Of a stretch of DNA of 64,000 bases, positions 1-64,000 are shown one piece after another. The position numbers were made by a program, and so were the translations under genes. How positions within the stretch are numbered: the stretch's first letter is position 1; each line of letters begins with the position of its first letter. The stretch covers positions 642-64,641 of the forward strand of contig DASXSB010000031.1 of NCBI GenBank assembly GCA_036506275.1, given 5' to 3'. The notes beneath the pieces were generated by a model. The model had not been told where the DNA came from and made no database searches. It was given only the letters and a program-made list of their open reading frames with translations. Source of the DNA: Candidatus Methylomirabilota bacterium (lineage in GTDB: Bacteria; Methylomirabilota; Methylomirabilia; Rokubacteriales; CSP1-6).

Positions 1-61
1 CGAGTTCGACGCCATGCCCGAACGCTTCACGACGGCGCTCGATCGGCGGCGGCCGGCGTGA
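1..61 (+). CDS. 3' end of an upstream gene running off the window start (product unknown)
   Basis: In-frame coding sequence ...EFDAMPERFTTALDRRRPA ending in TGA at about 59-61. Not in the ORF track because it is truncated by the window edge. Confidence 0.3.
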   Translation, partial: EFDAMPERFTTALDRRRPA

Positions 62-131
62 TGGATCACCGGCGGTCGGGCGACGGCCGGACGGTGATCC
101 TCGTCGTCGCCGTGACCGACGAGGCGCGCCG

Positions 132-812
132 GTGAGCGAACCGAGCGGGGAGTCCCGTCCGATCATGCCGCTGTTCCATGATCGCCACGACGCCGGCCGC
201 CGATTGGCGGAGAAGCTGAGAGCCTACGCGGGCACGTCGGCGATGGTTCTCGCATTGCCGCGCGGGGGCGTGCCTGTCGCGGCCGAGGTCGCCGACCGGC
301 TCGGCCTGCCGCTCGACGTGTTCGTCGTCCGCAAGCTCGGGGTCCCCGGATACCCGGAGCTGGCCATGGGCGCGCTCGCAAACGGCGGCGTGCGCGTGCT
401 GAATGCAGACGTCGTCCAGGCCCTCGGCATCACGCCCGATCTCATCGAGACCGTGGCGCGCCGGGAGGCCACCGAGCTCGCCCGGCGCGAGCGCGCGTAC
501 CGCGGCGATCAGCCATCGCTCGACGTCGACGGCCGGACGGTGATTCTCGTCGACGACGGACTCGCGACGGGAGCGACGATGCGCGCCGGTATTGCCGCCT
601 TGCGCGCGCGCGGGGCTGCCCACGTCGTGGTGGCCGTTCCCGTGGGCGCGCCCGAAACGTGCGCCGCACTGGCCGCCGACGCTGACGAGGTCGTCTGCGC
701 CACCGCTCCGCAGCCGTTTTTCGCCGTCGGGCACTGGTACGAAAACTTCGAGCAGACGAGCGATGACGAGGTCCGCGCTCTCCTGCGACGGCGGACGGAG
801 AGCGCGCGATGA
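132..812 (+). CDS. phosphoribosyltransferase family protein (type I PRTase fold)
   Basis: 226-aa ORF with the PRTase PRPP-binding motif VILVDDGLATGATM and a flexible-loop region. The start could be one of several in-frame codons near 132. Confidence 0.8.
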   Translation: MSEPSGESRPIMPLFHDRHDAGRRLAEKLRAYAGTSAMVLALPRGGVPVAAEVADRLGLPLDVFVVRKLGVPGYPELAMGALANGGVRVLNADVVQALGITPDLIETVARREATELARRERAYRGDQPSLDVDGRTVILVDDGLATGATMRAGIAALRARGAAHVVVAVPVGAPETCAALAADADEVVCATAPQPFFAVGHWYENFEQTSDDEVRALLRRRTESAR

Positions 813-958
813 TCCGCAAGCTCCCTTCGGGCGCCTACCGCCTGTATTCGCGCAAGAAGGACCCGCGCACGGGGAAGCGTCGCAACCTCGGGACCTTCTC
901 AACACGGGCGGCCGCCGAGCGCCACGAGCGCGCCGTCCAGTTCTTCAAGCGGCACTGA
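809..958 (+). CDS. small basic conserved hypothetical protein (49 aa), translationally coupled to the PRTase
   Basis: ATG at 809 overlaps the PRTase stop (ATGA). Translation is MIRKLPSGAYRLYSRKKDPRTGKRRNLGTFSTRAAAERHERAVQFFKRH. The codon bias matches the genome. The ORF is below the track size cutoff. Confidence 0.5.
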   Translation: MIRKLPSGAYRLYSRKKDPRTGKRRNLGTFSTRAAAERHERAVQFFKRH

Positions 959-1045
959 GAGGAACTTCGCAAAGCGTTCGGCCGTCCGCCGGCACCGCGA
1001 AGGCGACACCGATGCCGCTGGCCGAGTAGCGCCAGCGCCGAGGCG

Positions 1046-2209
1046 CTAGTCGGCCTGGCGTCTCAGGAAGGCCGGGACGTCGAGATCGTCGCCCTCGATG
1101 CCGTCTTCGCCCTCCGCCCGCATCTCGCCCGCGCGCCTCCGCCACGCCCCCGCCGCCGCCGCCGGGCTGGAGCGCGTGGCGCGTGGCAGATCCACGACCT
1201 TGCCGCCGGAGACCAGCACGTCGCGCTTCTCCGTGAAGCCGGTCGCGATGACGGTCATGCGCACTTCATCTTGAAGGTTCGGATCGATGACGGCGCCGAA
1301 GATGATGTTGGCTTCCTCGTGGGCCGCTTCCTGCACGATGCGCGCTGCCTCCTCCACCTCGTGGATGGAGAGGTCGGGGCCGCCCGTGAAGTTGATCAGG
1401 ATGCCCTTGGCGCCGTGGATCGACGTCTCGTCGAGGAGCGGGCTCGCGACGGCTTTCTGGGCGGCGTCGAGGGCGCGATGCTCGCCGCGGCCGATTCCGG
1501 TCCCCATCATGGCCATGCCCATCCCGGACATGATCGTGCGCACGTCGGCGAAGTCGAGGTTGATGAGACCGGGAACGAGGATGAGATCGGAGATGCCCTG
1601 CACCGCCTGCTGGAGCACGGTGTCGGCGACGCGGAAGGCGTCGATGAGCGGCGTGCCGCGATCCACGACCGAGAGCAGGCGCTGGTTCGGGATGGCGATG
1701 AGCGTGTCCACCACGCCGCGCAGCGCCTCCAGGCCGGCCTCCGCCTGCTGCATCCGCTTCCGCCCCTCGAACGCGAACGGCTTCGTCACCACCGCCACCG
1801 TGAGAATGCCGAGATCCTTCGCGAGCGAGGCCACCACCGGCGCGGAGCCGGTGCCGGTGCCGCCGCCGAGGCCGGCGGTGATGAACACCATGTCCGCGCC
1901 CTCGACCAGCCGCGTGATTTCCTCCGGATCTTCCTCCGCCGCGTTCCGCCCGACCTCTGGATTGGAGCCCGCACCGAGACCCTGCGTGAGCTTGGCCCCG
2001 AGCTGGACCTTCACCGGCGCCGGCGACGCCCGCAGCGCCTGCGCGTCGGTGTTGGCGACGATGAACTCGACGCCCGTGCACGACGCCGCCATCATGCGGC
2101 TGACCGCGTTGCCACCGCCTCCCCCGAGGCCGATGACCTTGATCTTCGCCGCCTGCGGCACCTCTTCGAGTTCGAAGAGCGGGCGCCGTGCGCGATCTCT
2201 CTCCATCAA
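1046..2209 (-). CDS. ftsZ: cell division GTPase FtsZ
   Basis: 387 aa with the tubulin signature GGGTGTG and the typical C-terminal tail [13 protein letters not shown]. It is the last gene of the dcw cluster. Confidence 0.97.
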
Positions 2210-2272
2210 TGCCTCCCCAGGTTGACCTGTCGGCCTGTCACGTTACCTTCCACGAGAAGGGCGCGCTCACCG

Positions 2273-3526
2273 TCAAAAAATTTCACTGAACCATCCCGCC
2301 AGCCGGCGACTGAAGCGTCCGAACTGGCGACGCTCGCCGGTGTCGACGACGGTGCTCGCACTTTGCCGGCGCGCACCGTACACGGCGAGGCCGACCGCGG
2401 TCGCATAGATCGGGCTCTTCACGACGTCGGTGAGCCCGCCCACCGCGTCCGGGATCCCGCGGCGCACGGGCAGGTCGAACACGGCTTCCGCCAGCTCCGG
2501 CACGCCTTCCATGATCGAGGTCCCGCCCGTGACCACGATGCCGGCGGTGGCGGCTTCCTTGAGGCCGGCCCGCGTCAGGTCCCGCGCGACGAGCGACAGC
2601 ATCTCCTCCACGCGCGGCTGGATGATCTCGGAGAGCACCTGGCGGGAGAGCTGGCGCGGCTTCCGTCCCCCCACGGAGGGGACGTCGACGATCTCCTCGG
2701 CGGGGACGAGCGCGGTGAGCGCGCACCCGTACCGCTTCTTCAGATCTTCGGCGTCGGCGGCGGGGGTGCGCAGCCCGATGGCGATGTCGTTGGTGACGTG
2801 ATCGCCGCCGATGGGGAGAATCGCCGTGTGCCAGATGGCGCCTTCGCGAAGCACCGCCACGTCGGTGGTGCCGCCCCCGATGTCGACGAGCACCACGCCC
2901 AGCTCTTTCTCGTCGTCGAGCAGCACCGACTCCGCGGACGCGAGCGGCTCCAGCACCACGTCCTGGACGGAGAGCCCGGCGCGGTTGACGGAGCGGATCA
3001 CGTTCTGCACCGACGTGATGGCGCCGGTGACGATGTGGACCTCGGCCTCTAGACGCACGCCCGACATGCCGATCGGCTCCCGCACGCCGTCCTGATCGTC
3101 CACCACGAACGTCTGCGGCAGGACGTGGATGACCTCGCGGTCTTGCGGGAGATTGATGGCGCGCGCCGCTTCCACCACGCGCTCGACGTCGATCTCGCTC
3201 ACCTCGCGGTGCTTGCCGGAGATGGCGACGACGCCGCGGCTGTTGACGCCGCGCACGTGGCCGCCCGCCACCCCCGCGTACACGCGCGACACCTCGACCC
3301 CCGCCATCTGCTCCGCTTCCGCCACCGCCTGCTTGATGGCCTCCACGGTGGAGTCGATGTTGACGACGACGCCTTTGCGCAGGCCGCGCGACGGCGCCGC
3401 CCCCACCCCGATCACGTCCAGACCGCCGAGCGCGTTGGGCTCGGCGATCACGGCACAGATCTTCGTCGTGCCCACATCGAGACCCACGATGAGGTCGTGC
3501 GCGCGCGCGAGGGCTATTGCATCGCT
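2273..3526 (-). CDS. ftsA: cell division protein FtsA (actin-like ATPase)
   Basis: N-terminal LIVGLDVGTTKICAVIAE motif and actin-fold motifs. The ORF track extends to 3640, but homology begins near 3520 just after the ftsQ stop. No ATG is there, so an alternative start is assumed. Confidence 0.85.
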   Translation of the reverse strand, partial: SDAIALARAHDLIVGLDVGTTKICAVIAEPNALGGLDVIGVGAAPSRGLRKGVVVNIDSTVEAIKQAVAEAEQMAGVEVSRVYAGVAGGHVRGVNSRGVVAISGKHREVSEIDVERVVEAARAINLPQDREVIHVLPQTFVVDDQDGVREPIGMSGVRLEAEVHIVTGAITSVQNVIRSVNRAGLSVQDVVLEPLASAESVLLDDEKELGVVLVDIGGGTTDVAVLREGAIWHTAILPIGGDHVTNDIAIGLRTPAADAEDLKKRYGCALTALVPAEEIVDVPSVGGRKPRQLSRQVLSEIIQPRVEEMLSLVARDLTRAGLKEAATAGIVVTGGTSIMEGVPELAEAVFDLPVRRGIPDAVGGLTDVVKSPIYATAVGLAVYGARRQSASTVVDTGERRQFGRFSRRLAGWFSEIF

Positions 3527-4362
3527 CCTTTCTGGAGAACGACCTGATCGCGGAAGCGCAGATCGACGGCGGTCACGCCGCCCCCCTGCCCCGCCACCTC
3601 GGCGAGGACGCCTTCGAGACGGGCGAGCCGCTCTTCCCACTGCTCGTTCCCGAGCCGCACCTCGATGCCGTCCAGCGTGTAGAGGACGGGGCCGTCGTGG
3701 CGGCTCATGTCGATCTCCGAGATCTCGTTGGCGAGCGTGCTGCCGCTCCGGAGCAAGGCGCGGATGAGCGCGATGGCGGCGCGGGCGCGCGGCGACGGCG
3801 CCTCGCGCATGGTCTCCACCTCCGCCTCGCTGAGGCCGCTGATGAGGGGGGCGGGCGGCGCCACCGCGTCGCGCTCCTCGCCGAGGAGCCGACCTTCCTC
3901 GTCGACCCAGTGCAGCCGCCCGCTGTGGAGGAGGGTGAAGGGCCGGCGCTCCTCCACGTTGATGGTGACGCGGTTGGGAAATTCACGGATCAGCTCGGCA
4001 CGCCGGATCTCCGGCAATTCTTCCAGGCGCGCAATGACGGCCGCGGTGTCCAGTCTCAATAGGTTGGTGCCGAGACGGATGCCGGCCGCGTCGAGAATGC
4101 GGTCCACGGGCAATCGTGACGCCCCATGGACCTCCACGTCGGCAATGGCGAAGCGCGGCGCCGTGAGCACCCACAGACCGCCGGCGCCGGCGAGAGCGAG
4201 GAGGAGCAGCAGACCGGTGACCGTGAGCAGACGCGGCAGCCGCGGCGTGTCCGCGTGCCGCTTCACGCGCCCCACGCGCTGGCGAGCGACCAGCGGCGAC
4301 CGCGTCCCGAAATCCCCGAGGGGACGGCCGCCGATGCGCGGCGACACCAGCCCCTTACTCAC
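3514..4362 (-). CDS. ftsQ: cell division protein FtsQ (POTRA domain)
   Basis: 282 aa with an N-terminal TM segment, a POTRA-like region (RFAIADVEVHGASRLPVDRIL) and an FtsQ C-terminal domain. It sits between murB and ftsA. Confidence 0.85.
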   Translation of the reverse strand: MSKGLVSPRIGGRPLGDFGTRSPLVARQRVGRVKRHADTPRLPRLLTVTGLLLLLALAGAGGLWVLTAPRFAIADVEVHGASRLPVDRILDAAGIRLGTNLLRLDTAAVIARLEELPEIRRAELIREFPNRVTINVEERRPFTLLHSGRLHWVDEEGRLLGEERDAVAPPAPLISGLSEAEVETMREAPSPRARAAIALIRALLRSGSTLANEISEIDMSRHDGPVLYTLDGIEVRLGNEQWEERLARLEGVLAEVAGQGGGVTAVDLRFRDQVVLQKGAMQ

Positions 4363-5233
4363 CGATGATCCTGATCTCGTGCTCGAGGACGATGCCGAAA
4401 TGCGCGTGCACGCGCTCCCGCGTGAGATCGAGCAAGGCCATGATGTCGGCGGCGGAGGCGCCGCCGCGGTTGACGATGAAGTTGGCGTGCTTGGTCGAGA
4501 CCTCGGCGCCGTTCAAGCGCTTGCCCTTGAGCCCGACCTTTTCGATCAGGCGCGAGGCCTGCTCGTTGGACGGGTTCTTCCAGACGTAACCCGCCGACGC
4601 GAGCGCGAGTGGCTGCGTCGATTTCTTCTGCTTGAGCCTGACTTTGAGGTCCTTCTGGATGTCGGCGAGGGGACGGCGGTGGAGCTGGAGGCGGCAGCCG
4701 ATGAGCACGGCCCCCGCCGGCAGCGTGAACGAGCGATACCCGAACGCGCCCGTGCCCGGCTTGAACTCGCCGAGCGAGCCGTCGGGGTGGAGGTAGTAGA
4801 CGGCGGACACGAAGTCGCCGATCGATCCGTCGGCCGTCCCCGCGTTCATGGCGAGGGCGCCGCCCACCGAGGCCGGAATCCCGATCAGGGGCTCGATGCC
4901 GCCCAGGTTCAGCGCGGCCGCTTCACGGATGAGGGCGGACAGGGTCACGCCTGCGCCCGCCAGCGCCTCCTCGCCGTGGAACTCCGCGCGCCCGAGGCAG
5001 CCCTCGAGCTTCAGCACGACGCCGCGGATGCCGCGGTCGCGCACGAGCAGGTTGTTGCCGCCGCCGACTACCGCCACCGGCAGCTGCTCGCGCTCCGCGA
5101 ACATCAGCGCATGACGGATGTCGTCCACGTCCTGCGGCACGATGAAAATGTCGGCCGCGCCGCCGATACGAAGCGAGGTGTGGAAGCTGAGCGGCTCCTT
5201 GAACCGCACTTCTCCCCGGATTTCTCCTAGCAT
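4355..5233 (-). CDS. murB: UDP-N-acetylenolpyruvoylglucosamine reductase MurB
   Basis: 292 aa with an FAD-binding MurB N-terminus ([22 protein letters not shown]) and a MurB C-terminal domain. Confidence 0.92.
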
Positions 5234-6627
5234 GAGGCCCCCCCTTGGGTTGGGTCGGCTGCAAGTCTCCGGAGCAATTCGGGACCGAGCTGGCCCACGT
5301 CGCCGGCGCCGAGCGTCAGCACGAGGTCGCCTGGCCGCGTGATCTCCGCCAGATACTGCACGATGCGCGCGCGGTCGTTACCGAGGTGCACCACGTCGCG
5401 ATGACCGTAAGCGCGGATCCCCTCCGCCAGCGCAGCGGCGCTCACCCCGGGCAGGGTGGGCTCGCCGGCGGCATAGATGTCCATGAGCACGAGCACGTCC
5501 GCCTCGTTGAAGGCGGTGAGGAACTCCTGATGCAGGTGCTTCGTTCGCGTGTAGCGGTGCGGCTGGAAGACGGCGATGGTGCGTCGGTCGAACCCGGCCT
5601 TGGCGGCGGCCAGCGTGGCGCGGATCTCGGCGGGATGGTGACCGTAGTCGTCGATCACGGTCACGCCCGCCGCCGTGCCACGGATCTGAAAGCGGCGCTG
5701 GACGCCGCTGAAGGCGGCGAGCGCGCGCGCGATGGTCGCGAACGGGATCTCGAGATCGAGCCCGACCCCGATGGCGGCCAGGGCATTGAGGACGTTGTGA
5801 CGCCCGGGAACTTGCAGCGTGCACTCCCCGAGCAGCGTGCCGCGGCGAGCCACCTCGAAGCGACTCGTCATTCCGTTCAGGCGCAGGCGGTGGGCGACGA
5901 GGTCGGCCGCGGACTCGAGCCCGTAGGTGACAATGCGCTTCTCGATGCGCGGGATCAGCATCTGGATGTTCGGCTGGTCCAGGCAAAGGACGGCGGCGCC
6001 GTAGAAGGGCACCTTGTTCACGAAGGCGACGAACGCCTCGCGGATGGCGTCGAGGTCGCGATAGTGGTCGAGGTGCTCGGCGTCGATGGTGGTGACGACC
6101 GCGATGGTGGGAGCGAGCTTCAGGAAGGAGCCGTCCGACTCGTCGGCCTCCGCCACCAGGAACTCGCCCTGGCCCAGCCGCGCGTTGGAGCCGAAGCTCG
6201 TCACGCGCCCGCCCACCACGATCGTGGGGTCGTACCGCCCCTCGGCGAGGACGGCGCCGACCATGGAGGTTGTCGTCGTCTTGCCGTGCGTGCCCGCCAC
6301 CGCGATCCCGTACTTGAGCCGCATCAGCTCGGCGAGCATCTCCGCGCGCGGGATGGCGGGGATCTGGTGCTGACGCGCCGCCTGCACCTCGACGTTGTCG
6401 CGCGAGACGGCCGACGAGTAGACGACGACGTGCGCGTCCTCGATGTTGCCGGCGTCGTGACCGAGGAACACCTTGGCGCCGAGCTGCTCCAGGCGATCCA
6501 CGGTCTCGCTGCGGCGCGCGTCCGATCCCGTCACCCGGTAGCCGAGGTTCAAGAGGATCTCGGCGATGCCGGACATCCCGATGCCGCCGATGCCCACGAA
6601 GTGGATGTGCTGGTAGCGCTTAAACAC
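5227..6627 (-). CDS. murC: UDP-N-acetylmuramate--L-alanine ligase MurC
   Basis: 466 aa with the Mur ligase N-terminal [15 protein letters not shown] motif and the [10 protein letters not shown]-loop. Confidence 0.95.
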
Positions 6628-7717
6628 GGCCGTGCTGGGAAATGTTCAGGAGGACGCCGGTGGACAGCATCGTCATCAGCAGCGCCGAACCTCCGAACGA
6701 GATGAACGGCAGGGGCAGGCCCTTGGTCGGAAGCACGCCGGTGACGACGCCGAGATTGAGCAGGGTCTGGGTGGCGATCAGCGTGGTGATGCCGAGCGCG
6801 AGATAGGCGCCGAAGGGATCGCCCGCGCGGAGACCGATGCGGAGACCGCGCCAGATCAGCACCACGAAGAGGGCGATCATCGCCATCGCGCCCACGAAGC
6901 CGAGCTCCTCGCCGAGGACGGCGAAGATGAAGTCGGTGTGCGCTTCCGGCAGGTAGAAGAGCTTCTGCTTCGACTCCCCGACCCCGCGCCCGAGGAACCC
7001 GCCGCTGCCGAGGGCGAGCCAGGACTGGATGATCTGGAAGCCGCTGCCGCGCGGGTCCTGCCAAGGATCCCAGAAGGCGGTCATGCGCCGCAACCGGTAG
7101 GGCGCGGCGTAGATCGCGATCACGACCAGCGGCAGCGCGGAGCCGACCACCAGCGCCAGGTGCTGGACCCGGCTGCCGGCGAGGAAGAGCAGCGCGAACG
7201 TGAGCGCAATGAGGGCGAGGCAGTTGCCCAGATCCGGCTGCGCGAAGACGAGCCCGGCGAGGGCGGCCGCGACCGCCAGGGGCGGCAGGAAGCCATGCCG
7301 GAAATTGCGGATCTGGTCGCGACGCTCGGCCAGGAAAGACGCCAGGTAAATGACCAGCGCGAGCTTGGCGAGCTCGACCGGCTGGAACGACACCGGCCCT
7401 ACCCGAATCCACCGGCGGGTGCCGTTGATGGCCTGCCCGATGGGGGGCACGAGCACGAGGACCAGCAAGACGCCGGCCACCAGGAGCAGCGGAACGCGGA
7501 TCCGCTCCAGGCGCCGGTAATCGAAGCGCACCGCGAGCCAGAGGGCGCCGGCGCCCAGGACCGCCCAGAACACCTGTTTCTTCAAAAAGAAATACGGGTC
7601 GCGAAAGCGGTCGGCGGCCACGATGGCACTCGCGGAGTAGACCATCACCACGCCCGCCGACAGGAGGGCGACCGCCACCCCGAACAGCCACATGTCGGGC
7701 CGAAGCGGGCGCGGCAT
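6620..7717 (-). CDS. ftsW: SEDS-family peptidoglycan glycosyltransferase FtsW
   Basis: The C-terminal about 366 aa of track ORF 6620..8998 is a 10-TM FtsW/RodA-family protein ([13 protein letters not shown]...GRV). Its ATG at 7717 overlaps the murD stop (ATGA). The upstream part of that track ORF is an alternative-frame artefact over murD. Confidence 0.88.
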
Positions 7718-9120
7718 CAGTCGAGCGCCTGCACGAGGCGCCGGAACACGTCGCCCCGGTGCTCGAAGTTGTCGAACATGTCGAAGGACGCGCACGCCGG
7801 CGACAGGAGGACGACGTCGCCGGGCGTGGCGAGCGCGCGCGCGGTGTCGATCGCTTCCGCCATCGAGCCGCGCTCGACGAGCCGGATCCCGGCGGCAGCG
7901 AAGGCGGCCGCGATTCCGGGCCCGTCCTCGCCGATGAGCACAGCGTGCGCGACGCGGTCGCGGGCGGCGGCGGCGAGCGGTGCCCAGTCCTGGCCCTTGC
8001 CCTTGCCGCCCGCGATGAGCACGATCGGCTCCGGAAAGCTCTCCAGCGCCCGCACGGTGGACTCGACGTTGGTGCCCTTGGAGTCGTTGTAGTAGCTCAC
8101 GCCGTGGAGGTCGCGCACGAACTCGATCCGGTGCGGCACCGCTCGAAAGCCGGCGATCCCGCGCGCGATGACCGACGCCGACAATCCCGCCCACAGCGCG
8201 CACGCGGTGGCGGCGAGGACGTTCTCGACGTTGTGGGCACCGCGAAGCGTGATGGCCGACACCGGGGTGATCTTCTCCAGATGCCCATTGAGGCGGGCCG
8301 CGATCCACCCATCGTGCACGAACACGCCGTGCTCGAGCGAGTGCCGCCGGCTGAACATCACCACGCGCGCCCGCGTGCGATCGGCGAGCGCGCGCGCGGC
8401 CTCGTCGTCGGCGTTGAGGACGGCGCAGTCGGCCTCCGTCTGGTTGGCGAAGATACGCGCCTTCGCCTCCATGTAGGCCGCGAATGTCCGATGGCGATCG
8501 AGATGGTCCGGGGTGACGTTGAGCACGGCCGCCACCCGCGGCCGGAAGAGCTCGGTCGTCTCGAGCTGGAAGCTCGACACCTCGGCGACGACGAGGCCGT
8601 CGGGCGGGAACGCGAGCGCACCCGCCGTGAGCGGCGTCCCGATGTTGCCGGCCACCAACAGCGGCCGCGCCTGTCCCGCCAGGAGCGCGCCCGTGAGCGC
8701 GGTCGTCGTGGTCTTGCCGTTGGTCCCGGTGATGGCGATGGTGTCGGCCTCGGTGGTGCGCCAGCCGAGCTCCAGCTCCGCGATCACCGGCACGCCCGCC
8801 GCGCGCGCCGCCGTGAGCTGCTCGCCGTCGACCGGCACGCCGGGACTCGTGACCACCAGCGACGCCTGCCGGATGGCGGCGATTCCCTCGTCGCCGAGCG
8901 CCAGTCGCGCGCCGAGCCCGGTCACCGCGCGCGCGTCGGCGCCGAGCGCATCGAGCGGCTTGGCGTCGACGGCGACGACCTTCGCCCCCGCCGCGCACAG
9001 GAGCCGCACGGCGGCGACGCCGCTGCGGGCGAGGCCGACGACGGCTACCCGCCGGCCCGCGAGCGACTCCACGTACGCCCTTCCGCGCGTGGTCACCTCC
9101 GCCTCCTCCAGCCCGATCAC
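7717..9120 (-). CDS. murD: UDP-N-acetylmuramoylalanine--D-glutamate ligase MurD
   Basis: 467 aa with an N-terminal Rossmann segment VAVVGLARSGVAAVRLL and the GTNGKTTTT P-loop. Confidence 0.95.
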   Translation of the reverse strand: MIGLEEAEVTTRGRAYVESLAGRRVAVVGLARSGVAAVRLLCAAGAKVVAVDAKPLDALGADARAVTGLGARLALGDEGIAAIRQASLVVTSPGVPVDGEQLTAARAAGVPVIAELELGWRTTEADTIAITGTNGKTTTTALTGALLAGQARPLLVAGNIGTPLTAGALAFPPDGLVVAEVSSFQLETTELFRPRVAAVLNVTPDHLDRHRTFAAYMEAKARIFANQTEADCAVLNADDEAARALADRTRARVVMFSRRHSLEHGVFVHDGWIAARLNGHLEKITPVSAITLRGAHNVENVLAATACALWAGLSASVIARGIAGFRAVPHRIEFVRDLHGVSYYNDSKGTNVESTVRALESFPEPIVLIAGGKGKGQDWAPLAAAARDRVAHAVLIGEDGPGIAAAFAAAGIRLVERGSMAEAIDTARALATPGDVVLLSPACASFDMFDNFEHRGDVFRRLVQALD

Positions 9121-9148
9121 CCCTGTGCCCCCGTCCCCCGCGCGCGCA

Positions 9149-10231
9149 TCACCTGAGCTTCAGCGTGGTGAGCGCCAGCAGCGCGAGCGCGAAGGAGACG
9201 ATCCAGAACCGGACGACGATCTTGGGCTCCGCCCATCCCGCCAGCTCGTAATGGTGATGGAGCGGCGCCATGCGGAAGACGCGGCGCCCGGTGAGCTTGA
9301 AGCTCGCGACCTGGATCATCACGGAGACGGCCTCCATGACGTAGAGGCCGCCAATGAGCGGCAGCAGCAGCTCCGCCTTCGTGAGTACGGCCAGCATCCC
9401 GATGGCGCCGCCGAGGGCGAGCGAGCCCGCATCGCCCATGAAAACCTCCGCCGGGTGACAGTTGAACCAGAGAAACCCGATGGCGGCCCCGATGAGGGCG
9501 CCGCAGAAGACCGTCAGCTCGCCCGCGCCCTTGACGTTGATGATCTTCAAGTAATCGGCCGCCCGGAAGTTGCCGGTCAGGTACGCGATGATGCCGAAGG
9601 CGCCCCCCGCCATCACTACCGGCCCGATGGCGAGGCCGTCGAGCCCGTCGGTGAGATTCACCGCGTTGGAGGCGCCGATCACGACCAGCATCGCGAAGGG
9701 AATCCAGAGCCAGCCCAGATCCACGAGCCATCCCTTGAGGAAGGGGATGGCGAGCACGGGCAGCCATCCGTCGCCGCGCGACCAGAAGACGACCTGGAGC
9801 AACGCGAGCGTCAGCAGCACCTGGCACGCGAGCTTCGTGCGCGCCGAGACCCCGCGCCGGGTGCGAAGCTTCTTCGTGTCGTCCCACATCCCGATGAAGC
9901 CGAAGCCGATGGTGGCGAGGATGATCACCCACACGAAGCGGTTCGTGAGATTCGCCCACAGCAACGTCGCGCTCACGATGGCGATCAGGATGATCACGCC
10001 CCCCATCGTGGGCGTCCCCTTCTTGAGCACGCGATGACGCTCGGGCGTGTCCTCGCGGATCGTCTCCCCGCCGTGCTGCATGAGCCGGAGGCGCCGGATC
10101 AGCCACGGCCCGACGACCAGCGAGATGACCAGGGCCGAGATCAACGCCATGAACGAGCGGAACGTCAGATACCGGAAGACGTTGAACACGATGTGGTCGC
10201 GCGCCAGCGGCACGAGGAAGTGGTAAAGCAT
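9149..10231 (-). CDS. mraY: phospho-N-acetylmuramoyl-pentapeptide transferase MraY
   Basis: 360 aa polytopic membrane protein with MraY motifs (GMWDDTKK and the conserved Asp-rich loops). Confidence 0.95.
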   Translation of the reverse strand: MLYHFLVPLARDHIVFNVFRYLTFRSFMALISALVISLVVGPWLIRRLRLMQHGGETIREDTPERHRVLKKGTPTMGGVIILIAIVSATLLWANLTNRFVWVIILATIGFGFIGMWDDTKKLRTRRGVSARTKLACQVLLTLALLQVVFWSRGDGWLPVLAIPFLKGWLVDLGWLWIPFAMLVVIGASNAVNLTDGLDGLAIGPVVMAGGAFGIIAYLTGNFRAADYLKIINVKGAGELTVFCGALIGAAIGFLWFNCHPAEVFMGDAGSLALGGAIGMLAVLTKAELLLPLIGGLYVMEAVSVMIQVASFKLTGRRVFRMAPLHHHYELAGWAEPKIVVRFWIVSFALALLALTTLKLR

Positions 10232-10240
10232 CTTCCCCCC

Positions 10241-11635
10241 TCATTCGGATTCCGATCGGGCCAGCCGCGCGACGAGCCCGTCGACCACGCGCTCCATCCG
10301 CATCCCGCGCGACCCTTTCACGAGCACCACGTCGCCCGGAACCACGCGCTTGAGCAGCAGCGCGAGGGTGTCTTCGAATGTTCGCGTCGCATGCGCCTCG
10401 GCGAGTCCGCCGGCGCGCGCGGCCTCCACGGCATGCGCGGCGAGCGGCCCCAGCCCCACCAGCTCGGCCGCGCCCGCGGTCACCACCGCCGTTCCCACCT
10501 CGCGATGGGCGGCGAGGGCGCCGTCACCAAGCTCGAGCATGTCCCCGAGCACCACCACGAGCCGGCCGCGGCGGGGCCGCGCCGCCGCGGTGTCGATGGC
10601 GGCGCGCACGGAGACGGGGCTCGCGTTGTAGGTGTCGTCCAGGATGTCGACGCCGCCCGCCGCCCGCCATACGCAGCGGCCCTTCACGGGCGCGGCGGCG
10701 CCGAGGCCACGGGCGATCTCTGGCAGCGGCAGCCCCACCGCGATGCCGGCGGTGGCGGCGGCGAGCGCGTTGACGACGTTGTGGCGCCCGGCGAGGGCGA
10801 GGGCGACGTCCGCGCGCGCGCCCGCGTGCTCGACGGTGAAGCGCACACCGGCGGCGTCCTCGGCGACGGCGCCCACCGGCCGCACGTCGGCGGTGGCGGC
10901 GGTGCCGTACGTCATCACGCGCGCCAGGGTGTCGCGAGCCATGCTCGCCACCCGCGGGTCGTCCGCGTTGAGCACGGCGGTGCCGCGCGCGGACAGCGCG
11001 CGCACGAGCGCCGCCTTTTCCTCCCGCACGTCGTCGAGGGAACCGAGGAATTCGGTGTGGACGGCGTTGACGACGGTCACGACGGCCACGGTGGGGCCGG
11101 CGACACCGGCCAGGTACGCGATCTCGCCCGGATGGTTGGTGCCGATCTCGACCACCACCGCGTCGTGCTGGGGCGTCAGCTTCAAGAGCGTGAGGGGCAG
11201 GCCCCACTGGTTGTTGTAGCTGGCGACGGATTTGAGCACGCGCCAGCGCACGCCGAGGGCGGAGGCGATCAACTCCTTCGTCGTCGTCTTGCCGTTCGAG
11301 CCCGTGACCGCGACCACCGGCACGCTGAAGCGGCGGCGATGGGCGGCGGCGAGGCGGCCGAGCGCGCGCGTGGTGTCGTCGACGAGGATGAGCGGCACGT
11401 TGGCGGGCGGATCGTCGGGCACGCTCTGCACGAGGAGGCAGGCGGCGCCGCGGGCGGCGGCGTCGGCGAGATACGCGTGACCGTCCGTGTGGTCGCCGCG
11501 GATGGCGAAGAACGCCTCGCCCACCCCGAGCGTTCGCGAATCGATCGAGACGCCGGTGACGGGGACGCCGAGGTCACCCGCCACCAGCGCGCCCTCGGTG
11601 GCGCGAAGGATCTCCTGCACGTTGAACCGCGGCAT
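10241..11635 (-). CDS. murF: UDP-MurNAc-tripeptide--D-Ala-D-Ala ligase MurF
   Basis: 464 aa with the Mur ligase P-loop VTGSNGKTTTKE. Confidence 0.93.
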   Translation of the reverse strand: MPRFNVQEILRATEGALVAGDLGVPVTGVSIDSRTLGVGEAFFAIRGDHTDGHAYLADAAARGAACLLVQSVPDDPPANVPLILVDDTTRALGRLAAAHRRRFSVPVVAVTGSNGKTTTKELIASALGVRWRVLKSVASYNNQWGLPLTLLKLTPQHDAVVVEIGTNHPGEIAYLAGVAGPTVAVVTVVNAVHTEFLGSLDDVREEKAALVRALSARGTAVLNADDPRVASMARDTLARVMTYGTAATADVRPVGAVAEDAAGVRFTVEHAGARADVALALAGRHNVVNALAAATAGIAVGLPLPEIARGLGAAAPVKGRCVWRAAGGVDILDDTYNASPVSVRAAIDTAAARPRRGRLVVVLGDMLELGDGALAAHREVGTAVVTAGAAELVGLGPLAAHAVEAARAGGLAEAHATRTFEDTLALLLKRVVPGDVVLVKGSRGMRMERVVDGLVARLARSESE

Positions 11636-11643
11636 GCGCGTGT

Positions 11644-13131
11644 CTATGCCGACCGCTCCTGGAGGAGGCGGCGAGCGACTTCGCGATCGTCGAAGGGGAA
11701 GATCTCGGAGCCGATGACCTGGTAGGTTTCGTGACCCTTGCCTGCGATCACGATCGTGTCGCTTGCATGAGCCCAGAGCAGCGCTTCGTGTATCGCAAGT
11801 TCTCTATCGGGCAATCTAGCACAGCGATTCTCGTCTGCACAGACCCGAAGTGCGCCCGCCGCCACTTCTTCGATGATCGCTTCCGGCGACTCCGAGCGTG
11901 GATTGTCCGACGTGATCCACATGTGGTCGGCCAGCCGCGCCGCGATCTCACCCATGAGCGGCCGCTTGCCCCGGTCGCGATCGCCGCCGCATCCGAAGAC
12001 GACGCCGAGGCGGCCACTCGTGAGTCGCCGCGCCGTCACCAGCACGCGCTCGAGCGCATCGGGCGTGTGGGCGTAGTCGACGATGACGAGGAACGGCTGG
12101 CCCGCGTGCACCTGCTCGAAGCGTCCCGGCACCGCCGTGACGCTGGCGAGCGCGCGGGCGATGGCGTCGGGGCCGATCTCGAGGGCGAGCCCGGCGCCGA
12201 TGGCGCCGAGCAGGTTCATCATGTTGTGCTCGCCGATCAGCGGCGAGGTGATCGTGAGCTCGCCGCGCGGCGTGTCGACCTTCATGCGGATGCCGTCCAG
12301 GGACGAGCGATGCTCGCGGGCGCGCACGGCGCCGCCCCCGAGGCCGAAGGTGATGACGGGGAGATCGAGACCCCGCACCATCTCGGCCCCCGCCGGGTCG
12401 TCGGCGTTGACCACCGCCGTGCGGCCACGCTTGGGCGAGGCGGCGAGCAGCTCGAAGAGTCGGCGCTTGGCGCGACGGTACTCGTCGAGAGTGCCGTGGA
12501 AGTCGAGGTGGTCCTGCGTGAGGTTGGTGAAGATGCCGACGTCGAACGCGACGCCGTCCACCCGCGAGAGCGCCAGCGCATGCGACGATACTTCCATCAC
12601 GACCCCACCCGCGCCTCCTGCCACCATCGCCGCCAGCATCGATTGCAGCTCGAGGGCGTCCGGTGTCGTCTGGCTGGCGGGCCGCCGCTCGTCGCCGACC
12701 ACGTACTGGATGGTGCCGATGATCCCCGTGCGCAGCCCGCGCGCGCGCAGGAGCGCGTCTATCAGATACGACGTGGTGGTCTTGCCGTTTGTTCCCGTGA
12801 TGCCGACCGCGACCAGGCGCTCCGAGGGTTGACCGAAGTAGCGGTCGGCGAGGCGGGCGAGAGCGAGCCGCGCCGACGGCACGAGAACCTGAGCCACGCT
12901 GAGGTCGGGAAGCGGCGCGCCCTCGGTCACGACGATGCCCGCCCCCCGACGAACCGCCTCCGGAACGAAGCGGCGGGCGTCCGCCTTGAAGCCCGGCACC
13001 GCCACGAAGCACTCGCCCCGGCCCACCCGTCGCGAGTCGTTCGCGATGCCGGTCACCGTCGCCGGCAGCCGTCCGATCACCCGCTTTTCCGGCAGCGCGT
13101 CGAGCAACGCGGTCACGGCCATCGGTGTCAT
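11644..13131 (-). CDS. murE: UDP-MurNAc-L-Ala-D-Glu--2,6-diaminopimelate ligase MurE
   Basis: 495 aa with the P-loop GITGTNGKTTTS and a MurE C-terminal domain. Confidence 0.93.
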   Translation of the reverse strand: MTPMAVTALLDALPEKRVIGRLPATVTGIANDSRRVGRGECFVAVPGFKADARRFVPEAVRRGAGIVVTEGAPLPDLSVAQVLVPSARLALARLADRYFGQPSERLVAVGITGTNGKTTTSYLIDALLRARGLRTGIIGTIQYVVGDERRPASQTTPDALELQSMLAAMVAGGAGGVVMEVSSHALALSRVDGVAFDVGIFTNLTQDHLDFHGTLDEYRRAKRRLFELLAASPKRGRTAVVNADDPAGAEMVRGLDLPVITFGLGGGAVRAREHRSSLDGIRMKVDTPRGELTITSPLIGEHNMMNLLGAIGAGLALEIGPDAIARALASVTAVPGRFEQVHAGQPFLVIVDYAHTPDALERVLVTARRLTSGRLGVVFGCGGDRDRGKRPLMGEIAARLADHMWITSDNPRSESPEAIIEEVAAGALRVCADENRCARLPDRELAIHEALLWAHASDTIVIAGKGHETYQVIGSEIFPFDDREVARRLLQERSA

Positions 13132-15173
13132 CGCCTCGCGGCGGCGAGACCGCCCTCGGCCGGCCGTGCCTTCGCCGGTTGAGGGCGACGTCCGAGCGTC
13201 AGCGTGATGGCAGCTCCCGGCTCGAGCCGCGTACCCGGCGCCGGGGACTGCCCGGTGACCACACCGCGTCCTTCCATCTCCACGTGCACGCCGACGGGAG
13301 CGAGCGCGGCCAGCGCCGCCCGCGCCGTGCGGCCGCGGACGTCCGGCATCGCCATCGCATCGAACGCGGACGCCTCGTCGGCGGCGGCCGCCACGACGTC
13401 GGCGGCATCCGCCAGAGGGACGGCGCGGGGCGCGTCCGCGCTCGCGACCGGCGTCTCGCTCGAAGGCGGCGCCACGATCTGCACGGGGGCGGCATCACGC
13501 GGCAGGATCTGGAGATAGCGGAGGACTTCGCGGCCGATGGCGGCGAAGATCGGCGCCGCCGCCTCGCTTCCCCACTTCTCGTTCTTCGGCTCGTCCAGCA
13601 TGACGAGCATGACCAGCCGTGGATCGTCGGCGGGGACGAAGCCCACGAAGGACAGAACACCCGGCGCCCGCGAGTATCGCCGCGTGTTCGGATCCAGCTT
13701 CTGTGCGGTGCCCGTCTTCCCCGCCACCTCGTAGCCGGTGATGGCCGCGTTGTGGCCGGTCCCGAGCTCCACGACCTGGCGCAGGATCCCCGTGAGCGTC
13801 TGCGCGGTCTGGGCGGAGATCACCTGGCGTACCGCCGTCGGCTCGGAGCGCCGTCGCTCGCGTCCGTCGACGTCGACGGTGGCGCGCACCACGCGCGGCT
13901 GCATCAGCGTGCCCCCGTTGGCGATGGCGCCGAAGGCGGCCACCATCTGGAGGGCGGTGACGGAGATCTCCTGGCCGATCGACATCGTGGGGAGCGAGAG
14001 TCCTGACCACCGCTCGGGGTCGCGGAGGAGACCACGGCTCTCTCCGGCGAGCCCGATGCCGGTGGGGGCGCCGAACCCGAACGCGGTCATGTAGCGGTGA
14101 TAGCGCTCGCTGCCGAGGGCGAGACCCACCTTGATGGAGCCGACGTTGGACGAATTCTGGAGCACCTCGGAAAACGTGAGCCACCCGTACTTCTTCCAGT
14201 CGCGAATGGTCGTGCGGGCGATGGTGACGGCGCCGTTTTCGCCGTAGATGAGGTCGTCGGGGCGGATCACGCCTTCCTCGAGGGCGGCGGCGGCGAGGAT
14301 CGCCTTGAACGTCGAGCCCGGCTCGAAGGGATCGGTGACGGCCCGGTTGCGCAGGTAATCCGGCGACGGCACGTCGCGGAAGGTATTCGGATTGAAGGTG
14401 GGGCGGATGGCGATGGCGAGGACGTCGCCCGTGCGCGGATCCATCGCCACCGCCATCGCGGCCTTTGCGCGCGTGCGGCGATAGGCGGCGTCGATCTCGC
14501 GCTCGGCGAGGTACTGAATGGTGGTGTCGATGGTGAGCACGACGCCGCGGCCCGGGGACGGATCTTGAAGGATGCGCGGCGTCACCATCTCGCGCCCGAG
14601 AGCGTCGCGCCCGACGATCATCTTCCCCGGCGTCCCCGCCAGCTCGCTCTCGAACGACCGCTCGACGCCCTCCAGCCCACCGCCGTCCACGCCCTCGAAG
14701 CCGACGACGTGAGCGGCGAGCTCGCGGTTCGGATACAGGCGCAGGGGCTCCGGCACGAGGCCGAGGCCGGGCTCGCGAAGCGCGCGCACTTGCTCCGCCA
14801 CCGCGGGCGGGAGGCGCCGTCGCAGCCACACGAACGGGCGCGAGGCAGTGAGCCCGGCGTGGAGCTCGGCCTCGGGAACACCGAGGATCGGCGCCAGGCG
14901 CGCCGCCACCCGCACCGGATCACCGACGCCGCGCGGCTGCGCGAAGAGCGACTCGCCCGGGCTCGACGTGGCGAGGGGCGTGCCGTGCCGGTCCAGGATC
15001 GCACCGCGCTGCGCCGGCAACAGCACCGTGCGCGAGTACTGGCGCTCGGCCATGTCACTGAGGGCCTGGTGACGGACGACCTGGAGCCACGCCAGCCGCG
15101 CGGTGACGCCGGTGAAGGCGAGCGCCAGCACGGTGGCGAGGATCAGGACCCGCGTGTGCAACAGTGGCGTCAT
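13128..15173 (-). CDS. ftsI: division transpeptidase FtsI (class B PBP) with a C-terminal PASTA domain
   Basis: 681 aa with an N-terminal TM, a PBP dimerisation domain, and transpeptidase motifs STFK, SSN and KTGT. The C-terminal about 70 aa (DVRGRTARAALAALAPVGVHVEMEGRGVVTGQSPAPGTRLEPGAAITLTLG) match a PASTA domain. Confidence 0.92.
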   Translation of the reverse strand: MTPLLHTRVLILATVLALAFTGVTARLAWLQVVRHQALSDMAERQYSRTVLLPAQRGAILDRHGTPLATSSPGESLFAQPRGVGDPVRVAARLAPILGVPEAELHAGLTASRPFVWLRRRLPPAVAEQVRALREPGLGLVPEPLRLYPNRELAAHVVGFEGVDGGGLEGVERSFESELAGTPGKMIVGRDALGREMVTPRILQDPSPGRGVVLTIDTTIQYLAEREIDAAYRRTRAKAAMAVAMDPRTGDVLAIAIRPTFNPNTFRDVPSPDYLRNRAVTDPFEPGSTFKAILAAAALEEGVIRPDDLIYGENGAVTIARTTIRDWKKYGWLTFSEVLQNSSNVGSIKVGLALGSERYHRYMTAFGFGAPTGIGLAGESRGLLRDPERWSGLSLPTMSIGQEISVTALQMVAAFGAIANGGTLMQPRVVRATVDVDGRERRRSEPTAVRQVISAQTAQTLTGILRQVVELGTGHNAAITGYEVAGKTGTAQKLDPNTRRYSRAPGVLSFVGFVPADDPRLVMLVMLDEPKNEKWGSEAAAPIFAAIGREVLRYLQILPRDAAPVQIVAPPSSETPVASADAPRAVPLADAADVVAAAADEASAFDAMAMPDVRGRTARAALAALAPVGVHVEMEGRGVVTGQSPAPGTRLEPGAAITLTLGRRPQPAKARPAEGGLAAARR

Positions 15174-15538
15174 CGCACCTGCGCTTCGATGCGGGCGGCG
15201 CGAGCGGCGGCCATGCCGGTGGCGCCCGCCAGGAACTCACGAGCACGCGCGACCTGCGAGGTCGACGGCGGCGCCATGCCGAGTTGCCGCGCCTGGGCTT
15301 CCACGCGGCGCGGCGACTTCAGCGTGGCCATCTCGACCTCGAGCTGACGGATGAGGGTCTCCGTGCGCGTGCGCTCCATGCGGAGCGCATCGAGCTGATA
15401 CGCGAGGTGGACCTGCTGGACGCGCTCGGCGACCACGGCCACCGCGATGCCGACGAAGAGGGCGGCGCAAGCGAGCGCGGCGACGACGGAGCGGCGCACG
15501 CGCGGATCTTGCTCTCGATGGGGACGCTGTTCTTTCAA
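15170..15538 (-). CDS. ftsL: cell division protein FtsL-like (single-TM, coiled-coil)
   Basis: 122 aa with one TM helix followed by a coiled-coil region, in the canonical position between rsmH and ftsI. Both junctions overlap the neighbouring genes. Confidence 0.75.
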   Translation of the reverse strand: MKEQRPHREQDPRVRRSVVAALACAALFVGIAVAVVAERVQQVHLAYQLDALRMERTRTETLIRQLEVEMATLKSPRRVEAQARQLGMAPPSTSQVARAREFLAGATGMAAARAARIEAQVR

Positions 15539-16407
15539 GTGAGGCGCTCCAGCACGCGGAGCTTCGCGCTCCTGGCGCGGGGGTTGGCCCGCACCTCGTC
15601 ATCCCTGGGCGTCAGGGGCGACGGCTCGAGCTCGGCGAATCCCGCCGATCCCAGAGCCCGGAACGTCCGCTTCACGATGCGATCTTCGCCCGAGTGAAAG
15701 GAGATGACACCCACGCGGCCGCCCACGTGCAGCAGCTCGGCCGCCTGGGGAAGCGCTTGGCGGAGCGCCTCCGGTTCGTCGTTCACGGCCATGCGTACGG
15801 CCTGAAAGGTCCGGGTGGCGACGTGAATCCGCCGCGACCACGCCGCGCGCGGCACGGCGCTGCGCACGGCCGCCACGAGATCGGCGGTCGTGCTGAGGGG
15901 ACGCCGCCGGGTGATCGCGCGCGCGATGCGGCGCGCGTGCGGCTCGTCGCCGTACTCGTGGAGGATGCGCGCCAGCTCCGACTCCGGAAGCCGGTTCAGC
16001 AGCTCGGCCGCCGTCGGCGCGGCCTCGGGATCGAGTCGCATGTCGAGCGGCTGTTCGCCTTCGAAGGAGAAGCCGCGCGCGGAGGCCTCGAGCTGGTAGG
16101 AGGAGAGACCGAGATCGAGCAGGACGGCGCGCGCGCGGGCGACGCCGGCGGCGCGGGCGGTGGCGGTGAGGGTGCGGAAGTTGGCGCGGCGGAGGGCGAC
16201 ACGATCACCGAAGGGCGCAAGGTTGGCGGCGGCGCGAGCGAGCGCGTCCGGATCCACGTCGAGGCCGAGCAGCTTGACCTCGGCGCCGGTCCCGGCGAGA
16301 AGCGCTGCCGCGTGTCCGCCCATGCCCACCGTCCCGTCGATCACCCACCCCTCACCGCGCGGCCGCAGGAGAAACGCGACCTCGTCGGCGAGGACGGGTA
16401 CGTGAAC
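15535..16407 (-). CDS. rsmH: 16S rRNA (cytosine1402-N4)-methyltransferase RsmH (MraW)
   Basis: Homology starts at VHVPVLADEV... with SAM-binding motifs (DGTVGMGGHA and FHSGEDRIV). The track ORF extends to 16731 into mraZ. The real start is probably just downstream of the mraZ stop and its exact codon is uncertain. Confidence 0.85.
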   Translation of the reverse strand, partial: VHVPVLADEVAFLLRPRGEGWVIDGTVGMGGHAAALLAGTGAEVKLLGLDVDPDALARAAANLAPFGDRVALRRANFRTLTATARAAGVARARAVLLDLGLSSYQLEASARGFSFEGEQPLDMRLDPEAAPTAAELLNRLPESELARILHEYGDEPHARRIARAITRRRPLSTTADLVAAVRSAVPRAAWSRRIHVATRTFQAVRMAVNDEPEALRQALPQAAELLHVGGRVGVISFHSGEDRIVKRTFRALGSAGFAELEPSPLTPRDDEVRANPRARSAKLRVLERLT

Positions 16408-16409
16408 CG

Positions 16410-16850
16410 CTAGACTCCCAGACTCGACAGCTTGTCGAAGAGCGAAGGCAGCCGGTCCTGCCGCGTCCGCTCGTACTCCTCGAACCGGTTGCGATCCCAC
16501 ACCTCGAACTGCGGGAGGCCGCCCCCCACCAGCGTCACTTCCTTCTCGAGCCCCGCCTGCTGCCGGGAGTCCGGCGGCAAGAGGACCCGGCCCGCGGCGT
16601 CGAGTTCGACGTCCCGCGCGCGGGATACATACAGTCGGCTGATCTCGCGGACCTCGGGGTTGAACATGGACTGCTCGCGGAGCTTCCCCTCGATCCGCTG
16701 CCACTCCTCCAGGGGGTGAATCTCCAGGCAATGGTCGTTGGGAACCACCACCAGCGCCCCGTCGTACTGCGCCAGCACATCCCGGAACCGGGCCGGGACG
16801 CTGAGGCGCCCTTTGGGGTCAATGGTGTGATTGAACCGTCCTCTAAACAT
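16410..16850 (-). CDS. mraZ: transcriptional regulator MraZ
   Basis: Two tandem MraZ repeats. The canonical N-terminus MFRGRFNHTIDPKGRLSVP begins at the ATG at 16850. The track start at 16877 is an upstream GTG that would overlap the operator. Confidence 0.9.
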   Translation of the reverse strand: MFRGRFNHTIDPKGRLSVPARFRDVLAQYDGALVVVPNDHCLEIHPLEEWQRIEGKLREQSMFNPEVREISRLYVSRARDVELDAAGRVLLPPDSRQQAGLEKEVTLVGGGLPQFEVWDRNRFEEYERTRQDRLPSLFDKLSSLGV

Positions 16851-16873
16851 TGCCCTCGCCGGGGGCTGGTGTG

Positions 16874-16899
16874 CCACTTCATCCCACTTTGCCCCACTT
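16874..16899 (-). promoter_or_regulatory. putative MraZ operator: three direct repeats AAGTGG(G) with 10-bp periodicity
   Basis: The minus strand reads AAGTGGGGCAAAGTGGGATGAAGTGGC, about 25-50 nt upstream of the mraZ ATG. The plus strand shows CCACTT at 16874, 16884 and 16894. It matches the TGGGN-type repeat architecture of known MraZ boxes. Confidence 0.6.
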
Positions 16900-16907
16900 G
16901 GTCCGCG

Positions 16908-16936
16908 AGATTACTGTTGCCAGAAAGTCCTGTCAA
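16908..16936 (-). promoter_or_regulatory. sigma70-type promoter of the dcw cluster (TTGACA, 17-nt spacer, TAATCT) with an upstream A/T tract
   Basis: The minus strand reads TTGACAggactttctggcaacagTAATCT immediately upstream of the MraZ boxes. An A/T-rich UP-like element (ccctaaaaaatatcgctttttcgc) precedes the -35. This is the only AT-rich spot in a long GC-rich region. Confidence 0.55.
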
Positions 16937-16989
16937 GCGAAAAAGCGATATTTTTTAGGGAACTTCGCGGCAGAGGGCGACCGACGACC

Positions 16990-17018
16990 GGTGGGGCGGG
17001 TAGCGGCCCCGCCCCACC
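16990..17018 (-). terminator. GC-rich hairpin downstream of the M48 peptidase gene (11-bp perfect stem, 7-nt loop)
   Basis: ggtggggcggg tagcggc cccgccccacc lies about 20 nt after the peptidase stop at 17039. There is no clear U-tract, but an A/T stretch follows about 30 nt later. Confidence 0.4.
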
Positions 17019-17038
17019 GCGTATGGGGGACGACCGGG

Positions 17039-17830
17039 TTACTTGGGCTGGTAGTACTTGAGGGCTTCGGGAATCCAGCCCTCGATCTGCTTGATCCGGG
17101 TCTCGGGCACGGGGTGCGTCGAGAGGAACTCCGGCTGGCGGGACCCGCCCGCCGCCGCCATCCGCACCCAGAGATCGCGGGCAGCCGACGGGTGGTATCC
17201 CGCCTTCGCCATGTACACCAGCCCCAGGTGGTCGGCTTCGGACTCCTGGGCCCGGTTGTAGGGCAGCAGCACGCCGACGCTCGCCCCCGCCCCGAGCAGC
17301 GCGGTCACCGCCGTCACGGTCGCCGGATCACGCTGCGCGAGCGCGACCTGCGTCGCCTGCAACCCCGTCTGAACCAGGAGTTCCTGGCTCATTCGCTCGC
17401 CGCCGTGGCGCGCGATCGCGTGCGCTGCCTCATGGCCGAGCACGGCCGCAAGCCCAGCATCGTCCCGTGTGATCGGGAGAATGCCCGTGTAGACCGCGAC
17501 CTTCCCGCCCGGCAGGCAAAACGCGTTCGCTTGCTTGTCCTCGAGGACCTTGAACTCCCACTGATAGTCCGTGCGTTCGGTGGCGGCCGCGATGCGACGC
17601 CCCACACGCGTCACCTGCTGATTGATGGCAGGATCGTTGGAGACGCGGCTCTTCTTGAGCACTTCCTGGTAGGCGTCGAGGCCCATCTTCATCTCGTCGC
17701 CCTCTTGAACCAGCATGACCTGGTGGCGGCCGGTGATGGGCACCGTCTGGCAAGCGACGGCGACCAGCAGGACGGCGACAAGCCCGAGGCGCGAGGAGCG
17801 TGGCATGCGCACATTGTATGTCACGTTCAA
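17039..17830 (-). CDS. M48-family zinc metallopeptidase (HtpX/BepA-like), lipoprotein-type signal
   Basis: 263 aa with an N-terminal signal and lipobox-like LLVAVAC, an HEAAH zinc motif (GHEAAHAIARH) and a downstream Glu. Confidence 0.8.
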   Translation of the reverse strand: MNVTYNVRMPRSSRLGLVAVLLVAVACQTVPITGRHQVMLVQEGDEMKMGLDAYQEVLKKSRVSNDPAINQQVTRVGRRIAAATERTDYQWEFKVLEDKQANAFCLPGGKVAVYTGILPITRDDAGLAAVLGHEAAHAIARHGGERMSQELLVQTGLQATQVALAQRDPATVTAVTALLGAGASVGVLLPYNRAQESEADHLGLVYMAKAGYHPSAARDLWVRMAAAGGSRQPEFLSTHPVPETRIKQIEGWIPEALKYYQPK

Positions 17831-18357
17831 CGATTGCGGATGCGGGCGGCGGTGGTGAACGTGACCGCGCCCGCCGGCACGAACCGCGACGCCGGTGGCT
17901 GCGTCACGAGCGTCACGACGACGGTGCGCACGTCGGCGGAGACCGCGGTGGGCGCGTCGGCGGCGTCGAGATACTCGAGCACGAACGCACGCACGCCGTC
18001 GATGATCGGCTGCGCGCCACCGCCGGCGTCACGGCGCAGGGTCGCGCCCGTCAGCCGCCACGTGATCGTCTCCCCCGCGCCCGCGATGACACCGTCGCCG
18101 TTGAAGTCCGATTGCACGACCAGACGCGTGGAGTCGGCGATCAGGACGGCGTCGAACTCGCTCGTCGGCCCGTAGCCCGCGTGACGGACGTCACGCGCCA
18201 GCCGCTCCAACGCAACGCGGCCGTTCTGCTGGCTCTCGGCGCGGCCGGCGCCGATCGCGTACGCGCGCTGCGCGGCGTCGAGCGTGGTGAACGTGGCCGC
18301 CATGAGCGCGCCCACCATCGCGAGCGCGACGAGCAGCTCGGCCAGGTGCACGGCCAC
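17827..18357 (-). CDS. hypothetical membrane-anchored protein (N-terminal hydrophobic helix), operonic with the M48 peptidase
   Basis: 176 aa with a GTG start and an N-terminal AELLVALAMVGALMAATF helix. It overlaps the peptidase start by 4 nt. It is not a canonical prepilin (no G|FTLxE). Confidence 0.45.
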   Translation of the reverse strand: MAVHLAELLVALAMVGALMAATFTTLDAAQRAYAIGAGRAESQQNGRVALERLARDVRHAGYGPTSEFDAVLIADSTRLVVQSDFNGDGVIAGAGETITWRLTGATLRRDAGGGAQPIIDGVRAFVLEYLDAADAPTAVSADVRTVVVTLVTQPPASRFVPAGAVTFTTAARIRNR

Positions 18358-18500
18358 AGCGTCACCGGACGTCTCGGAGGCGTCAATGTCCCCGATCGTG
18401 ATGTGGCCGGCCCGTGACTGTCGCCAATCGTGCTGATCCGCGGCGTGGACAGCCGGCGCATGGCAGGATGGAGGCGACGGCGGAGCGCACGGAGGGCACG

Positions 18501-19613
18501 ATGGTCATCGGGGTTCCACGCGAGATCAAGCCGGGCGAACAGCGAGTGGCGTTGACTCCCGCGGGCGGCCGCGCCCTCACCGAGCGCGGTCATCGCGTGC
18601 TCGTCGAGCGCGGGGCCGGCGACGGCAGCGGAATTCGCGACGACGACTACACGGCGGTGGGCGCGAGCCTGGTGGACGCGGCGACGGCGTGGTGCGACGC
18701 CGACCTCGTGCTCAAGGTGAAGGAGCCGATCCCCGCCGAGTACGCGCGTCTGCGGCGCGGGCAGACGCTGTTCACGTATCTCCATCTCGCGCCCGCTCCC
18801 GAGCTCACGCGCGCGCTCGTGGGCGCCGGCACGCGCGCCGTCGCGTACGAGACCGTCCAGCGCGCCGATGGCAGCTTGCCGTTGCTCACGCCCATGAGCG
18901 AGGTCGCCGGACGGCTCGCCGTCCAGGAGGGCGCCTTCTATCTCGGCAAGGCGCACGGCGGGCGCGGAATCTTGCTGTCCGGCGTGCCGGGCGTGCCGCG
19001 CGGCAACGTCGTCATCATCGGCGCCGGCACCGTGGGCGTGAACGCCGCGCGCGTCGCCGTCGGCCTCGGCGCCGACGTGCTGATCCTCGACGTCAACGTC
19101 GATCGCCTCCGACAGGTCGACGATCTCTTCGGCGGCCGCGTGGTGACCCTCGTGTCGAACAGCTTCAACGTCGCGCGCGTGGTGGAGCGCGCCGATCTGC
19201 TGGTGGGGGCCGTCCTCGTGGCGGGGGCGCGCGCGCCCCGCATCGTCACCGCGGAGATGGTGGCGCGCATGAAGGAGGGCGCCGTGATCGTCGACGTCGC
19301 GGTCGACCAGGGCGGCTGCATCGAGACGATTCACCCGACCACGCTCCTCGAGCCCGTGTATCGCGTGACCGGCGTCGTCCACTACGGCGTCGCCAACATG
19401 CCGGCCCTCGTTCCCCGCACGTCGACGTTCGCGCTCACCAACGCGACCCTGCCCTACGCGCTCGCTCTCGCTGACCACGGCGTCGAGCGCGCCGTGCAGG
19501 ACGATCCCTCCCTCGCCCACGGCGTCAACGTGTGGGAGGGGCGAATCGTCCACCCCGCCGTCGCCGAGTCCCTGGGAGAGAAGGCAAGCGCGCTGGAGAG
19601 CCTGCTCGCCTAG
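18501..19613 (+). CDS. ald: alanine dehydrogenase
   Basis: Homology starts at [20 protein letters not shown]. It contains the NAD-binding [14 protein letters not shown] segment and a full-length AlaDH/PNT architecture. The track start at 18414 is upstream of the conserved N-terminus. Confidence 0.92.
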
Positions 19614-19663
19614 AAGCTGCACCGGATAACGGTGGCCGCGGCCGGTGCGCCGGCGCCCGAGAG

Positions 19664-21070
19664 TCAGTCGATCGGCGGCCGGCGCTGCGCCCACGGCCGC
19701 GCGCGCTCGAAGGCGAACGACGCGCGCAGGACGCCGGCGTCGTCGAAGCGGCGGCCCACGATGTGGAGCCCGATCGGCAGGCCGCTCCGCGTGAACCCGC
19801 ACGGCACCGACGCCGCCGGCTGGCCGGTGACGTTGAACGGGTACGTGTACGGGATCCACCCGTAGCTGTCGACCTTCTTGCCCGCGATCTCCGTCGGGTT
19901 CTCCTGGTTCAGCGGGAAGGCTGGACAGGCAATGGTGGGCGTGAGCAGGAAATCGTACTTCTCGAAGAACGCGCGCGGATGCTGCCACCACGCGAGGCGA
20001 TCGAACCAGGCCTGGACGTACCGCGTGGGCGGATTCTCGAGGGCGTTGTCGATGATGCGCTGGAGGCCGGGCTCGATCTCGCTCCGCCGATCGCGGAAGG
20101 GCGCCATGCGGGTGCCGATGCCGCCGCAGAAGATCTGCTCCCAGCACTCACGGGGCGACGGCCACTGCGGCTTCACGTCCTCCACCTTGGCGCCGAATTC
20201 GCGAAACACCGTCGCCGCCTTCGCGCAGGCGGCGCGCACCTCCGGATCGACGACCTCGGTGAAGCCGAGGTCGTCGGTGTACGCGATGCGCGCGCCCTTC
20301 AAGGAGCCACGACCGGCCTTGGTGTAATCGACGCCGGCGGGCGGCAGCGAGTACTGATCGCGCTCGTCCGGACCGGCGCAGACGGAGAGCATGAGCGCCG
20401 CGTCGGCCACCGTGCGCGTCATCGGTCCCACGTGCGACAGACTCCACGCCGCGCTCACCGGATAGATCGCGATGCGCCCGTACGACGGCTTGATGCCGTA
20501 GATCCCGGCGAAGGAGGCGGGGATCCTGATGGAGCCGCCGCCGTCGGTGCCGACGGCGAGCGGCGCGAGACCGGCCGCCACCGCGGCGGAGGCGCCGCCG
20601 CTCGAACCGCCCGGCGTGCGCTCCACGTCCCACGGATTGCGGGTGGCGCCGAAGATCAGATTGTGGGTGGCGCCGATCCAGCCGAAGGTGGGTGTGTTGG
20701 TCTTGCCGAGCATGATGGCGCCCGCCGCCTCCAGGCGATCCACGATGGGCGCGTTCTCGGTGGGGACGTTGTCGCGGTAGAGCGGCGTGCCGAACGTCGT
20801 GCGTACGCCCGCCGTGATGACGAGATCCTTCACCGAGAACGGCACGCCGTGCAGCGCGCCGAGCTTGGCGCCCTTCTTCATCACCGCGCGCTCGGCGGCC
20901 TTCGCCTGCTTGCGCGCGGCGTCGGCGGTGACGAGGACGTACGCGTTCAGCCGCGGGTTGACCTTGTCGATGCGCGCGAGAATCGCGTCGACGACCTCCA
21001 CCGGCGAGACCTTCTTTCGGCGGATGAGACCGGCGAGCTCGGTGGCGGGCGTCCAGCAGAGGTCAGTCAT
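19664..21070 (-). CDS. amidase (amidase-signature family)
   Basis: 468 aa with the AS signature GGSSGGASAAVAAGLAPLAVGTDGGGSIRIP and Ser-cisSer-Lys triad context. Confidence 0.88.
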   Translation of the reverse strand: MTDLCWTPATELAGLIRRKKVSPVEVVDAILARIDKVNPRLNAYVLVTADAARKQAKAAERAVMKKGAKLGALHGVPFSVKDLVITAGVRTTFGTPLYRDNVPTENAPIVDRLEAAGAIMLGKTNTPTFGWIGATHNLIFGATRNPWDVERTPGGSSGGASAAVAAGLAPLAVGTDGGGSIRIPASFAGIYGIKPSYGRIAIYPVSAAWSLSHVGPMTRTVADAALMLSVCAGPDERDQYSLPPAGVDYTKAGRGSLKGARIAYTDDLGFTEVVDPEVRAACAKAATVFREFGAKVEDVKPQWPSPRECWEQIFCGGIGTRMAPFRDRRSEIEPGLQRIIDNALENPPTRYVQAWFDRLAWWQHPRAFFEKYDFLLTPTIACPAFPLNQENPTEIAGKKVDSYGWIPYTYPFNVTGQPAASVPCGFTRSGLPIGLHIVGRRFDDAGVLRASFAFERARPWAQRRPPID

Positions 21071-21119
21071 GGCAGTCTCCTCGAGATGCGAGCGCGGGCG
21101 ATCGCAAACAGCATGCGGC

Positions 21120-22028
21120 TCACCCGCCGCGCAGGCGCGGGTCGAGCGTGTCGCGGAGGGCGTCGCCGAGCAGATTGGAGCCGAAGACGGCGAGGCTGAT
21201 GGCGATGCCCGGGAACAGCACCAGCCACGGCGCCTTCTGCGCGTACTCCGCCGCCGACACCGAGAGCATCCGGCCCCACGACGGATACGGCTCCGGCACG
21301 CCGAGACCGAGGAACGACAGGGTCGCTTCGACGAGGATGGCGCTGCCGAGCTGCGCGGTCACCAGCACGATGAAGGGACCGATCGTATTGGGGAGGATGT
21401 GACGGAACGCGATGCGCAGGTGCTGGACGCCGAGCGCGCGCGCCGCCTCCACGTACTGCATCTCGCGGATGGACAGCACGCTCGAGCGGATCACCCGCGC
21501 CGCGCGCGGGATGATCGGGATCGAGATGGCGATGATCACGTTCTCGATCGATGGCCCCAGCGAGGCCGACATCACGAGCGCGAGCACGAGAAGCGGCAGC
21601 CCCTGGAGGATGTCGAGCAGGCGCTGGGCGAGGAGGTCGACCTTGCCCCCCACGTAGCCGGAGAGGAGCCCGATGACGCCGCCGAGGACGGAGCCGAGGA
21701 TGGTGGAGCTGATGCCCACGATGAGCGAGACGCGCGCGCCGTGCACGATGCGGGAGTAGATGTCGCGTCCGAGGTGATCGGACCCGAGCCAGTGGTCGGC
21801 GGCCGGGCGCGCCAGCGTGTGCGCGGCGTCGGTGGCGATGGGATCGTGGGTCTGCAGCAGCTCGGCGAACACCGCCGCCACCGCCATCACCACGATCAGG
21901 AAGCCGCCGATCGCGCCCAGCGGCTTCTTGCGGATGAACCGCCAGAGGGTGGCGCCCGCGCCCTCCCGGCGTCGGACGGCAGCGGGGACAGTGAGCTCGA
22001 TCTCGACGCCGAGCGGTCTAACCGCCAT
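21120..22028 (-). CDS. peptide/nickel ABC transporter permease (DppC/OppC-like)
   Basis: 302 aa with 6 TM segments and a BPD_transp_1 core including the EAA-like loop. Confidence 0.88.
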   Translation of the reverse strand: MAVRPLGVEIELTVPAAVRRREGAGATLWRFIRKKPLGAIGGFLIVVMAVAAVFAELLQTHDPIATDAAHTLARPAADHWLGSDHLGRDIYSRIVHGARVSLIVGISSTILGSVLGGVIGLLSGYVGGKVDLLAQRLLDILQGLPLLVLALVMSASLGPSIENVIIAISIPIIPRAARVIRSSVLSIREMQYVEAARALGVQHLRIAFRHILPNTIGPFIVLVTAQLGSAILVEATLSFLGLGVPEPYPSWGRMLSVSAAEYAQKAPWLVLFPGIAISLAVFGSNLLGDALRDTLDPRLRGG

Positions 22029-22971
22029 AGCGCACCCTCGGGTCGAGCACGCTGTAGAGCATGTCCACCAGGAGGTTGGAGAGGATAACGACGATGGCGA
22101 TGAACATGACGAGGTTCTGGACGATCGGATAGTCGCGCCAGAGGATCGCCTGCACGAGGAAGCGGGCCACCCCTGGCAGATTGAAGACGGTCTCCGTCAC
22201 CACCAGGCCCCCGATCAGGAACGCGAACTCGATGCCGATGATGGTGACCACGGGCAGGATCGCGTTCTTGAGCGCGTGCCGCCAGATGACGGCGCCCCCG
22301 CTCTGACCCTTCGCCCACGCCGTCCGGATGTAGTCCTCGCGCATGACCTCCAGCAGCGACGAGCGGGTGATGCGCATGATCAGGGCCGAGGAGCGGTAGC
22401 CGACGGCGAGGGCGGGCAACGCGAACTGGACGGCGTGGAGGCGGAAGTTTTCCGTCGGCTTCACGTAGGTGAGCGAAGGGATCCAGCCGAGGAAGCTGAC
22501 CATCCCGAGAATGATGACCATGCCGAGCCAGAAGGCGGGCATGGAGAGCCCGGCCAGGCTGAACACGCGCAGCACGTAGTCGAGGGTCGTGTCCTGGCGG
22601 ACGGCGCTGATCACACCGGTGGGGACGCCGAGGCTGACCGCCACCACCATCGAAAGCGCCGCCAGCTCCAGCGTCACCGGCAGCAGCGGCTTGATGATCT
22701 GCCAGGCGGGGAGATCGTAGCGATACGACTTACCGAGATCGCCCGTGACGATCTGCCGAAGCCACTCGAGGTACTGCACCCAGTACGGACGGTCCATCCC
22801 GAGCTCTTTCAGGAGCGCCTGCTTGTCGCTCGGATTCACGTAGCCGGCGGCGGCGAAGAGGATGTCCACGATGTCGCCGGGCGCGAGCCGCAGCAGGAAG
22901 AAGATGACGAGCGACATGCCGAAGAGAGTGAGGATCGCGATGGTGAGGCGCTGGAGGATGTAGGTTTTCAC
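22018..22971 (-). CDS. peptide/nickel ABC transporter permease (DppB/OppB-like)
   Basis: 317 aa with the typical N-terminal MKTYILQRLTIAILTLFGMSLVIFFLLRL segment and a BPD_transp_1 core. Confidence 0.9.
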   Translation of the reverse strand: MKTYILQRLTIAILTLFGMSLVIFFLLRLAPGDIVDILFAAAGYVNPSDKQALLKELGMDRPYWVQYLEWLRQIVTGDLGKSYRYDLPAWQIIKPLLPVTLELAALSMVVAVSLGVPTGVISAVRQDTTLDYVLRVFSLAGLSMPAFWLGMVIILGMVSFLGWIPSLTYVKPTENFRLHAVQFALPALAVGYRSSALIMRITRSSLLEVMREDYIRTAWAKGQSGGAVIWRHALKNAILPVVTIIGIEFAFLIGGLVVTETVFNLPGVARFLVQAILWRDYPIVQNLVMFIAIVVILSNLLVDMLYSVLDPRVRYGG

Positions 22972-23029
22972 TCGGGCATCCCGCGGCGCGGCGCGGAGCA
23001 GCCGGCTCCGCGCCGCCGCCGTTCACACG

Positions 23030-24658
23030 TCACTTGTCGCGCCACACGTCCTGCATCCGGCCGTAGTTGTACACGTTGTTGTGGGGGACGAGACCTTTCA
23101 CGTGCGGCCACTGCGTGAAGTAATCGAGCCGCCAGGACAGGATGGGACGGGCGGCTTCGTCCTCCAGCTTCTTCTGGATGCCGGCCACCATCACCAACCG
23201 CTTCTTGGCGTCGATCTCCTGCGACTGCTGATCGATCATCTTCATGACCTGCTCGCTGCAGTAGTGCGTGTAGTTTCGCGGCGACCCACACGCGTAGTTC
23301 TCGTAGAAGTTGCCGTCGGGATCGTCGGCGCCGAGGCCGGTGAGGTTGGCGCCGATCTGATATTCGCCCCGCGTCGCCATGGGGTGCCACTGCGCGGTCT
23401 CGACCTGCTTCAGCGAGGCCTCGATGCCGACCTGTTTCAGCTCGTTGATGATGAACGACGCCATGTCGACGTAGATCGCGATGGCGCGCGTCACCATCTC
23501 CACCCGCAGCGGCTTTTCCGGCGAGTAGCCGGCTTCCGCCATCAGCTTCTTCGCGGCCGCCTTCTCATCGGCCGCCTTGCCGTAGCCCGGCAGCGTCAGA
23601 AGATCCTTATCGCCGAGGCCCCACGTCGCGTACGGCTTGGGCGCCATTCCCGCTCCCACCACGCCCGCGCCCTGGTACACGGCCTGGATGAGCGCGCGCC
23701 GGTCGATGGCGTGGCTGACGGCGAGCCGCACCTTGACGTTGTCGAAGGGCGGCTTCTTCGTGTTCATGATGACGTTGTTGTTGACGTTCTCGCTCACGGG
23801 CGTCACCACGAGCTGAGGCACCGCCTTCTTGAGCTGCTCCGCCGTCGTCTTCGACGTCTCGCCCGGGTAGGAAACGTCGACGGCGCCCGACTGGAGGGCG
23901 GCCGAGCGCGTGCCGCGCTCGGCGATCACGATGTATTTGAGGCCGTCGAGGTAGGGACGGCCCTTCACGAAATAGTCCGGGTTCTTCACGTACTCGACGA
24001 ATTCGCCCTTCCGCCACTCCTTCAGCTTGAACGGTCCCGTTCCGACGCAGGTGGTGCGGTAGGTGGCGGCCGGGATGTGGGCGGCGTAGACGGGCGAGTA
24101 GCCGGAGGCGAGCATCATGAGGACCGACGGCTGCGGCCGCTTCAGCCGGAAGACGACCGTGTACGGATCCGGCGTCTCCACCGCTTCGACATTGGAGTAC
24201 CAGTCCTTGCGCGGATTGAGACGGAGCTTGGCGGGCGCGTCGGCGGCTTCCCGGACCATGTCGAACGTGTACTTCACGTCCTTCGAGGTGAACGGCTGCC
24301 CGTCGTGCCACTTCACGTTCCGGTGGAGCAGGAAGACGAGATTTCGGTAGTTGTCCTGCCACGACCACTTCTCGGCGAGCTCGCCGATGATGGTGTCCAT
24401 GCTCTCGGTCTTCTTCGCGGGATCGTAGATCACGAGGTTGTTGAAGCACGGCATCGAGGGCCAGACGGTGGAGCTCGTTCCCGTCTCGTGAATGGCGAAG
24501 CCTTGGGGAAGATCTTCGCGCTGCGTGATGTTCAACGTCCCACCCGTGTGGGGCGCCTGTCCGATGGCGGGCGTGCCGAGCAGGGCCAGCGCGAGCACGA
24601 GCAGGAGCGCGGGGGTGACGACGAAGGCGAGCCGCGAACGCGTCATGGGGTCCTCCAA
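23030..24658 (-). CDS. ABC transporter substrate-binding protein, family 5 (peptide/oligopeptide)
   Basis: 542 aa with a signal peptide and an SBP_bac_5 fold. It is the first gene of the permease operon. No ATPase gene follows. Confidence 0.88.
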   Translation of the reverse strand: MEDPMTRSRLAFVVTPALLLVLALALLGTPAIGQAPHTGGTLNITQREDLPQGFAIHETGTSSTVWPSMPCFNNLVIYDPAKKTESMDTIIGELAEKWSWQDNYRNLVFLLHRNVKWHDGQPFTSKDVKYTFDMVREAADAPAKLRLNPRKDWYSNVEAVETPDPYTVVFRLKRPQPSVLMMLASGYSPVYAAHIPAATYRTTCVGTGPFKLKEWRKGEFVEYVKNPDYFVKGRPYLDGLKYIVIAERGTRSAALQSGAVDVSYPGETSKTTAEQLKKAVPQLVVTPVSENVNNNVIMNTKKPPFDNVKVRLAVSHAIDRRALIQAVYQGAGVVGAGMAPKPYATWGLGDKDLLTLPGYGKAADEKAAAKKLMAEAGYSPEKPLRVEMVTRAIAIYVDMASFIINELKQVGIEASLKQVETAQWHPMATRGEYQIGANLTGLGADDPDGNFYENYACGSPRNYTHYCSEQVMKMIDQQSQEIDAKKRLVMVAGIQKKLEDEAARPILSWRLDYFTQWPHVKGLVPHNNVYNYGRMQDVWRDK

Positions 24659-24750
24659 GGATGCACGGGGCGAATGGGCGCGAGTTTACGTGAAAAACGG
24701 AGGGCTCTCAACACGACGTCGAGCAGCCTCGCGGGAGGTCGCCCACGATG

Positions 24751-26016
24751 CTAGAGCAGCCGGAACAGGAGGTGAACTCCGTAGATGGCGCCGCCGGCGA
24801 GGCCGCCCACCACGGTGCCGTTGACCCGGATGTACTGGAGATCGTCGCCGGCGTGCTCCTCGATGAGCCGCACCGCGCCCTCGGGGCCGAGCGCGCGCAC
24901 GCCGTTCTCGATGAAGCGCGCGATCTGCGGGTGATACCGATCGATCACGTCCGCCGCCCGCGTCTTGATCCAGCGGTCAATCTCCTTGCGGAGGTCGGGA
25001 TCGGCGACGACCGCCCGCCGCCCGCGCTCGAGACGCTCGGCCAGCCATACCGCCAGCTCCGGCCGCGGCCGCGCGAGGTCGTCCCCGATCCCGCGGCGGA
25101 GCGCCGCCACCGCATCCTCGACGATGCCGACCGCGATGTCGCTCGCGAGCAGCTCCTCCTTCACCGCCTCCACCCGCGCCGCGAGCGGGCTCCCCGCCTC
25201 GCGCAAGCGCGCGGGCAATGACGCGAGCGCCTCCGTCACCTCGCGGCGGAGGGGATGATCGGGATCGGCCTCCAGATCTTTCAGTCCCGCGTGGAGAGCG
25301 CTCACGAGGCGGTCGCGGTCGATGAGGCCGAAGGCGTCGGCGAGGCCGAGCAGCATCCGTGGATAGAGCTTCATGCGCTCGCGATAGCGAGCGATGAGAT
25401 CGTCCACGACCGCGCTCACGGCCTCGCGTACGGGCGGGCGATCGAGCGCCTGCGCCAGCCCTTGCGCGAGCGCGTTCATCACGCGCTGGTCCCATCCCTG
25501 CTCGCGCGCGAGCTCGAGCGCGCTTGCCAGCGCCGGCGCGAGCTGCCATGTGGCCAGCCACGGGCGGACGCGCGCGAGCACGTCCCGCGGTCGGAGCGAC
25601 GGCACCTGCTCCGCGAGCCAGCGCAGCACGCGGGCGGCGGCGCGCTCGATGTCGGTGCGCGTGATGCGCTCGGCGCCGCGCGCCATCACCTCCGCGATGT
25701 CGAGGCGTCCCAGCTCCTCCATCACGTACTCCTTCGTGAGCACGCGGCCGCCCACCATCGTCCCCACCCGCGCCGCCAGCAGCTCCCAGTTGGCGGGGAT
25801 GAGCGCGGTGTGCGGAATGGGAAGGCGGAGGGGGCGGCGGAAGATCGCGGTGACCGCGAACCAGTCGGCGAGACCGCCGACGATCCCCGCCTCCGCCACG
25901 GCGAGGATCCACCCGCCCCACCACGTATCGCGGACGGGGAACGTGGCCACGGCGAGGACCACCGCGGCGAGGAGGACACCGAGAGCCAGCCGACGCTGTC
26001 GCGGCCGTCGCATCAT
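24751..26016 (-). CDS. DUF445-family membrane protein
   Basis: 421 aa with N-terminal TM helices and the characteristic GGLADWFAVTAIFRRP motif. Confidence 0.7.
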   Translation of the reverse strand: MMRRPRQRRLALGVLLAAVVLAVATFPVRDTWWGGWILAVAEAGIVGGLADWFAVTAIFRRPLRLPIPHTALIPANWELLAARVGTMVGGRVLTKEYVMEELGRLDIAEVMARGAERITRTDIERAAARVLRWLAEQVPSLRPRDVLARVRPWLATWQLAPALASALELAREQGWDQRVMNALAQGLAQALDRPPVREAVSAVVDDLIARYRERMKLYPRMLLGLADAFGLIDRDRLVSALHAGLKDLEADPDHPLRREVTEALASLPARLREAGSPLAARVEAVKEELLASDIAVGIVEDAVAALRRGIGDDLARPRPELAVWLAERLERGRRAVVADPDLRKEIDRWIKTRAADVIDRYHPQIARFIENGVRALGPEGAVRLIEEHAGDDLQYIRVNGTVVGGLAGGAIYGVHLLFRLL

Positions 26017-26387
26017 CTGGGATCGACGCCAGCGCTCGCCCCTGACGGCGGACGCGGCTCGCGCTCGAGCACGGGCTTCCTCCCTGTTCGCCGCAAGGCG
26101 CCCGCGGCGTTAGCGGCATTGTGACCGCCCGTCACCCGATGTCAACGGCGGCCGTGTGGCCACCACACGGCCGCCGACACATGACGTCTTTCGTCGACAC
26201 CGCCGTCTTCGCGAGCAGACACCTCGCGCACCTGGCTTTGCCGTGAATGGGTTCGCCGCGGCCGCCGTTCTCTGGTGTTCCAGCAGGTTGCGTGGCACGC
26301 GACGCGCGTCAACGGTTTGGCAGGGCGCTTGCGCTAGCGGGAGGCGAAAGCTCGGCGGAACGGCCGCGACGCTGAAGGAGAACGACG

Positions 26388-28451
26388 ATGATGAAGGCGC
26401 TACTGTTCCTGGCCAGCCTCCTGTTCTTCCTGGTGCCGTCCACCAACGCGTGGGCGCAGGACCCCTGTCAGATGCCACCGGGCGGGCGTCGTCCCGCGCA
26501 CAACTGGCGGCTGATGACCCTGGTCGGCTCGCCGCCTCAGTACGCCTACTGGGATCAAGATCGCGACGAGATGGGCGATCGCATTTACGTGAGGATCGCG
26601 GATGGCGCCGCTGCTGGCCTTCGAAATGACCAGATGAAGATCGTCCTCATCGCCGTCCCCTGGGTGACGTGGAAGAAGGAAGTCTCGGCCTGGGGTTGCA
26701 GCGGCAAGATCCAGACGATCTCCACCAGTGGATACGATCACGGTCCGCACGAGATGACGATCGCCCGAGGCGCTGGCTCGAGTCGCATCGACACCATCGT
26801 CCTCAGCAAGGCCACATTCGTTTTCGATTGGATGACGGATATGTATCACTTCGACCCCGCGTACTTCTGGCGTATCTACGGTGGCAAGATCGTGACGGTA
26901 GAGTGGTACGGGGACATTGGAGGAATACCGGAGGACTGCTCGTACGACTACCCGTCGTGGTGCATTCCCGTCGGCTCCGACCCCGACGCCGGGGTCTTCT
27001 TCGACACCGATCGGAAGGCGGAGCCCGCGATCTGGCACCCGGCGACCGGCGAGTGGCTCGTCGACCCTCCTTCACCGCCTCCCGCCCATCAGTGGGGCGC
27101 GGCCGATGACGTGCCCGTGCCCGGCGACTACGACGGTGATGGGCGCCCGGACATCACGGTGTGGCGGCGATCGACGCGCGAGTGGTTCATCATCGATAGC
27201 GCCGCCGGGCTCGCGCGTCCGGCAATCCAGTGGGGCGGCGGTGCCGACGCCGCGGATGTCGCGGTGCCGGCCGACTACAACCGCGACGGGAAGACCGACA
27301 TCGCCATCTGGCGGCCGTCCACCGGCGAATGGTGGATCCGTGACTTTGCGCCGGTGGTCTGGGGCGGCGGCGCCGACATCGGCGACATTCCAGTGCCGGC
27401 CGACTACGACGGCGACGGGATCACTGACATCGCGATCTGGCGTCCATCCACGGGCCAGTGGTGGATCCGCTACACCGCCGGTCTTCCGCCCATGGCGGGC
27501 ACGCTCGGCAGTGACATCGACGTGCCCGTGCCCGGCGAGTACAGCGGCCTCGGCAAGACGGAGATCGCGGTCTGGCGGCCCTCGACTGGAGAATGGTTCA
27601 TTCCGGGGCGCCCCACCGTGGTCTGGGGTGGCAGCGGTGACGTGCCCGTGCCTGGAGACTACGACGGAGACGGTCGCACGGACCTCGCGTACTGGAGGCC
27701 CTGGACCGGAGAATGGCACATCCTGAACAGCAGCAGCGGCACCGAGCAAGTGAGGGTCCTCGGCACCAAAGGCGATCTTCCCGTGCGGTCTGGGCTGGGC
27801 AGCAAGATCCTACTGCCGCCTCAAGCGCTCCTGCGTGTCACGCGAAACGGCAGCGGGACCGTGAGCACGGCCGACGGAATGAACTGCGGGACGCAGTGCT
27901 CGAAGCCGTACGCTCCCGGCACTCGCGTCACGCTGACGGCGACGCCGGCGGCCGGGTCGCAGTTCTCGGGCTGGACCGGCGGCGGGTGCACCGGCACCGG
28001 ACCGTGTGAGGTGGCGGTCACGGTGAACACGCCGATCACCGCCAGCTTCTGCGTAGCCCCGTGTCTGACGTTGAGCTACAACGGCAAGATCAAGGATCGC
28101 GTGGGTCAGGGCAATAAGGCTCTCGCTCCCGACTCCCAGCTCGACGGCGTGTTCACCCTCCGCTCGACGGCCGTTGGCGGCGTTCGGACCGTCACGAGTC
28201 TCGAGCTCCGCGCCCCCAACTACGTCTGGGACACCGTCGGTTCTACAGCCTCCTGGGCCATCGGCGTCGCGAACACCCTCGACGGGGGGTTGCTGAACAA
28301 CGCCGACGCCAGCGTCAATTTCACGCTCGCCGCCGGCGCCGCGGTCACCCTCTTCGTCGCGGACCCGGGCGTCGTCATCCCTCCCGTGACCTTGATCCTG
28401 ACCGTCCGCTTCTCGGATGGCTCCACGGCCACCGTCAGCGTGCCGATCTAG
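26388..28451 (+). CDS. secreted FG-GAP/VCBS-repeat protein with a C-terminal InlB B-repeat-like domain
   Basis: 687 aa with a signal peptide MMKALLFLASLLFFLVPSTNAWA. At least six tandem repeats fit the pattern VP(A/G)DYDGDG(R/K)TD(I/L)A(I/V)WRPSTGEW. A later segment GSGTVSTADGMNCGTQCSKPYAPGTRVTLTATPAAGSQFSGWTGGGCTGTGPCEV is typical of divergent InlB B-repeats. Confidence 0.75.
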   Translation: MMKALLFLASLLFFLVPSTNAWAQDPCQMPPGGRRPAHNWRLMTLVGSPPQYAYWDQDRDEMGDRIYVRIADGAAAGLRNDQMKIVLIAVPWVTWKKEVSAWGCSGKIQTISTSGYDHGPHEMTIARGAGSSRIDTIVLSKATFVFDWMTDMYHFDPAYFWRIYGGKIVTVEWYGDIGGIPEDCSYDYPSWCIPVGSDPDAGVFFDTDRKAEPAIWHPATGEWLVDPPSPPPAHQWGAADDVPVPGDYDGDGRPDITVWRRSTREWFIIDSAAGLARPAIQWGGGADAADVAVPADYNRDGKTDIAIWRPSTGEWWIRDFAPVVWGGGADIGDIPVPADYDGDGITDIAIWRPSTGQWWIRYTAGLPPMAGTLGSDIDVPVPGEYSGLGKTEIAVWRPSTGEWFIPGRPTVVWGGSGDVPVPGDYDGDGRTDLAYWRPWTGEWHILNSSSGTEQVRVLGTKGDLPVRSGLGSKILLPPQALLRVTRNGSGTVSTADGMNCGTQCSKPYAPGTRVTLTATPAAGSQFSGWTGGGCTGTGPCEVAVTVNTPITASFCVAPCLTLSYNGKIKDRVGQGNKALAPDSQLDGVFTLRSTAVGGVRTVTSLELRAPNYVWDTVGSTASWAIGVANTLDGGLLNNADASVNFTLAAGAAVTLFVADPGVVIPPVTLILTVRFSDGSTATVSVPI

Positions 28452-28458
28452 CGTAGCG

Positions 28459-28493
28459 TCGAGGCGGGGGAGCCCGCTTGGCCCCCGCCTCGA
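28459..28493. terminator. bidirectional GC-rich hairpin between convergent genes (12-bp perfect stem, 11-nt loop)
   Basis: tcgaggcggggg agcccgcttgg cccccgcctcga, located between the FG-GAP gene stop (28451) and the esterase stop (28521). Confidence 0.5.
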
Positions 28494-28520
28494 TGCTCCG
28501 TGCGGCGAGAGCGTGCTTCT

Positions 28521-29483
28521 CTACCGCCCGGCACCGTCCTCGAGCAGGAAGCGCAGCATGTGCGCGGTGGCGTCGGGCCCCGACGGAAACGTGTGCGTGC
28601 CGCGCGGGTCGCCCCCGCTCCACGCGTGCCCCATCCCGGATACGAGCCACGTCTCGTGGACGGCGTGGCCAAGCCGGTCGCGGTACACGACGTGCGGGCT
28701 GCCGTCGGCGGTGGCCGCCGACGACGTGGCGCCGTTCATCGAGCGGAACATCTGCGCGAGCGATTCGAGGTTGATCGGGCTGACGACGCTGTCACGCTCG
28801 CCGTGCCAGAGGGAGGCGCGCACGGGTTGCCGTCGCGCGCCCATCGCCGTCAGGCAACGCTGAGCAGCGTCCTTACCGTCCGGTTGACGACCGAGCATGC
28901 AGCGTAAGGCGCCGTCGGGCCCGGGCCCGCATCCATAGGGTCCGCCCGCGGAGGTCCCCACCCCGCCCACCACGTCGGGCGCCGCGCACGCGAGGTTCAC
29001 CGCCATGAACGCGCCGGCGGAGAGGCCGAGGACGATGACGCGCCCGCGGGCGACGTTCGGCTCTTGTCGGACGCGGGCGATGAGCGACAGGAGCTCCGTC
29101 ACCTCGCCACCGCCGTCACGCTGCTGGTGGGCCGGCTCGAACCAGTTCCAGCAGCGCTCGATGTTGTTCCGGCGTTCCTGCATCGGGTAGAGCACGATGA
29201 GGCCGCGGCGCGCGGCCGCCTCGTTCAGGCGCGTTCCGCGCGCGAAGTCTTCGGCGGTCTGCTGGCACCCGTGGAGCGCCACCACCAGCGGCATCGGCGC
29301 CGACACGTCGGGAACGTAGAGGCGATACGCACGCCCCTCGTGAACACCGCGCCGGAAGACGAGGTCCTCGCGCTGGGCGGCCACGGGCGGCGTCAGCGCG
29401 AGCACGATCAGGATCAGCGCGGTGAGGCGGAGGGAGATGCGCGCGGACATCGCCGTCAGCGCGAGCGCCGGCGCGCCGGCCAC
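28521..29483 (-). CDS. PHB-depolymerase-family esterase (alpha/beta hydrolase), secreted
   Basis: 320 aa with a signal peptide MSARISLRLTALILIVLALTPPVAAQ (internal ATG near 29450), a nucleophile elbow GLSAG, and the family motif YRLYVP...LVVALHG. Confidence 0.8.
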   Translation of the reverse strand: MAGAPALALTAMSARISLRLTALILIVLALTPPVAAQREDLVFRRGVHEGRAYRLYVPDVSAPMPLVVALHGCQQTAEDFARGTRLNEAAARRGLIVLYPMQERRNNIERCWNWFEPAHQQRDGGGEVTELLSLIARVRQEPNVARGRVIVLGLSAGAFMAVNLACAAPDVVGGVGTSAGGPYGCGPGPDGALRCMLGRQPDGKDAAQRCLTAMGARRQPVRASLWHGERDSVVSPINLESLAQMFRSMNGATSSAATADGSPHVVYRDRLGHAVHETWLVSGMGHAWSGGDPRGTHTFPSGPDATAHMLRFLLEDGAGR

Positions 29484-31246
29484 AGCACGCGCGCGCCCTT
29501 GACGTCCCAGACGCCGCGCGGGCTGAGGCGCGCCGCGGGCAGGAAGTCGGCCGCGAGGAAGAACAGCGTGAACATCGGGTCATGGTACGGATAGCCACGC
29601 GCGACGAGGGCAGCGCGGATGCGGTCTTCCCCGCGCGCGACTTCCGGCAGCGTTCCCGTCGTCATCACACCGCCCACCGGCAGCGCCCACTCCTCCGCGA
29701 CGTCGTCACCGTCGGCGACGACGATCCCGCCCCGAAGCTCGAGCACGCGGTTGACCGCGCGCGCCATCGCCTCCGGGCTCCGGCCGAGCACCAGGATGTT
29801 GAAGTCGGTGGTGATGGTGGAAGCGACCGCGTCGAGACGGTCGGCGAACCCGGCCACGATGGCGGGCGCCACCCAGCGGCCCGCGCGATCCACGAGGGCC
29901 GCGTGCAGATCTCCGGCCGCGGGCGCGCGCTCCTCCAGTTTCGTGATCACCGCGCTCACGAGACGGATCACGGGATACCGGTCCCGCGCGGGTAGGCGGA
30001 AGTCCTCGGGGCGGGCGCGCCAGCGCACGGTGAGGCGCGCCTCCGCCGACGTGAACACGCGCGTCCATGCCGGCTCCGGAACCTCGGCGAGCAGCCGCCC
30101 GCCCTCGGCGGCGAGACGACCGCGCGCCACCACGCGCTCGGGGCGTGGCTCGCTCAGGTCGGCGAGGACACAGATATCCGCGTAGCGTCCGGGCGCGATG
30201 CCGCCGAGGTCGTCGTCGCGGCCGAAGTAGGTGGCGGGGTTGAGCGTGACCATCCGATAGGCGTCCACGGGGGGGACGCCGCGGTCGAGCGCCACGCGGA
30301 GGAGATGATCGACGAAGCCGTGGTCGCGCACGAAGGCGGGCATCGATCCGTCGGCGGTCAACATGAGGCGCGAGGCAAGCGCGGGCGCTTCCTTGAGGAC
30401 GTCGAGGAGCCCGTGGAGGTCGGGGCGCAGCGACGACTCGCGCAGCATCACCGCGATGCCGTGCCGCGCGCGCTCCAGCACCTCGCGGACGGTGATCGGC
30501 TCGTGATCGGACGTGAGCCCACCGGCGGCGAGGGCGGCGATCTTCTCCGCGCTCGCGCCCGCCGTGTGTCCCTCCACGCGCAGGCCGCGCACGCGGGCGA
30601 GGTCGATGCGATGCAAGAGGTCCGCGTCGCCGTCGTGGATCTCCGGCCACCGCGTGACTTCACCGACACCGATCGCCCACGGATGCGCGAGCGCGCGCGC
30701 GACGTCGCGGAGCGGAAAGCGCCTGCCCTCGTCGGCGCTGCGGCTCTGCGCGTGGACGCGGATCATCCAGAAGAACTTCAGCGGGCTCTGCGCGAGCGTG
30801 TTCGCGACCATCTCGAAGCCGCGGCGGCCGCCGAGCTCCCAGAGCTGGAGCGTGTCGGCGAAGACCGTGGTCGTCCCCAGCGGCAGGACGTGGCGTGCGA
30901 ACGCCGACGGCGTCACCAGGTGGGCGGGATGGACGTGGGGATCGATGTATCCGGGCGTCAGGATGCGTCCCGCCGCTTCCAGCACCTGCGTGCGCGGTCC
31001 GAGGGCGTCCTCGCGCGCGCCCACGTACGCGATGCGCTCGCCGTGAACGGCCACGTGGGCGGGATAAATCTCGCCCGTGTAGACGTTGAGGATCATGCCG
31101 CCGCGGATGAAGAGGTCGGCCGGCCGCTCCCCCCGCGCGACCGCGGTGAGACGCCTGCGTTCCGCACCAGCCGCGACCGCGGTGAGACGCCTGCGTTCGG
31201 CGCTCGTCGCGAAAGCGGTGGGCCGTTTCCGTACGGCGCGGGTCAT
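29456..31246 (-). CDS. ade: adenine deaminase
   Basis: 596 aa with an amidohydrolase fold, the metal-binding ILTPGYIDPHVH motif and the adenine deaminase C-terminal domain. The N-terminus carries an in-frame 36-bp tandem duplication. Confidence 0.85.
   Translation of the reverse strand: MTRAVRKRPTAFATSAERRRLTAVAAGAERRRLTAVARGERPADLFIRGGMILNVYTGEIYPAHVAVHGERIAYVGAREDALGPRTQVLEAAGRILTPGYIDPHVHPAHLVTPSAFARHVLPLGTTTVFADTLQLWELGGRRGFEMVANTLAQSPLKFFWMIRVHAQSRSADEGRRFPLRDVARALAHPWAIGVGEVTRWPEIHDGDADLLHRIDLARVRGLRVEGHTAGASAEKIAALAAGGLTSDHEPITVREVLERARHGIAVMLRESSLRPDLHGLLDVLKEAPALASRLMLTADGSMPAFVRDHGFVDHLLRVALDRGVPPVDAYRMVTLNPATYFGRDDDLGGIAPGRYADICVLADLSEPRPERVVARGRLAAEGGRLLAEVPEPAWTRVFTSAEARLTVRWRARPEDFRLPARDRYPVIRLVSAVITKLEERAPAAGDLHAALVDRAGRWVAPAIVAGFADRLDAVASTITTDFNILVLGRSPEAMARAVNRVLELRGGIVVADGDDVAEEWALPVGGVMTTGTLPEVARGEDRIRAALVARGYPYHDPMFTLFFLAADFLPAARLSPRGVWDVKGARVLWPARRRSR
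31137..31208. repeat. 36-bp tandem duplication (2 copies; the first 26 nt are identical) inside the ade 5' region
   Basis: gcgaccgcggtgagacgcctgcgttc occurs at 31137-31162 and 31173-31198. It is in frame and encodes ERRRLTAVAAGA / ERRRLTAVARGE. Confidence 0.8.
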
Positions 31247-31329
31247 GTCGCGATTATGCCCGAACGCCGACGCGCGGCCGCCGGCGGCGGTCGCGGTCAG
31301 CGCTGGACGGGCGTCTGTACAATGGGCGC

Positions 31330-31755
31330 ATGACGGAGCCCATCGAGATCGCTCGGGGCGTGCGGGTCCCGGCGGCGGCCCTCAACGTGCGCGCCGTCCG
31401 CGCATCCGGTCCGGGCGGGCAGAACGTGAACAAGGTCGCGACCAAGGTCGACCTGCGCGTCGACCTCGACGCGATCGAAGGCCTGCCCGACGACGCGCGC
31501 GCCCGGCTCCTCCACCTCGCCCGCCACCGGCTCGACGCCGACGGCCGACTGCTCGTCACGAGCCAGGTCACGCGCAATCAGGCTCGGAACATCGACGATG
31601 CGCGGGAAAAGGCTCGGCAGCTCATCGCCGCCGCTCTCGTGCGGCCACGGCGCCGGAAGGCGTCGCGACCGTCGGCGGCGGCGCGGGAGCGCCGGCTCAC
31701 CGACAAGAAGGAACGGTCCGCCGTCAAGCGTCTGCGCACCCGCCTCGAGGACTGA
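31330..31755 (+). CDS. arfB: alternative ribosome-rescue factor ArfB (peptidyl-tRNA hydrolase, GGQ motif)
   Basis: 141 aa with the GGQ motif (SGPGGQNVNKVATKV) and a basic C-terminal tail (RPRRRKASRPSAAARERRLTDKKERSAVKRLR). Confidence 0.88.
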   Translation: MTEPIEIARGVRVPAAALNVRAVRASGPGGQNVNKVATKVDLRVDLDAIEGLPDDARARLLHLARHRLDADGRLLVTSQVTRNQARNIDDAREKARQLIAAALVRPRRRKASRPSAAARERRLTDKKERSAVKRLRTRLED

Positions 31756-31806
31756 GCGACCGGCGCCCGAAGCGCACGCGCGGGGCGCCCATCGATCGCG
31801 GGGCGC

Positions 31807-34800
31807 TCAGAAGCCGAGGGCGCGCACCTGGGCGCGGAAGCGCTCGACGTTGCGCAGCTTGATGTCCTCGTAGCCGCGGATGACGTCGGGAAGGTTCGCG
31901 AGCTTGACCGCGCGGTCGTAGCTCTCCGGCGTCAGGTTCGCGAGCGCCTTCTCCATCAGCGTCCGGTACTCGCCCACCAGCTCCCGCTCGACACGCCGCA
32001 CCCGCGCATAGCCGAACGGATCGAGCGCGGTGCCCCGCAGGCGCTTGAGGCTCACGAGAGCCCGAAACACCGAATCGAACCACTTGCCGAGCTCGATCTT
32101 GCCCTTCACGCCGAGGGCGCGCAGGAAGGGCGGGTGCAGGTTGTAGTGCACGGTGACGCCGCCTGGGAATTCCTCGGCGAGGCCGGCGGCGACGTCGGTG
32201 CGCAGATGCAGGCGCGCGACCTCGTACTCGTCCTTGTACGCCATCAGCTTGAAGAGATGTCGCGCCACGGCTTCCGCGAGCCGCGTTTCCCCCGGCATCA
32301 CCACGCGCTCGGCCTTGGCCACGCGCTTCACGAATTCCGCGTACGCGCGCGCGTACGCCGCGTCCTGGTAATCGACCAGCTCGGGCACGCGGATTCCCAG
32401 CAGCCGCCGGAGCTCGCCGGCCGCGCCCACGCTCTCGACGATTGCGAGCGTCTCCGCGGTGGCCACCGGAATGACCTCGGCCGCGCCCAGTCGCTCCTTC
32501 CTCACGCCACGGACCCATCCGGGATCGACGACGGCGAGGCGACCGGCGCGGAACGCCTGCGTGTTCATCGCCACTGCCACCCCGTTGAGGGCGATGGTCT
32601 CCTCGATGGCGGCGGCGCTCACGGGAATGGCGCCCGCCTGGTAGGCGGCGCCGAGCACGATCATGTTCGCCGCCATGTGGTCGTCGAACAGCCGCTCCGC
32701 GAGCCCGAGCGCGTCGACGTAGACGTTCTCGTCCTTGCGGGTGAAGCGATCGATGGACTGGAGAAGCGAGCTCGATTCCGGGAAGTGGACCTCGGTGGAC
32801 GTCACCATGGCGCCCGTGGGCACCTGACTCGTGGACACGACCGCGATGGTCTTGTCCGGACGCGCGTGGTCCAGGTTGATCGGCGACGTCGCGACGAGGA
32901 CGTCGAAGCCCAGGTAGCAGTCCGCCTCGCCCGCCGAGATCTTGTTGGAGATCTCCTGCGGCGTCTCCGAGATCTTGAGATGGGAGACGACGGGTCCGCC
33001 CTTCTGGCTGAGCCCGGTCTGATCGAGCCCGCGCACGTGCTTGCCGTCGAGGAGAGCGGCGGTGCCGAGGATCTGGTTCACGGTGACGACGCCGGTGCCG
33101 CCGATCCCCATCATGTAGATGCTGGCCGTGCGCGGGACTTTGAGGACGGGCTCGGGCAGCGCGTGCTCGACAGTGAAGGTCTTCCGCTCGCGCTTGCGCG
33201 GCTCGCCGATGGGCACGACCGTCAGGAACGACGGGCAGTCGCCGCGCAGGCACGAGTAGTCCTTGTTGCACGACGACTGGTGGATCTGCGTCTTCCGTCC
33301 GAACTCCGTATCGACCGGGTGCACGGACAGGCAGTTGCTCTGCACGCCGCAGTCGCCGCAGCCCTCGCACACCGCTTCGTTGATGAACACGCGCAGGGCG
33401 GGATCGGGGAGCTTGCCCCGCTTGCGCAGTCGCCGCTTCTCCGCCGCGCAACGCTGGTCGTAGACGAGCGCGGTCACACCGGGGGTATCGCGGAGCACGC
33501 GCTGCGCCTCGTCGAGGCGGTCGCGGTGCCACACTTCCGTGCCCTTCGCCCAGCGCGCGGCGGGACCGTACTTGCCGGGCTCGTCGGTGAGCACGAGGAT
33601 GCGCTTGACGCCTTCCGCTTCGAGCTGCCGCGTGACGTCGGGAACCGGCATCGCGCCCGCGGCGTCCTGCCCGCCCGTCATCGCCACCGCCGAGTTGTAG
33701 AGCAGCTTGTAGGTGATGTTGGTCCCGGCAGCCACCGCCTGTCTGATCGCGAGCGAGCCCGAGTGGAAGAACGTGCCGTCACCCAGGTTCTGGAACATGT
33801 GGGGCATGCTCGTGAACGGCGCCATCCCCACCCACTGCGCGCCTTCTCCGCCCATGTGGGTGACCCCGAACGTCTGGCGCTCCGGCATGGTGAGCACCAT
33901 GCCGTGGCACCCGATCCCGGCGGCGGCGATGGAGCCTTCCGGCACCACGGTGGAGCGGTTGTGCGGGCACCCCGAGCAGAAGAACGGCTGGCGCGCGAGC
34001 GTCAACGGCGCCGGCCGCTCGCGCAGCGCTTCGAGGAGCGCCACGCGGGCGGTGATCGAGCCGAGCTGCACGCGCGGCTCGAGCCGCGCCGCCACGATCT
34101 GGGCGATCTTGTCGGGGTCGAGCTCGCCGTTGGCGGGCACGAGCGGCCGGCCCTCGGTGTCCCACTTGCCGACGACGCGGGGATGCTCGGCGTCGTTGTA
34201 GAGGATGTCTCGGATGAACAGCTCGACGAAGGCGCGCTTCTCCTCGACGACCAGGATCTCCTGGAGGCCGTGGGCGAACTCGCGCACGATGCCGGGCTCC
34301 ATCGGAAACAGCATCCCGATCTTGAGCAGGCGGACGCCGTAGCGCCGGAGGGCGTCGTCGTCGAGACCGAGCTCGAGGAGCGCCTGGCGCAAATCGTAGT
34401 AGGTCTTCCCCGCCGCCGCGATGCCGAGCCACGCGCCCGGAGTGGGGACCGTGATGCGGTTGATGGGGTGGGCGACCGCGAACGCCTTGGCGGCCTGGAG
34501 ACGCCCGTAGTGGATCTCGCGCTCCAGCTCGAGGCCGAACGGCGGCAGCAGCGTCGGGTTCTGCGTGGGGCGCCAGGGCCGCCCCTCGTACGTGAATCCG
34601 GGATCCGCGATGATCACGCGGTTCGGGGCCACGGTGGCGGTGCCGATCTCGTCGGCGACGTTGGTGACGATCTTGAAGCCGACCCACAGCCCCGAGTAAC
34701 GCGACAGCTCGAACCCGAGGCGGCCGAGGTCGAGGATCTCCTGCACGTTGCCGGGAAACAGCACGGGGAAGAGCGCGTCGTAGAACGCCACCTCGGAATG

Positions 34801-35274
34801 CGTGGGCAGCGTGGACGACTTCGACAGCGGGTCGTCGCCGCCGAGAGCGAGGACGCCGCCGTGACGGCCGGTGCCGGCGTAGTTCGCGTGCTTGAAGATG
34901 TCGCCGGTGCGGTCGACGCCGGGGCCCTTGCCGTACCACATGCCGAGCACGCCGTCGTACTTCGGGTGCGGGAAGAGATTGGCGAGCTGGCTACCGTAGA
35001 CGGCGGTGGCCCCGAGGTCCTCGTTCACCCCGGAGATAAAAACGACGTTGTGCTCGCGCAGCAATTCGGGATTGCGCTCGAGCGTCAGGTCGAACCCGCC
35101 CAGCGGGGAGCCGCGGTAGCCGGAGATCAGCGTGGCGGTGTTGAGCCCGCGACGACGATCGGCACGATGCTGGTCCAAAGGCAGGCGCACGAGAGCCTGG
35201 ATTCCGGAAAGGAAGATGACGCCTTCTTCCTGACGGTACTTGGCGTCGAGCGCGAAATCGTGCGTGCGTGCCAT
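31807..35274 (-). CDS. indolepyruvate/2-oxoacid:ferredoxin oxidoreductase, fused alpha-beta type
   Basis: 1155 aa with an N-terminal TPP/pyrimidine-binding domain, 4Fe-4S cysteine clusters (CEGCGDCGVQSNC) and a C-terminal IorB-like domain. This is the typical about 1150-aa fused IOR-family protein. Confidence 0.85.
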   Translation of the reverse strand: MARTHDFALDAKYRQEEGVIFLSGIQALVRLPLDQHRADRRRGLNTATLISGYRGSPLGGFDLTLERNPELLREHNVVFISGVNEDLGATAVYGSQLANLFPHPKYDGVLGMWYGKGPGVDRTGDIFKHANYAGTGRHGGVLALGGDDPLSKSSTLPTHSEVAFYDALFPVLFPGNVQEILDLGRLGFELSRYSGLWVGFKIVTNVADEIGTATVAPNRVIIADPGFTYEGRPWRPTQNPTLLPPFGLELEREIHYGRLQAAKAFAVAHPINRITVPTPGAWLGIAAAGKTYYDLRQALLELGLDDDALRRYGVRLLKIGMLFPMEPGIVREFAHGLQEILVVEEKRAFVELFIRDILYNDAEHPRVVGKWDTEGRPLVPANGELDPDKIAQIVAARLEPRVQLGSITARVALLEALRERPAPLTLARQPFFCSGCPHNRSTVVPEGSIAAAGIGCHGMVLTMPERQTFGVTHMGGEGAQWVGMAPFTSMPHMFQNLGDGTFFHSGSLAIRQAVAAGTNITYKLLYNSAVAMTGGQDAAGAMPVPDVTRQLEAEGVKRILVLTDEPGKYGPAARWAKGTEVWHRDRLDEAQRVLRDTPGVTALVYDQRCAAEKRRLRKRGKLPDPALRVFINEAVCEGCGDCGVQSNCLSVHPVDTEFGRKTQIHQSSCNKDYSCLRGDCPSFLTVVPIGEPRKRERKTFTVEHALPEPVLKVPRTASIYMMGIGGTGVVTVNQILGTAALLDGKHVRGLDQTGLSQKGGPVVSHLKISETPQEISNKISAGEADCYLGFDVLVATSPINLDHARPDKTIAVVSTSQVPTGAMVTSTEVHFPESSSLLQSIDRFTRKDENVYVDALGLAERLFDDHMAANMIVLGAAYQAGAIPVSAAAIEETIALNGVAVAMNTQAFRAGRLAVVDPGWVRGVRKERLGAAEVIPVATAETLAIVESVGAAGELRRLLGIRVPELVDYQDAAYARAYAEFVKRVAKAERVVMPGETRLAEAVARHLFKLMAYKDEYEVARLHLRTDVAAGLAEEFPGGVTVHYNLHPPFLRALGVKGKIELGKWFDSVFRALVSLKRLRGTALDPFGYARVRRVERELVGEYRTLMEKALANLTPESYDRAVKLANLPDVIRGYEDIKLRNVERFRAQVRALGF

Positions 35275-35407
35275 TGAACCCCCTCGGCCCCGTTACGTGA
35301 TGTGGCCTCTCGCGAACGACCGCCCCGGCTTGTCCGTATGATACGGGCGCACCGCAGACGCTGCAAACAACGGGCAGGACGGCGGCGTGCAGACCCAAGG
35401 AGGCGCG

Positions 35408-36352
35408 ATGAGCGTGAGCTTCGGCATCATGGTGGAGGGACAGGAAGGCCTCGGCTGGGAGCGCTGGCGTCGGCTTGCCGCCGTCGCCGAGGACGGCTAC
35501 GAGTCGTTGTTCCGCTCCGACCATCTCACCGGCCTCTTCGGCGATGCGCGCCGCGAGTCGCTCGACACGTGGGCGTCGCTGGCGTGGCTCGCCTCCAACA
35601 CGAAACGCATCCGCTTCGGTCCGCTCGTGTCGCCGCTCACGTTCTATCACCCCGCCCTGCTCGCGAAGCGCGCCGCCGCCGTCGACGTCCTCTCCGGGGG
35701 CCGGCTCGACCTCGGCATCGGCGCCGGGTGGCACGAGGGCGAGCACCGCATGTTCGGCATCCCCTTTCCGCCACTCAAGGAGCGGATGGACCGCCTGGAG
35801 TACGGAGCGCGCGCGATTCGCGCGCTCTGGAAGGGGACGCCGGTGACGCTGGCCCAGCCGTACTATCCACTCGTCGCTGCCGAGAGCCATCCGCTCCCGG
35901 CGCGCGGCCACCTGCCGCTCGTGATCGGCGGACGGGGCGAGCGTCGCGCCCTTCGCATCGTCGCCGAGCACGCCGACGAGTGGAACACCACGCGTGTCAC
36001 GTTCGAGCACTACCGGCAGAAGCGCGACGTCCTCGAGCGGCATTGCCGCGACGTGGGCCGGCGTCCTGGTGACATCCGACGATCGCTCATGGTGCCATTC
36101 ATCGTGGGCACGTCGGCGGCGGAGGCGGCGACGCGCCTGGGGCGGGCACGGGCGATCTTTCCGAGGGTGCCGGAGGACGAGGCGGGCTGGCGCAGCGCCG
36201 GCTTTCTCTACGGCACGCCGGACGCGGTGATCGCCGACCTCAAGCGCTGGGAAGCGCTCGGCATCCAGCGCGTGATGTTGCAGCACCTCGATCAGGACGA
36301 CATCGAGGTGCTCCGGCTCCTCGCGCGCGAGATCGTGCCCGCCTTCAAGTAG
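35408..36352 (+). CDS. LLM-class (luciferase-like) flavin/F420-dependent oxidoreductase
   Basis: Homology starts at MSVSFGIMVEGQEG with a TIM-barrel LLM fold (LDLGIGAGWHEGEH). Confidence 0.8.
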   Translation: MSVSFGIMVEGQEGLGWERWRRLAAVAEDGYESLFRSDHLTGLFGDARRESLDTWASLAWLASNTKRIRFGPLVSPLTFYHPALLAKRAAAVDVLSGGRLDLGIGAGWHEGEHRMFGIPFPPLKERMDRLEYGARAIRALWKGTPVTLAQPYYPLVAAESHPLPARGHLPLVIGGRGERRALRIVAEHADEWNTTRVTFEHYRQKRDVLERHCRDVGRRPGDIRRSLMVPFIVGTSAAEAATRLGRARAIFPRVPEDEAGWRSAGFLYGTPDAVIADLKRWEALGIQRVMLQHLDQDDIEVLRLLAREIVPAFK

Positions 36353-36370
36353 CGCCGGGGACGAGCGCGC

Positions 36371-36841
36371 TCAGGGCCGCCAGAGCCCGCGCCCCGCCTT
36401 TCGCGCATCGCGCTGGAGCTGGATGAAGACATCCGCGTAGCGCACGTTGGGCGGGACCGTCATGACTTGCGCGTAGCCCCGGCTCACCAGCTCCGCGTTC
36501 ACCATGACGTCGCCCACCCAGACGTAGGCGAGCAGACGTCCATAGCGATCGTGCGACCGCACGTCGAGCTCGAGCCGCACCCGCTGCTCTCCCACCAGCG
36601 CCTCGTTGACGCGCGCGGCCTCGCGCCCGCCGGGCTCCTCGCCCCGCCGGGGATGATGCACCTCGGGAGTGTTGACGCCGATGTAGCGGACCTTCTCGAC
36701 GCGGTCGCCGATCCGAACGTGGACGGTGTCGCCGTCCACGACCCGGACGACCACGCCCGTGAGCCCAGGGCTGGCGCCGACGCCGCTGGCGAGGAGCAGG
36801 AGGCCGACCAGCAACAGCGGGCCGAGCCGAGCGGGGCGCAC
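36371..36841 (-). CDS. secreted thermonuclease (SNase-like)
   Basis: 156 aa with a signal peptide, VVRVVDGDTVHV and YIGVNTPE motifs, and the conserved Arg/Glu catalytic residues. Confidence 0.85.
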   Translation of the reverse strand: MRPARLGPLLLVGLLLLASGVGASPGLTGVVVRVVDGDTVHVRIGDRVEKVRYIGVNTPEVHHPRRGEEPGGREAARVNEALVGEQRVRLELDVRSHDRYGRLLAYVWVGDVMVNAELVSRGYAQVMTVPPNVRYADVFIQLQRDARKAGRGLWRP

Positions 36842-37072
36842 GCGGCGACGGTGTCACGCCCTCACGCCGGGTGTCAATGTTTGCAGACAGCGGGCACCCC
36901 GAAAGGTCGGCACGTCCAAGATTGGACAGATGGCGCAGCAATCCGGGACGGGACGGCATCCCGGGTCCATGACCTCGTCACCGGACCGCGACACGCCGTA
37001 GGGAAAAAATTTTCGGTACGACTGGTGGCGGTTCAAACCCTGGCACGACCGGTGCTCTGCACCCCGCAGCCC

Positions 37073-37564
37073 ATGTCGACGACAAAGACGCCCCTGGCAC
37101 GCGTGCTGGTCATCGACGACGACGCCGATACCCGCGAGGTTCTCAGCGTCTTCCTCGCCCACCAGGGCTACAGGCCGGCACTCGCCGACGGCGGCCGCGA
37201 GGGCCTCAAGCTCGCGGTATCAGAGCCCCCGGACGTGGTGTTGCTCGACGTGATGATGCCGGACGTGAACGGGCTCGACGTGCTGGGCCGCCTCCGCCTC
37301 CTGCATCCCGCGCTGCCGGTCATCATGACCACGGCCAGCTCGGATCCGGACGTCGCCCGGGAGGCCCTGCGCCTGGGCGCCTTTCGCTACCTGCGCAAGC
37401 CGATCGACCTGGATGGGCTCGACCGCGTGATCGAGGAGGCGCTCAGCGTGCCGAAACGGTCGTCGACGCCGTCGTCGTCGCTGACGGGACCGGAAATCCT
37501 GGGACTGCTGTCCGACGTCGCGTCCCGCGCCGACCGTAAGCCGCCCGATCGCACCCGGGCCTAG
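37073..37564 (+). CDS. single-domain response regulator (CheY-like receiver)
   Basis: ATG at 37073 gives MSTTKTPLARVLVIDDDADTREVL...; phospho-acceptor Asp in LLDVMMPDVNG, plus conserved T and K residues. There is no output domain. Confidence 0.85.
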   Translation: MSTTKTPLARVLVIDDDADTREVLSVFLAHQGYRPALADGGREGLKLAVSEPPDVVLLDVMMPDVNGLDVLGRLRLLHPALPVIMTTASSDPDVAREALRLGAFRYLRKPIDLDGLDRVIEEALSVPKRSSTPSSSLTGPEILGLLSDVASRADRKPPDRTRA

Positions 37565-37581
37565 CCCCGCCTCTCACTCTA

Positions 37582-37833
37582 GTCCGTGCGCGAGGCGACC
37601 TGGGCGGCGCGCACGATCGCGAACCCGACCGAGCGAAGCTCGGCGTCGACCCGGTCCTGCCTCCGCTCCCGGCGCCGGCGATCTCCACCGGGAACCGCCT
37701 CCTGACGGACACGCCGCTCCTGCACCCGCCGGTCGAACAGGACATCGACCTTCGGGTCCGCCGCGAAGTCCTTGAGCAGGTACTCGTAGAGATCCTTTTG
37801 CTCGCGCGCCACGATGAACAGGTGGCGGTCCAT
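37582..37833 (-). CDS. small hypothetical protein (84 aa)
   Basis: Internal ATG at 37833 gives MDRHLFIVAREQKDLYEYLLKDFAADPKVDVLFDRR.... It is co-directional with, and 29 nt downstream of, the NYN gene. Confidence 0.4.
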
Positions 37834-37861
37834 GATTGCAGGTGGCTCCTCTGGCGCCTCA

Positions 37862-38356
37862 GCGGTGCAGGCGTCGGCGTGCCCGCTCCGCCGCGCGCGC
37901 CGCCTTCGACGCCCGCCGCGGGTTCCCCCGCTTCTCGCGACTCGCGGTCTCCTCGTCGTCGCCGCCGGAGTCCTCGCCCGGCGACGTCGCGATGGCGGCG
38001 AGGAATTCCTCGGCGCCAAGAACCGTGGCGCCGGCGCGCCGCGCCGCGTCCCGCACGGCGCGATCGGAGCTGACGACCACGGCCCCGTCCCGCCAGCGCG
38101 CGGCGAGACGGACGAGAACGTCGTCGGCGTGGTCCGGCGGGCGGGAGAAGAGTACCTCGACGCGCCCTCCCGACGCCATCCCGCCCGTGCGGCGGGCACC
38201 GTCGAAGACGACCGTGAACGTATCCGGCGACGTCCCCGCCACCGTCGCCAGCACGTGCAGGAGCGCCGTCCGGCCCGCCTCCAGGCTTTCCGTCTCCCGC
38301 GAGCTGAGCGCGGGATCGCGGCGGATCACGTTGTAGCCGTCGATGAGCCAGCGCAT
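37862..38356 (-). CDS. NYN-domain (YacP-like) putative RNA-binding/RNase protein
   Basis: ATG at 38356 gives the typical MRWLIDGYNVIRRDP... N-terminus. The track ORF 37859..38785 extends artificially upstream. Confidence 0.7.
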
Positions 38357-38374
38357 GGTCCGTATACTACGGGC

Positions 38375-38806
38375 GTGAATGCCCGGATTCGCAGCTTCGC
38401 GAGCTACGCCGCCGGCGACCGTCACGACTACACGCGCACGGTGACCGCGGACGACGTCGCGGACTTCGCGCGCGTCTCCGGCGACGACAACGCCGTGCAC
38501 CTCGACGATGCTTTCGCGCGGCGCACCCGCTTCGGCGGTCGCGTCGTCCACGGCGCCCTCAGCTTCGGCTTCATGGCGGCCGCGCAGACGGCGCTCGTCG
38601 GCGCCGGCGTCATCTGGGTGGACGCGAGCGTGCGCTTCCTCGCTCCCGTCCGCATCGGCGACACCGTCACCACGACGTCGGAGATCGCCGAGGTCCAGCA
38701 CGACCGGCGGATGCTGAAGCTGCGCTCCACCGCCCGCCGCGCCGACGGCACCGTCCTGATGACGGGCGAATCCACCGTCAAGCACCTGAAAGAGCTCGAG
38801 CCCTGA
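38375..38806 (+). CDS. MaoC-like (R)-specific enoyl-CoA hydratase/dehydratase (hotdog fold)
   Basis: GTG at 38375 gives NARIRSFASYAAGDRHDYTRTVTADDVADFARVSGDDNAVHLD.... It is divergent from the NYN gene with about an 18-bp spacer. Confidence 0.75.
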   Translation: MNARIRSFASYAAGDRHDYTRTVTADDVADFARVSGDDNAVHLDDAFARRTRFGGRVVHGALSFGFMAAAQTALVGAGVIWVDASVRFLAPVRIGDTVTTTSEIAEVQHDRRMLKLRSTARRADGTVLMTGESTVKHLKELEP

Positions 38807-38819
38807 GCGCCCTCGAGTC

Positions 38820-41621
38820 CTAATCGCGCCGGAGCGGCAGCGGCCAGGAGCGGCGGGCGAGGAAGCGGTCGATGCCGGCGCGGCCGTCGGCGGCGGCGAC
38901 GAGGCGACCGAAATCGCGCGCCTCGCGGGCGAGACCGGCTTCGAGGCCTTCCGTCAATCCCACGCGCACGACGTCGAGGATGGCGCGCGCGCAGTCGGCG
39001 CGGGGCTCGTGTCGATGATGCGCGAGCAGGCGCTCGACCTCCGGGTCCCGCTCCACGTTCGGAAACGCCATCGTGTCGGGATCGGCGAGCGGGGACCACA
39101 GGTGGCCCTGAAAGCGTCCGAGCGCGATCGCGCGGGCGATGCCGAGGGCGTGGGAAAGCGCGTCGGCGGGCGCCACCTCGTCGACCAGGCCCAGCGACCA
39201 GGCATGCTGCGCCGAACGCCGGCGGCCGTCGAGGAGCAGCACCAGCGCTTCCACGAGGAGCGTGTACATCTGGCCACCGCCGGCGCGCGCCCATCGTAGC
39301 GCGAGGCGCGGGAGCATCTGGGTGCCGCCGAATCCCGGGATCACGTGCAGGTTGATCTCGGGCTGGCCGATCTCGGCGCGGTCGCCGGCCACGCGGTACG
39401 CGCACGCCATCTGGAGCTCGTTGCCGCCGCCGAGCGCGTAGCCGTCGACGGCGCTGACGACGGGCGCGCGGAGTCGCGCCAGTCGCCGGAACACCCGTTG
39501 CGCGCGCGCGGCGAACGCCTCCACGTCCGCCGCCGTCGCGAACGCGCGCAGCTCGCGGATGTCCGCCCCCGCCACGAACATGGCGCCGGCGCCGGTGACG
39601 ACGCACGCCTTGAGATCGCGCTCGGCCTCGAGAACGTCGAGCACGCGCTCGAGGTCGTCGAGGGTGGCGCGGCCGATGGCGTTCGCGGGCGGCGAATCGA
39701 TGGTGACGAGCGCGACCAGCTCCGGAAATCCCGGACGCACGGGATCGAGGCGGGCGCGCACGACGGAGCCATCCACGAAGCGCGACCCCCACGCCCCGTA
39801 CACCTCGCGTACCGTGCGGGCGCCGTCGAGGCTCGGCCCCGCGCCCACGCGGACGGCGAGCGTGCCCGTGTGGCGATTCTCTGCGATGGTCTGGTTGGCG
39901 TCGGCGAGCTCTTCCCACCGTCCCACCGCCGGCGGCGCCACCGCGAGAGCGCCGGCGTCGATCAGCCGAACCACCTCCTCCGCCTGCCACGCGTTGGAGA
40001 GATGGCTGCCGAGGATGGCGAACGCGGGAAAGAGCACGCGCTTCTGGTGCATCCACACGTTCGGCGCGTAGAAGGACAGCCGCTGGGCGTCGGTGGCCTC
40101 GAGATAGACGATGCGGCCGCTGAAGGGACGCGCCAGGAACGTGCTGATGCCGAGCGTGTCCTGACCGGCGCGTTCCACGATCACGTCCGGGTTCCCGCGG
40201 GGATTGTCGGGCGTCGCGAGGAGGCGACCCACGGCCTGGCCGAACGGCTTCAGCGTGCGGTCCTGGTAGCGACGAAAGCCCTCCGGGTCGGTGTCGTAGT
40301 CGGGCATCGCGTCCGGCCACTCGAGGCCGCCGCGCCGCGCCAGCGATTCGAGACTCACGACGGCCTGCACGGGTAACGTGGCGCGGACGTGCTCGGCTTC
40401 GTCGTCGCGCGCCGTCACCACGACCACGCGCGCGGACGCGCGGGCGGCGGCATGGACGGCGTCGGCGGCGACGGCGTCGTCCCCGCCCCCGCGGTGATAG
40501 ACGAGCACGCCTGCGTGCGGCCGCAATCCCGCTCTTCCGTACATCTCGGCGGCCGACGTCGCGCCGGGCTTGCCGAAGAAGGTCAGCGTGTAGCCGCTGG
40601 TGGCGCCGTAGAACACCAGGCGACCACCGGGCGCGAGCAGATCGATCATGCGGGGGAAGAGATCCCGCCCCACCGAGGAGACGACCACGTCGACCAGATC
40701 CCCGTCGTTCCGTTCCCGCACGAGCGCGCGGAAGGCCTCCCCCGCCGCCCGCCACTCGTACCACTCCGCACGGTCGCGCGGCACGGGAGTGAAGACGCCA
40801 TCGAGGCCGGGCGCGCGGCGATTCACGTAGGCGGCGGCGCCACGCTCGAGGATGCGCTTGCCCTTGTCGTCGGTGGACACGAGACCGACGACCCGCGCGC
40901 CCCGCCGCGCGGCGCAGGTGACGGCATAGGTGCCGGTCCCGCCGGCGGCGCCTTCCACGAACACGCGCTCGCCGACCTCCACTCCCGCCACGTCGTAGAG
41001 CGCCTTGTAGACGGTCTCGAGGTCGAGCATGAACGACGCGCCTTCGGGCAGCGTGAGGCGCTCGGAGTGGGCGAGGAGCTGCGGCGCCTGACACCGCACG
41101 AACTGCGCGAACGATCCGTCCGGGGTCTCGTAGCCCTGGATCTTGAAGTCCGCGTGCATGGGATCGTCGCCCGCCCGCGGCGAGAGGAGATCGGAGACGC
41201 CGGGATACAGAACGCGCAGCTCGCCGATCTTCAATCGTCCCTCGCGCGCGGTCTCGCTCCCCACCGCCGCCACCAGCACCACGGCGCCGCTCCCCGCGAC
41301 GTGAAGGTCGCGGTCGTGGAGATCGAAGACGGAGATGGGCACGCCGCGGGCGGCGAAGACGGTGTTGTAGGTGAGGCCGGCGTACAGCACGTAGCCGAGG
41401 GCGTCGTTCGGTCCGAGCGCGGGCGTGGGGACGATCGCGCGCTGGAGGGCGTGGGCAGGCTCGCCGTGGGCGGGCCGGCCCCACCGATCCTTCACCACCG
41501 CCCACACCTCGTGGAGCGGAGGCACCGGGTCGAGCCCGGGCCGGAACGGCGCGCCGACCGGGATCCGTTCGCCGTCCCGCTCCCACCAGCTCCGGTCGAT
41601 GTCCGCCGCCGGCTCCGTCAC
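38820..41621 (-). CDS. fused crotonyl-CoA carboxylase/reductase-like enoyl reductase (N-terminal) and enoyl-CoA hydratase/crotonase (C-terminal)
   Basis: 933 aa. Residues about 1-560 align to the CCR family (DDPMHADFKIQGYETPDGSFAQF, GAAGGTGTYAV, GRLVFYGATSGY). Residues about 640-933 form a crotonase fold (VVTGAGAMFVAGADIREL and VDGYALGGGNELQMACAYRVAG). Confidence 0.7.
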   Translation of the reverse strand: MTEPAADIDRSWWERDGERIPVGAPFRPGLDPVPPLHEVWAVVKDRWGRPAHGEPAHALQRAIVPTPALGPNDALGYVLYAGLTYNTVFAARGVPISVFDLHDRDLHVAGSGAVVLVAAVGSETAREGRLKIGELRVLYPGVSDLLSPRAGDDPMHADFKIQGYETPDGSFAQFVRCQAPQLLAHSERLTLPEGASFMLDLETVYKALYDVAGVEVGERVFVEGAAGGTGTYAVTCAARRGARVVGLVSTDDKGKRILERGAAAYVNRRAPGLDGVFTPVPRDRAEWYEWRAAGEAFRALVRERNDGDLVDVVVSSVGRDLFPRMIDLLAPGGRLVFYGATSGYTLTFFGKPGATSAAEMYGRAGLRPHAGVLVYHRGGGDDAVAADAVHAAARASARVVVVTARDDEAEHVRATLPVQAVVSLESLARRGGLEWPDAMPDYDTDPEGFRRYQDRTLKPFGQAVGRLLATPDNPRGNPDVIVERAGQDTLGISTFLARPFSGRIVYLEATDAQRLSFYAPNVWMHQKRVLFPAFAILGSHLSNAWQAEEVVRLIDAGALAVAPPAVGRWEELADANQTIAENRHTGTLAVRVGAGPSLDGARTVREVYGAWGSRFVDGSVVRARLDPVRPGFPELVALVTIDSPPANAIGRATLDDLERVLDVLEAERDLKACVVTGAGAMFVAGADIRELRAFATAADVEAFAARAQRVFRRLARLRAPVVSAVDGYALGGGNELQMACAYRVAGDRAEIGQPEINLHVIPGFGGTQMLPRLALRWARAGGGQMYTLLVEALVLLLDGRRRSAQHAWSLGLVDEVAPADALSHALGIARAIALGRFQGHLWSPLADPDTMAFPNVERDPEVERLLAHHRHEPRADCARAILDVVRVGLTEGLEAGLAREARDFGRLVAAADGRAGIDRFLARRSWPLPLRRD

Positions 41622-41664
41622 GCGCGCGCTCCGGCGCTGCTCACGTCAGGCGATGCTCATGTCA

Positions 41665-42420
41665 GGCGATGCGGACGATGCCGCGCTCCACCGGCTTGAA
41701 GCGAGCCGCCACCTCGGGGTCGTGCCCGGCCACGATGAGCTTGTCAGCGCCGGCGAGGGCGTGGATGGTGTCGAAGGCCGCCAGCATCTGGGGCAGGCTG
41801 GTGATGATCTGCACAGGCTGATAGCGTTCGACGTTCCGGTAGAAATGCGAGGCGTCGGACGTCAGCACCACGCGTCCGCGCGCGGTCTCCACGGTGACGA
41901 TCTGGAGCCCGGCCGTGTGACCGCCGACCCAGTGCACGCTGAGCCCAGGGAAGACCTCGCGCGAGCCTTCCACGAGCCGGATCCGGTTCGCGTAGTTGAG
42001 GGTGACGAGCGAGCCCATCGAGGGCGCGTTCGCCAGCATCTTGTAGACCTCGTAGCGGGCGATCTGCCCCGTCCAGAACGCCAGCTCCTCCTTCTGAACC
42101 CAGAACTCGGCGCGCGGAAAGAGCGAGTGGCCCGCCCAGTGATCCCAGTGCAGATGCGACACGAGCGCGATCGGGATGGCGTCCGCCTTCACCCCGAGCC
42201 GTTCCACCATCGCGGCCGGGCTCACGAAGTCGCGCAGGCCCCGCTGCACGGCGTCCTCCTCGCGGCATCCGGTGTCGACGAGGACGGGATGCGGCCCGCC
42301 GAGGACGAGCCACACGAAGAAGTCGAGCGTGATCGCCTCGTGGGAGGGCTCGCGATAGAAGAACTGGCAGGCAGTGGTGTCGCGGGCGCCGTACCTGAGC
42401 GCGTAGACCTCGAGCGCCAT
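41665..42420 (-). CDS. MBL-fold metallo-hydrolase (N-acyl-homoserine-lactonase-like)
   Basis: ATG at 42420 gives MALEVYALRYGAR...; HxHxDH motif in LVSHLHWDHWAGH. The start overlaps the upstream gene's stop (ATGA). Confidence 0.75.
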
Positions 42421-43448
42421 CAGCGCGCGACCTCCGCCCGCACGATGCGGGCGCCGGCGCCGAGCGCCTGTAGCTTTCTGCGCGCGACGTCGCGCGGCAG
42501 GGGCACCATCCCGCAGTTCGTGCACGGATAGAGCCGATCGGCCGGGACGAACTCGAGCGCGCGGCGAATGGTGGCGGCGACCTCCGCCGGCGTCTCGACA
42601 CGATGGGTCGCGACGTCGATGCACCCGACGAGCACGTCCTTGCCGCCGAGCAGTGCCAGCAGCGAGAGGGGCACGCGCGAGTTCGCGCACTCGAGCGAGA
42701 TCTGATCGATCCGGCTTCCCGCCAGCAGCGGAAACGTCTTCTCGTACTGTCGCCACTCCGCGCCGAGCGTCTTCTTCCAGTCGACGTTGGCCTGGATTCC
42801 GTAGCCGTAGCAGATGTGGACGGCGGTCCGGCACGTGAGCCCTTCGATGGCGCGATGAAGCGCCTCGATGCCCCAGTGGGCCACGTCGTCCATGTAGACG
42901 TTGAAGGCGGGCTCGTCGAGCTGGAGCACGTCGAGCCCGGCCGCCTGCAGCTCGCGCGCCTCCTCGTTGATGACCCGCGCGAACTCCAGCGCGAGCCGGG
43001 CGCGATCGCGATAGTGCTCGTCGGCGAGCGTGTCCACGATGGTCATGGGGCCGGGGATCGTGAACTTGAGCTGGTGATCGGTGTGCGCGCGCGCCCATCG
43101 CACCTCGTCGACGTGCACGGGAGCGCGCCGCCGCACGGGTGCCGTCACCGTCGGCACCTCCGCCTTGTAGCGGTCGGCGCGGATACCGATCGTCACCCGC
43201 CGGCCGAAATCGATCCCGTCCAGCTTCTCGAGGAACCCGTGCACGAAATGCTGTCGCGACTGCTCGCCGTCGGTGACGATGTCGATGCCCGCCGCCTCCT
43301 GGTCCTTGAGCGCGACGAGCACGGCATCACGCTGGCCGTCCGCGAGGCTCTCGGGTGGCAGCCGCCACGGCGCCCACAGGGTTTCCGGCGTCGCGAGCCA
43401 GGCGGGCTTCGGAAGACTCCCGGCGATCGTCGTGAGTAGCACCGACAC
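42420..43448 (-). CDS. cobalamin-independent methionine synthase (MetE) C-terminal-domain-like protein
   Basis: 342 aa with a UROD/MetE_C-like fold (MSVLLTTIAGSLPKP..., ICYGYG, and Cys residues for zinc binding). Confidence 0.7.
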   Translation of the reverse strand: MSVLLTTIAGSLPKPAWLATPETLWAPWRLPPESLADGQRDAVLVALKDQEAAGIDIVTDGEQSRQHFVHGFLEKLDGIDFGRRVTIGIRADRYKAEVPTVTAPVRRRAPVHVDEVRWARAHTDHQLKFTIPGPMTIVDTLADEHYRDRARLALEFARVINEEARELQAAGLDVLQLDEPAFNVYMDDVAHWGIEALHRAIEGLTCRTAVHICYGYGIQANVDWKKTLGAEWRQYEKTFPLLAGSRIDQISLECANSRVPLSLLALLGGKDVLVGCIDVATHRVETPAEVAATIRRALEFVPADRLYPCTNCGMVPLPRDVARRKLQALGAGARIVRAEVAR

Positions 43449-43534
43449 TCCTCGTCACGCCGTGGTCGTCCCGGCGCGTCCGGGGGAGGATATCAGCGAA
43501 GAACGATGATGGCGAGCGGGCGGGCAGACGACGA

Positions 43535-44683
43535 CTAGAAGAACAGGCGCGCGAGGCCCTTCACGGCGTGAGAGGACACGAAGCGGAGCCGCCGCGCGTA
43601 TGCCACGACGAGCGAGCGCCCGCCAGCGGCTCCGTACTCGGTGGCCATGAACTCGGGCGACGGGAAGAGCAGCGAGCGCGCATAGCGCGCGCGTTCACCG
43701 AAGGTCGGAAGCGCGAAGAGGGCGGCCAGGCTCTCGCCGCCCTCGACCCCGCCCTCGGACGACGCCAGTCTCGCCAGCCATCGATCACGCACGCGGAGGG
43801 GGGCACGGCCGAGCGTATCCCGCACGCCCGGCGGCACCGGCGTGTAGAGGAGGTTGCACACGACGTTGATCAGCGGCGCGATGAGCGGCGCGACCGCGGC
43901 CGCCTCCGCTTCCGCCACGAACGTCAGCCAGTCGAGCCCGGCGCCTTCGCGGCGGACGAGGCGATCGATCTCGTAGAGCCAGAGGAGGGGCGCGTCCGCG
44001 CCCTTGTGGACGGCATGGAGACAGAGATGGAGAAGCAGATCGGCCGGCGCCAGCCGCCACGTCTCCACGCCGGCGACGGTCGCGCGGCGGCAGCGATGCC
44101 ATACGCGCTCCATCGCCACGCGCTCGCCGAACGGCGGGTACGCGATCGTCCAGTGGGGCTCCACGATCATCCAGCCGTGGCGCTGCTTCGCGAACTCGAG
44201 CGTGTAGGAGAACGCGCGCGCGAACCCGGGCCGGCGGTCGATCTCCTGGAATCCGCGCTCCTGCAGGAGCGCGGTCAGCGCCTCCAGCTCGCTCTTGCGC
44301 ACGAGCAAATCGAGATCGCCCATCGGACGCACGCTCGCATCGTCGTGGAGGCGCTCGCCGAGCGCGAGGCCTCGGAGCGGCGCGACCGACAGCGAGCGCT
44401 GGGCGGCGGCCCCGACGATGTCGGCGAGCTCGCTCGCGAACATCAAATTCCGGGCGGCCACTCCCGCCGCGCGCGCCCTCAGCGCTTCGCGCGCGAGCTC
44501 CGGCACCGCGGCCGCGGTCCCGCCCGCCACGAGGGCGCGGTGCAGGAGCGGCGTCAGCGCGTGGCGGTCGGCCTCGTCGAGCGCCGCCGTCCAGCCGTCC
44601 GCGGGCACGAGACCCAGGAGCGTGTCGGCGCTCTCGCCGCGCATGAGGGCGAGCAGCAGCGGATGCGCGCGAGGCGGCGTCAT
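43535..44683 (-). CDS. uncharacterised nucleotidyltransferase-family protein (Pol-beta-like NTase), lasso-cluster associated
   Basis: ATG at 44683 gives MTPPRAHPLLLALMRGESADTLLG...; NTase motif GDLDLLV (hG-x-DxD). It overlaps the kinase stop (ATGA). The track ORF 43535..45700 is over-extended. Confidence 0.75.
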   Translation of the reverse strand: MTPPRAHPLLLALMRGESADTLLGLVPADGWTAALDEADRHALTPLLHRALVAGGTAAAVPELAREALRARAAGVAARNLMFASELADIVGAAAQRSLSVAPLRGLALGERLHDDASVRPMGDLDLLVRKSELEALTALLQERGFQEIDRRPGFARAFSYTLEFAKQRHGWMIVEPHWTIAYPPFGERVAMERVWHRCRRATVAGVETWRLAPADLLLHLCLHAVHKGADAPLLWLYEIDRLVRREGAGLDWLTFVAEAEAAAVAPLIAPLINVVCNLLYTPVPPGVRDTLGRAPLRVRDRWLARLASSEGGVEGGESLAALFALPTFGERARYARSLLFPSPEFMATEYGAAGGRSLVVAYARRLRFVSSHAVKGLARLFF

Positions 44684-45663
44684 GCCGCGAGGTCCACCTC
44701 GACGGCCGCCCGCACCGCGCGCAGGCGATGGAGGCCGCGGGGGAAGCTCAAGCGCTTGACGGGAACGGCGACCGCGAGCCGTGCCGCCAGCTCGAACTGG
44801 CGCGCGAGACGAGCGGGATCGCGAACGAGCGTGTTGAACGTGGCGCGCACGAGCTCCACGAACGCCGCGCGCGGCGAGAGCGGCTCGATCGCGACCGCGG
44901 GCGGGCGGGGACCCTTTGGAGAGCCAAGGACGTAAAGCGCCGCCAGCGGCGCCGCCTCCGCGTGGCCGAGACCATTGCGGAGGGGGATCACGAGCTTCGG
45001 CGTGAGATCGTTCATCGGCGTCCCGCCCGCGGCGTCCCCGAGCACCGCGCGCGCGACGTGAGGAAAGAGCTTGATGCGCGCCGGGCCGGGATGGGCGAGA
45101 TAGCCCCGGGGATCCGGCGTCAGCACCAGGAGATCGTCGGTGAGCAGCGCGTGTCCCGCGCGGAGAAAGGCGGCGCCGAGGCTCGACTTGCCGTACCCGC
45201 AGTCGCCCACGAAGCCGACGGCGCGGCCGTTCACCACCGCCGCCGTCGAGTGGAGCGGTTCCCGGCCCAGCCGGAGCAGCGCGAACGAGAGCGTGTGGCC
45301 GAGGAGGTACGTGCGAAACGCCTCGAAGGCGTCCCTGCGCAGCGGCCGGCAATCGATGGCGCGACCGTCGGCGGCGACCAGGAACTCGAAGAGTCCGCGC
45401 CAGCGCACGTAGTCGGCGCCGTCGGCGAGGCGCGCGTGCTCGAACCACGCTGCCGGCGCCCGGCGGCGGAGCTGACGCCGCGCGGGCGCGAAGAACGCGG
45501 CCGGGCGCTCGTGGATCGCGGCCTCGGGCGGCCGGCCGTCTTCTCCACGCGGACACGGAAGCGGCACCACGCTCGCCACGCGCAGTCCGTAGACCTCGTA
45601 GGTGGCGGGATCGCCGGGCGCCGCGCCACGAGAGGCGCGCACGGTCGGGATCGCCGTCCTCAT
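44680..45663 (-). CDS. HPr-kinase-related serine kinase (lasso peptide tailoring kinase family)
   Basis: ATG at 45663 gives MRTAIPTVRASRG.... It has the HprK C-terminal-like domain with Walker A GDCGYGKSSLG. Its start overlaps the precursor stop (ATGA). Confidence 0.8.
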   Translation of the reverse strand: MRTAIPTVRASRGAAPGDPATYEVYGLRVASVVPLPCPRGEDGRPPEAAIHERPAAFFAPARRQLRRRAPAAWFEHARLADGADYVRWRGLFEFLVAADGRAIDCRPLRRDAFEAFRTYLLGHTLSFALLRLGREPLHSTAAVVNGRAVGFVGDCGYGKSSLGAAFLRAGHALLTDDLLVLTPDPRGYLAHPGPARIKLFPHVARAVLGDAAGGTPMNDLTPKLVIPLRNGLGHAEAAPLAALYVLGSPKGPRPPAVAIEPLSPRAAFVELVRATFNTLVRDPARLARQFELAARLAVAVPVKRLSFPRGLHRLRAVRAAVEVDLAA

Positions 45664-45815
45664 CCGCTCCCCGCGCGCGTCTTGGGGCCGGGGTTGGCAC
45701 CGTTGTTGGCTTCGTTCTTCGCCTTCTGCGTGCCCTCCGTGAGCGTGCGGAGGTCGCCGTAGCGCCGGAGGCGCGGCGGCGCGTACGGCTTCTTCGTGTG
45801 GGTCGGTGTCGTCAT
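45660..45815 (-). CDS. lasso peptide precursor (51 aa)
   Basis: MTTPTHTKKPYAPPRLRRYGDLRTLTE|GTQKAKNEANNGANPGPKTRAGSG. The leader matches YxxPxLx3Gx5Tx exactly (Y11, P14, L16, G20, T26). The core starts with Gly1 and has Glu8 for an 8-residue macrolactam. A GGGGGAG RBS lies 6 nt upstream. The ATG overlaps the upstream cyclase stop and the stop overlaps the kinase start. The gene is missing from the ORF track because it is under 60 aa. Confidence 0.85.
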   Translation of the reverse strand: MTTPTHTKKPYAPPRLRRYGDLRTLTEGTQKAKNEANNGANPGPKTRAGSG

Positions 45816-47692
45816 GTCGTTCTCCCCCAGAAGCGCTCGAGCCAGCGATCCACCGTGACGAGGAACCAGACTTCCCAGCGCAGCTCTTTTTGACCGGCGA
45901 CGTAGCGGTCCACCAGCCGTCGCGCCGATCGGAGGTCCACGTAGCGGCCGAGGCGGCCGGAGCGGTTCTCGAGCGCGGCCGGAGGATCGCGGCGGCACAG
46001 CGCGGTGAGGCTCCGGTCCATCGTGTCCGTCCAGTCGCCCTTGCCGCGCCGGAAGCGGATGGTGTCGGGCACGATGCCGCGCATCGCGCTTCGAAGTAGC
46101 CGCTTCCGCTCACCGCCGTGCGTTCGCCGCGTCGACGGCACGGAGAGGACGTACTCCACGAGCCGGGCATCGAGGAACGGAAAGCGCGTCTCCACGCCCG
46201 CCGCCGCCGACGCGCGCTCGTCGACCTCGAGCTTCAACACCTGGTACGCGCTGGCCACGCAGAGATAGCTGTCGGCTTGCGCGAACGATGGAAACGGGAC
46301 GGTGTGCCACGGCTCGCGCAGGCGATCGCGCAGGCCGACGGCGCGCGCCAGTCCTCCGTTGATCCACGGCGGCGGCGCCCGCCGCAGAGCGCGCTTGGCG
46401 ACGTACTTCATCCGCGGCGGGACCAGCAGCGCGAGGGCCATGCCCGCGAACTGCGCCCGGCTCCCGCCGTACCACGAGGCGAACGCGCGCGTGTCGTGGA
46501 GGAAGCGGCGGAGCCGGAGCTCGTGCACGAGGTCGGCGAGATACCCGACCTCGTCGAGGAGATGATCGCCGCCGTCGCCGGAGAGCAGCACGCGGCAACC
46601 CCACGCCAGAACGGCGTCGGTGCCGGCGAGCACGCTCTGGCGAGCCGCTCCCACGATGGGGCTCTCCACCTCCCACAGCAGCTCGTCGATCCGGTGGAGA
46701 GGATCATCGTCGGCGGCGTGGATCTCATGGCCCTTGCGACCGGTGGCGGCGACGACGTCCCGCGCGAACGTCCGCTCGTCGGAGGCAGGGTCATCGGAAA
46801 AGAGCGTGAACGCCTCCAGCGCCGGCACGCCACCGTCGGGGCCGCCGCCGTACCGCTCGGCCGTGCACAGGATCGCGGAGGAGTCGAGGCCACCACTAAC
46901 GAAGACGCCGATCGGGAACTCGCTGCGCAGGCGGCAGCGCACGGCCTCGGCGAACAGCGTCAGGAAGTGGTCGACGTACTCGTCGTCGCGCGCGTAGCGC
47001 GTCTCGCGCAGGGGATCGATGGCCCAGTACCGCCCCACGCGGGCGACGCCGTTGCGCACGGTCAGCACGTGTCCCGGCGGGAGCCGGCACATCCCGCGAA
47101 AGAACGTGCGGTCGTGATCGCGCTCGCGGAACTCGCGGAGCAGGAACGCGAGCACCATCTCGTCGTCGGGCTCCGGGATGGCGCCGCGCGCGGCCAGCAA
47201 CGGCTTGATCTCGGATCCGAAGAACAGCGTCGGCCCCGCCCATGTGTAGTGCAGGGGCTTGAGCCCGAGGCGGTCGCGCGCGCACACGAGCGTTTGCACG
47301 CGGTCGTCCCACAGCGCGAACGCGAACTCGCCGACCATGTGGTCGAGCGCGCGCAGACCCCAGCGGCGGTACGCGCGAAGCACGAGCGCGGGGTCGGTGG
47401 CGCCGGCCCCCGGCGCCATGTCGGCGCCGAGCGTCACCGTCAGCTCCTGGCGGTTGTCGAGGCGCCCATCCCAGACGAGCCGGACGTCACCGGTGTCGTC
47501 GATGACGGGCTGCTTTTCGTGGAGCGATTCCGGCGTCGTGTAGAGCAGGCGATGCCCGAGACCGATCGGCCCCTCGTGCCACTGGCCTTCCCCATCCGAG
47601 CCGCGATGCGCGATGGCCTTGACCATCCGCGCGAGCGTGGTCGGGTCCACGGGGCGACCGTCGGTGCGATGGATTCCGACCAGTCCGCTCAC
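45812..47692 (-). CDS. lasso peptide lactam synthetase, asparagine-synthetase-like cyclase paralog 2
   Basis: GTG at 47692 gives VSGLVGIHRTDG.... There is no catalytic Cys2 (Ser instead). It carries the PP-loop FVSGGLDSS and a full AsnB-like C-terminal domain. Its start overlaps the paralog-1 stop (GTGA). Confidence 0.8.
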   Translation of the reverse strand: MSGLVGIHRTDGRPVDPTTLARMVKAIAHRGSDGEGQWHEGPIGLGHRLLYTTPESLHEKQPVIDDTGDVRLVWDGRLDNRQELTVTLGADMAPGAGATDPALVLRAYRRWGLRALDHMVGEFAFALWDDRVQTLVCARDRLGLKPLHYTWAGPTLFFGSEIKPLLAARGAIPEPDDEMVLAFLLREFRERDHDRTFFRGMCRLPPGHVLTVRNGVARVGRYWAIDPLRETRYARDDEYVDHFLTLFAEAVRCRLRSEFPIGVFVSGGLDSSAILCTAERYGGGPDGGVPALEAFTLFSDDPASDERTFARDVVAATGRKGHEIHAADDDPLHRIDELLWEVESPIVGAARQSVLAGTDAVLAWGCRVLLSGDGGDHLLDEVGYLADLVHELRLRRFLHDTRAFASWYGGSRAQFAGMALALLVPPRMKYVAKRALRRAPPPWINGGLARAVGLRDRLREPWHTVPFPSFAQADSYLCVASAYQVLKLEVDERASAAAGVETRFPFLDARLVEYVLSVPSTRRTHGGERKRLLRSAMRGIVPDTIRFRRGKGDWTDTMDRSLTALCRRDPPAALENRSGRLGRYVDLRSARRLVDRYVAGQKELRWEVWFLVTVDRWLERFWGRTT

Positions 47693-49566
47693 GCGGCGGC
47701 GCCCACGACGACGGTCCCCTCGGGCGCCCACTGCTTCAGCCATCGTTCGAGCTTGACGAGGTTCCACAGAAGGGTGCGGGAGGGCACGTGTCCGCCGAGA
47801 TACCGGTCGCGCATCTGCTCGGCCTCGGCGCGCCGCACGTAGGCGAAGACACGGGCGTCGGCGCCGAAGAGCTCGCGATCCCAGCATCGCGCCTCCAGAC
47901 GCGCGGTGAGCTCGGGATCCCGGGATCCGACCGCGTGGGTGTTCTCCGCACCTCGCGCCGGCCCGGCCGCGGATGCGAGGGCATGCTGGACGAACTGCTT
48001 GCGGTATCCGCGTCCGAGCTTCACATCGGCGGGCACGGCGAGGAAGAACTCGATGAGTCGCCGGTCCAGGTACGGGTACCGGCACTCGAGCCCGAACGCC
48101 GACGCCACGGCGTCCATCTGATCGAGCGCGAACACCGTGGCCGGATTCGTGAGTGCCCGGTACGTCGTCTCCTGGCACCAGGTGGGAAACGTGCGCGGCG
48201 GACGCTCCACCGTCCGCTCTTGCATGCCCACCCGCTTCGCGAACGCGGGCTCGATCCACTCCGGCACCTGCCGTCCCGCCAGCGTCTTCACGCGCCGGCG
48301 CCACGCGGGAGAAAGCTGGCCCCAGAGCAGCCAGAGCAGCGTGGCGGCCGAGGCGTCACCGCCGTAGGCGGCAGCGCGGAGGCGGAGGTCGCGGCGCAGT
48401 CGGAGCAGCCGCCCGGCGCGGAGGAGGTCCGCCAGGAATCCGTCCTCGGCGCTCTGGCTCAGCTCGTCGGCGCCGAAGCCGCTGAGCAGGGTGCGACAGC
48501 CGACGTTCCGCGCCGGCTCGAGAAGGAGGGGGACCGTCGGCAAGCCGTCGTGGTGCGGTGTTTCCCCGCACTCCATGAACGGCTCGAACGACGTCACCGG
48601 CGCGCCGCCCGCGGACGGAACGACGCGACGTATCGGTGTCCCGTACACCAGCTCCAGCCATTCGAGCGCGCCCGCCTCCTCCGCGTACATCTCGTCGTCG
48701 AAGAGCGTGAGGCCCTCCAGGGGAGGCAATCCCGGATCGTCGGCGCGCAACGATTCCGCGGTGGCGGCCACCGACGTGGAATCGATCCCGCCGCTGAGCA
48801 ACATTGCGACGGGACCTCTCCCCGGGAGCCGGCACCCGACCGCGTCCCGGAACAGCGCCGTGAAGTGATCGAGATAGTCGTCCTCGCGGCGATAGCGAAG
48901 CTCGCCTCCACTCGCGGGCGTCCAGTAGCGAACGATCTCCACGCCATGGGGACGGAGCCGCAGAACGTGTCCGGGCGGGAGCCGCCGAATCTCCGCGAAG
49001 AAGGTGGCGCTGGAATCGCGAAAGCCCATGAGGAGGAGATCGGCGACGGTGGCCTCGTCCAGCCCGCGGCCGACGTCGGGATCGGCGAATAGTGCCTTGA
49101 TCTCCGACGCGAACAGCAGGCGGCGGCCGTTCCAGTGGTAGTAGAGCGGCTTGACGCCGAGCGCGTCGCGCGCGCAGAGCAGCGTCCGCGTGCGCTCGTC
49201 CCACAGCGCGAGCGCGAAGTCGCCGGCGATCCGCGCAAACGCGTCTTCACCGCGGGCGCGGTATATCTCCAAGATCATCTCGGCGTCGGACCAAGCGGAC
49301 GTCGCGCGCTCGGCGCCGAGCACGGCGCGATCGTCGACTCGTCCGTCCCAGGTGATCCAGCACTGGCCCGCCGCATCCGCCACCGGGGCCTTTTCGCGCA
49401 GCGACGCCGGCGTGGTGGCGAAGAGGCGGTGCCCGAGCGCGATCGGCCCTTTCGCCCACTGCCCCTCACCGTCCCGCCCACGGTGCGAGAGAGCCTCGGT
49501 CATCCGCGCCAGCAGCGCGGGGTCGGCGAGACCGCCGTCGACGCGGCAGATACCGGCGATGCCGCT
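47689..49566 (-). CDS. lasso peptide lactam synthetase, asparagine-synthetase-like cyclase paralog 1
   Basis: ATG near 49566 gives MSGIAGICRVDGG.... It has Ser, not Cys, at position 2 and the PP-loop LLSGGIDST. Its start overlaps the B2 stop (ATGA). My local indexing is uncertain by about 3 nt. Confidence 0.8.
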   Translation of the reverse strand, partial: SGIAGICRVDGGLADPALLARMTEALSHRGRDGEGQWAKGPIALGHRLFATTPASLREKAPVADAAGQCWITWDGRVDDRAVLGAERATSAWSDAEMILEIYRARGEDAFARIAGDFALALWDERTRTLLCARDALGVKPLYYHWNGRRLLFASEIKALFADPDVGRGLDEATVADLLLMGFRDSSATFFAEIRRLPPGHVLRLRPHGVEIVRYWTPASGGELRYRREDDYLDHFTALFRDAVGCRLPGRGPVAMLLSGGIDSTSVAATAESLRADDPGLPPLEGLTLFDDEMYAEEAGALEWLELVYGTPIRRVVPSAGGAPVTSFEPFMECGETPHHDGLPTVPLLLEPARNVGCRTLLSGFGADELSQSAEDGFLADLLRAGRLLRLRRDLRLRAAAYGGDASAATLLWLLWGQLSPAWRRRVKTLAGRQVPEWIEPAFAKRVGMQERTVERPPRTFPTWCQETTYRALTNPATVFALDQMDAVASAFGLECRYPYLDRRLIEFFLAVPADVKLGRGYRKQFVQHALASAAGPARGAENTHAVGSRDPELTARLEARCWDRELFGADARVFAYVRRAEAEQMRDRYLGGHVPSRTLLWNLVKLERWLKQWAPEGTVVVGAAA

Positions 49567-50003
49567 CATCGTGGAGATCCCGCGCGCGTGGAGAGCAGAG
49601 GCGCGAAGCCGCATCCGTCGTCGCCGAACAGCACTTCCCCGTCGCGCTCGAGCCAGGCGTGGGCGGCGAGCGCGCCGTCGCGGCGGGCGACGCCGATCTG
49701 GAGCGTGGTGGCGATGCCGCGGCGGCGGAGGAGCCAGGAGAGAACGAGCGCTTGCTTGAGGCAGGTCACGCGCCCCGGCGCGTAGCGGCCGGCGACCTCG
49801 ACCAGCCACGCCAGCCGTGCGATCGACAGCGACGACCCTGCCGGCGCCGGGGGGCACCCGGGAAAGACGTCGGCCAGCTTCAGCAACGACGCGAGGGGAA
49901 GAAAGACGAGGCCGGCATCGGCGACGAAGAAGAGAACCCAGGCACGAACGAGGAGCGCGCGCTCCCCCCGCGGAAGCTGCGCGAGCTTAAGCAGCCGCCC
50001 CAC
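49563..50003 (-). CDS. lasso peptide leader peptidase B2 (transglutaminase-like cysteine protease)
   Basis: Probable GTG start about 14 nt before the B1 stop gives VGRLLKLAQLPRGERALLVRAWVLFF...; Cys-His-Asp triad context in GRVTCLKQALVLSWLLRRRGIATTLQIGV and ALAAHAWLERDGEVL (Transglut_core3-like). Confidence 0.8.
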
Positions 50004-50286
50004 GCTCCACGTCCACCAGCTCGTTCTCGCGCAGGGCCACCACCAGGCGCAGGAGGTCCCACTCGGCCTCGTCCGGCGTGACATCGTACTCGGCGAGAAC
50101 CGCCGCGAGGGCAGCGCTCAGCGTCGGATCACGGGTGAGCGCCTGCCAGATGGTCGTGCCCACCGGATCGAGACCGAAGTAGACGCCCGTGGTGAGGTTG
50201 AGAATGACGGCCTCGCCGTCGAGATCGCGCGAGACCACGTCGGAGCGAATGCGGATGCGCGTGTCGAGCGTGATGCCGCCCTTCAT
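49987..50286 (-). CDS. lasso peptide leader-binding protein B1 (PqqD-like RRE)
   Basis: ATG at 50286 gives MKGGITLDTRIRIRSDVVSRDLDGEAVILNLTTGVYFGLDPVGTTIWQAL..., a typical PqqD/RRE winged-helix sequence. The track ORF extends far upstream as an antisense artefact. Confidence 0.8.
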   Translation of the reverse strand: MKGGITLDTRIRIRSDVVSRDLDGEAVILNLTTGVYFGLDPVGTTIWQALTRDPTLSAALAAVLAEYDVTPDEAEWDLLRLVVALRENELVDVERGAAA

Positions 50287-50405
50287 CGCAGCCGAAGAGC
50301 CATCGCACCCGGCGGCGCCGGCATAGCCGAGAAGGCTCCAAGCACTCGGCATCACCGTAACAGAGACCGGCGGCGCCGGATGCGCATTAAATGACCGCCG
50401 CCCCC

Positions 50406-50477
50406 GTCTGATCGCGGGTGCGACCCGGTCTGATCCGAGGCGGCCCCGCGTGATCGCGGCGCGACGGAGGTCTGATC
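50406..50477. promoter_or_regulatory. array of four direct repeats (G)GTCTGATC(G) at about 21-22-bp spacing in the divergent lasso-operon/GGT promoter region
   Basis: Plus-strand copies at 50406, 50428, 50449 (degenerate, TGATCGC only) and 50470. They lie in the 260-bp intergenic region between the B1 start (50286) and the GGT start. Confidence 0.45.
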
Positions 50478-50547
50478 GCCCGCCAGGCCCGGTATGATGG
50501 CGGGCGTGACTTCGTCTCGATGGCCGGAGGCGCACGCGCGCTGCGGC

Positions 50548-52122
50548 ATGGTCGCCTCCCCTCACGCGCTCGCGTCTCAGGCGGGCGTGGCGATCCTCGC
50601 CGCCGGCGGCAACGCCATCGATGCCGCGATCGCCGCCGCCATCACGCTCGCGGTCGTCTATCCGCACATGAACGGCATCGGCGGCGACAACGTCTGGCTC
50701 ATCTACGACGCCGGCCGCGCCGACCTGCGCGGCCTGAACGCCGCTGGCCGCTCCGCGGCGTCGGTGACGCTCGACGCCTACCGGGCGCGCCACGACGGCG
50801 CGATGCCGATCCGCGGCGGTGCCGCCGCGCTCATGGTGCCGGGTACAGTGTCGGGGTGGTGGGAGGCGCATCGCTACAGCCGGGATCGCATGGGCTCGCC
50901 GGTGGCGTGGACGACGCTCTTCGACCACGCCATCCGCCACGCGCGCGACGGATTTCCGGCATCGGCCGCCCAGCGGCGGATGACCACGGCCGCGCCGGGA
51001 ATCTTCGAGCCGAGCGCCGCTGCCGACGTGCGGCGGACGCTGTGGCCGATCTACCATCCGGATAGACTGACCGCGCCTGCCTTCGTCCAGACCGATCTCG
51101 GCGCCACGCTGGCGGCGGTGGCGGCGGGCGGGAGCGACGAGTTCTATCGCGGCGCGCTCGCGCGGCGCTTGGTGGCAGGCGCCGCCGCCGTCGGGAGCCC
51201 GCTCACCGCTGCCGACCTGGAATCACACCGCGCGGATTGGGTCACGCCGCTGCGCATCCTTTATCGGGGTGGGGAGGCGGCGACCCTTCCCCCGCCGACG
51301 CAGGGCATGTCCGCGCTCGCGATCCTGGCCCTGCTCGAAGGCTTCGAGCTCGATGTCCTCGACGACGCCACCTACGTCCATCTCGTCGTGGAGGCGACGA
51401 AGCTCGCCTTCGAGGACCGCGACCGCTACCTTGCGGACCCCACCGTCGTCGCCGTGCCCGTGGAGACGTGTCTCGACCGTGGGCGCCTCGAGCACCGTCG
51501 CACGGCCATCTCCGCGCGAGCGGCGAGGCCGGCCGCGAGCGCGCATGCGGGCGGCGGTGACACGGTGGCCATCGTGACCGCGGACGCGGACGGCAACGCG
51601 GTGTCGGTGATCCAGAGCCTCTACCACGAGTTCGGAGCGGGCGTGGTGGCGGGAGACACCGGCATCGTGCTGCAGAACCGCGGCGCCTTCTTCTCGCTCG
51701 ATCCGGCGCATCCCAACTGTCTGGCGCCGCGCAAGCGCACCGCCCACACGCTGATCCCGTCGATGTACCTCGTCGGGGGGCGGCCACGCTTCGTCTACGG
51801 CACCATGGGCGGCGAAGGGCAGCCGCAAACACAGGCCGCGCTCGTCACACGACTGGTCGACCGTGGCCTCGGCCCCCAGGCCGCGGTCGAGGCACCGCGC
51901 TGGCTTTTCGGCCGCACGTGGGGCGAGGTGTCGCGCAGCCTTCGCCTCGAAGGGCGCTTCGGTCCGGCGACGGCGGAGGCGCTGCGCGCGCGGGGGCACG
52001 ACGTCGTGCTGATCGACGACTGGAGCGATCTCGTCGGCCACGCCCAGGTGATCCAACTCGACGGCGACGGCCTGCGCGGCGGATCGGACCCGCGCGCGGA
52101 CGGTGCTGCTCTCGGGTGGTGA
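50548..52122 (+). CDS. gamma-glutamyltransferase-family protein
   Basis: GGT motifs are present (MVASPHALASQAGVAILAAGGNAIDAAIA; catalytic Thr region TTHTLIPSMYL-like; GGEGQPQTQAAL). The start could be at 50494 or 50548. Confidence 0.8.
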   Translation: MVASPHALASQAGVAILAAGGNAIDAAIAAAITLAVVYPHMNGIGGDNVWLIYDAGRADLRGLNAAGRSAASVTLDAYRARHDGAMPIRGGAAALMVPGTVSGWWEAHRYSRDRMGSPVAWTTLFDHAIRHARDGFPASAAQRRMTTAAPGIFEPSAAADVRRTLWPIYHPDRLTAPAFVQTDLGATLAAVAAGGSDEFYRGALARRLVAGAAAVGSPLTAADLESHRADWVTPLRILYRGGEAATLPPPTQGMSALAILALLEGFELDVLDDATYVHLVVEATKLAFEDRDRYLADPTVVAVPVETCLDRGRLEHRRTAISARAARPAASAHAGGGDTVAIVTADADGNAVSVIQSLYHEFGAGVVAGDTGIVLQNRGAFFSLDPAHPNCLAPRKRTAHTLIPSMYLVGGRPRFVYGTMGGEGQPQTQAALVTRLVDRGLGPQAAVEAPRWLFGRTWGEVSRSLRLEGRFGPATAEALRARGHDVVLIDDWSDLVGHAQVIQLDGDGLRGGSDPRADGAALGW

Positions 52123-52131
52123 CGGACTCCG

Positions 52132-53226
52132 CTATCGTAGGAGTCGCGCGTAATTCTGGCGGCAGCTTACGACTTTCGGATGACCCGGCCCGAGCGATCT
52201 CTCGAAAATCCGGAGGGCGCGTCGATAGAGCGCCTCCGCCCTCGTTCCCCTACCCGTCTGCTTGTTGAGCAGCGCGAGGTTGTTCAGCGTCATGGCGACA
52301 TCCGGATGCTCACGGCCAAGCACTCTCTCCTTGACCGCCAGGGCTCGCTGATAGAGCCGCTCGGCTTTCGCGTGCTCGCCCCGCGCTTGGTGTATGGCCG
52401 CCAGATTGTTGAAGTTTACGGCGAGCTCGTAGTGGTTGCGGCCGAACCTGCGTTCGAAGACTGTGATTGCTCTGCGATACAGCGGCTCCGCCTCATGGTG
52501 CTTGCCCTGACGATCGAGGATCGCCGCCAGCGCGGCCGCGTCGGCCGCCACATCGCGATGATTCGCACCGAGCCCTTTCTGCCTGATCTCCACCGAGCGC
52601 CGGGCGAACGACTCGGCCCGGGCATACCTGCCGCGGGCGTGCTCGAGGCCACCCAGGTTGTGATAGATCGTCGCGACCTCGGGATGGCTCGCGCCGAGCG
52701 CTCTTTTCGTGATCGACAGCGCCCGACCGTAGAGCCGCCGCGCCTCGTCGAAACGCCCCGTGTACTTATAGAGAACGGCCAGGTTGTTGAGCAGGGCCGC
52801 AGACTGCAGATCGTCGGTACCGAACTTGGCTCGTGCGATACGCAGCGCGCGCGCGAAGAGTCGCGCCGCCTCGCGATAGCGGCCCTGCACGCGCTGGATG
52901 TTGGCGAGCTTGCCGAGTGCGTCCGCATAGAGCCTGTCGGCGCGGTCAACGCCACGTGTCTCCCCGAGAATTTCGACGCAGCGACGGTAACACCGTTCGG
53001 CGTCGGCATACTCGCTGCACTCCTCGTGAATCGCGCCCAGCGTTTTCAGGACGCGCGCGCTGTCGGGACTCTGGGCCCCGCCCGCGCGCTTCAGGACCCT
53101 CAGCGCGCGAGCGCAGGCCCGTCGCGCCTTCGCATACTCCCCGCGCCCGAGGTCGAGCGTGGCGAGATGGTGAAGCCGGCGCGTCTCTTCATATCCCTCC
53201 TTGCGATCGCGTCCGTTCCGGATCAC
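52132..53226 (-). CDS. tetratricopeptide-repeat (TPR_10/12-type) protein
   Basis: 364 aa made almost entirely of about 42-aa TPR units (ALxxLAxLYxxQGRYxEAEPLYRRAL...). Its GTG start overlaps the stop of small peptide P1 (GTGA). Confidence 0.8.
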   Translation of the reverse strand: MIRNGRDRKEGYEETRRLHHLATLDLGRGEYAKARRACARALRVLKRAGGAQSPDSARVLKTLGAIHEECSEYADAERCYRRCVEILGETRGVDRADRLYADALGKLANIQRVQGRYREAARLFARALRIARAKFGTDDLQSAALLNNLAVLYKYTGRFDEARRLYGRALSITKRALGASHPEVATIYHNLGGLEHARGRYARAESFARRSVEIRQKGLGANHRDVAADAAALAAILDRQGKHHEAEPLYRRAITVFERRFGRNHYELAVNFNNLAAIHQARGEHAKAERLYQRALAVKERVLGREHPDVAMTLNNLALLNKQTGRGTRAEALYRRALRIFERSLGPGHPKVVSCRQNYARLLR

Positions 53227-53405
53227 GGCGTCTGGCGCACCTCGTCGACGAGCAGTGTCTCGTTGTGGTTCAGGCCGCAGCCGGGACGACCGACTTGGTC
53301 TGAGCCGCCCCCGCTGACCTTCGTCGCGCTCGCCTTCTTCGGTGGTAGGTCCTTGACCCTGGTGCGTGCCGACGTCTTCTTCGGTTGACCTTTCGTGCTC
53401 TTCAT
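53223..53405 (-). CDS. small peptide P1 (60 aa) of a three-member paralogous family
   Basis: MKSTKGQPKKTSARTRVKDLPPKKASATKVSGGGSDQVGRPGCGLNHNETLLVDEVRQTP, with a GGGAGG RBS. It shares the VKDLPPKK...GG...RPGCxxNHNETLLxD pattern with P2. Confidence 0.65.
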   Translation of the reverse strand: MKSTKGQPKKTSARTRVKDLPPKKASATKVSGGGSDQVGRPGCGLNHNETLLVDEVRQTP

Positions 53406-53429
53406 CGCTGCCTCCCTGGGTCCCGTTCG

Positions 53430-53606
53430 TTAACGCGCCGCCTGGCGAGCGTCGAGGAGCAAGGTCTCGTTGTGGTTGATGTTGCAGCCCGGTCGATAGA
53501 CTTCGTCCGAGCCGCCCTTGACCTTCACCTCGCGCGTCTTCTTCGGTGGCAGGTCCTTGACCGTGGTGCGTGCCGTCGTCTTCTTCGTCGGGCTCTTCTC
53601 TCTCAT
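53430..53606 (-). CDS. small peptide P2 (58 aa), paralog of P1
   Basis: MREKSPTKKTTARTTVKDLPPKKTREVKVKGGSDEVYRPGCNINHNETLLLDARQAAR, with a GGGAGG RBS and a 24-nt spacer to P1. It is under 60 aa and so not in the track. Confidence 0.65.
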   Translation of the reverse strand: MREKSPTKKTTARTTVKDLPPKKTREVKVKGGSDEVYRPGCNINHNETLLLDARQAAR

Positions 53607-53918
53607 CTTCGCCTCCCGTCGATTCTCAGATCGTGGTTGCTGCGCACAGTGAACTATGCAACGGGCATACCGGAAATGCGCTGCCGTAAGCCTCCAGCAA
53701 CTTTTCTTGGGTGATCACAGGAGATCTAAAGACAAGCCACAGGAACTGAGGGAACACGCGACCGTCAGTGTCTACTGCAGCAGACGGCATGGCTACAGAA
53801 GTAGACGGTTCCGACGTCTTCACTGTCCATACCGAGGTCGCCTGGGATTAGAACGGGGTTCCCGTGCTGCCTCGGCGCAGGCGCTAAGTTGGGCGACTTC
53901 CTGCGCTGCCACCAAACG

Positions 53919-54056
53919 TCAACCTGCCGCTTCGCGTACCTTCTGACCGCCCTGCACGCGCTCCCCCTTGGCGCCGGCCGGCAGGTCCTCCAGACGAGCC
54001 TTAGGACGTTGCTCCTCACGCTGGTTGGTCGTCTCTACCTTCGTGTCCTGGTCCAT
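53919..54056 (-). CDS. small peptide P3 (44 aa), truncated or divergent paralog of P1/P2
   Basis: MDQDTKVETTNQREEQRPKARLEDLPAGAKGERVQGGQKVREAAG with an AAGGGAGAG RBS. It shares the LEDLP...V.GG leader-like segment but lacks the Cys/NHNETLL core. Confidence 0.45.
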   Translation of the reverse strand: MDQDTKVETTNQREEQRPKARLEDLPAGAKGERVQGGQKVREAAG

Positions 54057-54289
54057 GATCACTGCTCTCCCTTGGTGACGGTGCAGCCGAAGAGTCCTGG
54101 CTTCATCGCATCTCTTCCCCCGCCTCGTTCGCTGAGGCGACGTAGCCTAGCACGGGCGTGCGGCAAGCACCGTGCCAAATCCACAGCGCGCACCTCGGCG
54201 CAGAACATCGCTGTATGAAAGCGTTGACGGTAGGCGATCAGAACGAGGCAAGAGCCGAGGCGTGCCTCATCACGAAGACAGTGTGTCTT

Positions 54290-54466
54290 CGAAAGGCGTC
54301 AGCACCGCCGGGCGGTCACCACGTGGACAAAATTCTGAAAAGCGCGAAGCCGAGCGAGTTGCCGGTCGAAACTCAAGACCGGCAAACCCTGGGCCTCACG
54401 ATCCCGCCGTGGTTCCTGTCGCGCGCGAGATCATCCAATGACGTCGTCCGATCCGACACGTCTTAG
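54290..54466 (+). pseudogene. decayed C-terminal fragment of an ABC-transporter substrate-binding protein
   Basis: The translation ...HHVDKILKSAKPSELPVETQDRQTLGLTIPPWFLSRARSSNDV resembles the conserved C-terminus of ABC SBPs (motif: ...[35 protein letters not shown]...) with an internal deletion. It sits in a lower-GC region with no intact ORF. Confidence 0.45.
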
Positions 54467-54990
54467 TCCAGCGCGACCTCCCTGGAGAACACCGTGAACG
54501 AGGAGCGGCGGGTGGCGGCGAGCGCCTCGCTGATCTCGGCGGCGCCGCGGCCGGCGCCCTGACGCAGGAGCACCTCGAAGAAGCGTGTGTAGAACCAGTC
54601 GGGGTAGACCACGACGCTGAAGCGCGCGCGCACGCCGGGCGCGCCCGCGCGCCCCCGATACTCGAGCACCGCCGTCGCGCCCGGGAGCAGGCGCGTGTCG
54701 CTCACCTCGGCGGCGAGGTCGAGGGTGACGTCGCGGGCGATCACCGTCTCCTGCCGCGTTCCCGCCACCACCTGCCCCGCTCCGTCCACGAGCTCACCGC
54801 GCAAGACCACCCGTGGCGTGACGTAGGTCGGAAACGCGTGCCCCACCCCCGTGTTGGTGACGCTCAGGGTGCCGATCACGCGATCGCCGTCGCGCGACGG
54901 CGGTGACGCCCCGTCGAGCTTGACCGTGATGCCGGAGCGCACCATCTCCGCGTCGTGGATGCCGCGCCACAGATGGCGGCGATCCGGCAT
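54463..54990 (-). CDS. hypothetical protein encoded 4 nt downstream of the multiheme cytochrome
   Basis: 175 aa with no recognisable motifs. It is co-directional and essentially abutting the cytochrome gene. Confidence 0.4.
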   Translation of the reverse strand: MPDRRHLWRGIHDAEMVRSGITVKLDGASPPSRDGDRVIGTLSVTNTGVGHAFPTYVTPRVVLRGELVDGAGQVVAGTRQETVIARDVTLDLAAEVSDTRLLPGATAVLEYRGRAGAPGVRARFSVVVYPDWFYTRFFEVLLRQGAGRGAAEISEALAATRRSSFTVFSREVALD

Positions 54991-54993
54991 GTG

Positions 54994-55689
54994 TCAGTCC
55001 TGGCACTGAACCCCCGCCGTCGCGAACCGGCTCGCCGCCCATTCGCGGTACGTGTTCTCGAGCAGCTTGCCGTTGAGGGCAAAGCCGTCGTCGGTGAACT
55101 GATGACATCCGCGGCAGAACTCGGCCGTCAGAAAGGCCGGCGTCCGCGTCACCCCGCGGTGAGGAAGGTTCTCCCGTGGCGCCGCGCTCGCCGTGCTGCC
55201 GTCACGGCGCGGGGGGCCGAACCGCTCGTGGCCGCGCACGTGGCAGCCCGCGCAGGGGATGCCTTTCGGGCGGAGCGTCGCGTCGAACGCGGGGTTGGGC
55301 ACGAGGCCGCCGTCCTTCGGCACGAGCGGTCGCTGTTCGAAGAGCGGCGCGTGGCAATTCTGGCAGTCGAGCGCGCTCCGCGGCTCCTTTTCCAGCATCT
55401 CGCGGAGCTGGCCGGCCACCCCCGGTCCCATGGACGCGGCATGAATGCTGCCCCGCCAGTCCGCGTGCTGCACGGGATGGCAGGTGCCGCACGCCTCCGG
55501 TTGCAGCGACGCCTCGACCGGCGTGAAGCGTGACGGCGGAAGTCCCTGCTGCGGAAGAGGCTGCCGCCAGTGTCGGGTCACGAAATCTTCAGCGGCCAGG
55601 GCGAGACCGAACAGGAGCGTGACAAGCGCGGCAAGCACGACACCGAACGGGACGGCGACGGGGACGGAAGAGGCCGGCACTCGGCGCAT
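54994..55689 (-). CDS. tetraheme c-type cytochrome
   Basis: 231 aa with an N-terminal TM/signal anchor and four CxxCH motifs (CGTCH, CQNCH, CAGCH, CRGCH). Confidence 0.8.
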   Translation of the reverse strand: MRRVPASSVPVAVPFGVVLAALVTLLFGLALAAEDFVTRHWRQPLPQQGLPPSRFTPVEASLQPEACGTCHPVQHADWRGSIHAASMGPGVAGQLREMLEKEPRSALDCQNCHAPLFEQRPLVPKDGGLVPNPAFDATLRPKGIPCAGCHVRGHERFGPPRRDGSTASAAPRENLPHRGVTRTPAFLTAEFCRGCHQFTDDGFALNGKLLENTYREWAASRFATAGVQCQD

Positions 55690-55800
55690 CGCCCTACGTT
55701 ACCAGCCGTGCTCTCCCGATGGCATTCGTCGTGCAGTTTCGAGTCCTAGCCTCTGGATGTGAAGGTCTTTCACCAACACCCGACGACGAGGGACAGGACC

Positions 55801-56544
55801 ATGGTGATGAGACACAGCCCATTCGAGCTACAACCGTCGGCCGCCGCCGAGGGATCGAGCCGTCGCGCCGGGGGCGACTACGCGAGGGGAGTCAACGTCG
55901 GTCAGGGTGAGCGCTGGGCGTCGGTGTTGGCAGGGGCCGCGCTCGCCGTCTACGGCATCACGCGCGCGTCGTGGGCGGGGCTCGCGCTCGCGGTGGTGGG
56001 CGGGACGCTCGTCTATCGTGGCGCCAGCGGCCGCTGCCAGCTCTACTCGGCGCTCGACATCGACCGCGCGCATCCGGGCGTGCGGCAGGGCAACCTCGGG
56101 ATCAAGGTCGATCAGGCGGTGCTCGTCAACGCGCCGGCCGACCGCTTGTTCCGGTTCTGGCGCAACCTGGAAAACCTGCCGCGCATCATGTCGAACGTCG
56201 AGTCCGTGCGCACAGAGAGTCCCATGCGGTCGCACTGGGTCGTGCGCGGGCCCGCCGGGAAGGCGTTCGAGTGGGACGCGGAGGTCATCAACGAGGTGCC
56301 CAACGAGACCATCGCGTGGCGCTCGGTGGGTCACCCCGACGTCGAGCACGCGGGCTCGGTGCGTTTCGAGCCTGCTCCCGACGGCGGCACGGTCGTGCGC
56401 GTGTCGCTCCAGTACGACCCTCCCGCGGGCGTGATCGGCGGCGTCATCGCCGCCTCCACGTGGCTCGGCGACGCGGGGCAACGGATCGACGAAGATCTCA
56501 CGAACTTCAAGCAGGCGGTGGAGTCCGGTCGCATCGCGGCCTGA
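55801..56544 (+). CDS. SRPBCC-family (polyketide cyclase/dehydrase-like) protein with an N-terminal DUF2892-like membrane segment
   Basis: Internal ATG gives MVMRHSPFELQ...; the DUF2892-like GERWASVLAGAALAVYGITRASWAGLALAVVGGTLVYRG segment is followed by an SRPBCC fold. Confidence 0.65.
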   Translation: MVMRHSPFELQPSAAAEGSSRRAGGDYARGVNVGQGERWASVLAGAALAVYGITRASWAGLALAVVGGTLVYRGASGRCQLYSALDIDRAHPGVRQGNLGIKVDQAVLVNAPADRLFRFWRNLENLPRIMSNVESVRTESPMRSHWVVRGPAGKAFEWDAEVINEVPNETIAWRSVGHPDVEHAGSVRFEPAPDGGTVVRVSLQYDPPAGVIGGVIAASTWLGDAGQRIDEDLTNFKQAVESGRIAA

Positions 56545-56647
56545 GCGCCTTTCTCGTCAAGCGCCGGCACGGAGCCCTTTTCGCGGCCCGTGCCGGCGCC
56601 TTGCGGTACAGTACCCCTCGCACCATCTTCGAACGGAGGCCCTCGCT

Positions 56648-59263
56648 GTGGATCCCTACCGCTTGCCGCGTCACGTGCTGCCGGTCCGCTACGACATCCG
56701 TCTCGAGCCCGACCTCACCACCGCGACCTTCACCGGCGACGAGACAATCACGGTCACCGTCACCGAGCCCACCGCCGAGATCTGGCTGAACGCGGTGGAC
56801 CTTGCAATCGACGAGGTGTCGGTGGTGAGGGATGGCGGCGCGCCCGTGATGGGGACGGCGTCGCTGGAGGACTCCACGGAGCGATGCCGGCTCGCCTTCG
56901 CGGAAAAAATTCCGGCGGGGACGGCCCGGCTGCGCCTCCGCTTCCGGGGCACGCTCAACGACAAGCTGCGCGGGTTCTATCGGAGCACGTACAAGGACGC
57001 GAGCGGCGCCACCCGCACGCTCGCCGCCACCCAGTTCGAGGCCACCGACGCCCGGCGCGCCTTTCCCTGCTGGGACGAGCCGTCGTTCAAGGCCGTGTTC
57101 GCCTCCACCCTCGTCGTCGATCCCGCGCTCACCGCCGTCTCCAACACCGGCATCGTTCGCGAGACGCGCGAGGGCGCGCGCAAGGCGCTCACGTTCGCCG
57201 ACACGATCAAGATGTCGACCTATCTCGTGGCGTACGTGGTGGGGGAGCTGGAGGCGACGGAGCCTGTGGCCGTGGGTCGCACGGCCCTCCGCGTGTGGTG
57301 CGTCCCCGGCAAGCTGCGCCTCGCGTCCTTCGGCCGTGAGATCGCGGCCGTGTCGCTCGACTTCTTCGAGCGCTACTACGGCCTCCCCTATCCGGGCGAC
57401 AAGCTCGACCTCCTCGCCATTCCCGACTTCGCGGCGGGCGCGATGGAGAACCTGGGCGCCATCACGTTTCGCGAGACGGCGCTCCTCGTCGACGAGAAGG
57501 CGGCCACCCACGGCGAGCTCGAGCGCGTGGCGGACGTGGTCGCTCACGAGAACGCCCACATGTGGTTCGGTGACCTCGCGACGATGAGCTGGTGGAACGG
57601 CATCTGGCTCAACGAGGCGTTCGCGACGTTCATGGAGATGTTGGCCGTCGACGCCTGGAAGCCGGACTGGGATCGGTGGACCACGTTCGGCGTGTCGCGC
57701 GCGGCCGCGTTGACGGTGGACGGGCTGCACGCCACGCGCCCCATCGAGTTCGCCGTGCACGCGCCCCGCGATGCCGACGCCATGTTCGACGTGCTCACCT
57801 ACGAGAAAGGCGCCTCCGTGCTCCGCATGCTGGAGCAGTACCTGGGTCCGGACGTCTTCCGGGAGGGGATTCGCACGTACCTGCGCCGTCACGCCTACGG
57901 CAACACGGAGACGGCCGATCTGTGGGCCGCCCTCGGCGAAGCCTCGCGCCAACCGATTCCCGACGTCATGGACGGGTGGATCTTCCGTCCCGGCTATCCG
58001 CTCGTGAGCGCGCGCCTCGATGGCGCCGACCTCGTGCTGTCGCAGCAGCGCTTCAACTATCTTCCCGCTCCGCTCCCGGCCGGGACGCCGGGCACCGCCA
58101 ACCGCCCGGAGACGCCGGCGGGAGGCGCCCGCCCGCACTGGCAGGTGCCGATCCAGATCCGCGTGCGCGCACGCGGCGCCGACACCTCGCGCCGTGTGCT
58201 CCTCGCCGAGGGCGAGGCGCGCGTTCGCCTCCCCGACGGCTTCGACTCCGCGCTCGTGAACGAGGGCGGTCACGGCTTCTATCGCGTCCGGTACGCGCCC
58301 GAGCTGCGCCAGCGCCTGCTGGCGCGGCTCGACGGCCTCGCCCCCATCGAGCGATTCAATCTCCTCAACGACGCGTGGGCGGCCACCCTCGCCGGGCTCA
58401 TCCCCATCGCGGACTACGTGGACCTCACCGCGCGCTTCCGCGGCGAGCGCGACAAGAACGTGTGGGCGATCGTGAACGCCTCGTTCGCGGCGTTCAACCG
58501 CGTGATCGACGCCGACGATCGGCCGCGGCTGGAGGCGCTCGTGCGCGATCGCGTGAGCCCGATGGTGGCCGAGCTCGGATGGGAGCCGCGTTCCGGCGAG
58601 AGCGACCTCGTGCGCCAGCTCCGCGGCGATCTCCTCCGTGTGCTCGGGGTGCTCGGCAACGACGCCGGCTGCCACGCCAAGGCCGCCGAGCTCTACGCGG
58701 TGGCTCGGCGTGATCCCCAGGCCGTGGATCCCAACGTCCTGCCCGCGCTCATCGCCATCCTCGCCCACGCCGGCGACGCCCGGCGCTACGACGAATTCCT
58801 GACTGCCTTCCGATCGGCGGCCACGCCCCAGGAAGAGCAGCGCTACCTCTATGCGCTGGCCGCGTTCCGGACCGTGCCGCTCCTCGAGCAGACGCTCGCT
58901 CGCACCGTGAACGGCGAGATCCGCACCCAGGATGCGCCGTTCGTCGTGCGCGCCGTCCTCATGAACGTCTATGGCCGGGAGCCGGCGTGGCGGTTCGTCA
59001 AGACCAACTGGGACACCATGGATCGGCAGTACCCCAAGAACGGGCTGCGACGGATGTGCGACGGCGTCATCGCCCTCGCCACCCCGGAGCTCGAGCGCGA
59101 CGTCCACACGTTCTTCGCCGAGCGCCACATCGACCTCGGCGGCCGCACGCTCGAGCAGTACCTGGAGCAGCTGCGGGTGGCGGTCACTTTCCGCGAGCGT
59201 GATGGCAAGGCTCTGTCGGCGGCGCTGGCCGGCGTCGGCGACGCCGCGCGGGGGACCCGATGA
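56648..59263 (+). CDS. pepN: aminopeptidase N (M1 family)
   Basis: 871 aa with the GAMEN motif (AAGAMENLG) and the HEXXH-18-E zinc motif (VVAHENAHMWFGDLATMSWWNGIWLNEAFATF). Confidence 0.93.
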   Translation: MDPYRLPRHVLPVRYDIRLEPDLTTATFTGDETITVTVTEPTAEIWLNAVDLAIDEVSVVRDGGAPVMGTASLEDSTERCRLAFAEKIPAGTARLRLRFRGTLNDKLRGFYRSTYKDASGATRTLAATQFEATDARRAFPCWDEPSFKAVFASTLVVDPALTAVSNTGIVRETREGARKALTFADTIKMSTYLVAYVVGELEATEPVAVGRTALRVWCVPGKLRLASFGREIAAVSLDFFERYYGLPYPGDKLDLLAIPDFAAGAMENLGAITFRETALLVDEKAATHGELERVADVVAHENAHMWFGDLATMSWWNGIWLNEAFATFMEMLAVDAWKPDWDRWTTFGVSRAAALTVDGLHATRPIEFAVHAPRDADAMFDVLTYEKGASVLRMLEQYLGPDVFREGIRTYLRRHAYGNTETADLWAALGEASRQPIPDVMDGWIFRPGYPLVSARLDGADLVLSQQRFNYLPAPLPAGTPGTANRPETPAGGARPHWQVPIQIRVRARGADTSRRVLLAEGEARVRLPDGFDSALVNEGGHGFYRVRYAPELRQRLLARLDGLAPIERFNLLNDAWAATLAGLIPIADYVDLTARFRGERDKNVWAIVNASFAAFNRVIDADDRPRLEALVRDRVSPMVAELGWEPRSGESDLVRQLRGDLLRVLGVLGNDAGCHAKAAELYAVARRDPQAVDPNVLPALIAILAHAGDARRYDEFLTAFRSAATPQEEQRYLYALAAFRTVPLLEQTLARTVNGEIRTQDAPFVVRAVLMNVYGREPAWRFVKTNWDTMDRQYPKNGLRRMCDGVIALATPELERDVHTFFAERHIDLGGRTLEQYLEQLRVAVTFRERDGKALSAALAGVGDAARGTR

Positions 59264-59853
59264 GCGGCCATACACCGGTGACGGCGAACGGCGTGACGAT
59301 GCGGAGGGGGGCGGGCGGAGCGATGATGCGGATTGCGGCGAGCGGCGTGATCGTGATCGTAGCGGCGGTGCTCGCGACGGGGGCGACGGTGCGCGCGCAG
59401 CACAGCGGACCGCGGCATGCCGGTCACGACACCGCCCAGATGTGCGAGCGCGAGTTCCAGACGGTGGTCGGCGAAGGCCTCGGCTTCGGCATGGCCTTCG
59501 CGGCCGACAAGAACGGCTATCCGGGCCCTCGGCACGTGCTGGAGCTGAAGCACCGGCTGCGCCTGACTCCGGCCCAGGAGGCGCGCACGCAGGCGCTGCT
59601 CGACGAGATGTTCGCGCAATCCCGCCCGCGGAGCGCGCGTCTGCTGGAGGCGGAGCGCCGGCTCGGGCAGCTCTTCGCGGCCAGCGGCGCCGACGAGGCG
59701 GCGGTGGCGCGCACGGTGGCCGAAGTCGAGCGGGCGCGCGCCGACGTTCGCCTCGTCCATCTCCTCTTCCACCTGCGCACGCGCGACGTCCTCACCGCCG
59801 CCCAGCGCGAGGAGTACCGGCGCGCCCGCTGGGACGCTCCCGACCACCGATAG
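59260..59853 (+). CDS. periplasmic LTXXQ-motif protein (Spy/CpxP/ZraP family)
   Basis: Signal peptide (MMRIAASGVIVIVAAVLATGATVRAQ) and two LTXXQ motifs (LTPAQ and LTAAQ). The true start is probably the internal Met near 59323. Confidence 0.6.
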   Translation: MSGHTPVTANGVTMRRGAGGAMMRIAASGVIVIVAAVLATGATVRAQHSGPRHAGHDTAQMCEREFQTVVGEGLGFGMAFAADKNGYPGPRHVLELKHRLRLTPAQEARTQALLDEMFAQSRPRSARLLEAERRLGQLFAASGADEAAVARTVAEVERARADVRLVHLLFHLRTRDVLTAAQREEYRRARWDAPDHR

Positions 59854-59865
59854 CCGCCGACGACG

Positions 59866-60258
59866 ATGGAGCGCTTCGTGCTGATCTGCCTGGGGGGCGC
59901 GATCGGCACCGGCCTCCGCTATCTGACCGCGGTGGCGGCCGTGAGATGGTTCGGTCCCGAGTTGCCGTACGGGACACTGATCGTGAACCTTGTGGGCTCT
60001 TTCTTGATCGGGTTCGTCCAGCAGATGAGCGTCGAGACCGTGCTCGTTCCCGAGGACGCGCGCCTCTTCCTGAGCACCGGCATCATGGGCGGCTTCACGA
60101 CGTACTCCGCGTTCAGCTACGAGACCGTGCGGCTCGTGCAGGTGGGGGCCTGGCTCTACGCCGGCCTCAACGTCGTCGTCACCACCGCCGCCTGCCTCGC
60201 CCTGTGCGCGCTCGGCATGACGCTCGCCCGCTCACTTCTCTCCGCGCGCCTGACCTGA
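59866..60258 (+). CDS. crcB: fluoride exporter CrcB/FluC
   Basis: 130 aa with four TM segments and the CrcB signature (GAIGTGLRYL and GGFTTYSAFSYE). Confidence 0.9.
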   Translation: MERFVLICLGGAIGTGLRYLTAVAAVRWFGPELPYGTLIVNLVGSFLIGFVQQMSVETVLVPEDARLFLSTGIMGGFTTYSAFSYETVRLVQVGAWLYAGLNVVVTTAACLALCALGMTLARSLLSARLT

Positions 60259-60285
60259 CCTGCACGAGCTACGGACCGGCGCCGC

Positions 60286-61593
60286 CTACCCTATCTCGAC
60301 GCCGAGGGCGACCGATGCGAGGCGGCCGAGGCCGAAAGCGATGAGCCCGGATGCGACCCCGAGCGTCGCCACCTCGAGCCCGGAGCGCACGGCGGAGACG
60401 CGACCGAGGCGTCCCTTGAGAGCGCCCACGAAGAAGAGCGCCGCCACCGTGAGGAGCGCGGAGAGCGCGAGAGCCCGGATCACGTCGGAGAGGACGAAAG
60501 GAAGGAGCGGCACCGCCGCGAAGAGGCCGAACGCGATGCCCATGACGAGCGAGTCCCGAACCGGCGAGCCGAGCCGCTGGGGGGCGAGGCCGAGCTCGAA
60601 CGTCGAAAGGGTAGCGAGCAGTAGCTCCGGATGCCGCGCGATGCGGCGGGCGACCTCGACGGCGTCGCCGCGGGACATGCCGCGCGCGGTGAGGGCCGCA
60701 ATCAGCTCCGCGATCTCCTCCCCCGCGTGCTCCCGGATCTCGCGGCGCTCGCGCGCCAGCTCGGCCTCGTAAAGCTGGCGCTGGGCGCGGGACGACACGA
60801 ACGTCCCGATCGACATGGCGAGGATCCCGGCCACGGCGGACACGGCGCCCGCGAGGAGAACGACCAGGTGATCGGCGCCGGCCGCCGCCAGCCCCGCCAC
60901 CACTGCGGACGTCGACACGAGGCCGTCCTGGGCGCCGAACACGACCTCTCGGATCGAGGAGAGCCGCTCGATCCGCTTCGGCTCGGTAGCCAGCTCTCGC
61001 ACGTGAGCGCGCCCGTCGCGGGTGCGCAGCGGCGCGGTCAGCGCCGGCGCGTCGCGCCCCGATGCCGCGTCGAGTAAGGGGGCCGTGTCGCGCCCCGGCG
61101 TCGCCTCACGCCCGGGCGCTGTCTCCGGCGCAGGGATCGCGTCGCCGGCGAGCGTCGTCTCCCGCCCCGGTGCCGCCCCCCGCATCGCGGAGGCCGCGGT
61201 CGCGGCCAGGCGCGCGAGGGCGGCGCGGAACATGTCGCGGTGATAGCGCTCGCGCTCGAGAGCGAGCCGGAACGAGGCGGCTGCGTCTTGCCGCCCTTCT
61301 TCCTCCGCCTCGCGGATCATGCGCGGCAAGGTGACCTCGATCTCCTGCACCTCGCCTCGCGCGGCCACCTCGAGGTTCTCGCGGGTGGAACGGATTGCGC
61401 CCATGGTGCGCAAATGGGTCAGGGCGTGGACGGTCTCCGCGCCGGCCGCCTCGAAGAACAGCTCGGCCACCTCGGGGTGGCCTTCCTGAAGCGCCTGCAT
61501 ACCGTAGGCGACGTAACGGCGGTTGGCGTCGGCTTCGCCGGCCAGGGCCACGTGGAGGTTCGCGTCGGTCCGGCCCTGGGCGTGCGGCGCCAT
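60286..61593 (-). CDS. rubrerythrin/ferritin-like domain fused to a VIT1/CCC1-family iron transporter
   Basis: 435 aa. The N-terminus has ferritin-like diiron motifs (EADANRRYVAYG and ETVHALTH). The C-terminus is the VIT1 membrane domain (VFGAQDGLVSTSAVVAGL..., 5 TM). Confidence 0.8.
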   Translation of the reverse strand: MAPHAQGRTDANLHVALAGEADANRRYVAYGMQALQEGHPEVAELFFEAAGAETVHALTHLRTMGAIRSTRENLEVAARGEVQEIEVTLPRMIREAEEEGRQDAAASFRLALERERYHRDMFRAALARLAATAASAMRGAAPGRETTLAGDAIPAPETAPGREATPGRDTAPLLDAASGRDAPALTAPLRTRDGRAHVRELATEPKRIERLSSIREVVFGAQDGLVSTSAVVAGLAAAGADHLVVLLAGAVSAVAGILAMSIGTFVSSRAQRQLYEAELARERREIREHAGEEIAELIAALTARGMSRGDAVEVARRIARHPELLLATLSTFELGLAPQRLGSPVRDSLVMGIAFGLFAAVPLLPFVLSDVIRALALSALLTVAALFFVGALKGRLGRVSAVRSGLEVATLGVASGLIAFGLGRLASVALGVEIG

Positions 61594-61649
61594 GCCGGCA
61601 TTTTATAGTGGAAACCGTGGTAGCTTTCGCAGGGACCGAGAGTGTAGGC

Positions 61650-64000
<2,351 letters not shown>

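What the first reader, a model, noticed from the sequence alone, without database searches (positions are those of the whole stretch)
43535..45663. HprK-like kinase and Pol-beta nucleotidyltransferase as probable tailoring enzymes
The kinase has the Walker A GDCGYGKSSLG and the HprK C-lobe seen in lasso precursor Ser kinases. The downstream NTase has the hG-x-DxD motif (MGDLDLLV). NTase genes recur next to kinase-containing lasso clusters, but their chemistry is, as far as I know, undefined. The overlap-coupled genetic fusion here (A-K-N) argues that both act on the precursor.
Basis: inference. Interest (0 to 1): 0.55.

Follow-up and report, generated by a model that had tools for sequence, protein, structure and literature searches.

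The report
Lasso-peptide kinase and nucleotidyltransferase tailoring pair
The two genes are real and are the last two genes of a seven-gene lasso-peptide operon in a Methylomirabilota genome; this kinase plus nucleotidyltransferase tailoring pair is already known, but the peptide here lacks both known phosphorylation sites.

Summary
Observation confirmed. Window 44680-45663(-) encodes a 327-aa HprK/PEPCK-fold P-loop kinase (K). Window 43535-44683(-) encodes a 382-aa PF14907 nucleotidyltransferase (N). Both quoted motifs are present.

K and N end a tightly coupled operon, B1-B2-C1-C2-A-K-N. K homologues in 63 loci from about eight phyla nearly always lie beside lasso genes. N lies nearby in 30 of 40 loci with full flanks.

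K has the exact H-G-G-G-K-S-D-D motif and spacing of the characterised lasso kinase BsfK (29% identity). N has invariant D123/D125/E175. It folds like ANT(2'')-Ia, the same template reported for PsmN.

- **N chemistry is not wholly undefined.** PsmN is required in vivo for hexose addition to the phospho-serine of pseudomycoidin. In-vitro chemistry is still open.
- **The precursor ends ...PKTRAGSG.** It has neither a C-terminal Ser (paeninodin type) nor Ser3 (Bsf/Lpp type). A Thr/Ser in x-[ST]-[RK] is conserved in 28 of 28 related precursors and is the likeliest acceptor.
- **The ATGA overlaps run through the operon from B2 to N.** They show operon membership, not a fusion.

Verdict: a known kind of tailoring module in a variant form. 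Interest is modest.

The parts
49987..50286 (-). B1: discrete RiPP recognition element (PqqD-like), 99 aa
   Evidence: PF05402 PqqD at E 3e-15. Called as a gene in the source contig. Overlaps the start of B2.
49566..50003 (-). B2: lasso leader peptidase (transglutaminase-like Cys protease), 145 aa
   Evidence: PF13471 Transglut_core3 at E 6e-24. The Cys (VTCLKQ) and His (AHAWLE) motifs are visible in the sequence. ATGA overlap with C1.
47689..49569 (-). C1: additional Asn-synthetase-like lasso cyclase paralogue, 626 aa
   Evidence: Asn_synthase at 2e-31 plus GATase_7. SGGIDS PP-loop at residue 259. 38% identical to C2. Orthologues are present in the loci that carry two cyclases.
45812..47692 (-). 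C2: probable canonical lasso cyclase, 626 aa from GTG 47692 (the source annotation starts at 47650, 612 aa)
   Evidence: Asn_synthase at 3e-54. SGGLDS at residue 266. The single cyclases of related loci score higher against C2 than against C1. Its stop overlaps the ATG of A.
45660..45815 (-). A: 51-aa precursor MTTPTHTKKPYAPPRLRRYGDLRTLTE|GTQKAKNEANNGANPGPKTRAGSG. Leader 27 aa, with Y-17, P-14, L-12 and T-2. Core 24 aa, with a predicted G1-E8 ring.
   Evidence: NF033521 lasso_leader_L3 at E 1.6e-4, above its cut-off. The YxxPxL register matches PMC10368454. 51 homologous precursors were found beside K homologues. Purifying selection.
45678..45680 (-). Codon of core Thr19 in the P-K-T-R motif, the proposed phospho-acceptor (alternative: Ser23, nt 45666-45668)
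   Evidence: An x-[ST]-[RK] site occurs in 28 of 28 Methylomirabilota-type precursors (24 Thr, 4 Ser). Ser23 is not conserved across them. The acceptor role is inferred.
44680..45663 (-). K: HprK/PEPCK-fold P-loop peptide kinase, 327 aa. Catalytic set H138, G153, G156, G158, K159, S160, D176, D177.
   Evidence: Hpr_kinase_C matches in 23 of 23 family members (best E 7e-7; the window protein scores 0.004, below the gathering score). Profile against PDB HprK/P at 3e-6. AF2 pLDDT 86.5; Foldseek finds PEPCK and the HprK/P C-domain at E about 1e-6. 29% identity to BsfK, E 8e-12.
45184..45207 (-). Walker A / P-loop G-D-C-G-Y-G-K-S of K
   Evidence: Read directly from the sequence. G153, G158, K159 and S160 are invariant in 23 homologues; D154, G156 and Y157 are nearly invariant.
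43535..44683 (-). N: PF14907 nucleotidyltransferase-fold protein, 382 aa. R104-G105, G122-D123-x-D125 and E175-P-H-W are invariant.
   Evidence: PF14907 at 1e-45. Alignment of 27 homologues. AF2 pLDDT 91.4; Foldseek best hits are ANT(2'')-Ia 5cfu/4wqk/5cfs/4xje (TM 0.67 on the target), then MenT1, LnuA and FKRP.
44309..44320 (-). G-D-L-D metal-binding motif of N
   Evidence: Read directly from the sequence. Invariant in the alignment. Corresponds in type to the D134/D136 pair mutated in PsmN (PMC6993621).

Best explanation
K and N are the two tailoring enzymes of a class-II-type lasso-peptide operon (B1-B2-C1-C2-A-K-N) in a Methylomirabilota bacterium.

Proposed order of events:
1. The 51-aa precursor is bound through its YxxPxL leader by the RRE protein B1.
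2. K, a P-loop kinase of the HprK/PEPCK fold, transfers one or more phosphates from an NTP to a hydroxyl in the C-terminal tail of the still-linear core. The most probable site is Thr19 of the conserved P-K-T-R motif; Ser23 is the alternative.
3. N, a Pol-beta-like nucleotidyltransferase-fold enzyme with a D123/D125/E175 metal site, then elaborates that phosphate. The only experimental precedent (PsmN) is hexose addition to the phosphate. Whether N transfers the sugar itself or first makes a nucleotidylated intermediate is unknown.
4. B2 removes the leader after Glu-1, and a cyclase (C2, perhaps together with C1) joins Gly1 to Glu8.

Shown here: gene identities, motifs, folds, synteny and conservation of the precursor motif. 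Inferred: every enzymatic step, the acceptor residue and the order of events.
For: - **Operon and Pfam identities:**
- **Kinase motif:** H138-G153-G156-G158-K159-S160-D176-D177 has the same residues and the same spacing as the mutationally validated H148-G163-G166-G168-K169-S170-D186-D187 of BsfK (PMC10368454).
- **Similarity to BsfK:** 29% identity over 245 aa, E 8e-12.
- **Kinase fold:** HprK/P C-domain and PEPCK.
- **Synteny:** in 63 loci from Methylomirabilota, Nitrospirota, Gemmatimonadota, Acidobacteriota, Chloroflexota, Binatota, Oligoflexia and Methylocystis, K lies beside B1/B2/C genes in nearly all. An N homologue is present in 47 of 63 loci, and in 30 of 40 with at least 7 kb on both sides.
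- **K/N coupling:** the 4-nt K/N overlap recurs in L065, L066, L067, L068, L069 and L070.
- **N catalytic residues and fold:** invariant D123, D125 and E175. The ANT(2'')-Ia fold match includes 5cfs and 4xje, the templates reported for PsmN (PMC6993621).
- **Acceptor candidate:** one x-[ST]-[RK] site in 28 of 28 related precursors, including Thr-to-Ser replacements.
- **Literature precedent:** kinases act on linear precursors and are stimulated by B1 (PMC10368454). PsmN-dependent hexosylation needs prior phosphorylation (PMC6993621). A 2026 paper calls HprK kinases and NTP transferases 'typical secondary modification enzymes' of paeninodin-like lasso clusters (PMC13381572).
- **PF14907 elsewhere:** it also occurs beside a kinase in a phosphonate gene neighbourhood (PMC8942020). 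This is a weak hint that the family acts on phosphoryl groups.
Against: - **No biochemistry:** there are no experimental data for this clade.
- **Known acceptors absent:** neither known acceptor position (C-terminal Ser; core Ser3) is present, so the substrate site is a guess. The conserved Thr could instead be conserved for steric or threading reasons.
- **Weak single-sequence kinase matches:** the window K scores below the curated cut-offs of Hpr_kinase_C (17 against 33 bits) and TIGR04352 (27 against 200 bits).
- **N is dispensable in some clusters:** 10 of 40 full-flank loci lack it.
- **N can be silent:** lppN deletion had no effect in a related system (PMC13381572).
- **Missing supply and export genes:** no nucleotide-sugar gene and no exporter lie in the window cluster.
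Confidence: 0.75

Rival explanations
1. N is a true nucleotidyltransferase that leaves an NMP (AMP, UMP, CMP or GMP) on the phosphate or on a hydroxyl of the peptide as the final modification. On this view the hexoses seen with PsmN arose from host enzymes acting on a nucleotidylated intermediate.
For: The fold and metal site are those of nucleotidyl-transferring enzymes (ANT(2'')-Ia, LnuA, MenT1). N has no glycosyltransferase motifs. The authors of the PsmN work and a later review explicitly leave this possibility open (PMC6993621, PMC9266682).
Against: The only products observed with a family member are +162 and +324 Da hexose adducts; no NMP adduct was reported (PMC6993621). FKRP-type NTase-fold enzymes, which transfer a phospho-alcohol from a CDP-activated donor, are also among the structural neighbours. 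The fold therefore does not dictate an NMP end product.
Confidence: 0.2
2. N is not a biosynthetic enzyme. It is a self-resistance or immunity enzyme, or an unrelated passenger, that inactivates the lasso peptide or another antibiotic by nucleotidylation.
For: The closest solved structures are antibiotic-resistance nucleotidyltransferases (ANT(2''), LnuA) and a toxin (MenT1). N is absent from 25% of full-flank K-containing clusters. In the Acidobacteriota loci it is often on the opposite strand, 2-5 kb away.
Against: The structural matches are weak (E about 2e-3, 12-18% identity). In the window clade N is translationally coupled to K. B2-N fusions are reported in Firmicutes (PMC8498205). PsmN changes the product itself (PMC6993621). 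N has no PADLOC defence-family match.
Confidence: 0.07
3. K and N belong to a separate, merely co-located RiPP pathway of the linear-phosphopeptide (LPP) type described in Bacillota, not to the lasso pathway.
For: An RRE + HprK-like kinase + NTP transferase + signal-peptidase-I module forms its own RiPP family, which often sits beside lasso clusters (PMC13381572).
Against: There is no SpI-type peptidase, second RRE or second precursor in the window operon. The only precursor gene lies between C2 and K and overlaps both. The same B1-B2-C-(C)-A-K-N order recurs in many loci.
Confidence: 0.03
4. K is a housekeeping HPr kinase/phosphorylase of carbon-catabolite control that happens to lie here.
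For: The only named sequence matches are to HprK/P families.
Against: Scores are far below the equivalog cut-offs (TIGR00679 15.8 against 240 bits). Similarity covers only the P-loop core (about 50 residues by sequence). The N-terminal domain differs. The gene lies in lasso clusters in essentially all 63 loci. It is closer to the peptide kinase BsfK.
Confidence: 0.02

Closest known systems
bsf lasso cluster of Bradymonas sediminis FA350 (BsfA/B1/B2/C/D/K/N; PMC10368454)
   Same: It has the same gene set: discrete B1 and B2, a cyclase, an HprK-like kinase and a nucleotidyltransferase. K is 29% identical to BsfK, with identical residues and spacing in the H-G-G-G-K-S-D-D motif. The leader carries YxxPxL and the core starts with Gly and is predicted to form an 8-residue ring. 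Its kinase also acts at a site that is not the C-terminal Ser.
   Different: BsfK phosphorylates core Ser3, whereas here residue 3 is Gln. The Bsf leader has Ile at -2 and this one has Thr. The bsf cluster has one cyclase and an ABC exporter, whereas the window cluster has two cyclase paralogues and no exporter. BsfN is itself uncharacterised.
Pseudomycoidin cluster of Bacillus pseudomycoides (PsmK/PsmN; PMC6993621)
   Same: It pairs a kinase with an 'uncharacterised nucleotidyltransferase' in a lasso cluster. PsmN has a D-x-D pair essential for function and was modelled on ANT(2'')-Ia (5cfs, 4xje), which are also among the top structural matches of N here.
   Different: The Psm acceptor is the C-terminal Ser, which is absent here. 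psmN lies between B2 and D, whereas here N is coupled to K. The host is a Firmicute. Direct sequence comparison with PsmN could not be made.
Paeninodin-type kinases PadeK, ThcoK and SyanK (PMC9266682, PMC8498205)
   Same: They are HprK-homologous kinases that act on linear lasso precursors, share the His-Lys-Asp-Asp catalytic set and can polyphosphorylate.
   Different: These kinases specifically recognise a C-terminal Ser, described as conserved across their precursors. Only 11 of 51 precursors in the K family surveyed here end in Ser, and only 1 of 28 in the window's own clade.
LPP linear phosphopeptide RiPPs of Bacillota (LppK/LppN; PMC13381572)
   Same: The module is RRE + HprK-like kinase + NTP transferase. 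The kinase polyphosphorylates a core Ser. The role of the NTP transferase is unresolved.
   Different: The LPP pathway uses a signal-peptidase-I-type leader peptidase and has no cyclase. The window operon has B2 and two cyclases and no SpI.
HPr kinase/phosphorylase and ANT(2'')-Ia (structural relatives)
   Same: K shares the P-loop kinase fold of the HprK/P C-domain and PEPCK. N shares the Pol-beta-like nucleotidyltransferase fold with an Asp-x-Asp metal site.
   Different: Sequence identity is only 10-18%, the extra domains differ and the genomic context differs. Neither protein is a member of these families by curated thresholds.

Membership tests
Lasso peptide biosynthetic gene cluster (split-B type) | Discrete RRE (PqqD-like B1) and transglutaminase-like leader peptidase B2 | tested here: met
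   PF05402 at 3e-15 and PF13471 at 6e-24.
Lasso peptide biosynthetic gene cluster (split-B type) | Asn-synthetase-like macrolactam synthetase with an ATP PP-loop | tested here: met
   Two copies are present: Asn_synthase at 2e-31 and 3e-54, with SGGIDS and SGGLDS.
Lasso peptide biosynthetic gene cluster (split-B type) | Precursor with the YxxPxL leader motif at -17 to -12, Thr at -2, a small first core residue and Asp/Glu at core position 7-9 | tested here: met
   Y11/P14/L16 and T26 fit the register. The core begins G1 with E8. NF033521 at 1.6e-4, above its cut-off.
Lasso-precursor HprK-like kinases (PadeK/ThcoK/SyanK/PsmK/BsfK) | Conserved H...G..G.GKS...DD catalytic motif | tested here: met
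   H138, G153, G158, K159, S160, D176 and D177 are invariant in 23 homologues and G156 is nearly invariant. Spacing is identical to BsfK H148...D187 (PMC10368454).
Lasso-precursor HprK-like kinases (PadeK/ThcoK/SyanK/PsmK/BsfK) | Detectable sequence similarity to a biochemically characterised member | tested here: met
   BLASTP against BsfK (translated from the sequence printed in PMC10368454): 29% identity over 245 aa, E 8e-12.
Lasso-precursor HprK-like kinases (PadeK/ThcoK/SyanK/PsmK/BsfK) | HprK/P C-domain (PEPCK-like) fold | tested here: met
   AF2 pLDDT 86.5. Foldseek finds HprK/P with target TM 0.57-0.67 and PEPCK with query TM about 0.55, E about 1e-6.
Lasso-precursor HprK-like kinases (PadeK/ThcoK/SyanK/PsmK/BsfK) | Encoded inside a lasso cluster | tested here: met
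   True in the window. Nearly all of the 63 related loci have B1, B2 or C genes beside K.
Paeninodin-type phosphorylated lasso peptides | Precursor ends in the acceptor Ser | tested here: not met
   The precursor ends ...K-T-R-A-G-S-G. Only 1 of 28 clade members and 11 of 51 family precursors end in Ser.
Bsf/Lpp-type phosphorylation | Acceptor Ser (or Thr) at core position 3 | tested here: not met
   The core is G-T-Q-K...; position 3 is Gln. Ring-region Ser/Thr is not conserved among the two-cyclase relatives.
Lasso-precursor HprK-like kinases | Kinase activity on the precursor (+80 Da) | not testable with these tools
   Requires expression and mass spectrometry.
PsmN-like lasso nucleotidyltransferases (PF14907) | Membership of Pfam PF14907 'uncharacterised nucleotidyltransferase' | tested here: met
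   E 1e-45, 157 bits against a 31-bit cut-off, residues 29-267.
PsmN-like lasso nucleotidyltransferases (PF14907) | Conserved D-x-D metal-binding pair | tested here: met
   D123 and D125 are invariant in 27 sequences. A candidate third carboxylate, E175, is also invariant, but its role is inferred.
PsmN-like lasso nucleotidyltransferases (PF14907) | ANT(2'')-Ia-like nucleotidyltransferase fold | tested here: met
   AF2 pLDDT 91.4. Foldseek finds 5cfu, 4wqk, 5cfs and 4xje at E 1.5e-3 to 5e-3, target TM 0.64-0.68. No match by sequence alone.
PsmN-like lasso nucleotidyltransferases (PF14907) | Direct sequence orthology to PsmN or BsfN | not tested
PsmN-like lasso nucleotidyltransferases (PF14907) | Co-occurrence with the kinase in lasso clusters | tested here: met
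   N is present in 47 of 63 loci and in 30 of 40 with full flanks.
Bona fide HPr kinase/phosphorylase | Passes the HprK/P equivalog model over its full length | tested here: not met
   TIGR00679 scores 15.8 bits against a 240-bit cut-off and PF07475 scores 17 against 33 bits. Only about 45 residues align.

The most novel reading that the evidence does not exclude
This clade may be a third site-class of lasso phosphorylation. Its kinase would modify an internal Thr/Ser in a conserved P-x-[ST]-[RK] motif 2-8 residues from the C-terminus. The resulting phospho (and, through N, phospho-glycosyl or phospho-nucleotidyl) group would itself be the steric plug holding an otherwise small-residue tail in the ring; the window core has no aromatic or large aliphatic residues. 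The second cyclase paralogue (C1) would perform a further, undescribed ATP-dependent step on a core that offers only one side-chain carboxylate.
Probability: 0.2. Interest if true: 0.6.

Novelty: new variant of a known kind. Interest (0 to 1): 0.35.

Why it matters
The kinase plus nucleotidyltransferase pair is an accepted tailoring module of lasso peptides, but what the nucleotidyltransferase does chemically is still unsolved after three studied systems (Psm, Bsf, Lpp).

This survey shows that the module is widespread in uncultivated soil and groundwater phyla: Methylomirabilota, Acidobacteriota, Nitrospirota, Gemmatimonadota and others. In these clusters the precursors do not follow the 'C-terminal Ser' rule used to recognise phosphorylated lasso peptides. 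They carry a different, strictly conserved P-x-[ST]-[RK] site instead.

That gives genome miners a new precursor signature. It gives biochemists a compact, tightly coupled A-K-N cassette in which to test acceptor choice and N chemistry. It is an incremental addition to a known system, not a new one.

Tried and rejected
- **Sequence searches of K and N against PDB chains.** K gave only marginal HprK hits (E 0.05) as a single sequence; the family profile reached 3e-6. N gave nothing, either alone or as a profile. Fold comparison was needed.
- **NCBIfam.** There is no model for N. K is far below the cut-off for HprK_rel_A.
- **PADLOC defence families.** No match for K or N, so I dropped a defence or toxin reading.
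- **Promoter and terminator scan of 43000-51000.** Nothing above shuffled expectation, so operon boundaries rest on gene order only.
- **Literature.**
  - The paeninodin paper (PMC4919450) is not held.
  - No supplements are held for the PsmN paper.
  - A 'PF14907' search found only a phosphonate survey.
  - Searches for 'two cyclases', for Rokubacteria/Methylomirabilis with lasso, and for 'ScmC' (the name of the faint PF27840 hit on K homologues) gave nothing relevant.
- **K as housekeeping HprK/P, and K/N as a separate LPP-type pathway.** Considered and rejected; reasons are given under rivals.
- **Ser23 as the acceptor because it is the only Ser near the end.** I considered it, but it is not conserved beyond the nearest relatives, so Thr19 is preferred and Ser23 kept as the alternative.
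Full report
**1. What is at the coordinates**

On the minus strand the interval 43535-45663 holds two complete ORFs.
- **K** runs from ATG 45663 to TGA 44680 (327 aa). It contains ...VGFVGDCGYGKSSLGAAFLRAGHALLTDDLLV..., which includes the quoted Walker A.
- **N** runs from ATG 44683 to TAG 43535 (382 aa). It contains ...RPMGDLDLLVRK....

Both quoted motifs are therefore present at the stated place.

The 51-codon ORF 45660-45815 upstream (MTTPTHTKKPYAPPRLRRYGDLRTLTEGTQKAKNEANNGANPGPKTRAGSG) ends in an ATGA that is also the K start. K ends in an ATGA that is the N start.

The same kind of junction joins the upstream genes as well. C2/A is at 45812-45815 and B2/C1 at 49566-49569. C1/C2 is a GTGA at 47689-47692 if C2 uses that GTG; the source annotation starts C2 42 nt later. 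B1 overlaps B2 by 17 nt.

Pfam assigns the genes as follows:

| Gene | Window coordinates (-) | Pfam result |
|---|---|---|
| B1 | 49987-50286 | PqqD |
| B2 | 49566-50003 | Transglut_core3 |
| C1 | 47689-49569 | Asn_synthase / GATase_7 |
| C2 | 45812-47692 | Asn_synthase / GATase_7 |
| N | 43535-44683 | PF14907 NTP_transf_5, 1e-45 |
| K | 44680-45663 | Hpr_kinase_C, 0.004, below the gathering score |

The small ORF matches NCBIfam 'lasso RiPP family leader peptide' above its cut-off. The finding therefore lies at the 3' end of a seven-gene lasso-peptide operon, B1-B2-C1-C2-A-K-N. A divergent gamma-glutamyltranspeptidase gene lies upstream and a Meth_synt_2 gene downstream. An identical K protein is recorded from a Methylomirabilota MAG.

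**2. Are the genes real and intact?**

- K has more than 800 database relatives covering 93-100% of its length. N has more than 300.
- All 23 aligned K homologues hit Hpr_kinase_C, best E 7e-7.
- The precursor gene differs from three close relatives (L064-L066) by 17-20 synonymous and only 6-8 non-synonymous codons. Most non-synonymous changes fall in the N-terminal leader. It is a gene under purifying selection.

**3. The kinase**

The alignment of 23 homologues shows invariant H138, G153, G158, K159, S160, D176 and D177, with G156 nearly invariant. The Bradymonas study lists the conserved and mutationally tested lasso-kinase motif as H148-G163-G166-G168-K169-S170-D186-D187 (PMC10368454). The window protein has the same residues at exactly the same spacing.

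I translated the bsfK sequence printed in that paper. It aligns with K at 29% identity over 245 residues, E 8e-12.

The AF2 model is confident (pLDDT 86.5, pTM 0.85). Foldseek retrieves HprK/P C-domains (target TM 0.57-0.67) and, over more of the chain, ATP-dependent PEP carboxykinases, at E about 1e-6. A family profile finds HprK/P in the PDB at 3e-6.

K is not a housekeeping HprK/P. It scores 15.8 bits against TIGR00679's 240-bit cut-off, and only the P-loop core aligns by sequence.

**4. The nucleotidyltransferase**

In 27 homologues, R104-G105, G122-D123-x-D125, R151, E175-P-H-W, H223 and H226 are invariant. The AF2 model is very confident (pLDDT 91.4).

There is no PDB match by sequence. 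By fold, the best matches are the aminoglycoside nucleotidyltransferase ANT(2'')-Ia (5cfu, 4wqk, 5cfs, 4xje; target TM 0.64-0.68). MenT1, LnuA and, more weakly, FKRP follow.

5cfs and 4xje are the templates Zyubko et al. reported for PsmN. From them they chose the D134/D136 pair whose mutation abolished PsmN function (PMC6993621).

GDLDLL is the D-h-D element. The 'hG' element is more likely R104-G105. E175 as the third carboxylate is my inference from invariance and its position on a strand.

**5. Context in other genomes**

One scan of species-representative genomes with the K profile gave 62 loci. They come from Methylomirabilota/Rokubacteria, Nitrospirota, Gemmatimonadota, Acidobacteriota, Chloroflexota, Binatota, Oligoflexia and one cultured Methylocystis.

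BLAST of the window proteins against all ORFs of these loci shows B1, B2 and/or C beside K in nearly every case. An HMM of N finds a homologue in 47 of 63 loci, and in 30 of the 40 with at least 7 kb on both sides of K.

The loci fall into two layouts:
- **Window clade.** N (40-86% identical) follows K directly, often with the same 4-nt overlap (L065-L070). In L001 it follows an ABC transporter.
- **Acidobacteriota.** A more distant N (24-30% identical) lies 2-5 kb away, often on the other strand.

The association is therefore strong but not obligatory. The physical coupling is a feature of this clade only.

**6. The precursor and the likely acceptor**

With Y at -17, P at -14 and L at -12 (the register used in PMC10368454) and Thr at -2, the core is GTQKAKNEANNGANPGPKTRAGSG, with Gly1 and Glu8 as ring partners.

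All previously characterised lasso kinases phosphorylate a C-terminal Ser (PadeK, ThcoK, SyanK, PsmK; PMC9266682, PMC8498205) or core Ser3 (BsfK, PMC10368454; also LppK in a non-lasso relative, PMC13381572). Neither residue exists here.

I collected 51 precursors beside K homologues. Only 11 end in Ser.

Within the Methylomirabilota-type clade, 28 of 28 cores carry exactly one x-[ST]-[RK] site in the tail, usually P-K-T-R. It is Thr in 24 and Ser in 4, and lies 2-8 residues before the end. Only one of these cores ends in Ser.

Ser23 of the window peptide is conserved as Ser/Thr only in the nearest relatives and a few others. It is absent in L010, L013, L021 and L069. Thr19 is therefore the best candidate acceptor and Ser23 the alternative. 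The Thr could instead be conserved for threading or steric reasons. This cannot be settled computationally.

**7. State of knowledge on N**

- PsmN is required in E. coli for one or two hexoses (+162/+324 Da, exact mass C12H20O10) on the phosphorylated C-terminal Ser. The authors could not say whether it is a new kind of glycosyltransferase or makes an intermediate used by host enzymes (PMC6993621; PMC9266682).
- Whether such enzymes act on the precursor or on the folded lasso is unknown (PMC8498205).
- BsfN has 'no evidence for function and timing' (PMC10368454).
- Deleting lppN changed nothing in B. subtilis (PMC13381572).
- PF14907 also appears beside a kinase in a phosphonate gene neighbourhood (PMC8942020). 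This is a weak hint that the family acts on phosphoryl groups.

There is one in-vivo phenotype, hexosylation rather than an NMP adduct, but no defined reaction.

**8. Mechanism proposed**

B1 binds the leader and recruits K. K phosphorylates the tail hydroxyl of the linear precursor. N elaborates the phosphate. B2 cleaves after Glu-1. A cyclase closes the G1-E8 ring.

The gene identities, motifs, folds and synteny are shown here. All enzymatic steps, the acceptor and the order are inferred from the Pade, Psm and Bsf precedents.

**9. Rivals**

This remains possible (0.2).
- **N as a resistance enzyme or passenger.** Unlikely, given the coupling to K, the reported B2-N fusions and the PsmN phenotype (0.07).
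- **A separate LPP-type pathway.** Excluded by the absence of an SpI peptidase, a second RRE or a second precursor (0.03).
- **Housekeeping HprK/P.** Excluded by scores and context (0.02).

**10. Comparison and novelty**

The closest system is the bsf cluster, which has the same gene set, a related kinase and a non-C-terminal acceptor. The pseudomycoidin cluster comes next.

The locus fails the defining substrate feature of both known site-classes, and it has two cyclase paralogues and no exporter. I therefore file it as a new variant of a known kind, not as a plain member and not as anything categorically new.

A specialist would not be surprised by K and N in a lasso cluster. The conserved P-x-[ST]-[RK] signature across uncultivated phyla and the paired cyclases are the only mildly surprising points. 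Interest 0.35.

Noticed in passing
window 47689-49569(-) and 45812-47692(-); also L001, L005, L010, L013, L021, L067, L069, L070 (L004 has C-A-C): There are two tandem Asn-synthetase-like lasso cyclase paralogues, 38% identical, both with an intact SGGxDS PP-loop. They are conserved as orthologous C1/C2 pairs across several phyla. The single cyclases of related loci resemble C2 more than C1. The window core, like most of the two-cyclase cores, offers only one side-chain carboxylate (E8), so the role of the second enzyme is unexplained.
   Followed up: partly
window 45660-45743(-) (core peptide); precursors in L001-L071: A P-x-[ST]-[RK] motif is conserved in the tail of 28 of 28 Methylomirabilota-type precursors. 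These cores are rich in Gly, Ala, Lys and Asn, and the window core has no aromatic or large aliphatic residue, so a conventional steric plug is not obvious.
   Followed up: partly
window 43535-50286 compared with L001 10965-12809: The window operon has no ABC exporter gene. The Rokubacteria relative L001 has one inserted between K and N, and the Bsf and Psm clusters also have a D gene.
   Followed up: no
L001 1-5331; L067 11282-18960; L071 14918-18900: Sugar and polysaccharide genes lie directly beside the cluster in three of the long related contigs. L001 has GT4, DegT aminotransferase, PIG-L, WbqC and Glycos_transf_4 upstream. L067 and L071 have Poly_export, Wzz and Wzy_C downstream, and L067 also an epimerase. 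This may bear on sugar supply for N or may be coincidence; it is not seen in the window.
   Followed up: no
L067 3368-4927: A 519-aa TPR-repeat protein is inserted between B2 and C1 in one relative's otherwise identical operon.
   Followed up: no
window 42420-43448(-); L064 4797-5825; L065 3623-4651: A Meth_synt_2 (cobalamin-independent methionine-synthase-like) gene follows N on the same strand after an 86-nt gap, both here and in the two closest relatives with enough sequence. It is probably plain synteny of close relatives, but membership of the operon is not excluded.
   Followed up: no
K homologues P0005, P0009, P0066 and others: Many K homologues carry a precomputed faint or weak hit to a recent Pfam family, PF27840 'ScmC'. 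It is not in the local Pfam copy and I could find no literature on it.
   Followed up: partly
window 38820-41621(-): A 933-aa ORF looks by eye like a fusion of a crotonyl-CoA-reductase/alcohol-dehydrogenase-like domain with an enoyl-CoA hydratase domain. It is unrelated to the lasso operon.
   Followed up: no

Follow-up and report, generated by a model that had tools for sequence, protein, structure and literature searches.

Two tandem asparagine-synthetase-like paralogs in a rokubacterial lasso-peptide operon: a canonical-type cyclase and a divergent, possible partner

Why would a lasso-peptide operon with a single precursor gene carry two asparagine-synthetase-like genes back to back? The question is raised by a 64-kb window (the whole stretch of DNA analysed, 64,000 nucleotides) of a Methylomirabilota (Rokubacteria) MAG, in which seven genes form a lasso-peptide operon in the order B1-B2-C1-C2-A-K-N:

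B1: 49987..50286, minus strand; PqqD-family RRE (leader-peptide binding), 99 aa
B2: 49566..50003, minus strand; lasso leader peptidase (transglutaminase-like), 145 aa with the GTG at 50003 as start
C1: 47689..49569, minus strand; divergent asparagine-synthetase-like paralog, 626 aa, ATG start, MSGIAG...
C2: 45812..47692, minus strand; canonical-type lasso macrolactam synthetase, 626 aa, GTG start, VSGLVG...
A: 45660..45815, minus strand; precursor peptide, 51 aa
K: 44680..45663, minus strand; putative HprK-like kinase, 327 aa, P-loop GDCGYGKSS
N: 43535..44683, minus strand; NTP_transf_5 nucleotidyltransferase, 382 aa

B1, which opens the operon in all related loci, matches Pfam PqqD at 56.6 bits (cutoff 23.4) and the NCBIfam lasso_PqqD models at 51.7 and 41.9 bits, both below their own cutoffs. 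B2 is recognised by NCBIfam lasso_biosyn_B2 (88.6 bits, cutoff 33) and Pfam Transglut_core3 (84.6 bits); its start at 50003 is that of the JGI gene call, and an alternative upstream ATG at 50084 would give a protein of 172 aa. K is conserved 3' of the precursor in all related loci and has two weak matches, both below cutoff (TIGR04352 HprK_rel_A, 27 against 200 bits; Pfam Hpr_kinase_C, 17 against 33), while N, with 156.8 bits for Pfam NTP_transf_5 (cutoff 31.2), closes the operon in every related locus whose flank is long enough. No ABC exporter adjoins the operon in the window. ATGA overlaps are found at the B2/C1, C2/A, A/K and K/N junctions, and the stop of C1 overlaps the start of C2 in a GTGA, an overlap coupling of all genes that is consistent with stoichiometric co-production.

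The precursor A is composed of the leader MTTPTHTKKPYAPPRLRRYGDLRTLTE and, after the predicted boundary, the core GTQKAKNEANNGANPGPKTRAGSG, with a predicted G1-E8 ring, and it scores 21.5 bits with NCBIfam lasso_leader_L3 (cutoff 19). Orthologs lie at the same position in 10 loci, one in each and directly after C2; the ring motif is G1-x6-E8 in nine of the ten, that of L084 being G1-x7-E9. Only one acidic side chain is conserved in the core, which leaves no further position for a standard ring. An HMM built from nine orthologous precursors recovers the gene at 45815..45660 (E = 3e-23) and finds no second precursor in the 64-kb window, where the next match has E > 1. The locus is thus what the earlier note on this DNA had taken it for, a lasso-peptide cluster that encodes one precursor.

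C1 and C2 share 37% identity over their full length (E = 6e-108), being most alike in their N-terminal domains (45-50% identity, compared with 18-35% elsewhere), and third-position GC stays at 0.83-0.93, in the correct frame, through both genes. Both match Pfam GATase_7/GATase_6 plus Asn_synthase and have the two-domain AsnB-type fold, with an Ntn-like N domain and a PP-loop synthetase domain. The earlier note had described them as full-length, intact AsnB-fold paralogs in overlapping tandem, which agrees with the two 626-aa ORFs joined by the GTGA; the coordinates that it gave for the pair, 45812-49566, are exact except at the upper end, which should be 3 nt higher, at the start codon of C1 (49569). 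The GTG start of C2 is backed by alignment of its N-terminal MSG with orthologs. The same note had reported the loss of the glutaminase Cys, an (M/V)SG start and a retained SGGxDS PP-loop, and all three are confirmed. Both proteins have Ser at the position of the E. coli AsnB Cys (MCS...), a residue shared by every other lasso-cyclase-like sequence examined. The PP-loop is LLSGGIDS in C1 and FVSGGLDS in C2, and its SGGxDS is present without exception in the C1-like sequences (62/62) and in the others (75/75). At the likely position of the glutamine-binding Asn-Gly-Glu of AsnB (assigned by eye) C1 and C2 read WDGR, so that neither protein has the combination of Cys nucleophile and Asn-Gly-Glu that characterises AsnB (TIGR01536). 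Even without the Cys, C2 scores above the TIGR01536 cutoff (286.2 vs 267.1), which makes the automatic name 'glutamine-hydrolyzing' misleading. The top NCBIfam model for both is the lasso cyclase model NF033535, although its cutoff of 525 bits is reached by neither (C1 358, C2 458.6). With the McjC-type cyclases of this family C1 and C2 have in common the AsnB fold, the missing nucleophile, the PP-loop and the linkage to B1, B2 and a precursor: they are adjoined by the RRE protein B1, the protease B2 and a precursor with a ring-forming acid.

McjC-type cyclases also have a conserved Lys and a conserved Arg, both of which are absent from C1, and it is here that the earlier designation of the pair as two lasso cyclases is supported for one member only. 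C2 retains every position conserved in single lasso cyclases, including the Lys of GKGDW (K551) and an Arg (R534), and its clade-specific charged residues are numerous in the N-terminal domain (R141, E178, E187, R195). C1 has lost four of these conserved positions, R203, E489, R534 and K551 (C2 numbering), the last two being the equivalents of AsnB R433 and K449. In particular, C1 of the window has Gln for the R433-equivalent Arg and Thr for the K449-equivalent Lys. These changes are shared by its family, as the R433 position is Gln in 59/62 C1-like sequences and Arg in 72/75 others, and a Lys near the K449 position is present in 5/62 of the former vs 73/75 of the latter. In AS-B, K449 is among the residues that touch the beta-aspartyl-AMP intermediate (PMC4659947). 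The Asp equivalent to AsnB D351 is kept in 60 of the 62 C1-like sequences, and the family otherwise displays losses, with hardly any newly conserved polar residues. The loop around the K449 position in C1 contains a conserved Arg-x-x-Glu, which might replace the missing Lys.

The Pfam Asn_synthase score is 110 bits for C1 and 185 bits for C2. The AF2 model of C1 (pLDDT 90.1, pTM 0.92) matches TsnB9, AsnB, beta-lactam synthetase and CarA over its full length, with TM scores of 0.71-0.77 to TsnB9 (7YLZ) and 0.59/0.73 to AsnB (1CT9); no solved structure of a lasso cyclase was found in the PDB copy searched. That one of the paralogs might be a pseudogene, as had been considered earlier, is contradicted for both genes by the pLDDT of 90 for C1 and by conservation of the pair in at least three phyla.

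Indeed, C1 is followed by an adjacent C2 in every locus that has a C1- or C2-type gene and enough readable flank (the window itself, which is L001, together with L002, L003, L082-L088, L166, L167 and the P0053 locus). The hosts of the paired loci are Rokubacteria, Acidobacteria, Gemmatimonadota and a MAG labelled Limnocylindria, and the order C1-C2-precursor is the same at every readable related locus. In L082 and L084 an extra gene separates B2, C1 or C2, so that the tight coupling has exceptions. In the tree the C1 and C2 sequences fall into two distinct clades, with bootstraps of 100 and 96, respectively, which speaks against the recent redundant duplication that had been envisaged for the pair. 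C1 falls within the lasso-cyclase-like proteins in the tree, its grouping with C2 being weak (32% bootstrap). Conservation among orthologs is slightly lower for C1 (46.4%) than for C2 (51.5%), and the relaxation of C1 is concentrated at segments 290-365 and 545-626. The C1 signature occurs in about 14 of the best 150 cluster representatives from a library of 1.84 billion proteins. The family is known only from uncultured soil and groundwater phyla, and culture-based work would therefore miss it; gene callers, too, partly conceal it. On these sequence patterns C1 represents a separate, rare subfamily and is very probably no second ordinary cyclase; nor did the pair arise by duplication at this locus, the two paralogs appearing ancient and obligately co-inherited.

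The answer that is tentatively preferred, with a probability of roughly 45%, makes C2 the cyclase and C1 its obligate, altered partner subunit. In its favour are the overlap coupling, the constant pairing, the distinct clades, the loss of conserved residues from C1 but not C2, the likeness of the two N-terminal domains, the slightly relaxed conservation of C1 and the single conserved acid of the core. Maturation would begin with B1 binding the YxxPxL...T leader and B2 cutting before Gly1. C2, as a canonical ATP-dependent cyclase, would then adenylate the Glu8 side chain and close the G1-E8 macrolactam, after which K and N would tailor the cationic tail, their substrates being putative. In such a heteromeric cyclase C1 may bind ATP and/or the peptide, aid folding or threading, or regulate C2, and as a partner it would lack a standard adenylation of its own. 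Against this reading count the invariant PP-loop and Asp of C1, which one would expect to drift in a pure scaffold, so that C1 is probably still an ATP user; the extra genes in L082 and L084 and the Arg-x-x-Glu that might stand in for the Lys also count against it. What is observed directly is which genes are present, how they overlap, how far they are conserved, the clades that they form and the residues that they keep or lose; a physical C1-C2 complex and its division of labour are what we infer. Cyclases catalyse the least understood step in lasso-peptide biosynthesis, and a natural system in which a canonical cyclase shares its task with an obligate, altered paralog would, if true, open a way to study how the pre-lasso fold is kept in place and threaded. 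Were C1 catalytic, on the other hand, it would bring a new ring-forming or tailoring reaction to the AsnB family.

One such reaction, unlikely but with several features of the precursors in its favour, is that C1 acts as a neofunctionalised second macrolactam synthetase, joining the C-terminal alpha-carboxylate to the epsilon-amine of a Lys in the tail after C2 has formed the G1-E8 ring. The second ring would comprise 7-8 residues and turn the product into a double lariat of the lariocidin B kind, with a cyclase paralog as the enzyme that makes it. All ten precursors have a tail Lys at a distance of 7 or 8 residues from the C-terminus, a spacing that equals the size of the N-terminal ring and is kept despite an E8-to-Lys loop that varies from 3 to 9 residues and a neighbouring Thr that moves position; eight of the ten end in Gly or Ala. 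An active enzyme that uses ATP would be expected to have the invariant PP-loop and Mg-binding Asp seen in C1, a Lys-to-C-terminus isopeptide has a precedent in the lasso peptide LAR-B (PMC11451635), and the AS-like enzymes TsrC, ScdTA and PesC work on the C-terminal carboxylates of RiPPs (PMC13060819). However, C1 is without the acyl-AMP-contacting Lys that 73/75 related enzymes keep, and it is nearly devoid of new conserved polar residues from which a new active site could be built. The Lys spacing, moreover, could stem from recognition by the kinase or nucleotidyltransferase or from the steric-lock geometry of a threaded tail. Lariocidin B is itself a cationic lasso peptide with an 8-residue N-terminal ring, as predicted here, and a second ring of its type (Lys side chain to C-terminal carboxylate) is chemically possible for the present peptides. 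In lariocidin, however, this ring starts from Lys2 and needs the clostripain-like protease LrcF in a cluster with one cyclase, whereas here the candidate Lys is in the tail and the additional enzyme would be a second cyclase paralog; none of the seven operon proteins is an LrcF-like clostripain protease, B2 having the only protease domain. If double lariats were made here, they would be genetically encoded lasso peptides with two dedicated AsnB-like cyclases, and the class V topology, of which lariocidin B is so far the only known case, would be reached by a new enzymatic route.

It is more doubtful still that C1 serves as an amide synthetase in tailoring, joining an external amine or free ammonia to the C-terminus or another carboxylate, possibly together with K and N. 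TsrC, ScdTA, PesC, AsnB, beta-lactam synthetase and TsnB9 resemble C1 in their fold and in the ATP pyrophosphatase chemistry of the PP-loop, RiPP C-termini are amidated or nitrilated by AS-like enzymes, the ATP site of C1 is intact, and K and N are further tailoring genes of the operon. The nitrogen source of PesC, though, is glutamine (PMC13060819), and C1, which has no glutaminase Cys, would obtain no ammonia from it, unlike TsrC-type enzymes. ATP-binding residues are reported to be conserved among the TsrC/ScdTA/PesC-type AS-like enzymes (PMC13060819), while the K449-equivalent Lys is missing from C1, and the placement of C1 in the tree with lasso-cyclase-like proteins, weak as the C1+C2 grouping is, also counts against a tailoring role. 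Finally, it is very improbable that C1 and C2 are ordinary cyclases, redundant or specialised for different substrates, perhaps for precursors elsewhere: such clusters do exist (in L090 two tandem cyclases, both with the Arg/Lys signature, precede three candidate precursor ORFs) and the lasso cyclase model tops the matches of both window proteins, but C1 lacks residues kept by nearly all other cyclase-like sequences, redundancy would not maintain separate clades paired across phyla, and the specialisation for precursors encoded in trans that the earlier note had offered is disfavoured because every one of the 10 loci has exactly one precursor, directly after C2, with no other in the 64-kb window.

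The preferred assignment, C2 as cyclase with C1 as its altered partner, would be set in an otherwise familiar kind of cluster. The split-B lasso-peptide clusters of paeninodin (Paenibacillus dendritiformis) and pseudomycoidin (Bacillus pseudomycoides) likewise combine a PqqD-type B1, a transglutaminase-like B2, a Cys-less AsnB-like cyclase and a YxxPxL...T leader; they also have an HPr-kinase homolog, to which the putative kinase K would correspond, and that of pseudomycoidin adds a nucleotidyltransferase. They have a single cyclase, whereas two paralogs are present here, and no description of this architecture was found in the literature. A further difference concerns the core, which in paeninodin- and pseudomycoidin-type peptides ends in Ser, the required phosphorylation site (PMC8498205). 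This Ser is absent from the core of the window, which ends in ...AGSG, and only one of the ten cores (L166) ends in Ser; the sole conserved hydroxyl residue of the cores adjoins the tail Lys. The products are predicted to be small peptides, rich in Gly and strongly cationic, a trait also of the ribosome-targeting lariocidin.

The locus is a lasso-peptide operon on the minus strand, in which seven genes follow one another in the order B1-B2-C1-C2-A-K-N over 6.8 kb of a window with about 70% GC. Families were assigned with NCBIfam and Pfam, and the precursor scores above the cutoff of the NCBIfam lasso-leader model:

50286..49987, minus strand, B1, PqqD-type RRE
50003..49566, minus strand, B2, transglutaminase-like protease (leader peptidase)
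49569..47689, minus strand, C1, divergent asparagine-synthetase-like paralog, 626 aa
47692..45812, minus strand, C2, canonical-type lasso cyclase, 626 aa
45815..45660, minus strand, A, precursor, 51 aa
45663..44680, minus strand, K, HprK-like protein
44683..43535, minus strand, N, NTP_transf_5 nucleotidyltransferase

All neighbouring genes of the operon are joined by 4-nt start/stop overlaps except B1 and B2, which overlap by 17 nt given the B2 start at 50003; a promoter and terminator scan was uninformative. A MAG annotated as Methylomirabilota has proteins identical to those of the window, and a JGI metagenome contig bears the same operon. Gene calling tends to mask the pair: the JGI call for C2 begins at an internal start (612 aa) and misses the GTG at 47692, whose overlap with the stop of C1 lies in window 47650-47692.

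The earlier note had described two tandem AsnB-like paralogs that lack the glutaminase Cys and retain the PP-loop, and this description was correct, since both products are 626 aa long, carry Ser at the position of the Cys nucleophile of E. coli asparagine synthetase (AsnB) and keep the SGGxDS motif; its coordinates were off by 3 nt at the upstream end. C1 and C2 share 37% identity, and both long frames are backed by third-position GC. The possibility that one of them might be a pseudogene was ruled out, as both frames are intact and the predicted structure of C1 has a pLDDT of 90.1 and a pTM of 0.92. Structural matches of the C1 model, spanning both domains, are TsnB9, AsnB, beta-lactam synthetase and carbapenam synthetase. 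C2 (45812-47692, minus strand) exceeds the cutoff of TIGR01536, 'asparagine synthase (glutamine-hydrolyzing)', with 286.2 against 267.1 bits despite having no Cys nucleophile, which accounts for the misleading names given to this family in public annotations.

The C1-C2 pair is a conserved arrangement and no local accident. Indeed, the same gene order was found in every readable locus around a C1-type or C2-type gene, the loci read being L002 (Rokuibacteriota), L003 (Gemmatimonadota), L082 (Acidobacteria), L083 (labelled Limnocylindria), L084, the P0053 locus, L085-L088, L166 and L167. In L166, an apparent C2-type cluster devoid of C1 proved to be a gene-calling artefact: the C1-like frame is intact there, but a spurious reverse ORF of 429 aa had been called on top of it (GCA_964535625.1; L166:1387-3162). 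Single extra genes are seen in two loci, namely a 268-aa gene with no Pfam match between C1 and C2 (L082:10095-10901) and a 519-aa TPR protein between B2 and C1 (L084:4140-5699). The C1 subfamily is real but rare. A search with C1 returned a distinct set of about 60 clusters (90% identity) whose scores against C1 are far above those against C2; when 1.84 billion representatives were searched exhaustively with a profile, a gap in the scores opened after about a dozen matches, the C1 signature being present in about 14 of the best 150 representatives; genome and metagenome scans with the C1 alignment recovered mostly generic AsnB-like loci, only 6 of 160 being new C1-type loci. A neighbour-joining tree separates a C1 clade (bootstrap 100) from a C2 clade (bootstrap 96), with weak support for the two as sister clades (bootstrap 32). 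A recent duplication is ruled out by these separate clades and by the presence of orthologous pairs in several phyla.

At the level of sequence, C1 and C2 are not equivalent. In an alignment that combined E. coli AsnB with 16 C1-type, 13 C2-type and 19 further lasso-cyclase-like sequences, C2 keeps all the positions conserved in single cyclases, whereas four of them are lost in C1 (R203, E489, R534 and K551 in C2 numbering). R534 and K551 align with AsnB R433 and K449, the latter being listed for AS-B as one of the contacts of the beta-aspartyl-AMP intermediate (PMC4659947). A larger set has Gln at the R433 position in 59 of 62 C1-like sequences versus Arg in 72 of 75 others, and a Lys near the K449 position occurs in 5/62 and 73/75, respectively. 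The PP-loop is kept in all 62 C1-like sequences and the Asp equivalent to D351 in 60. Very few conserved residues are specific to the C1 clade, none of them an obvious new catalytic one, while those specific to C2 are many, several being charged and located in the N-terminal domain. Conservation among orthologs is 46.4% for C1 versus 51.5% for C2, a gap that comes mainly from two stretches of the synthetase domain; between C1 and C2, identity in the N-terminal domain is still 45-50%.

As the earlier note had it, a single precursor accompanies the two paralogs, and regex and HMM searches of the 64-kb window detected no precursor other than A. Ten orthologous precursors share the leader ...PYxPP[RK]Lxx[YF]GD[LF]RxLTx, and their cores begin with Gly and have Glu as residue 8 (residue 9 in L084); next come a Gly/Asn/Pro-rich loop that varies from 3 to 9 residues and a tail in which a Lys stands shortly before Thr and a basic residue, with a short Gly-rich stretch at the end. 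The cores hold only one conserved acidic side chain, so that no site is left for a second standard ring. The calculated mass of the linear window core is 2324.158 Da, which would fall to 2306.148 Da with one lactam and 2288.137 Da with two and rise by 79.966 Da per phosphate. While characterised lasso kinase substrates end in Ser, a core-final Ser is found here in just 1 of 10.

Collectively, C2 is the canonical cyclase of the operon and C1 a distinct, conserved and non-redundant paralog. The reading that we favour, at a probability of roughly 0.45, is that C1 would act as the partner subunit of C2 in a heteromeric cyclase, because the two strictly co-occur and are coupled, C1 has lost residues needed for the standard chemistry with few compensating gains, and its N-terminal domain is conserved. 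A second macrolactam, made by C1 and linking the tail Lys to the C-terminal carboxylate, is the main rival, though an unlikely one. It would fit the constant spacing of this Lys, which lies 7 or 8 residues from the C-terminus in all ten precursors, including those with a shifted Thr (L084 and L166), as well as the invariant ATP site of C1, and it has precedents in AS-like enzymes that act on RiPP C-termini and in the double-lariat lasso peptide lariocidin B, where a protease assists in forming such a bond; however, C1 lacks the Lys equivalent to K449 and shows no new active-site residues. That C1 performs another tailoring amidation appears more doubtful still. Plain redundancy or specialisation of two cyclases is the least probable here, although it is known elsewhere, as in L090, where two canonical tandem cyclases accompany three candidate precursor ORFs.

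L090 (positions 2213-9560 of metagenome contig JADMIO010928585.1, 51% GC) is a different two-cyclase lasso-like cluster, which encodes an ABC transporter and a fused B protein of 248 aa alongside a tandem pair of AS-like genes; these two share 44% identity, and both keep the Arg/Lys signature. The three small ORFs (MYTVSDLTEIG...) lie in tandem downstream of the cyclases and resemble multiple precursors.

Full-text literature searches, Rokubacteria lasso peptides included, returned no description of the C1-C2 architecture, though an earlier mention may exist; in reviews of lasso tailoring, clusters with a kinase and a nucleotidyltransferase have a single cyclase. The paired-paralog operon is of real interest for the lasso and RiPP field and directly testable by expression.

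The surroundings of the operon in the window are as follows:

50494-52122 (plus), 41662-43448 (minus) and 38820-41621 (minus), gamma-glutamyltranspeptidase (GGT), MBL-fold, Meth_synt_2-like and 933-aa ADH_zinc_N/enoyl-CoA-hydratase fusion (ADH/ECH) genes
52132-53226 (minus), 54463-55689 (minus) and 55759-56544 (plus), past the GGT gene, a 364-aa TPR-repeat protein, a pair with weak multihaem cytochrome c matches and a YgaP-like/Polyketide_cyc2 (SRPBCC) protein

The GGT, MBL-fold, Meth_synt_2-like and ADH/ECH neighbours were considered as cluster members but discarded: only the closest lineage has them beside the operon, L002, L003, L082 and L084 lack them, and their identity of 70-84% exceeds that of the operon genes, so they represent chromosomal synteny. 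The lasso operon appears to have been inserted between core genes that are conserved in this lineage. The same flanking genes recur around the operon in L083, L085-L088 and L167, and the cytochrome pair is also kept in L085-L088.

Follow-up and report, generated by a model that had tools for sequence, protein, structure and literature searches.

The 64-kb stretch of DNA analysed here (hereafter the window) encodes two small adjacent peptides, P1 and P2, which, as far as can be judged from their sequences, are members of a widespread, previously undescribed family of export-type peptides that has neither a Pfam nor an NCBIfam model. Together with the TPR protein encoded immediately downstream, they appear to form a novel system of peptide and partner in bacteria from soil. 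We give an even chance to the reading that both are double-glycine-type peptides destined for export, with the TPR protein as a dedicated partner on which the NHNET motif docks. The features of this region are as follows.

52132..53226, minus strand: TPR protein of 364 aa, an all-alpha TPR solenoid of the kinesin-light-chain (TPR_12/TPR_10) type (Pfam, AF2)
53223..53405, minus strand: P1, a 60-aa precursor-type peptide (ORF and ribosome binding site, family alignment, profile matches), with a basic leader …VKDLPPKK…KVSGG, the variable segment GSDQVGRPGCGL, and the NHNETLLVD motif with a tail
53430..53606, minus strand: P2, a 58-aa paralogue of P1, whose leader …VKDLPPKKTREVKVKGG is followed by the variable segment SDEVYRPGCNI and by NHNETLLLD plus a tail
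53607..53918, minus strand: non-coding spacer between P3 and P2 (alignment with the related contigs L001-L003)
53919..54056, minus strand: P3, a possible small gene of 45 aa from ATG, …LEDLPAGAKGERVQGG QKVREAAG (ribosome binding site, ORF retention)

The initial annotation had described P1 and P2 as related small peptides, the stop codon of P1 as overlapping the start of a 364-aa all-TPR ORF, and each of P1-P3 as having a ribosome binding site, all of which was borne out. The two peptides are ~60% identical when aligned, and they share the residues that are invariant in the family alignment, K-D-L-x-P-K-K ... G-G ... D-x-V ... R-x-G ... H-N-E-T-x-L. The ribosome binding sites read AGGGAGG for P1, GGGAGG for P2 and AAGGGAGAG for P3, and the TGA stop of P1 overlaps the GTG start of the TPR gene (GTGA). 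The public record annotates both peptides as genes (VGL09_05995 and VGL09_06000, from a Methylomirabilota MAG), and they account for the only two occurrences of NHN[EQ]T in the six frames of the window. P1 is a mosaic of paralogues present in L001 and L002, and comparison of the P2 region with three-copy relatives reveals a clean loss of one unit at the repeated KDLPPKK. The conservation of P1-P3 in L001-L005 was considered as a signal of selection and rejected as uninformative, because intergenic DNA is conserved there to the same degree.

Profile searches gave the cassette pattern of the family as [leader]–[3–12 variable residues]–NHN(E/Q)T(L/F/M)(V/L)xD, with 1–15 cassettes per protein, in hosts belonging to the Methylomirabilota, Acidobacteriota and Cyanobacteria. 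In a search of 1.84 billion proteins, the A2 profile retrieved 52 representatives (E<=1e-3) with 1-12 motif copies each. Over 192 motif sites, position -1 is N in 95%, position +4 is L/F/M/V/I and position +7 is D in 71%; Gln replaces the motif Glu at 16 loci. Cx4C pairs are found in ~35% of the cassettes. The earlier proposal that a Cys/His/Asn/Glu core serves as a modification or metal-binding site was not sustained, and the Cys of the P1/P2 core is unconserved across the family. The cassettes from soil are very regular units of 20-25 residues with polar/hydrophobic alternation and Asn/Gly-rich turns, single-cassette genes form tandem arrays with unit deletions, and three unrelated leader types are interchangeable before the same NHNET motif. 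None of P1, P2 and P3 matched NCBIfam or Pfam at E<=1, the curated peptide models of Pfam, NCBIfam and PADLOC hold nothing for NHNET peptides, and literature searches with the motif strings and the system architecture returned nothing relevant.

The homologue search that the initial annotation had proposed found peptide homologues beside orthologous TPR genes in three phyla. Starting from the peptides, an orthologous KLC-like TPR gene lies directly downstream in 10 of 11 independent lineages; the orthologue (hmmsearch E<=1e-78) is on the same strand and immediately downstream in the window and at L001-L003, L006, L010, L011 and L012-L016/L018, and the peptide–TPR loci range in GC from 0.47 to 0.70. 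The overlap of peptide stop and TPR start recurs in L011 and L016. Starting from the TPR gene, motif peptides were found at 50 of 80 metagenome loci, and in 372 kb 158 motif matches lie on the TPR strand versus 8 on the opposite one; among the 65 TPR loci that either adjoin peptides or extend 300 nt or more upstream, 15 have no recognisable peptide. Soil metagenomes contain at least 562 TPR loci. Furthermore, the TPR gene is kept beside the peptides across three different export routes, and a role tied to any single exporter is therefore disfavoured.

The TPR protein of the window matches TPR families only (TPR_12, 316 bits; TPR_10, 223 bits), and its AF2 model (pLDDT 95.6) consists of 17 helices without an extra domain. 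The model is closest to the KLC-cargo-peptide, APPBP2-degron and LGN complexes (33-37% identity to KLC; TMq of 0.84-0.87 to APPBP2), and 'LNNLA' Asn-ladder repeats are common to the TPR protein and these matches, so that the modelled protein appears to resemble receptors of short motifs. Its C-terminal helix (residues 350-363) carries K351 and the invariant N358. Position 351 is occupied by K or R in 24 of 30 E-type loci versus 2 of 11 Q-type loci, the latter being polyphyletic, and among 278 columns this one ranks first for covariation with the motif E/Q, the next-best columns clustering in the same last helix. With a family-wise shuffle probability of 0.05, in which kinship among loci is ignored, the apparent covariation of the motif E/Q with K351 is borderline. 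As to the naming of the protein, its best NCBIfam match is NF040586, the FxSxx-COOH system TPR protein (162 bits versus a cut-off of 300), covering the TPR part only of an 830-position model, and an indexed protein search returned mostly generic long TPR_12 proteins with no specific name. A Nocardia homologue of 49% identity was rejected as a family TPR protein, since it has no adjoining peptides and is a generic TPR protein. TPR_12 proteins lie so near their consensus that 'orthology' judged from similarity alone is weak.

P3 had been proposed as a third paralogue. It lacks the NHNET motif, and its match to the profile of the P1/P2 family amounts to only 3.3 bits, a score equalled by 61 of 2000 (3%) of its own shuffles; therefore 'three paralogues' is not established, and both the kinship of P3 to P1/P2 and its membership in the system are uncertain on sequence grounds. 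That P3 is a small gene is plausible from its ribosome binding site, its codon-position GC (GC1/2/3 = 0.78/0.46/0.72) and the retention of its ORF in four related contigs, L001-L004, with indels in multiples of three, these contigs being such close relatives that their intergenic DNA is conserved to an equal degree. The spacer between P3 and P2 contains a block at ~53625..53816 that is conserved in related contigs and includes the inverted repeat GTCTACT…AGTAGAC, and the spacer probably serves the P2-P1-TPR operon as its promoter or regulatory region. An Rfam scan of 52000..55800 gave zero matches, and a scan of the minus strand for sigma-70 consensus promoters and terminators found none.

The Gly-Gly ending of the leader, G32 and G33, is invariant in all 8 aligned copies (…KVKGG or …KVSGG), and the initial annotation had likened this half of the peptides to double-glycine leaders. 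The likeness gains support from relatives, where cyanobacterial members pass curated GG-leader models and C39-ABC/HlyD genes lie in the operons of many, but not from P1 and P2 themselves, which match none of the GG-leader HMMs TIGR01847, TIGR04149 and NF038167 and none of the NHLP/Nif11 leader models. The leaders of P0034, a distant family member, score above the curated cut-offs for TIGR01847, NF038167 and TIGR04149 (37.8 vs 15.7, 52.9 vs 32 and 33.1 vs 25 bits) and reach 17.9 bits against TIGR03793 (cut-off 50.9). A canonical GG leader is amphipathic, with hydrophobic residues at -4, -7, -12 and -15; P2 departs from this pattern, having V at -4 but E, P and D at -7, -12 and -15, and both P1 and P2 lack the hydrophobic residues at -7/-12/-15 and have Pro-Pro at -12/-13. 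Soil cassettes end in '…KVKTNVKAGG', comparable to '…VKVKGG' of P2.

Among the relatives with sufficient flanking sequence, 29 of 48 encode on the same strand a Peptidase_C39+ABC_tran protein, an HlyD or an HExxH intramembrane protease, the last being of the daptide type, with the HExxH part fused to HlyD. At one locus (L100), the gene order is HlyD, C39-ABC, ABC, three peptides and TPR. The C39 exporters in these operons have an intact catalytic Cys motif, and the best NCBIfam matches of the relatives' exporters are NHLM exporter families, with scores under the family cut-offs. In Acidobacteriota, where the peptides have Sec-type signals, the TPR protein gains an N-terminal TM helix. The scan of the window covered its ten largest ORFs and turned up no C39, ABC or HlyD gene, a scope that a smaller HlyD gene could escape. 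A TPR-CHAT protease was considered as the processing enzyme and rejected, being confined to one clade of near-identical loci.

The sequence comparisons show the family, its motif, the linkage of peptide and TPR genes and, in relatives, the linkage to exporters. We infer from them that P1 and P2 would be ribosomally made precursor peptides which are physically bound by a partner, cleaved after the Gly-Gly and exported, and which may then work as bacteriocins, signals or modified peptides. Each cassette comprises an N-terminal export leader (here basic and Gly-Gly-terminated), a short hypervariable segment and the invariant Asn-His-Asn-(Glu/Gln)-Thr-(Leu/Phe)-(Val/Leu)-x-Asp. The TPR protein, whose gene is translationally coupled to P1, is the one constant partner of the family; within the producer cell, its concave groove most likely binds NHNET, and the protein would then serve as a chaperone, a hand-off factor or a binder of the immunity type, either ahead of export or while it proceeds. 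In most relatives, the leader would probably be cut and the peptide exported through the C39-peptidase ABC transporter and HlyD, or the HExxH-HlyD protein, of the same operon. As no exporter gene turned up among the ten largest ORFs of the window, the exporter in this genome would be supplied from elsewhere or be missing.

Several other readings of the same loci have to be weighed, one being that P1 and P2 are extra precursors of a lasso cluster. The initial annotation had stated that no maturase is nearby, which was mistaken, as a complete lasso gene set lies on the same strand:

43535..50270, minus strand: complete lasso-peptide gene set, 2–10 kb away
45660..45815, minus strand: canonical lasso precursor (leader YxxPxLxxxG, with Thr at -2; core G1…E8)

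On this reading, cleavage behind Arg-x would give a Gly1–Glu8 macrolactam. PqqD, a transglutaminase-like B2 and two Asn-synthase homologues are encoded on the same strand 2-6 kb downstream of the TPR end, and a Gly does stand exactly 7 residues before the motif Glu in P1, P2 and 62% of the family sites. If the invariant Gly that follows Arg-x is taken as residue 1, the invariant Glu of P1/P2 falls at residue 8, and the earlier argument that the peptides are not lasso-like for want of an acidic residue at 7-9 is therefore flawed; its conclusion stands on other grounds. The cluster owns a canonical precursor, P1 and P2 lack the YxxP leader and carry Arg rather than Thr at -2, and a convergent gamma-glutamyltranspeptidase (GGT) gene after the TPR gene separates the peptide–TPR unit from the lasso cluster. 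In the family, Gln replaces Glu at 16 loci, the Gly is lacking in 38% of the sites, and ~90 other loci are without lasso genes, none having been found at L006, at L010-L018 or among the clustered neighbours of the 80 TPR loci; we also know of no multi-cassette lasso precursors. The reading is scarcely credible, being contradicted by the cluster's own precursor, the Gln variants, the multi-cassette members and the lack of lasso genes at other loci, and P1 and P2 do not belong to the neighbouring lasso cluster.

The pairing of a TPR receptor with a peptide, an alternative already raised in the initial annotation, remains viable, though in the form of a pheromone system we find it rather unlikely. 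Here the cassettes would be cut into secreted signals made of the variable residues and NHNET, the TPR protein would be an RRNPP-like receptor, and in Acidobacteriota the signal would feed an adjacent pair of ECF sigma factor and Ser-Thr kinase. Multi-copy short cassettes do resemble pheromone polyproteins, the TPR fold is that of short-motif receptors, the motif E/Q shows borderline covariation with K351, the variable residues adjoin the motif and could set specificity, and at 7-8 Acidobacteriota loci a divergent ECF sigma gene (PF07638) and a Pkinase gene with a PD40 or TPR sensor adjoin the operon. However, such pairs are extremely frequent in Acidobacteriota and the window has no ECF sigma or Ser-Thr kinase homologue; the TPR protein is without an HTH or other output domain, Rap, NprR and PlcR are not among its top structural matches, and it switches compartment with the precursor, which is easier to reconcile with a role on the precursor than with one on a signal taken back up. 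It is distinctly unlikely that the peptides are true RiPPs, with NHN(E/Q)T as the recognition or modification site of a maturase encoded elsewhere and the TPR protein as a substrate-recognition scaffold of the RRE or FxSxx-COOH-TPR kind. A conserved leader, hypervariable core and conserved flank in repeats are reminiscent of cyanobactin-type precursors, the Cx4C pairs and the under-cut-off match to the FxSxx-COOH system TPR protein point the same way, and a heme-oxygenase-like/cupin gene and an ATP-grasp gene lie in the neighbourhood of L011; but no modifying enzyme recurs across the loci, where only TPR and export genes do, the match of 162 bits falls short of the cut-off of 300, and the Acidobacteriota precursors are apparently Sec-exported, beyond the reach of cytoplasmic ATP- or SAM-dependent enzymes. 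The regularity of the soil cassettes could also suggest that the multi-cassette proteins are structural repeats (e.g. beta-solenoid-like, of 20-25 residues) or small intracellular proteins for which the TPR protein is a mere binding partner. This seems very unlikely in view of the tandem single-cassette genes with unit deletions, the three unrelated leader types that swap before one motif, the bona fide GG leaders of some members, and the operon C39 exporters with an intact catalytic Cys motif.

Defining the NHNET family would make available a new searchable class of putatively exported peptides from poorly cultured soil lineages, with NHNET and K351/N358 as a clear candidate for a motif/TPR recognition pair. 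If the proposals hold, these Gram-negative phyla would gain either a new bacteriocin- or RiPP-like chemistry or their first general module for peptide signalling. In annotation, P1 and P2 should be kept separate from the neighbouring lasso cluster.

Among known systems, the C39/HlyD-exported GG peptides (class II microcins and bacteriocins, colicin V with CvaC/CvaAB, and the NHLP/Nif11 'NHLM' peptides) are alike in their tandem paralogues and Gly-Gly N-terminal region, in that the relatives' operons hold Peptidase_C39+ABC, a second ABC and HlyD as in the NHLM/C39 systems, and in that some NHNET members pass the curated GG-leader models. Unlike them, the NHNET family has an invariant internal NHN(E/Q)T, its proteins contain as many as 15 cassettes, and an obligatory TPR partner of 330-400 aa takes the place of the small membrane immunity protein. 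The cyanobactin precursor PatE likewise has repeated cassettes, with short hypervariable cores between conserved recognition sequences; the PatA/PatG-type proteases and heterocyclases of PatE systems, however, are absent with the NHNET peptides, whose flank is NHNET and whose partner is the TPR protein. The FxSxx-COOH TPR protein of NF040586 is also a TPR_12-type constant component of a peptide-precursor system, but one with an FxSxx peptide and a radical-SAM enzyme, neither of which was found in the window beside P1/P2. KLC, APPBP2 and LGN are eukaryotic adaptors, and the likeness of the TPR protein to them is one of fold and binding mode only. Finally, in the RRNPP systems (Rap–Phr, NprR–NprX, PlcR–PapR and AimR–AimP) a TPR gene adjoins, and is co-transcribed with, the gene of a small secreted pro-peptide, and the TPR grooves bind short linear peptides. 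RRNPP receptors carry an HTH or other effector part, and their propeptides are Sec-exported and then re-imported; the NHNET-linked TPR protein belongs to the KLC/TPR_12 type and lacks any further domain, and the gene order is peptide→TPR. While RRNPP systems have been described from Firmicutes and their phages, the NHNET hosts are Gram-negative soil phyla, and it is a rather unlikely prospect that in Gram-negative phyla of soil and freshwater (Acidobacteriota, Methylomirabilota and Cyanobacteria) the NHN(E/Q)T peptides and their TPR protein serve for signalling between cells, as an independently evolved functional analogue of RRNPP.

Two small ORFs of the window, P1 and P2, are the peptide genes considered here, together with the ORF downstream of P1 and a third small ORF, P3:

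52132..53226, minus strand: TPR ORF, 364 aa, matching TPR_12 (316 bits) and TPR_10 (223 bits) and no other domain type
53223..53405, minus strand: P1, 60 aa
53430..53606, minus strand: P2, 58 aa
53919..54056, minus strand: P3, 45 aa counted from the ATG

The TGA of P1 and the GTG start of the TPR ORF overlap (GTGA), and, as the initial annotation had noted, each small ORF has a ribosome-binding site, a Shine-Dalgarno sequence lying 6-9 nt upstream of all three. P1 and P2, both annotated as hypothetical proteins in the public Methylomirabilota MAG record, are clear paralogues with 60% identity. In an alignment that adds six further copies, taken from related contigs, their N-terminal half is near-invariant (K-D-L-x-P-K-K … G-G), and the C-terminal half consists of D-x-V, an invariant R-x-G, four variable residues and an invariant H-N-E-T-x-L. 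The paralogy of P1 and P2 and the overlap of P1 with a TPR gene, both noted earlier, are confirmed. The generalised motif NHN[EQ]T occurs twice in the six frames of the 64-kb window, namely in P1 and P2. Unit recombination varies the number of these genes: there are three in the related contigs L001 (2214..2594) and L002 (735..1348), and two in the window (53549 region) and in L003. They differ by the clean deletion of one unit, the junction falling within the repeated AAGGACCTGCCACCGAAGAAG (KDLPPKK); P1 combines, as a mosaic, two of the three paralogues of the related contigs, and the third peptide of L001 is frameshifted and joined to the TPR ORF. Horizontal acquisition of the 52.0-54.5 kb segment is compatible with its lower G+C (0.61-0.67, flanks ~0.70-0.74) and lower GC3 (0.78-0.85 vs 0.84-0.93 in neighbouring genes). 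A gamma-glutamyltranspeptidase gene at 50494..52122 (plus strand) is convergent with the TPR gene, the two ends lying 9 nt apart; since this arrangement is kept in L001 and in no other lineage, the gene probably has no part in the peptide system.

P3 had been counted as a third paralogue, a status that is not justified: 'DLP…VQGG' is its sole common part with P1 and P2, and its score of 3.3 bits against the family profile is equalled by 61 of 2000 P3 shuffles. P3 may be a real small gene; its codon-position G+C is coding-like and four related contigs preserve its ORF, their indels being multiples of three, but these contigs are so close that non-coding DNA is conserved to the same degree. A non-coding block 5' of P3 (~54120..54300), conserved in L001-L003 and without a match in Rfam, contains a near-perfect inverted repeat at 54273..54291 (CGAAGACA-CAC-TGTCTTCG, minus-strand reading), which may be an operator or may terminate the cytochrome gene upstream. 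Two minus-strand ORFs, 54994..55689 (the multihaem cytochrome) and 54463..54990, are a single 396-aa gene in L001, which has TGC in place of the window's TGA at 54991..54993 (minus strand); this TGC encodes the second Cys of a CxxCH haem-binding motif (CQD-C/stop-H). This TGA could be a nonsense mutation or an assembly error; a selenocysteine codon is less likely. A hairpin begins 6 nt past it (-37 kcal/mol, z = -2.96), and the window contains no tRNA-Sec.

The family to which P1 and P2 belong is large and undescribed. A single-sequence search returned four close relatives and no more, and distant relatives were recovered by profile search. Of 1.84 billion representatives scanned exhaustively with HMMER, 52 proteins reached E<=1e-3, and these carry 1-12 NHNET copies each; one metagenome ORF carries 15. 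Over 192 sites, the residue preceding His is Asn (95%) or Gln (5%), position +4 is Leu/Phe/Met/Val/Ile, +5 is Val/Leu, and +7 is Asp in 71%; Gln replaces Glu (NHNQT) at many loci. The 3-12 residues ahead of the motif are variable, with a Cx4C pair in ~35%. What stands ahead of the cassettes varies with lineage: leaders are basic ('KDLPPKK…KGG' or 'KVKTNVKAGG') in the window and soil cassettes, canonical (LSEEDLEAIVGG) in one cyanobacterium, acidic ('EELEEVIAP' segments), and, in Acidobacteriota, a Sec-type signal peptide followed by an amphipathic spacer. The double-glycine leader suggested initially gains support from the cyanobacterial relatives, whose leaders score above the curated cut-offs of TIGR01847, NF038167 and TIGR04149; P1 and P2 themselves match no GG-leader HMM. 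The NHNET motif is covered by no model in Pfam, NCBIfam or PADLOC; full-text literature searches with the motif strings returned nothing. In the cyanobacterial MAG contig JBCBZT010000027.1 (L011), five small GG-leader peptides with short acidic cores (…LIAGG / KPKEDDQPIDGE) are encoded at 589..1920 and 8780..9824, near a haem-oxygenase-like/cupin gene (11772..12833) and an MvdD-type ATP-grasp gene (15243..16238). The 'KEDDEP' core is also the last cassette of two NHNET proteins there, so that one precursor holds different core types. Another representative, P0053 (474 aa), joins an M6-metalloprotease-like domain at its N-terminus to eight acidic-leader NHNET cassettes and may be a natural protease-substrate fusion.

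The TPR gene is the constant partner of these peptides, and the two-gene core of NHN[E/Q]T peptide(s) and TPR is conserved and mobile across phyla. Starting from the peptides, a TPR orthologue (hmmsearch E<=1e-78) lies directly 3' on the same strand wherever the locus sequence suffices, i.e. in the window, its close relatives L001-L003, L010, L006 (GC 0.54), six Pyrinomonadaceae/Blastocatellia/Acidobacteriota MAGs and a cyanobacterial MAG (GC 0.47), where a 65-aa NHNET peptide gene overlaps the TPR start codon; only the acidic-leader peptide of L007-L009 departs from this. In the reverse direction, with the TPR as the query, at least 562 loci of metagenome contigs were confirmed by means of a cross-phylum alignment. 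Among the best 80 of these, generalised-motif peptides adjoin the TPR in 50, 15 are uninformative (<300 nt upstream of the TPR), and 15 of sufficient upstream length have none; over 372 kb, the motif occurs 158 times on the TPR strand and 8 times on the other. Because TPR_12 proteins are consensus-like, with unrelated ones reaching 40-55% identity and a Nocardia homologue (49%) having no peptides alongside, the evidence is this linkage and not TPR similarity.

The core usually sits within a peptide-export operon. Around the same best 80 loci, three same-strand neighbour families recur: a Peptidase_C39+ABC_tran transporter (top NCBIfam match NHLP export peptidase/permease, below cut-off), HlyD, and a ~900-aa fusion of a daptide-type HExxH intramembrane metalloprotease with HlyD. 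The layouts are peptides->TPR->HlyD->C39-ABC, ABC->ABC->peptides->TPR, and acidic polycassette->short TPR->HExxH-HlyD; a 1.9-Mb contig (L100) has HlyD->C39-ABC->ABC->three peptides->TPR. Export-type genes are present in 29 of 48 loci having enough flank. They are absent from the Acidobacteriota loci with Sec-type signals, where the TPR has an N-terminal TM helix. The ten largest ORFs of the window, those scanned, are all housekeeping genes and include no exporter. An ECF sigma factor (PF07638) and a Ser/Thr kinase adjoin the operon, usually divergently, in 7-8 Acidobacteriota loci (among L006, L007, L012-L016 and L018), the kinase having 830-1025 aa and a PD40 beta-propeller or TPR sensor domain; the window has no homologue of either. 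A PAP2/vanadium-haloperoxidase-like protein recurs close to the TPR in four Acidobacteriota loci, and a divergent ~1000-aa protein of TPR_12 and CHAT (caspase-like protease) domains lies upstream of the acidic-leader polycassette operon in L062, L066, L072, L075 and L079, being limited to one clade of 80-99% identical loci.

We infer that the TPR binds the NHN[E/Q]T motif, on the indirect evidence of strict co-occurrence and coupling, co-localisation, covariation and structure. Peptide Sec signals and the TPR membrane anchor are acquired in exactly the same loci. Glu-type (43) and Gln-type (16) loci can be distinguished, the latter spread over 6-7 separate TPR clades, and TPR position 351 (Lys351 in the window, in the 'HPK' that opens the last helix) is occupied by Lys/Arg in 24 of 30 non-redundant Glu-type vs 2 of 11 Gln-type loci (Fisher p 5e-4). 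This column ranks first of 278, and the next-best (348, 352, 354, 364) cluster in the same segment; the covariation is suggestive only, its family-wise label-shuffle probability being 0.05 without phylogeny correction. The AF2 model is a 17-helix solenoid (pLDDT 95.6) whose last helix (350-363) carries K351 and the invariant N358, which, being seven residues apart, should share one face by helix periodicity. The nearest solved folds, kinesin light chain TPRs with cargo peptides, the APPBP2 degron receptor (TMq 0.84-0.87) and LGN, are all short-linear-motif receptors, the likeness being one of fold and binding mode only.

The statement that no maturase gene is nearby was wrong, as it overlooked a complete lasso-peptide gene cluster at 43535..50270, on the same strand as P1 and P2:

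43535..~44640, minus strand: NTP_transf_5 protein
from ~45663 downwards, minus strand: putative HPr-kinase-like P-loop ORF, without Pfam confirmation
45660..45815, minus strand: canonical lasso precursor, 51 aa, with YxxPxLxxxG leader, Thr at -2 and Gly1…Glu8 core
45812..~47690, minus strand: second asparagine-synthase homologue
47689..49857, minus strand: asparagine-synthase homologue
49566..50084, minus strand: transglutaminase-like B2 protein
49987..~50270, minus strand: PqqD (B1)

The precursor divides into leader and core as MTTPTHTKKPYAPPRLRRYGDLRTLTE/GTQKAKNEANNG…, in its 51-aa form MTTPTHTKKPYAPPRLRRYGDLRTLTE/GTQKAKNEANNGANPGPKTRAGSG, and the kinase/nucleotidyltransferase pair suggests that its product is tailored, phosphorylated or glycosylated. 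That P1 and P2 are further precursors for this cluster might be read from their invariant Gly after Arg-x, placed exactly seven residues ahead of the invariant Glu as in an 8-membered lasso ring; however, the cluster owns a textbook precursor, position -2 of P1 and P2 is Arg, YxxP is missing from both, and the convergent transpeptidase gene lies between. Given the family-wide data on homologues and their loci, this role is effectively excluded.

The NHNET peptides would be cut and exported, and the TPR would act on the precursor within the cell that makes it, serving as a chaperone, hand-off factor or immunity-like binder. We favour this role, which has in our view an even chance of being right, because translation of the TPR is coupled to that of the last peptide gene and the TPR follows the compartment of the precursor. 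It is unlikely that peptide and TPR form a pheromone/receptor pair, and a new peptide-signalling system is equally doubtful; a RiPP whose maturase gene is unlinked appears quite unlikely, and structural-repeat proteins are improbable. Neither the conserved motif nor the multi-cassette architecture nor the obligatory TPR partner is described in the searched model libraries or literature; the components themselves, GG-type peptides, C39 exporters and TPR motif receptors, are familiar from known systems.
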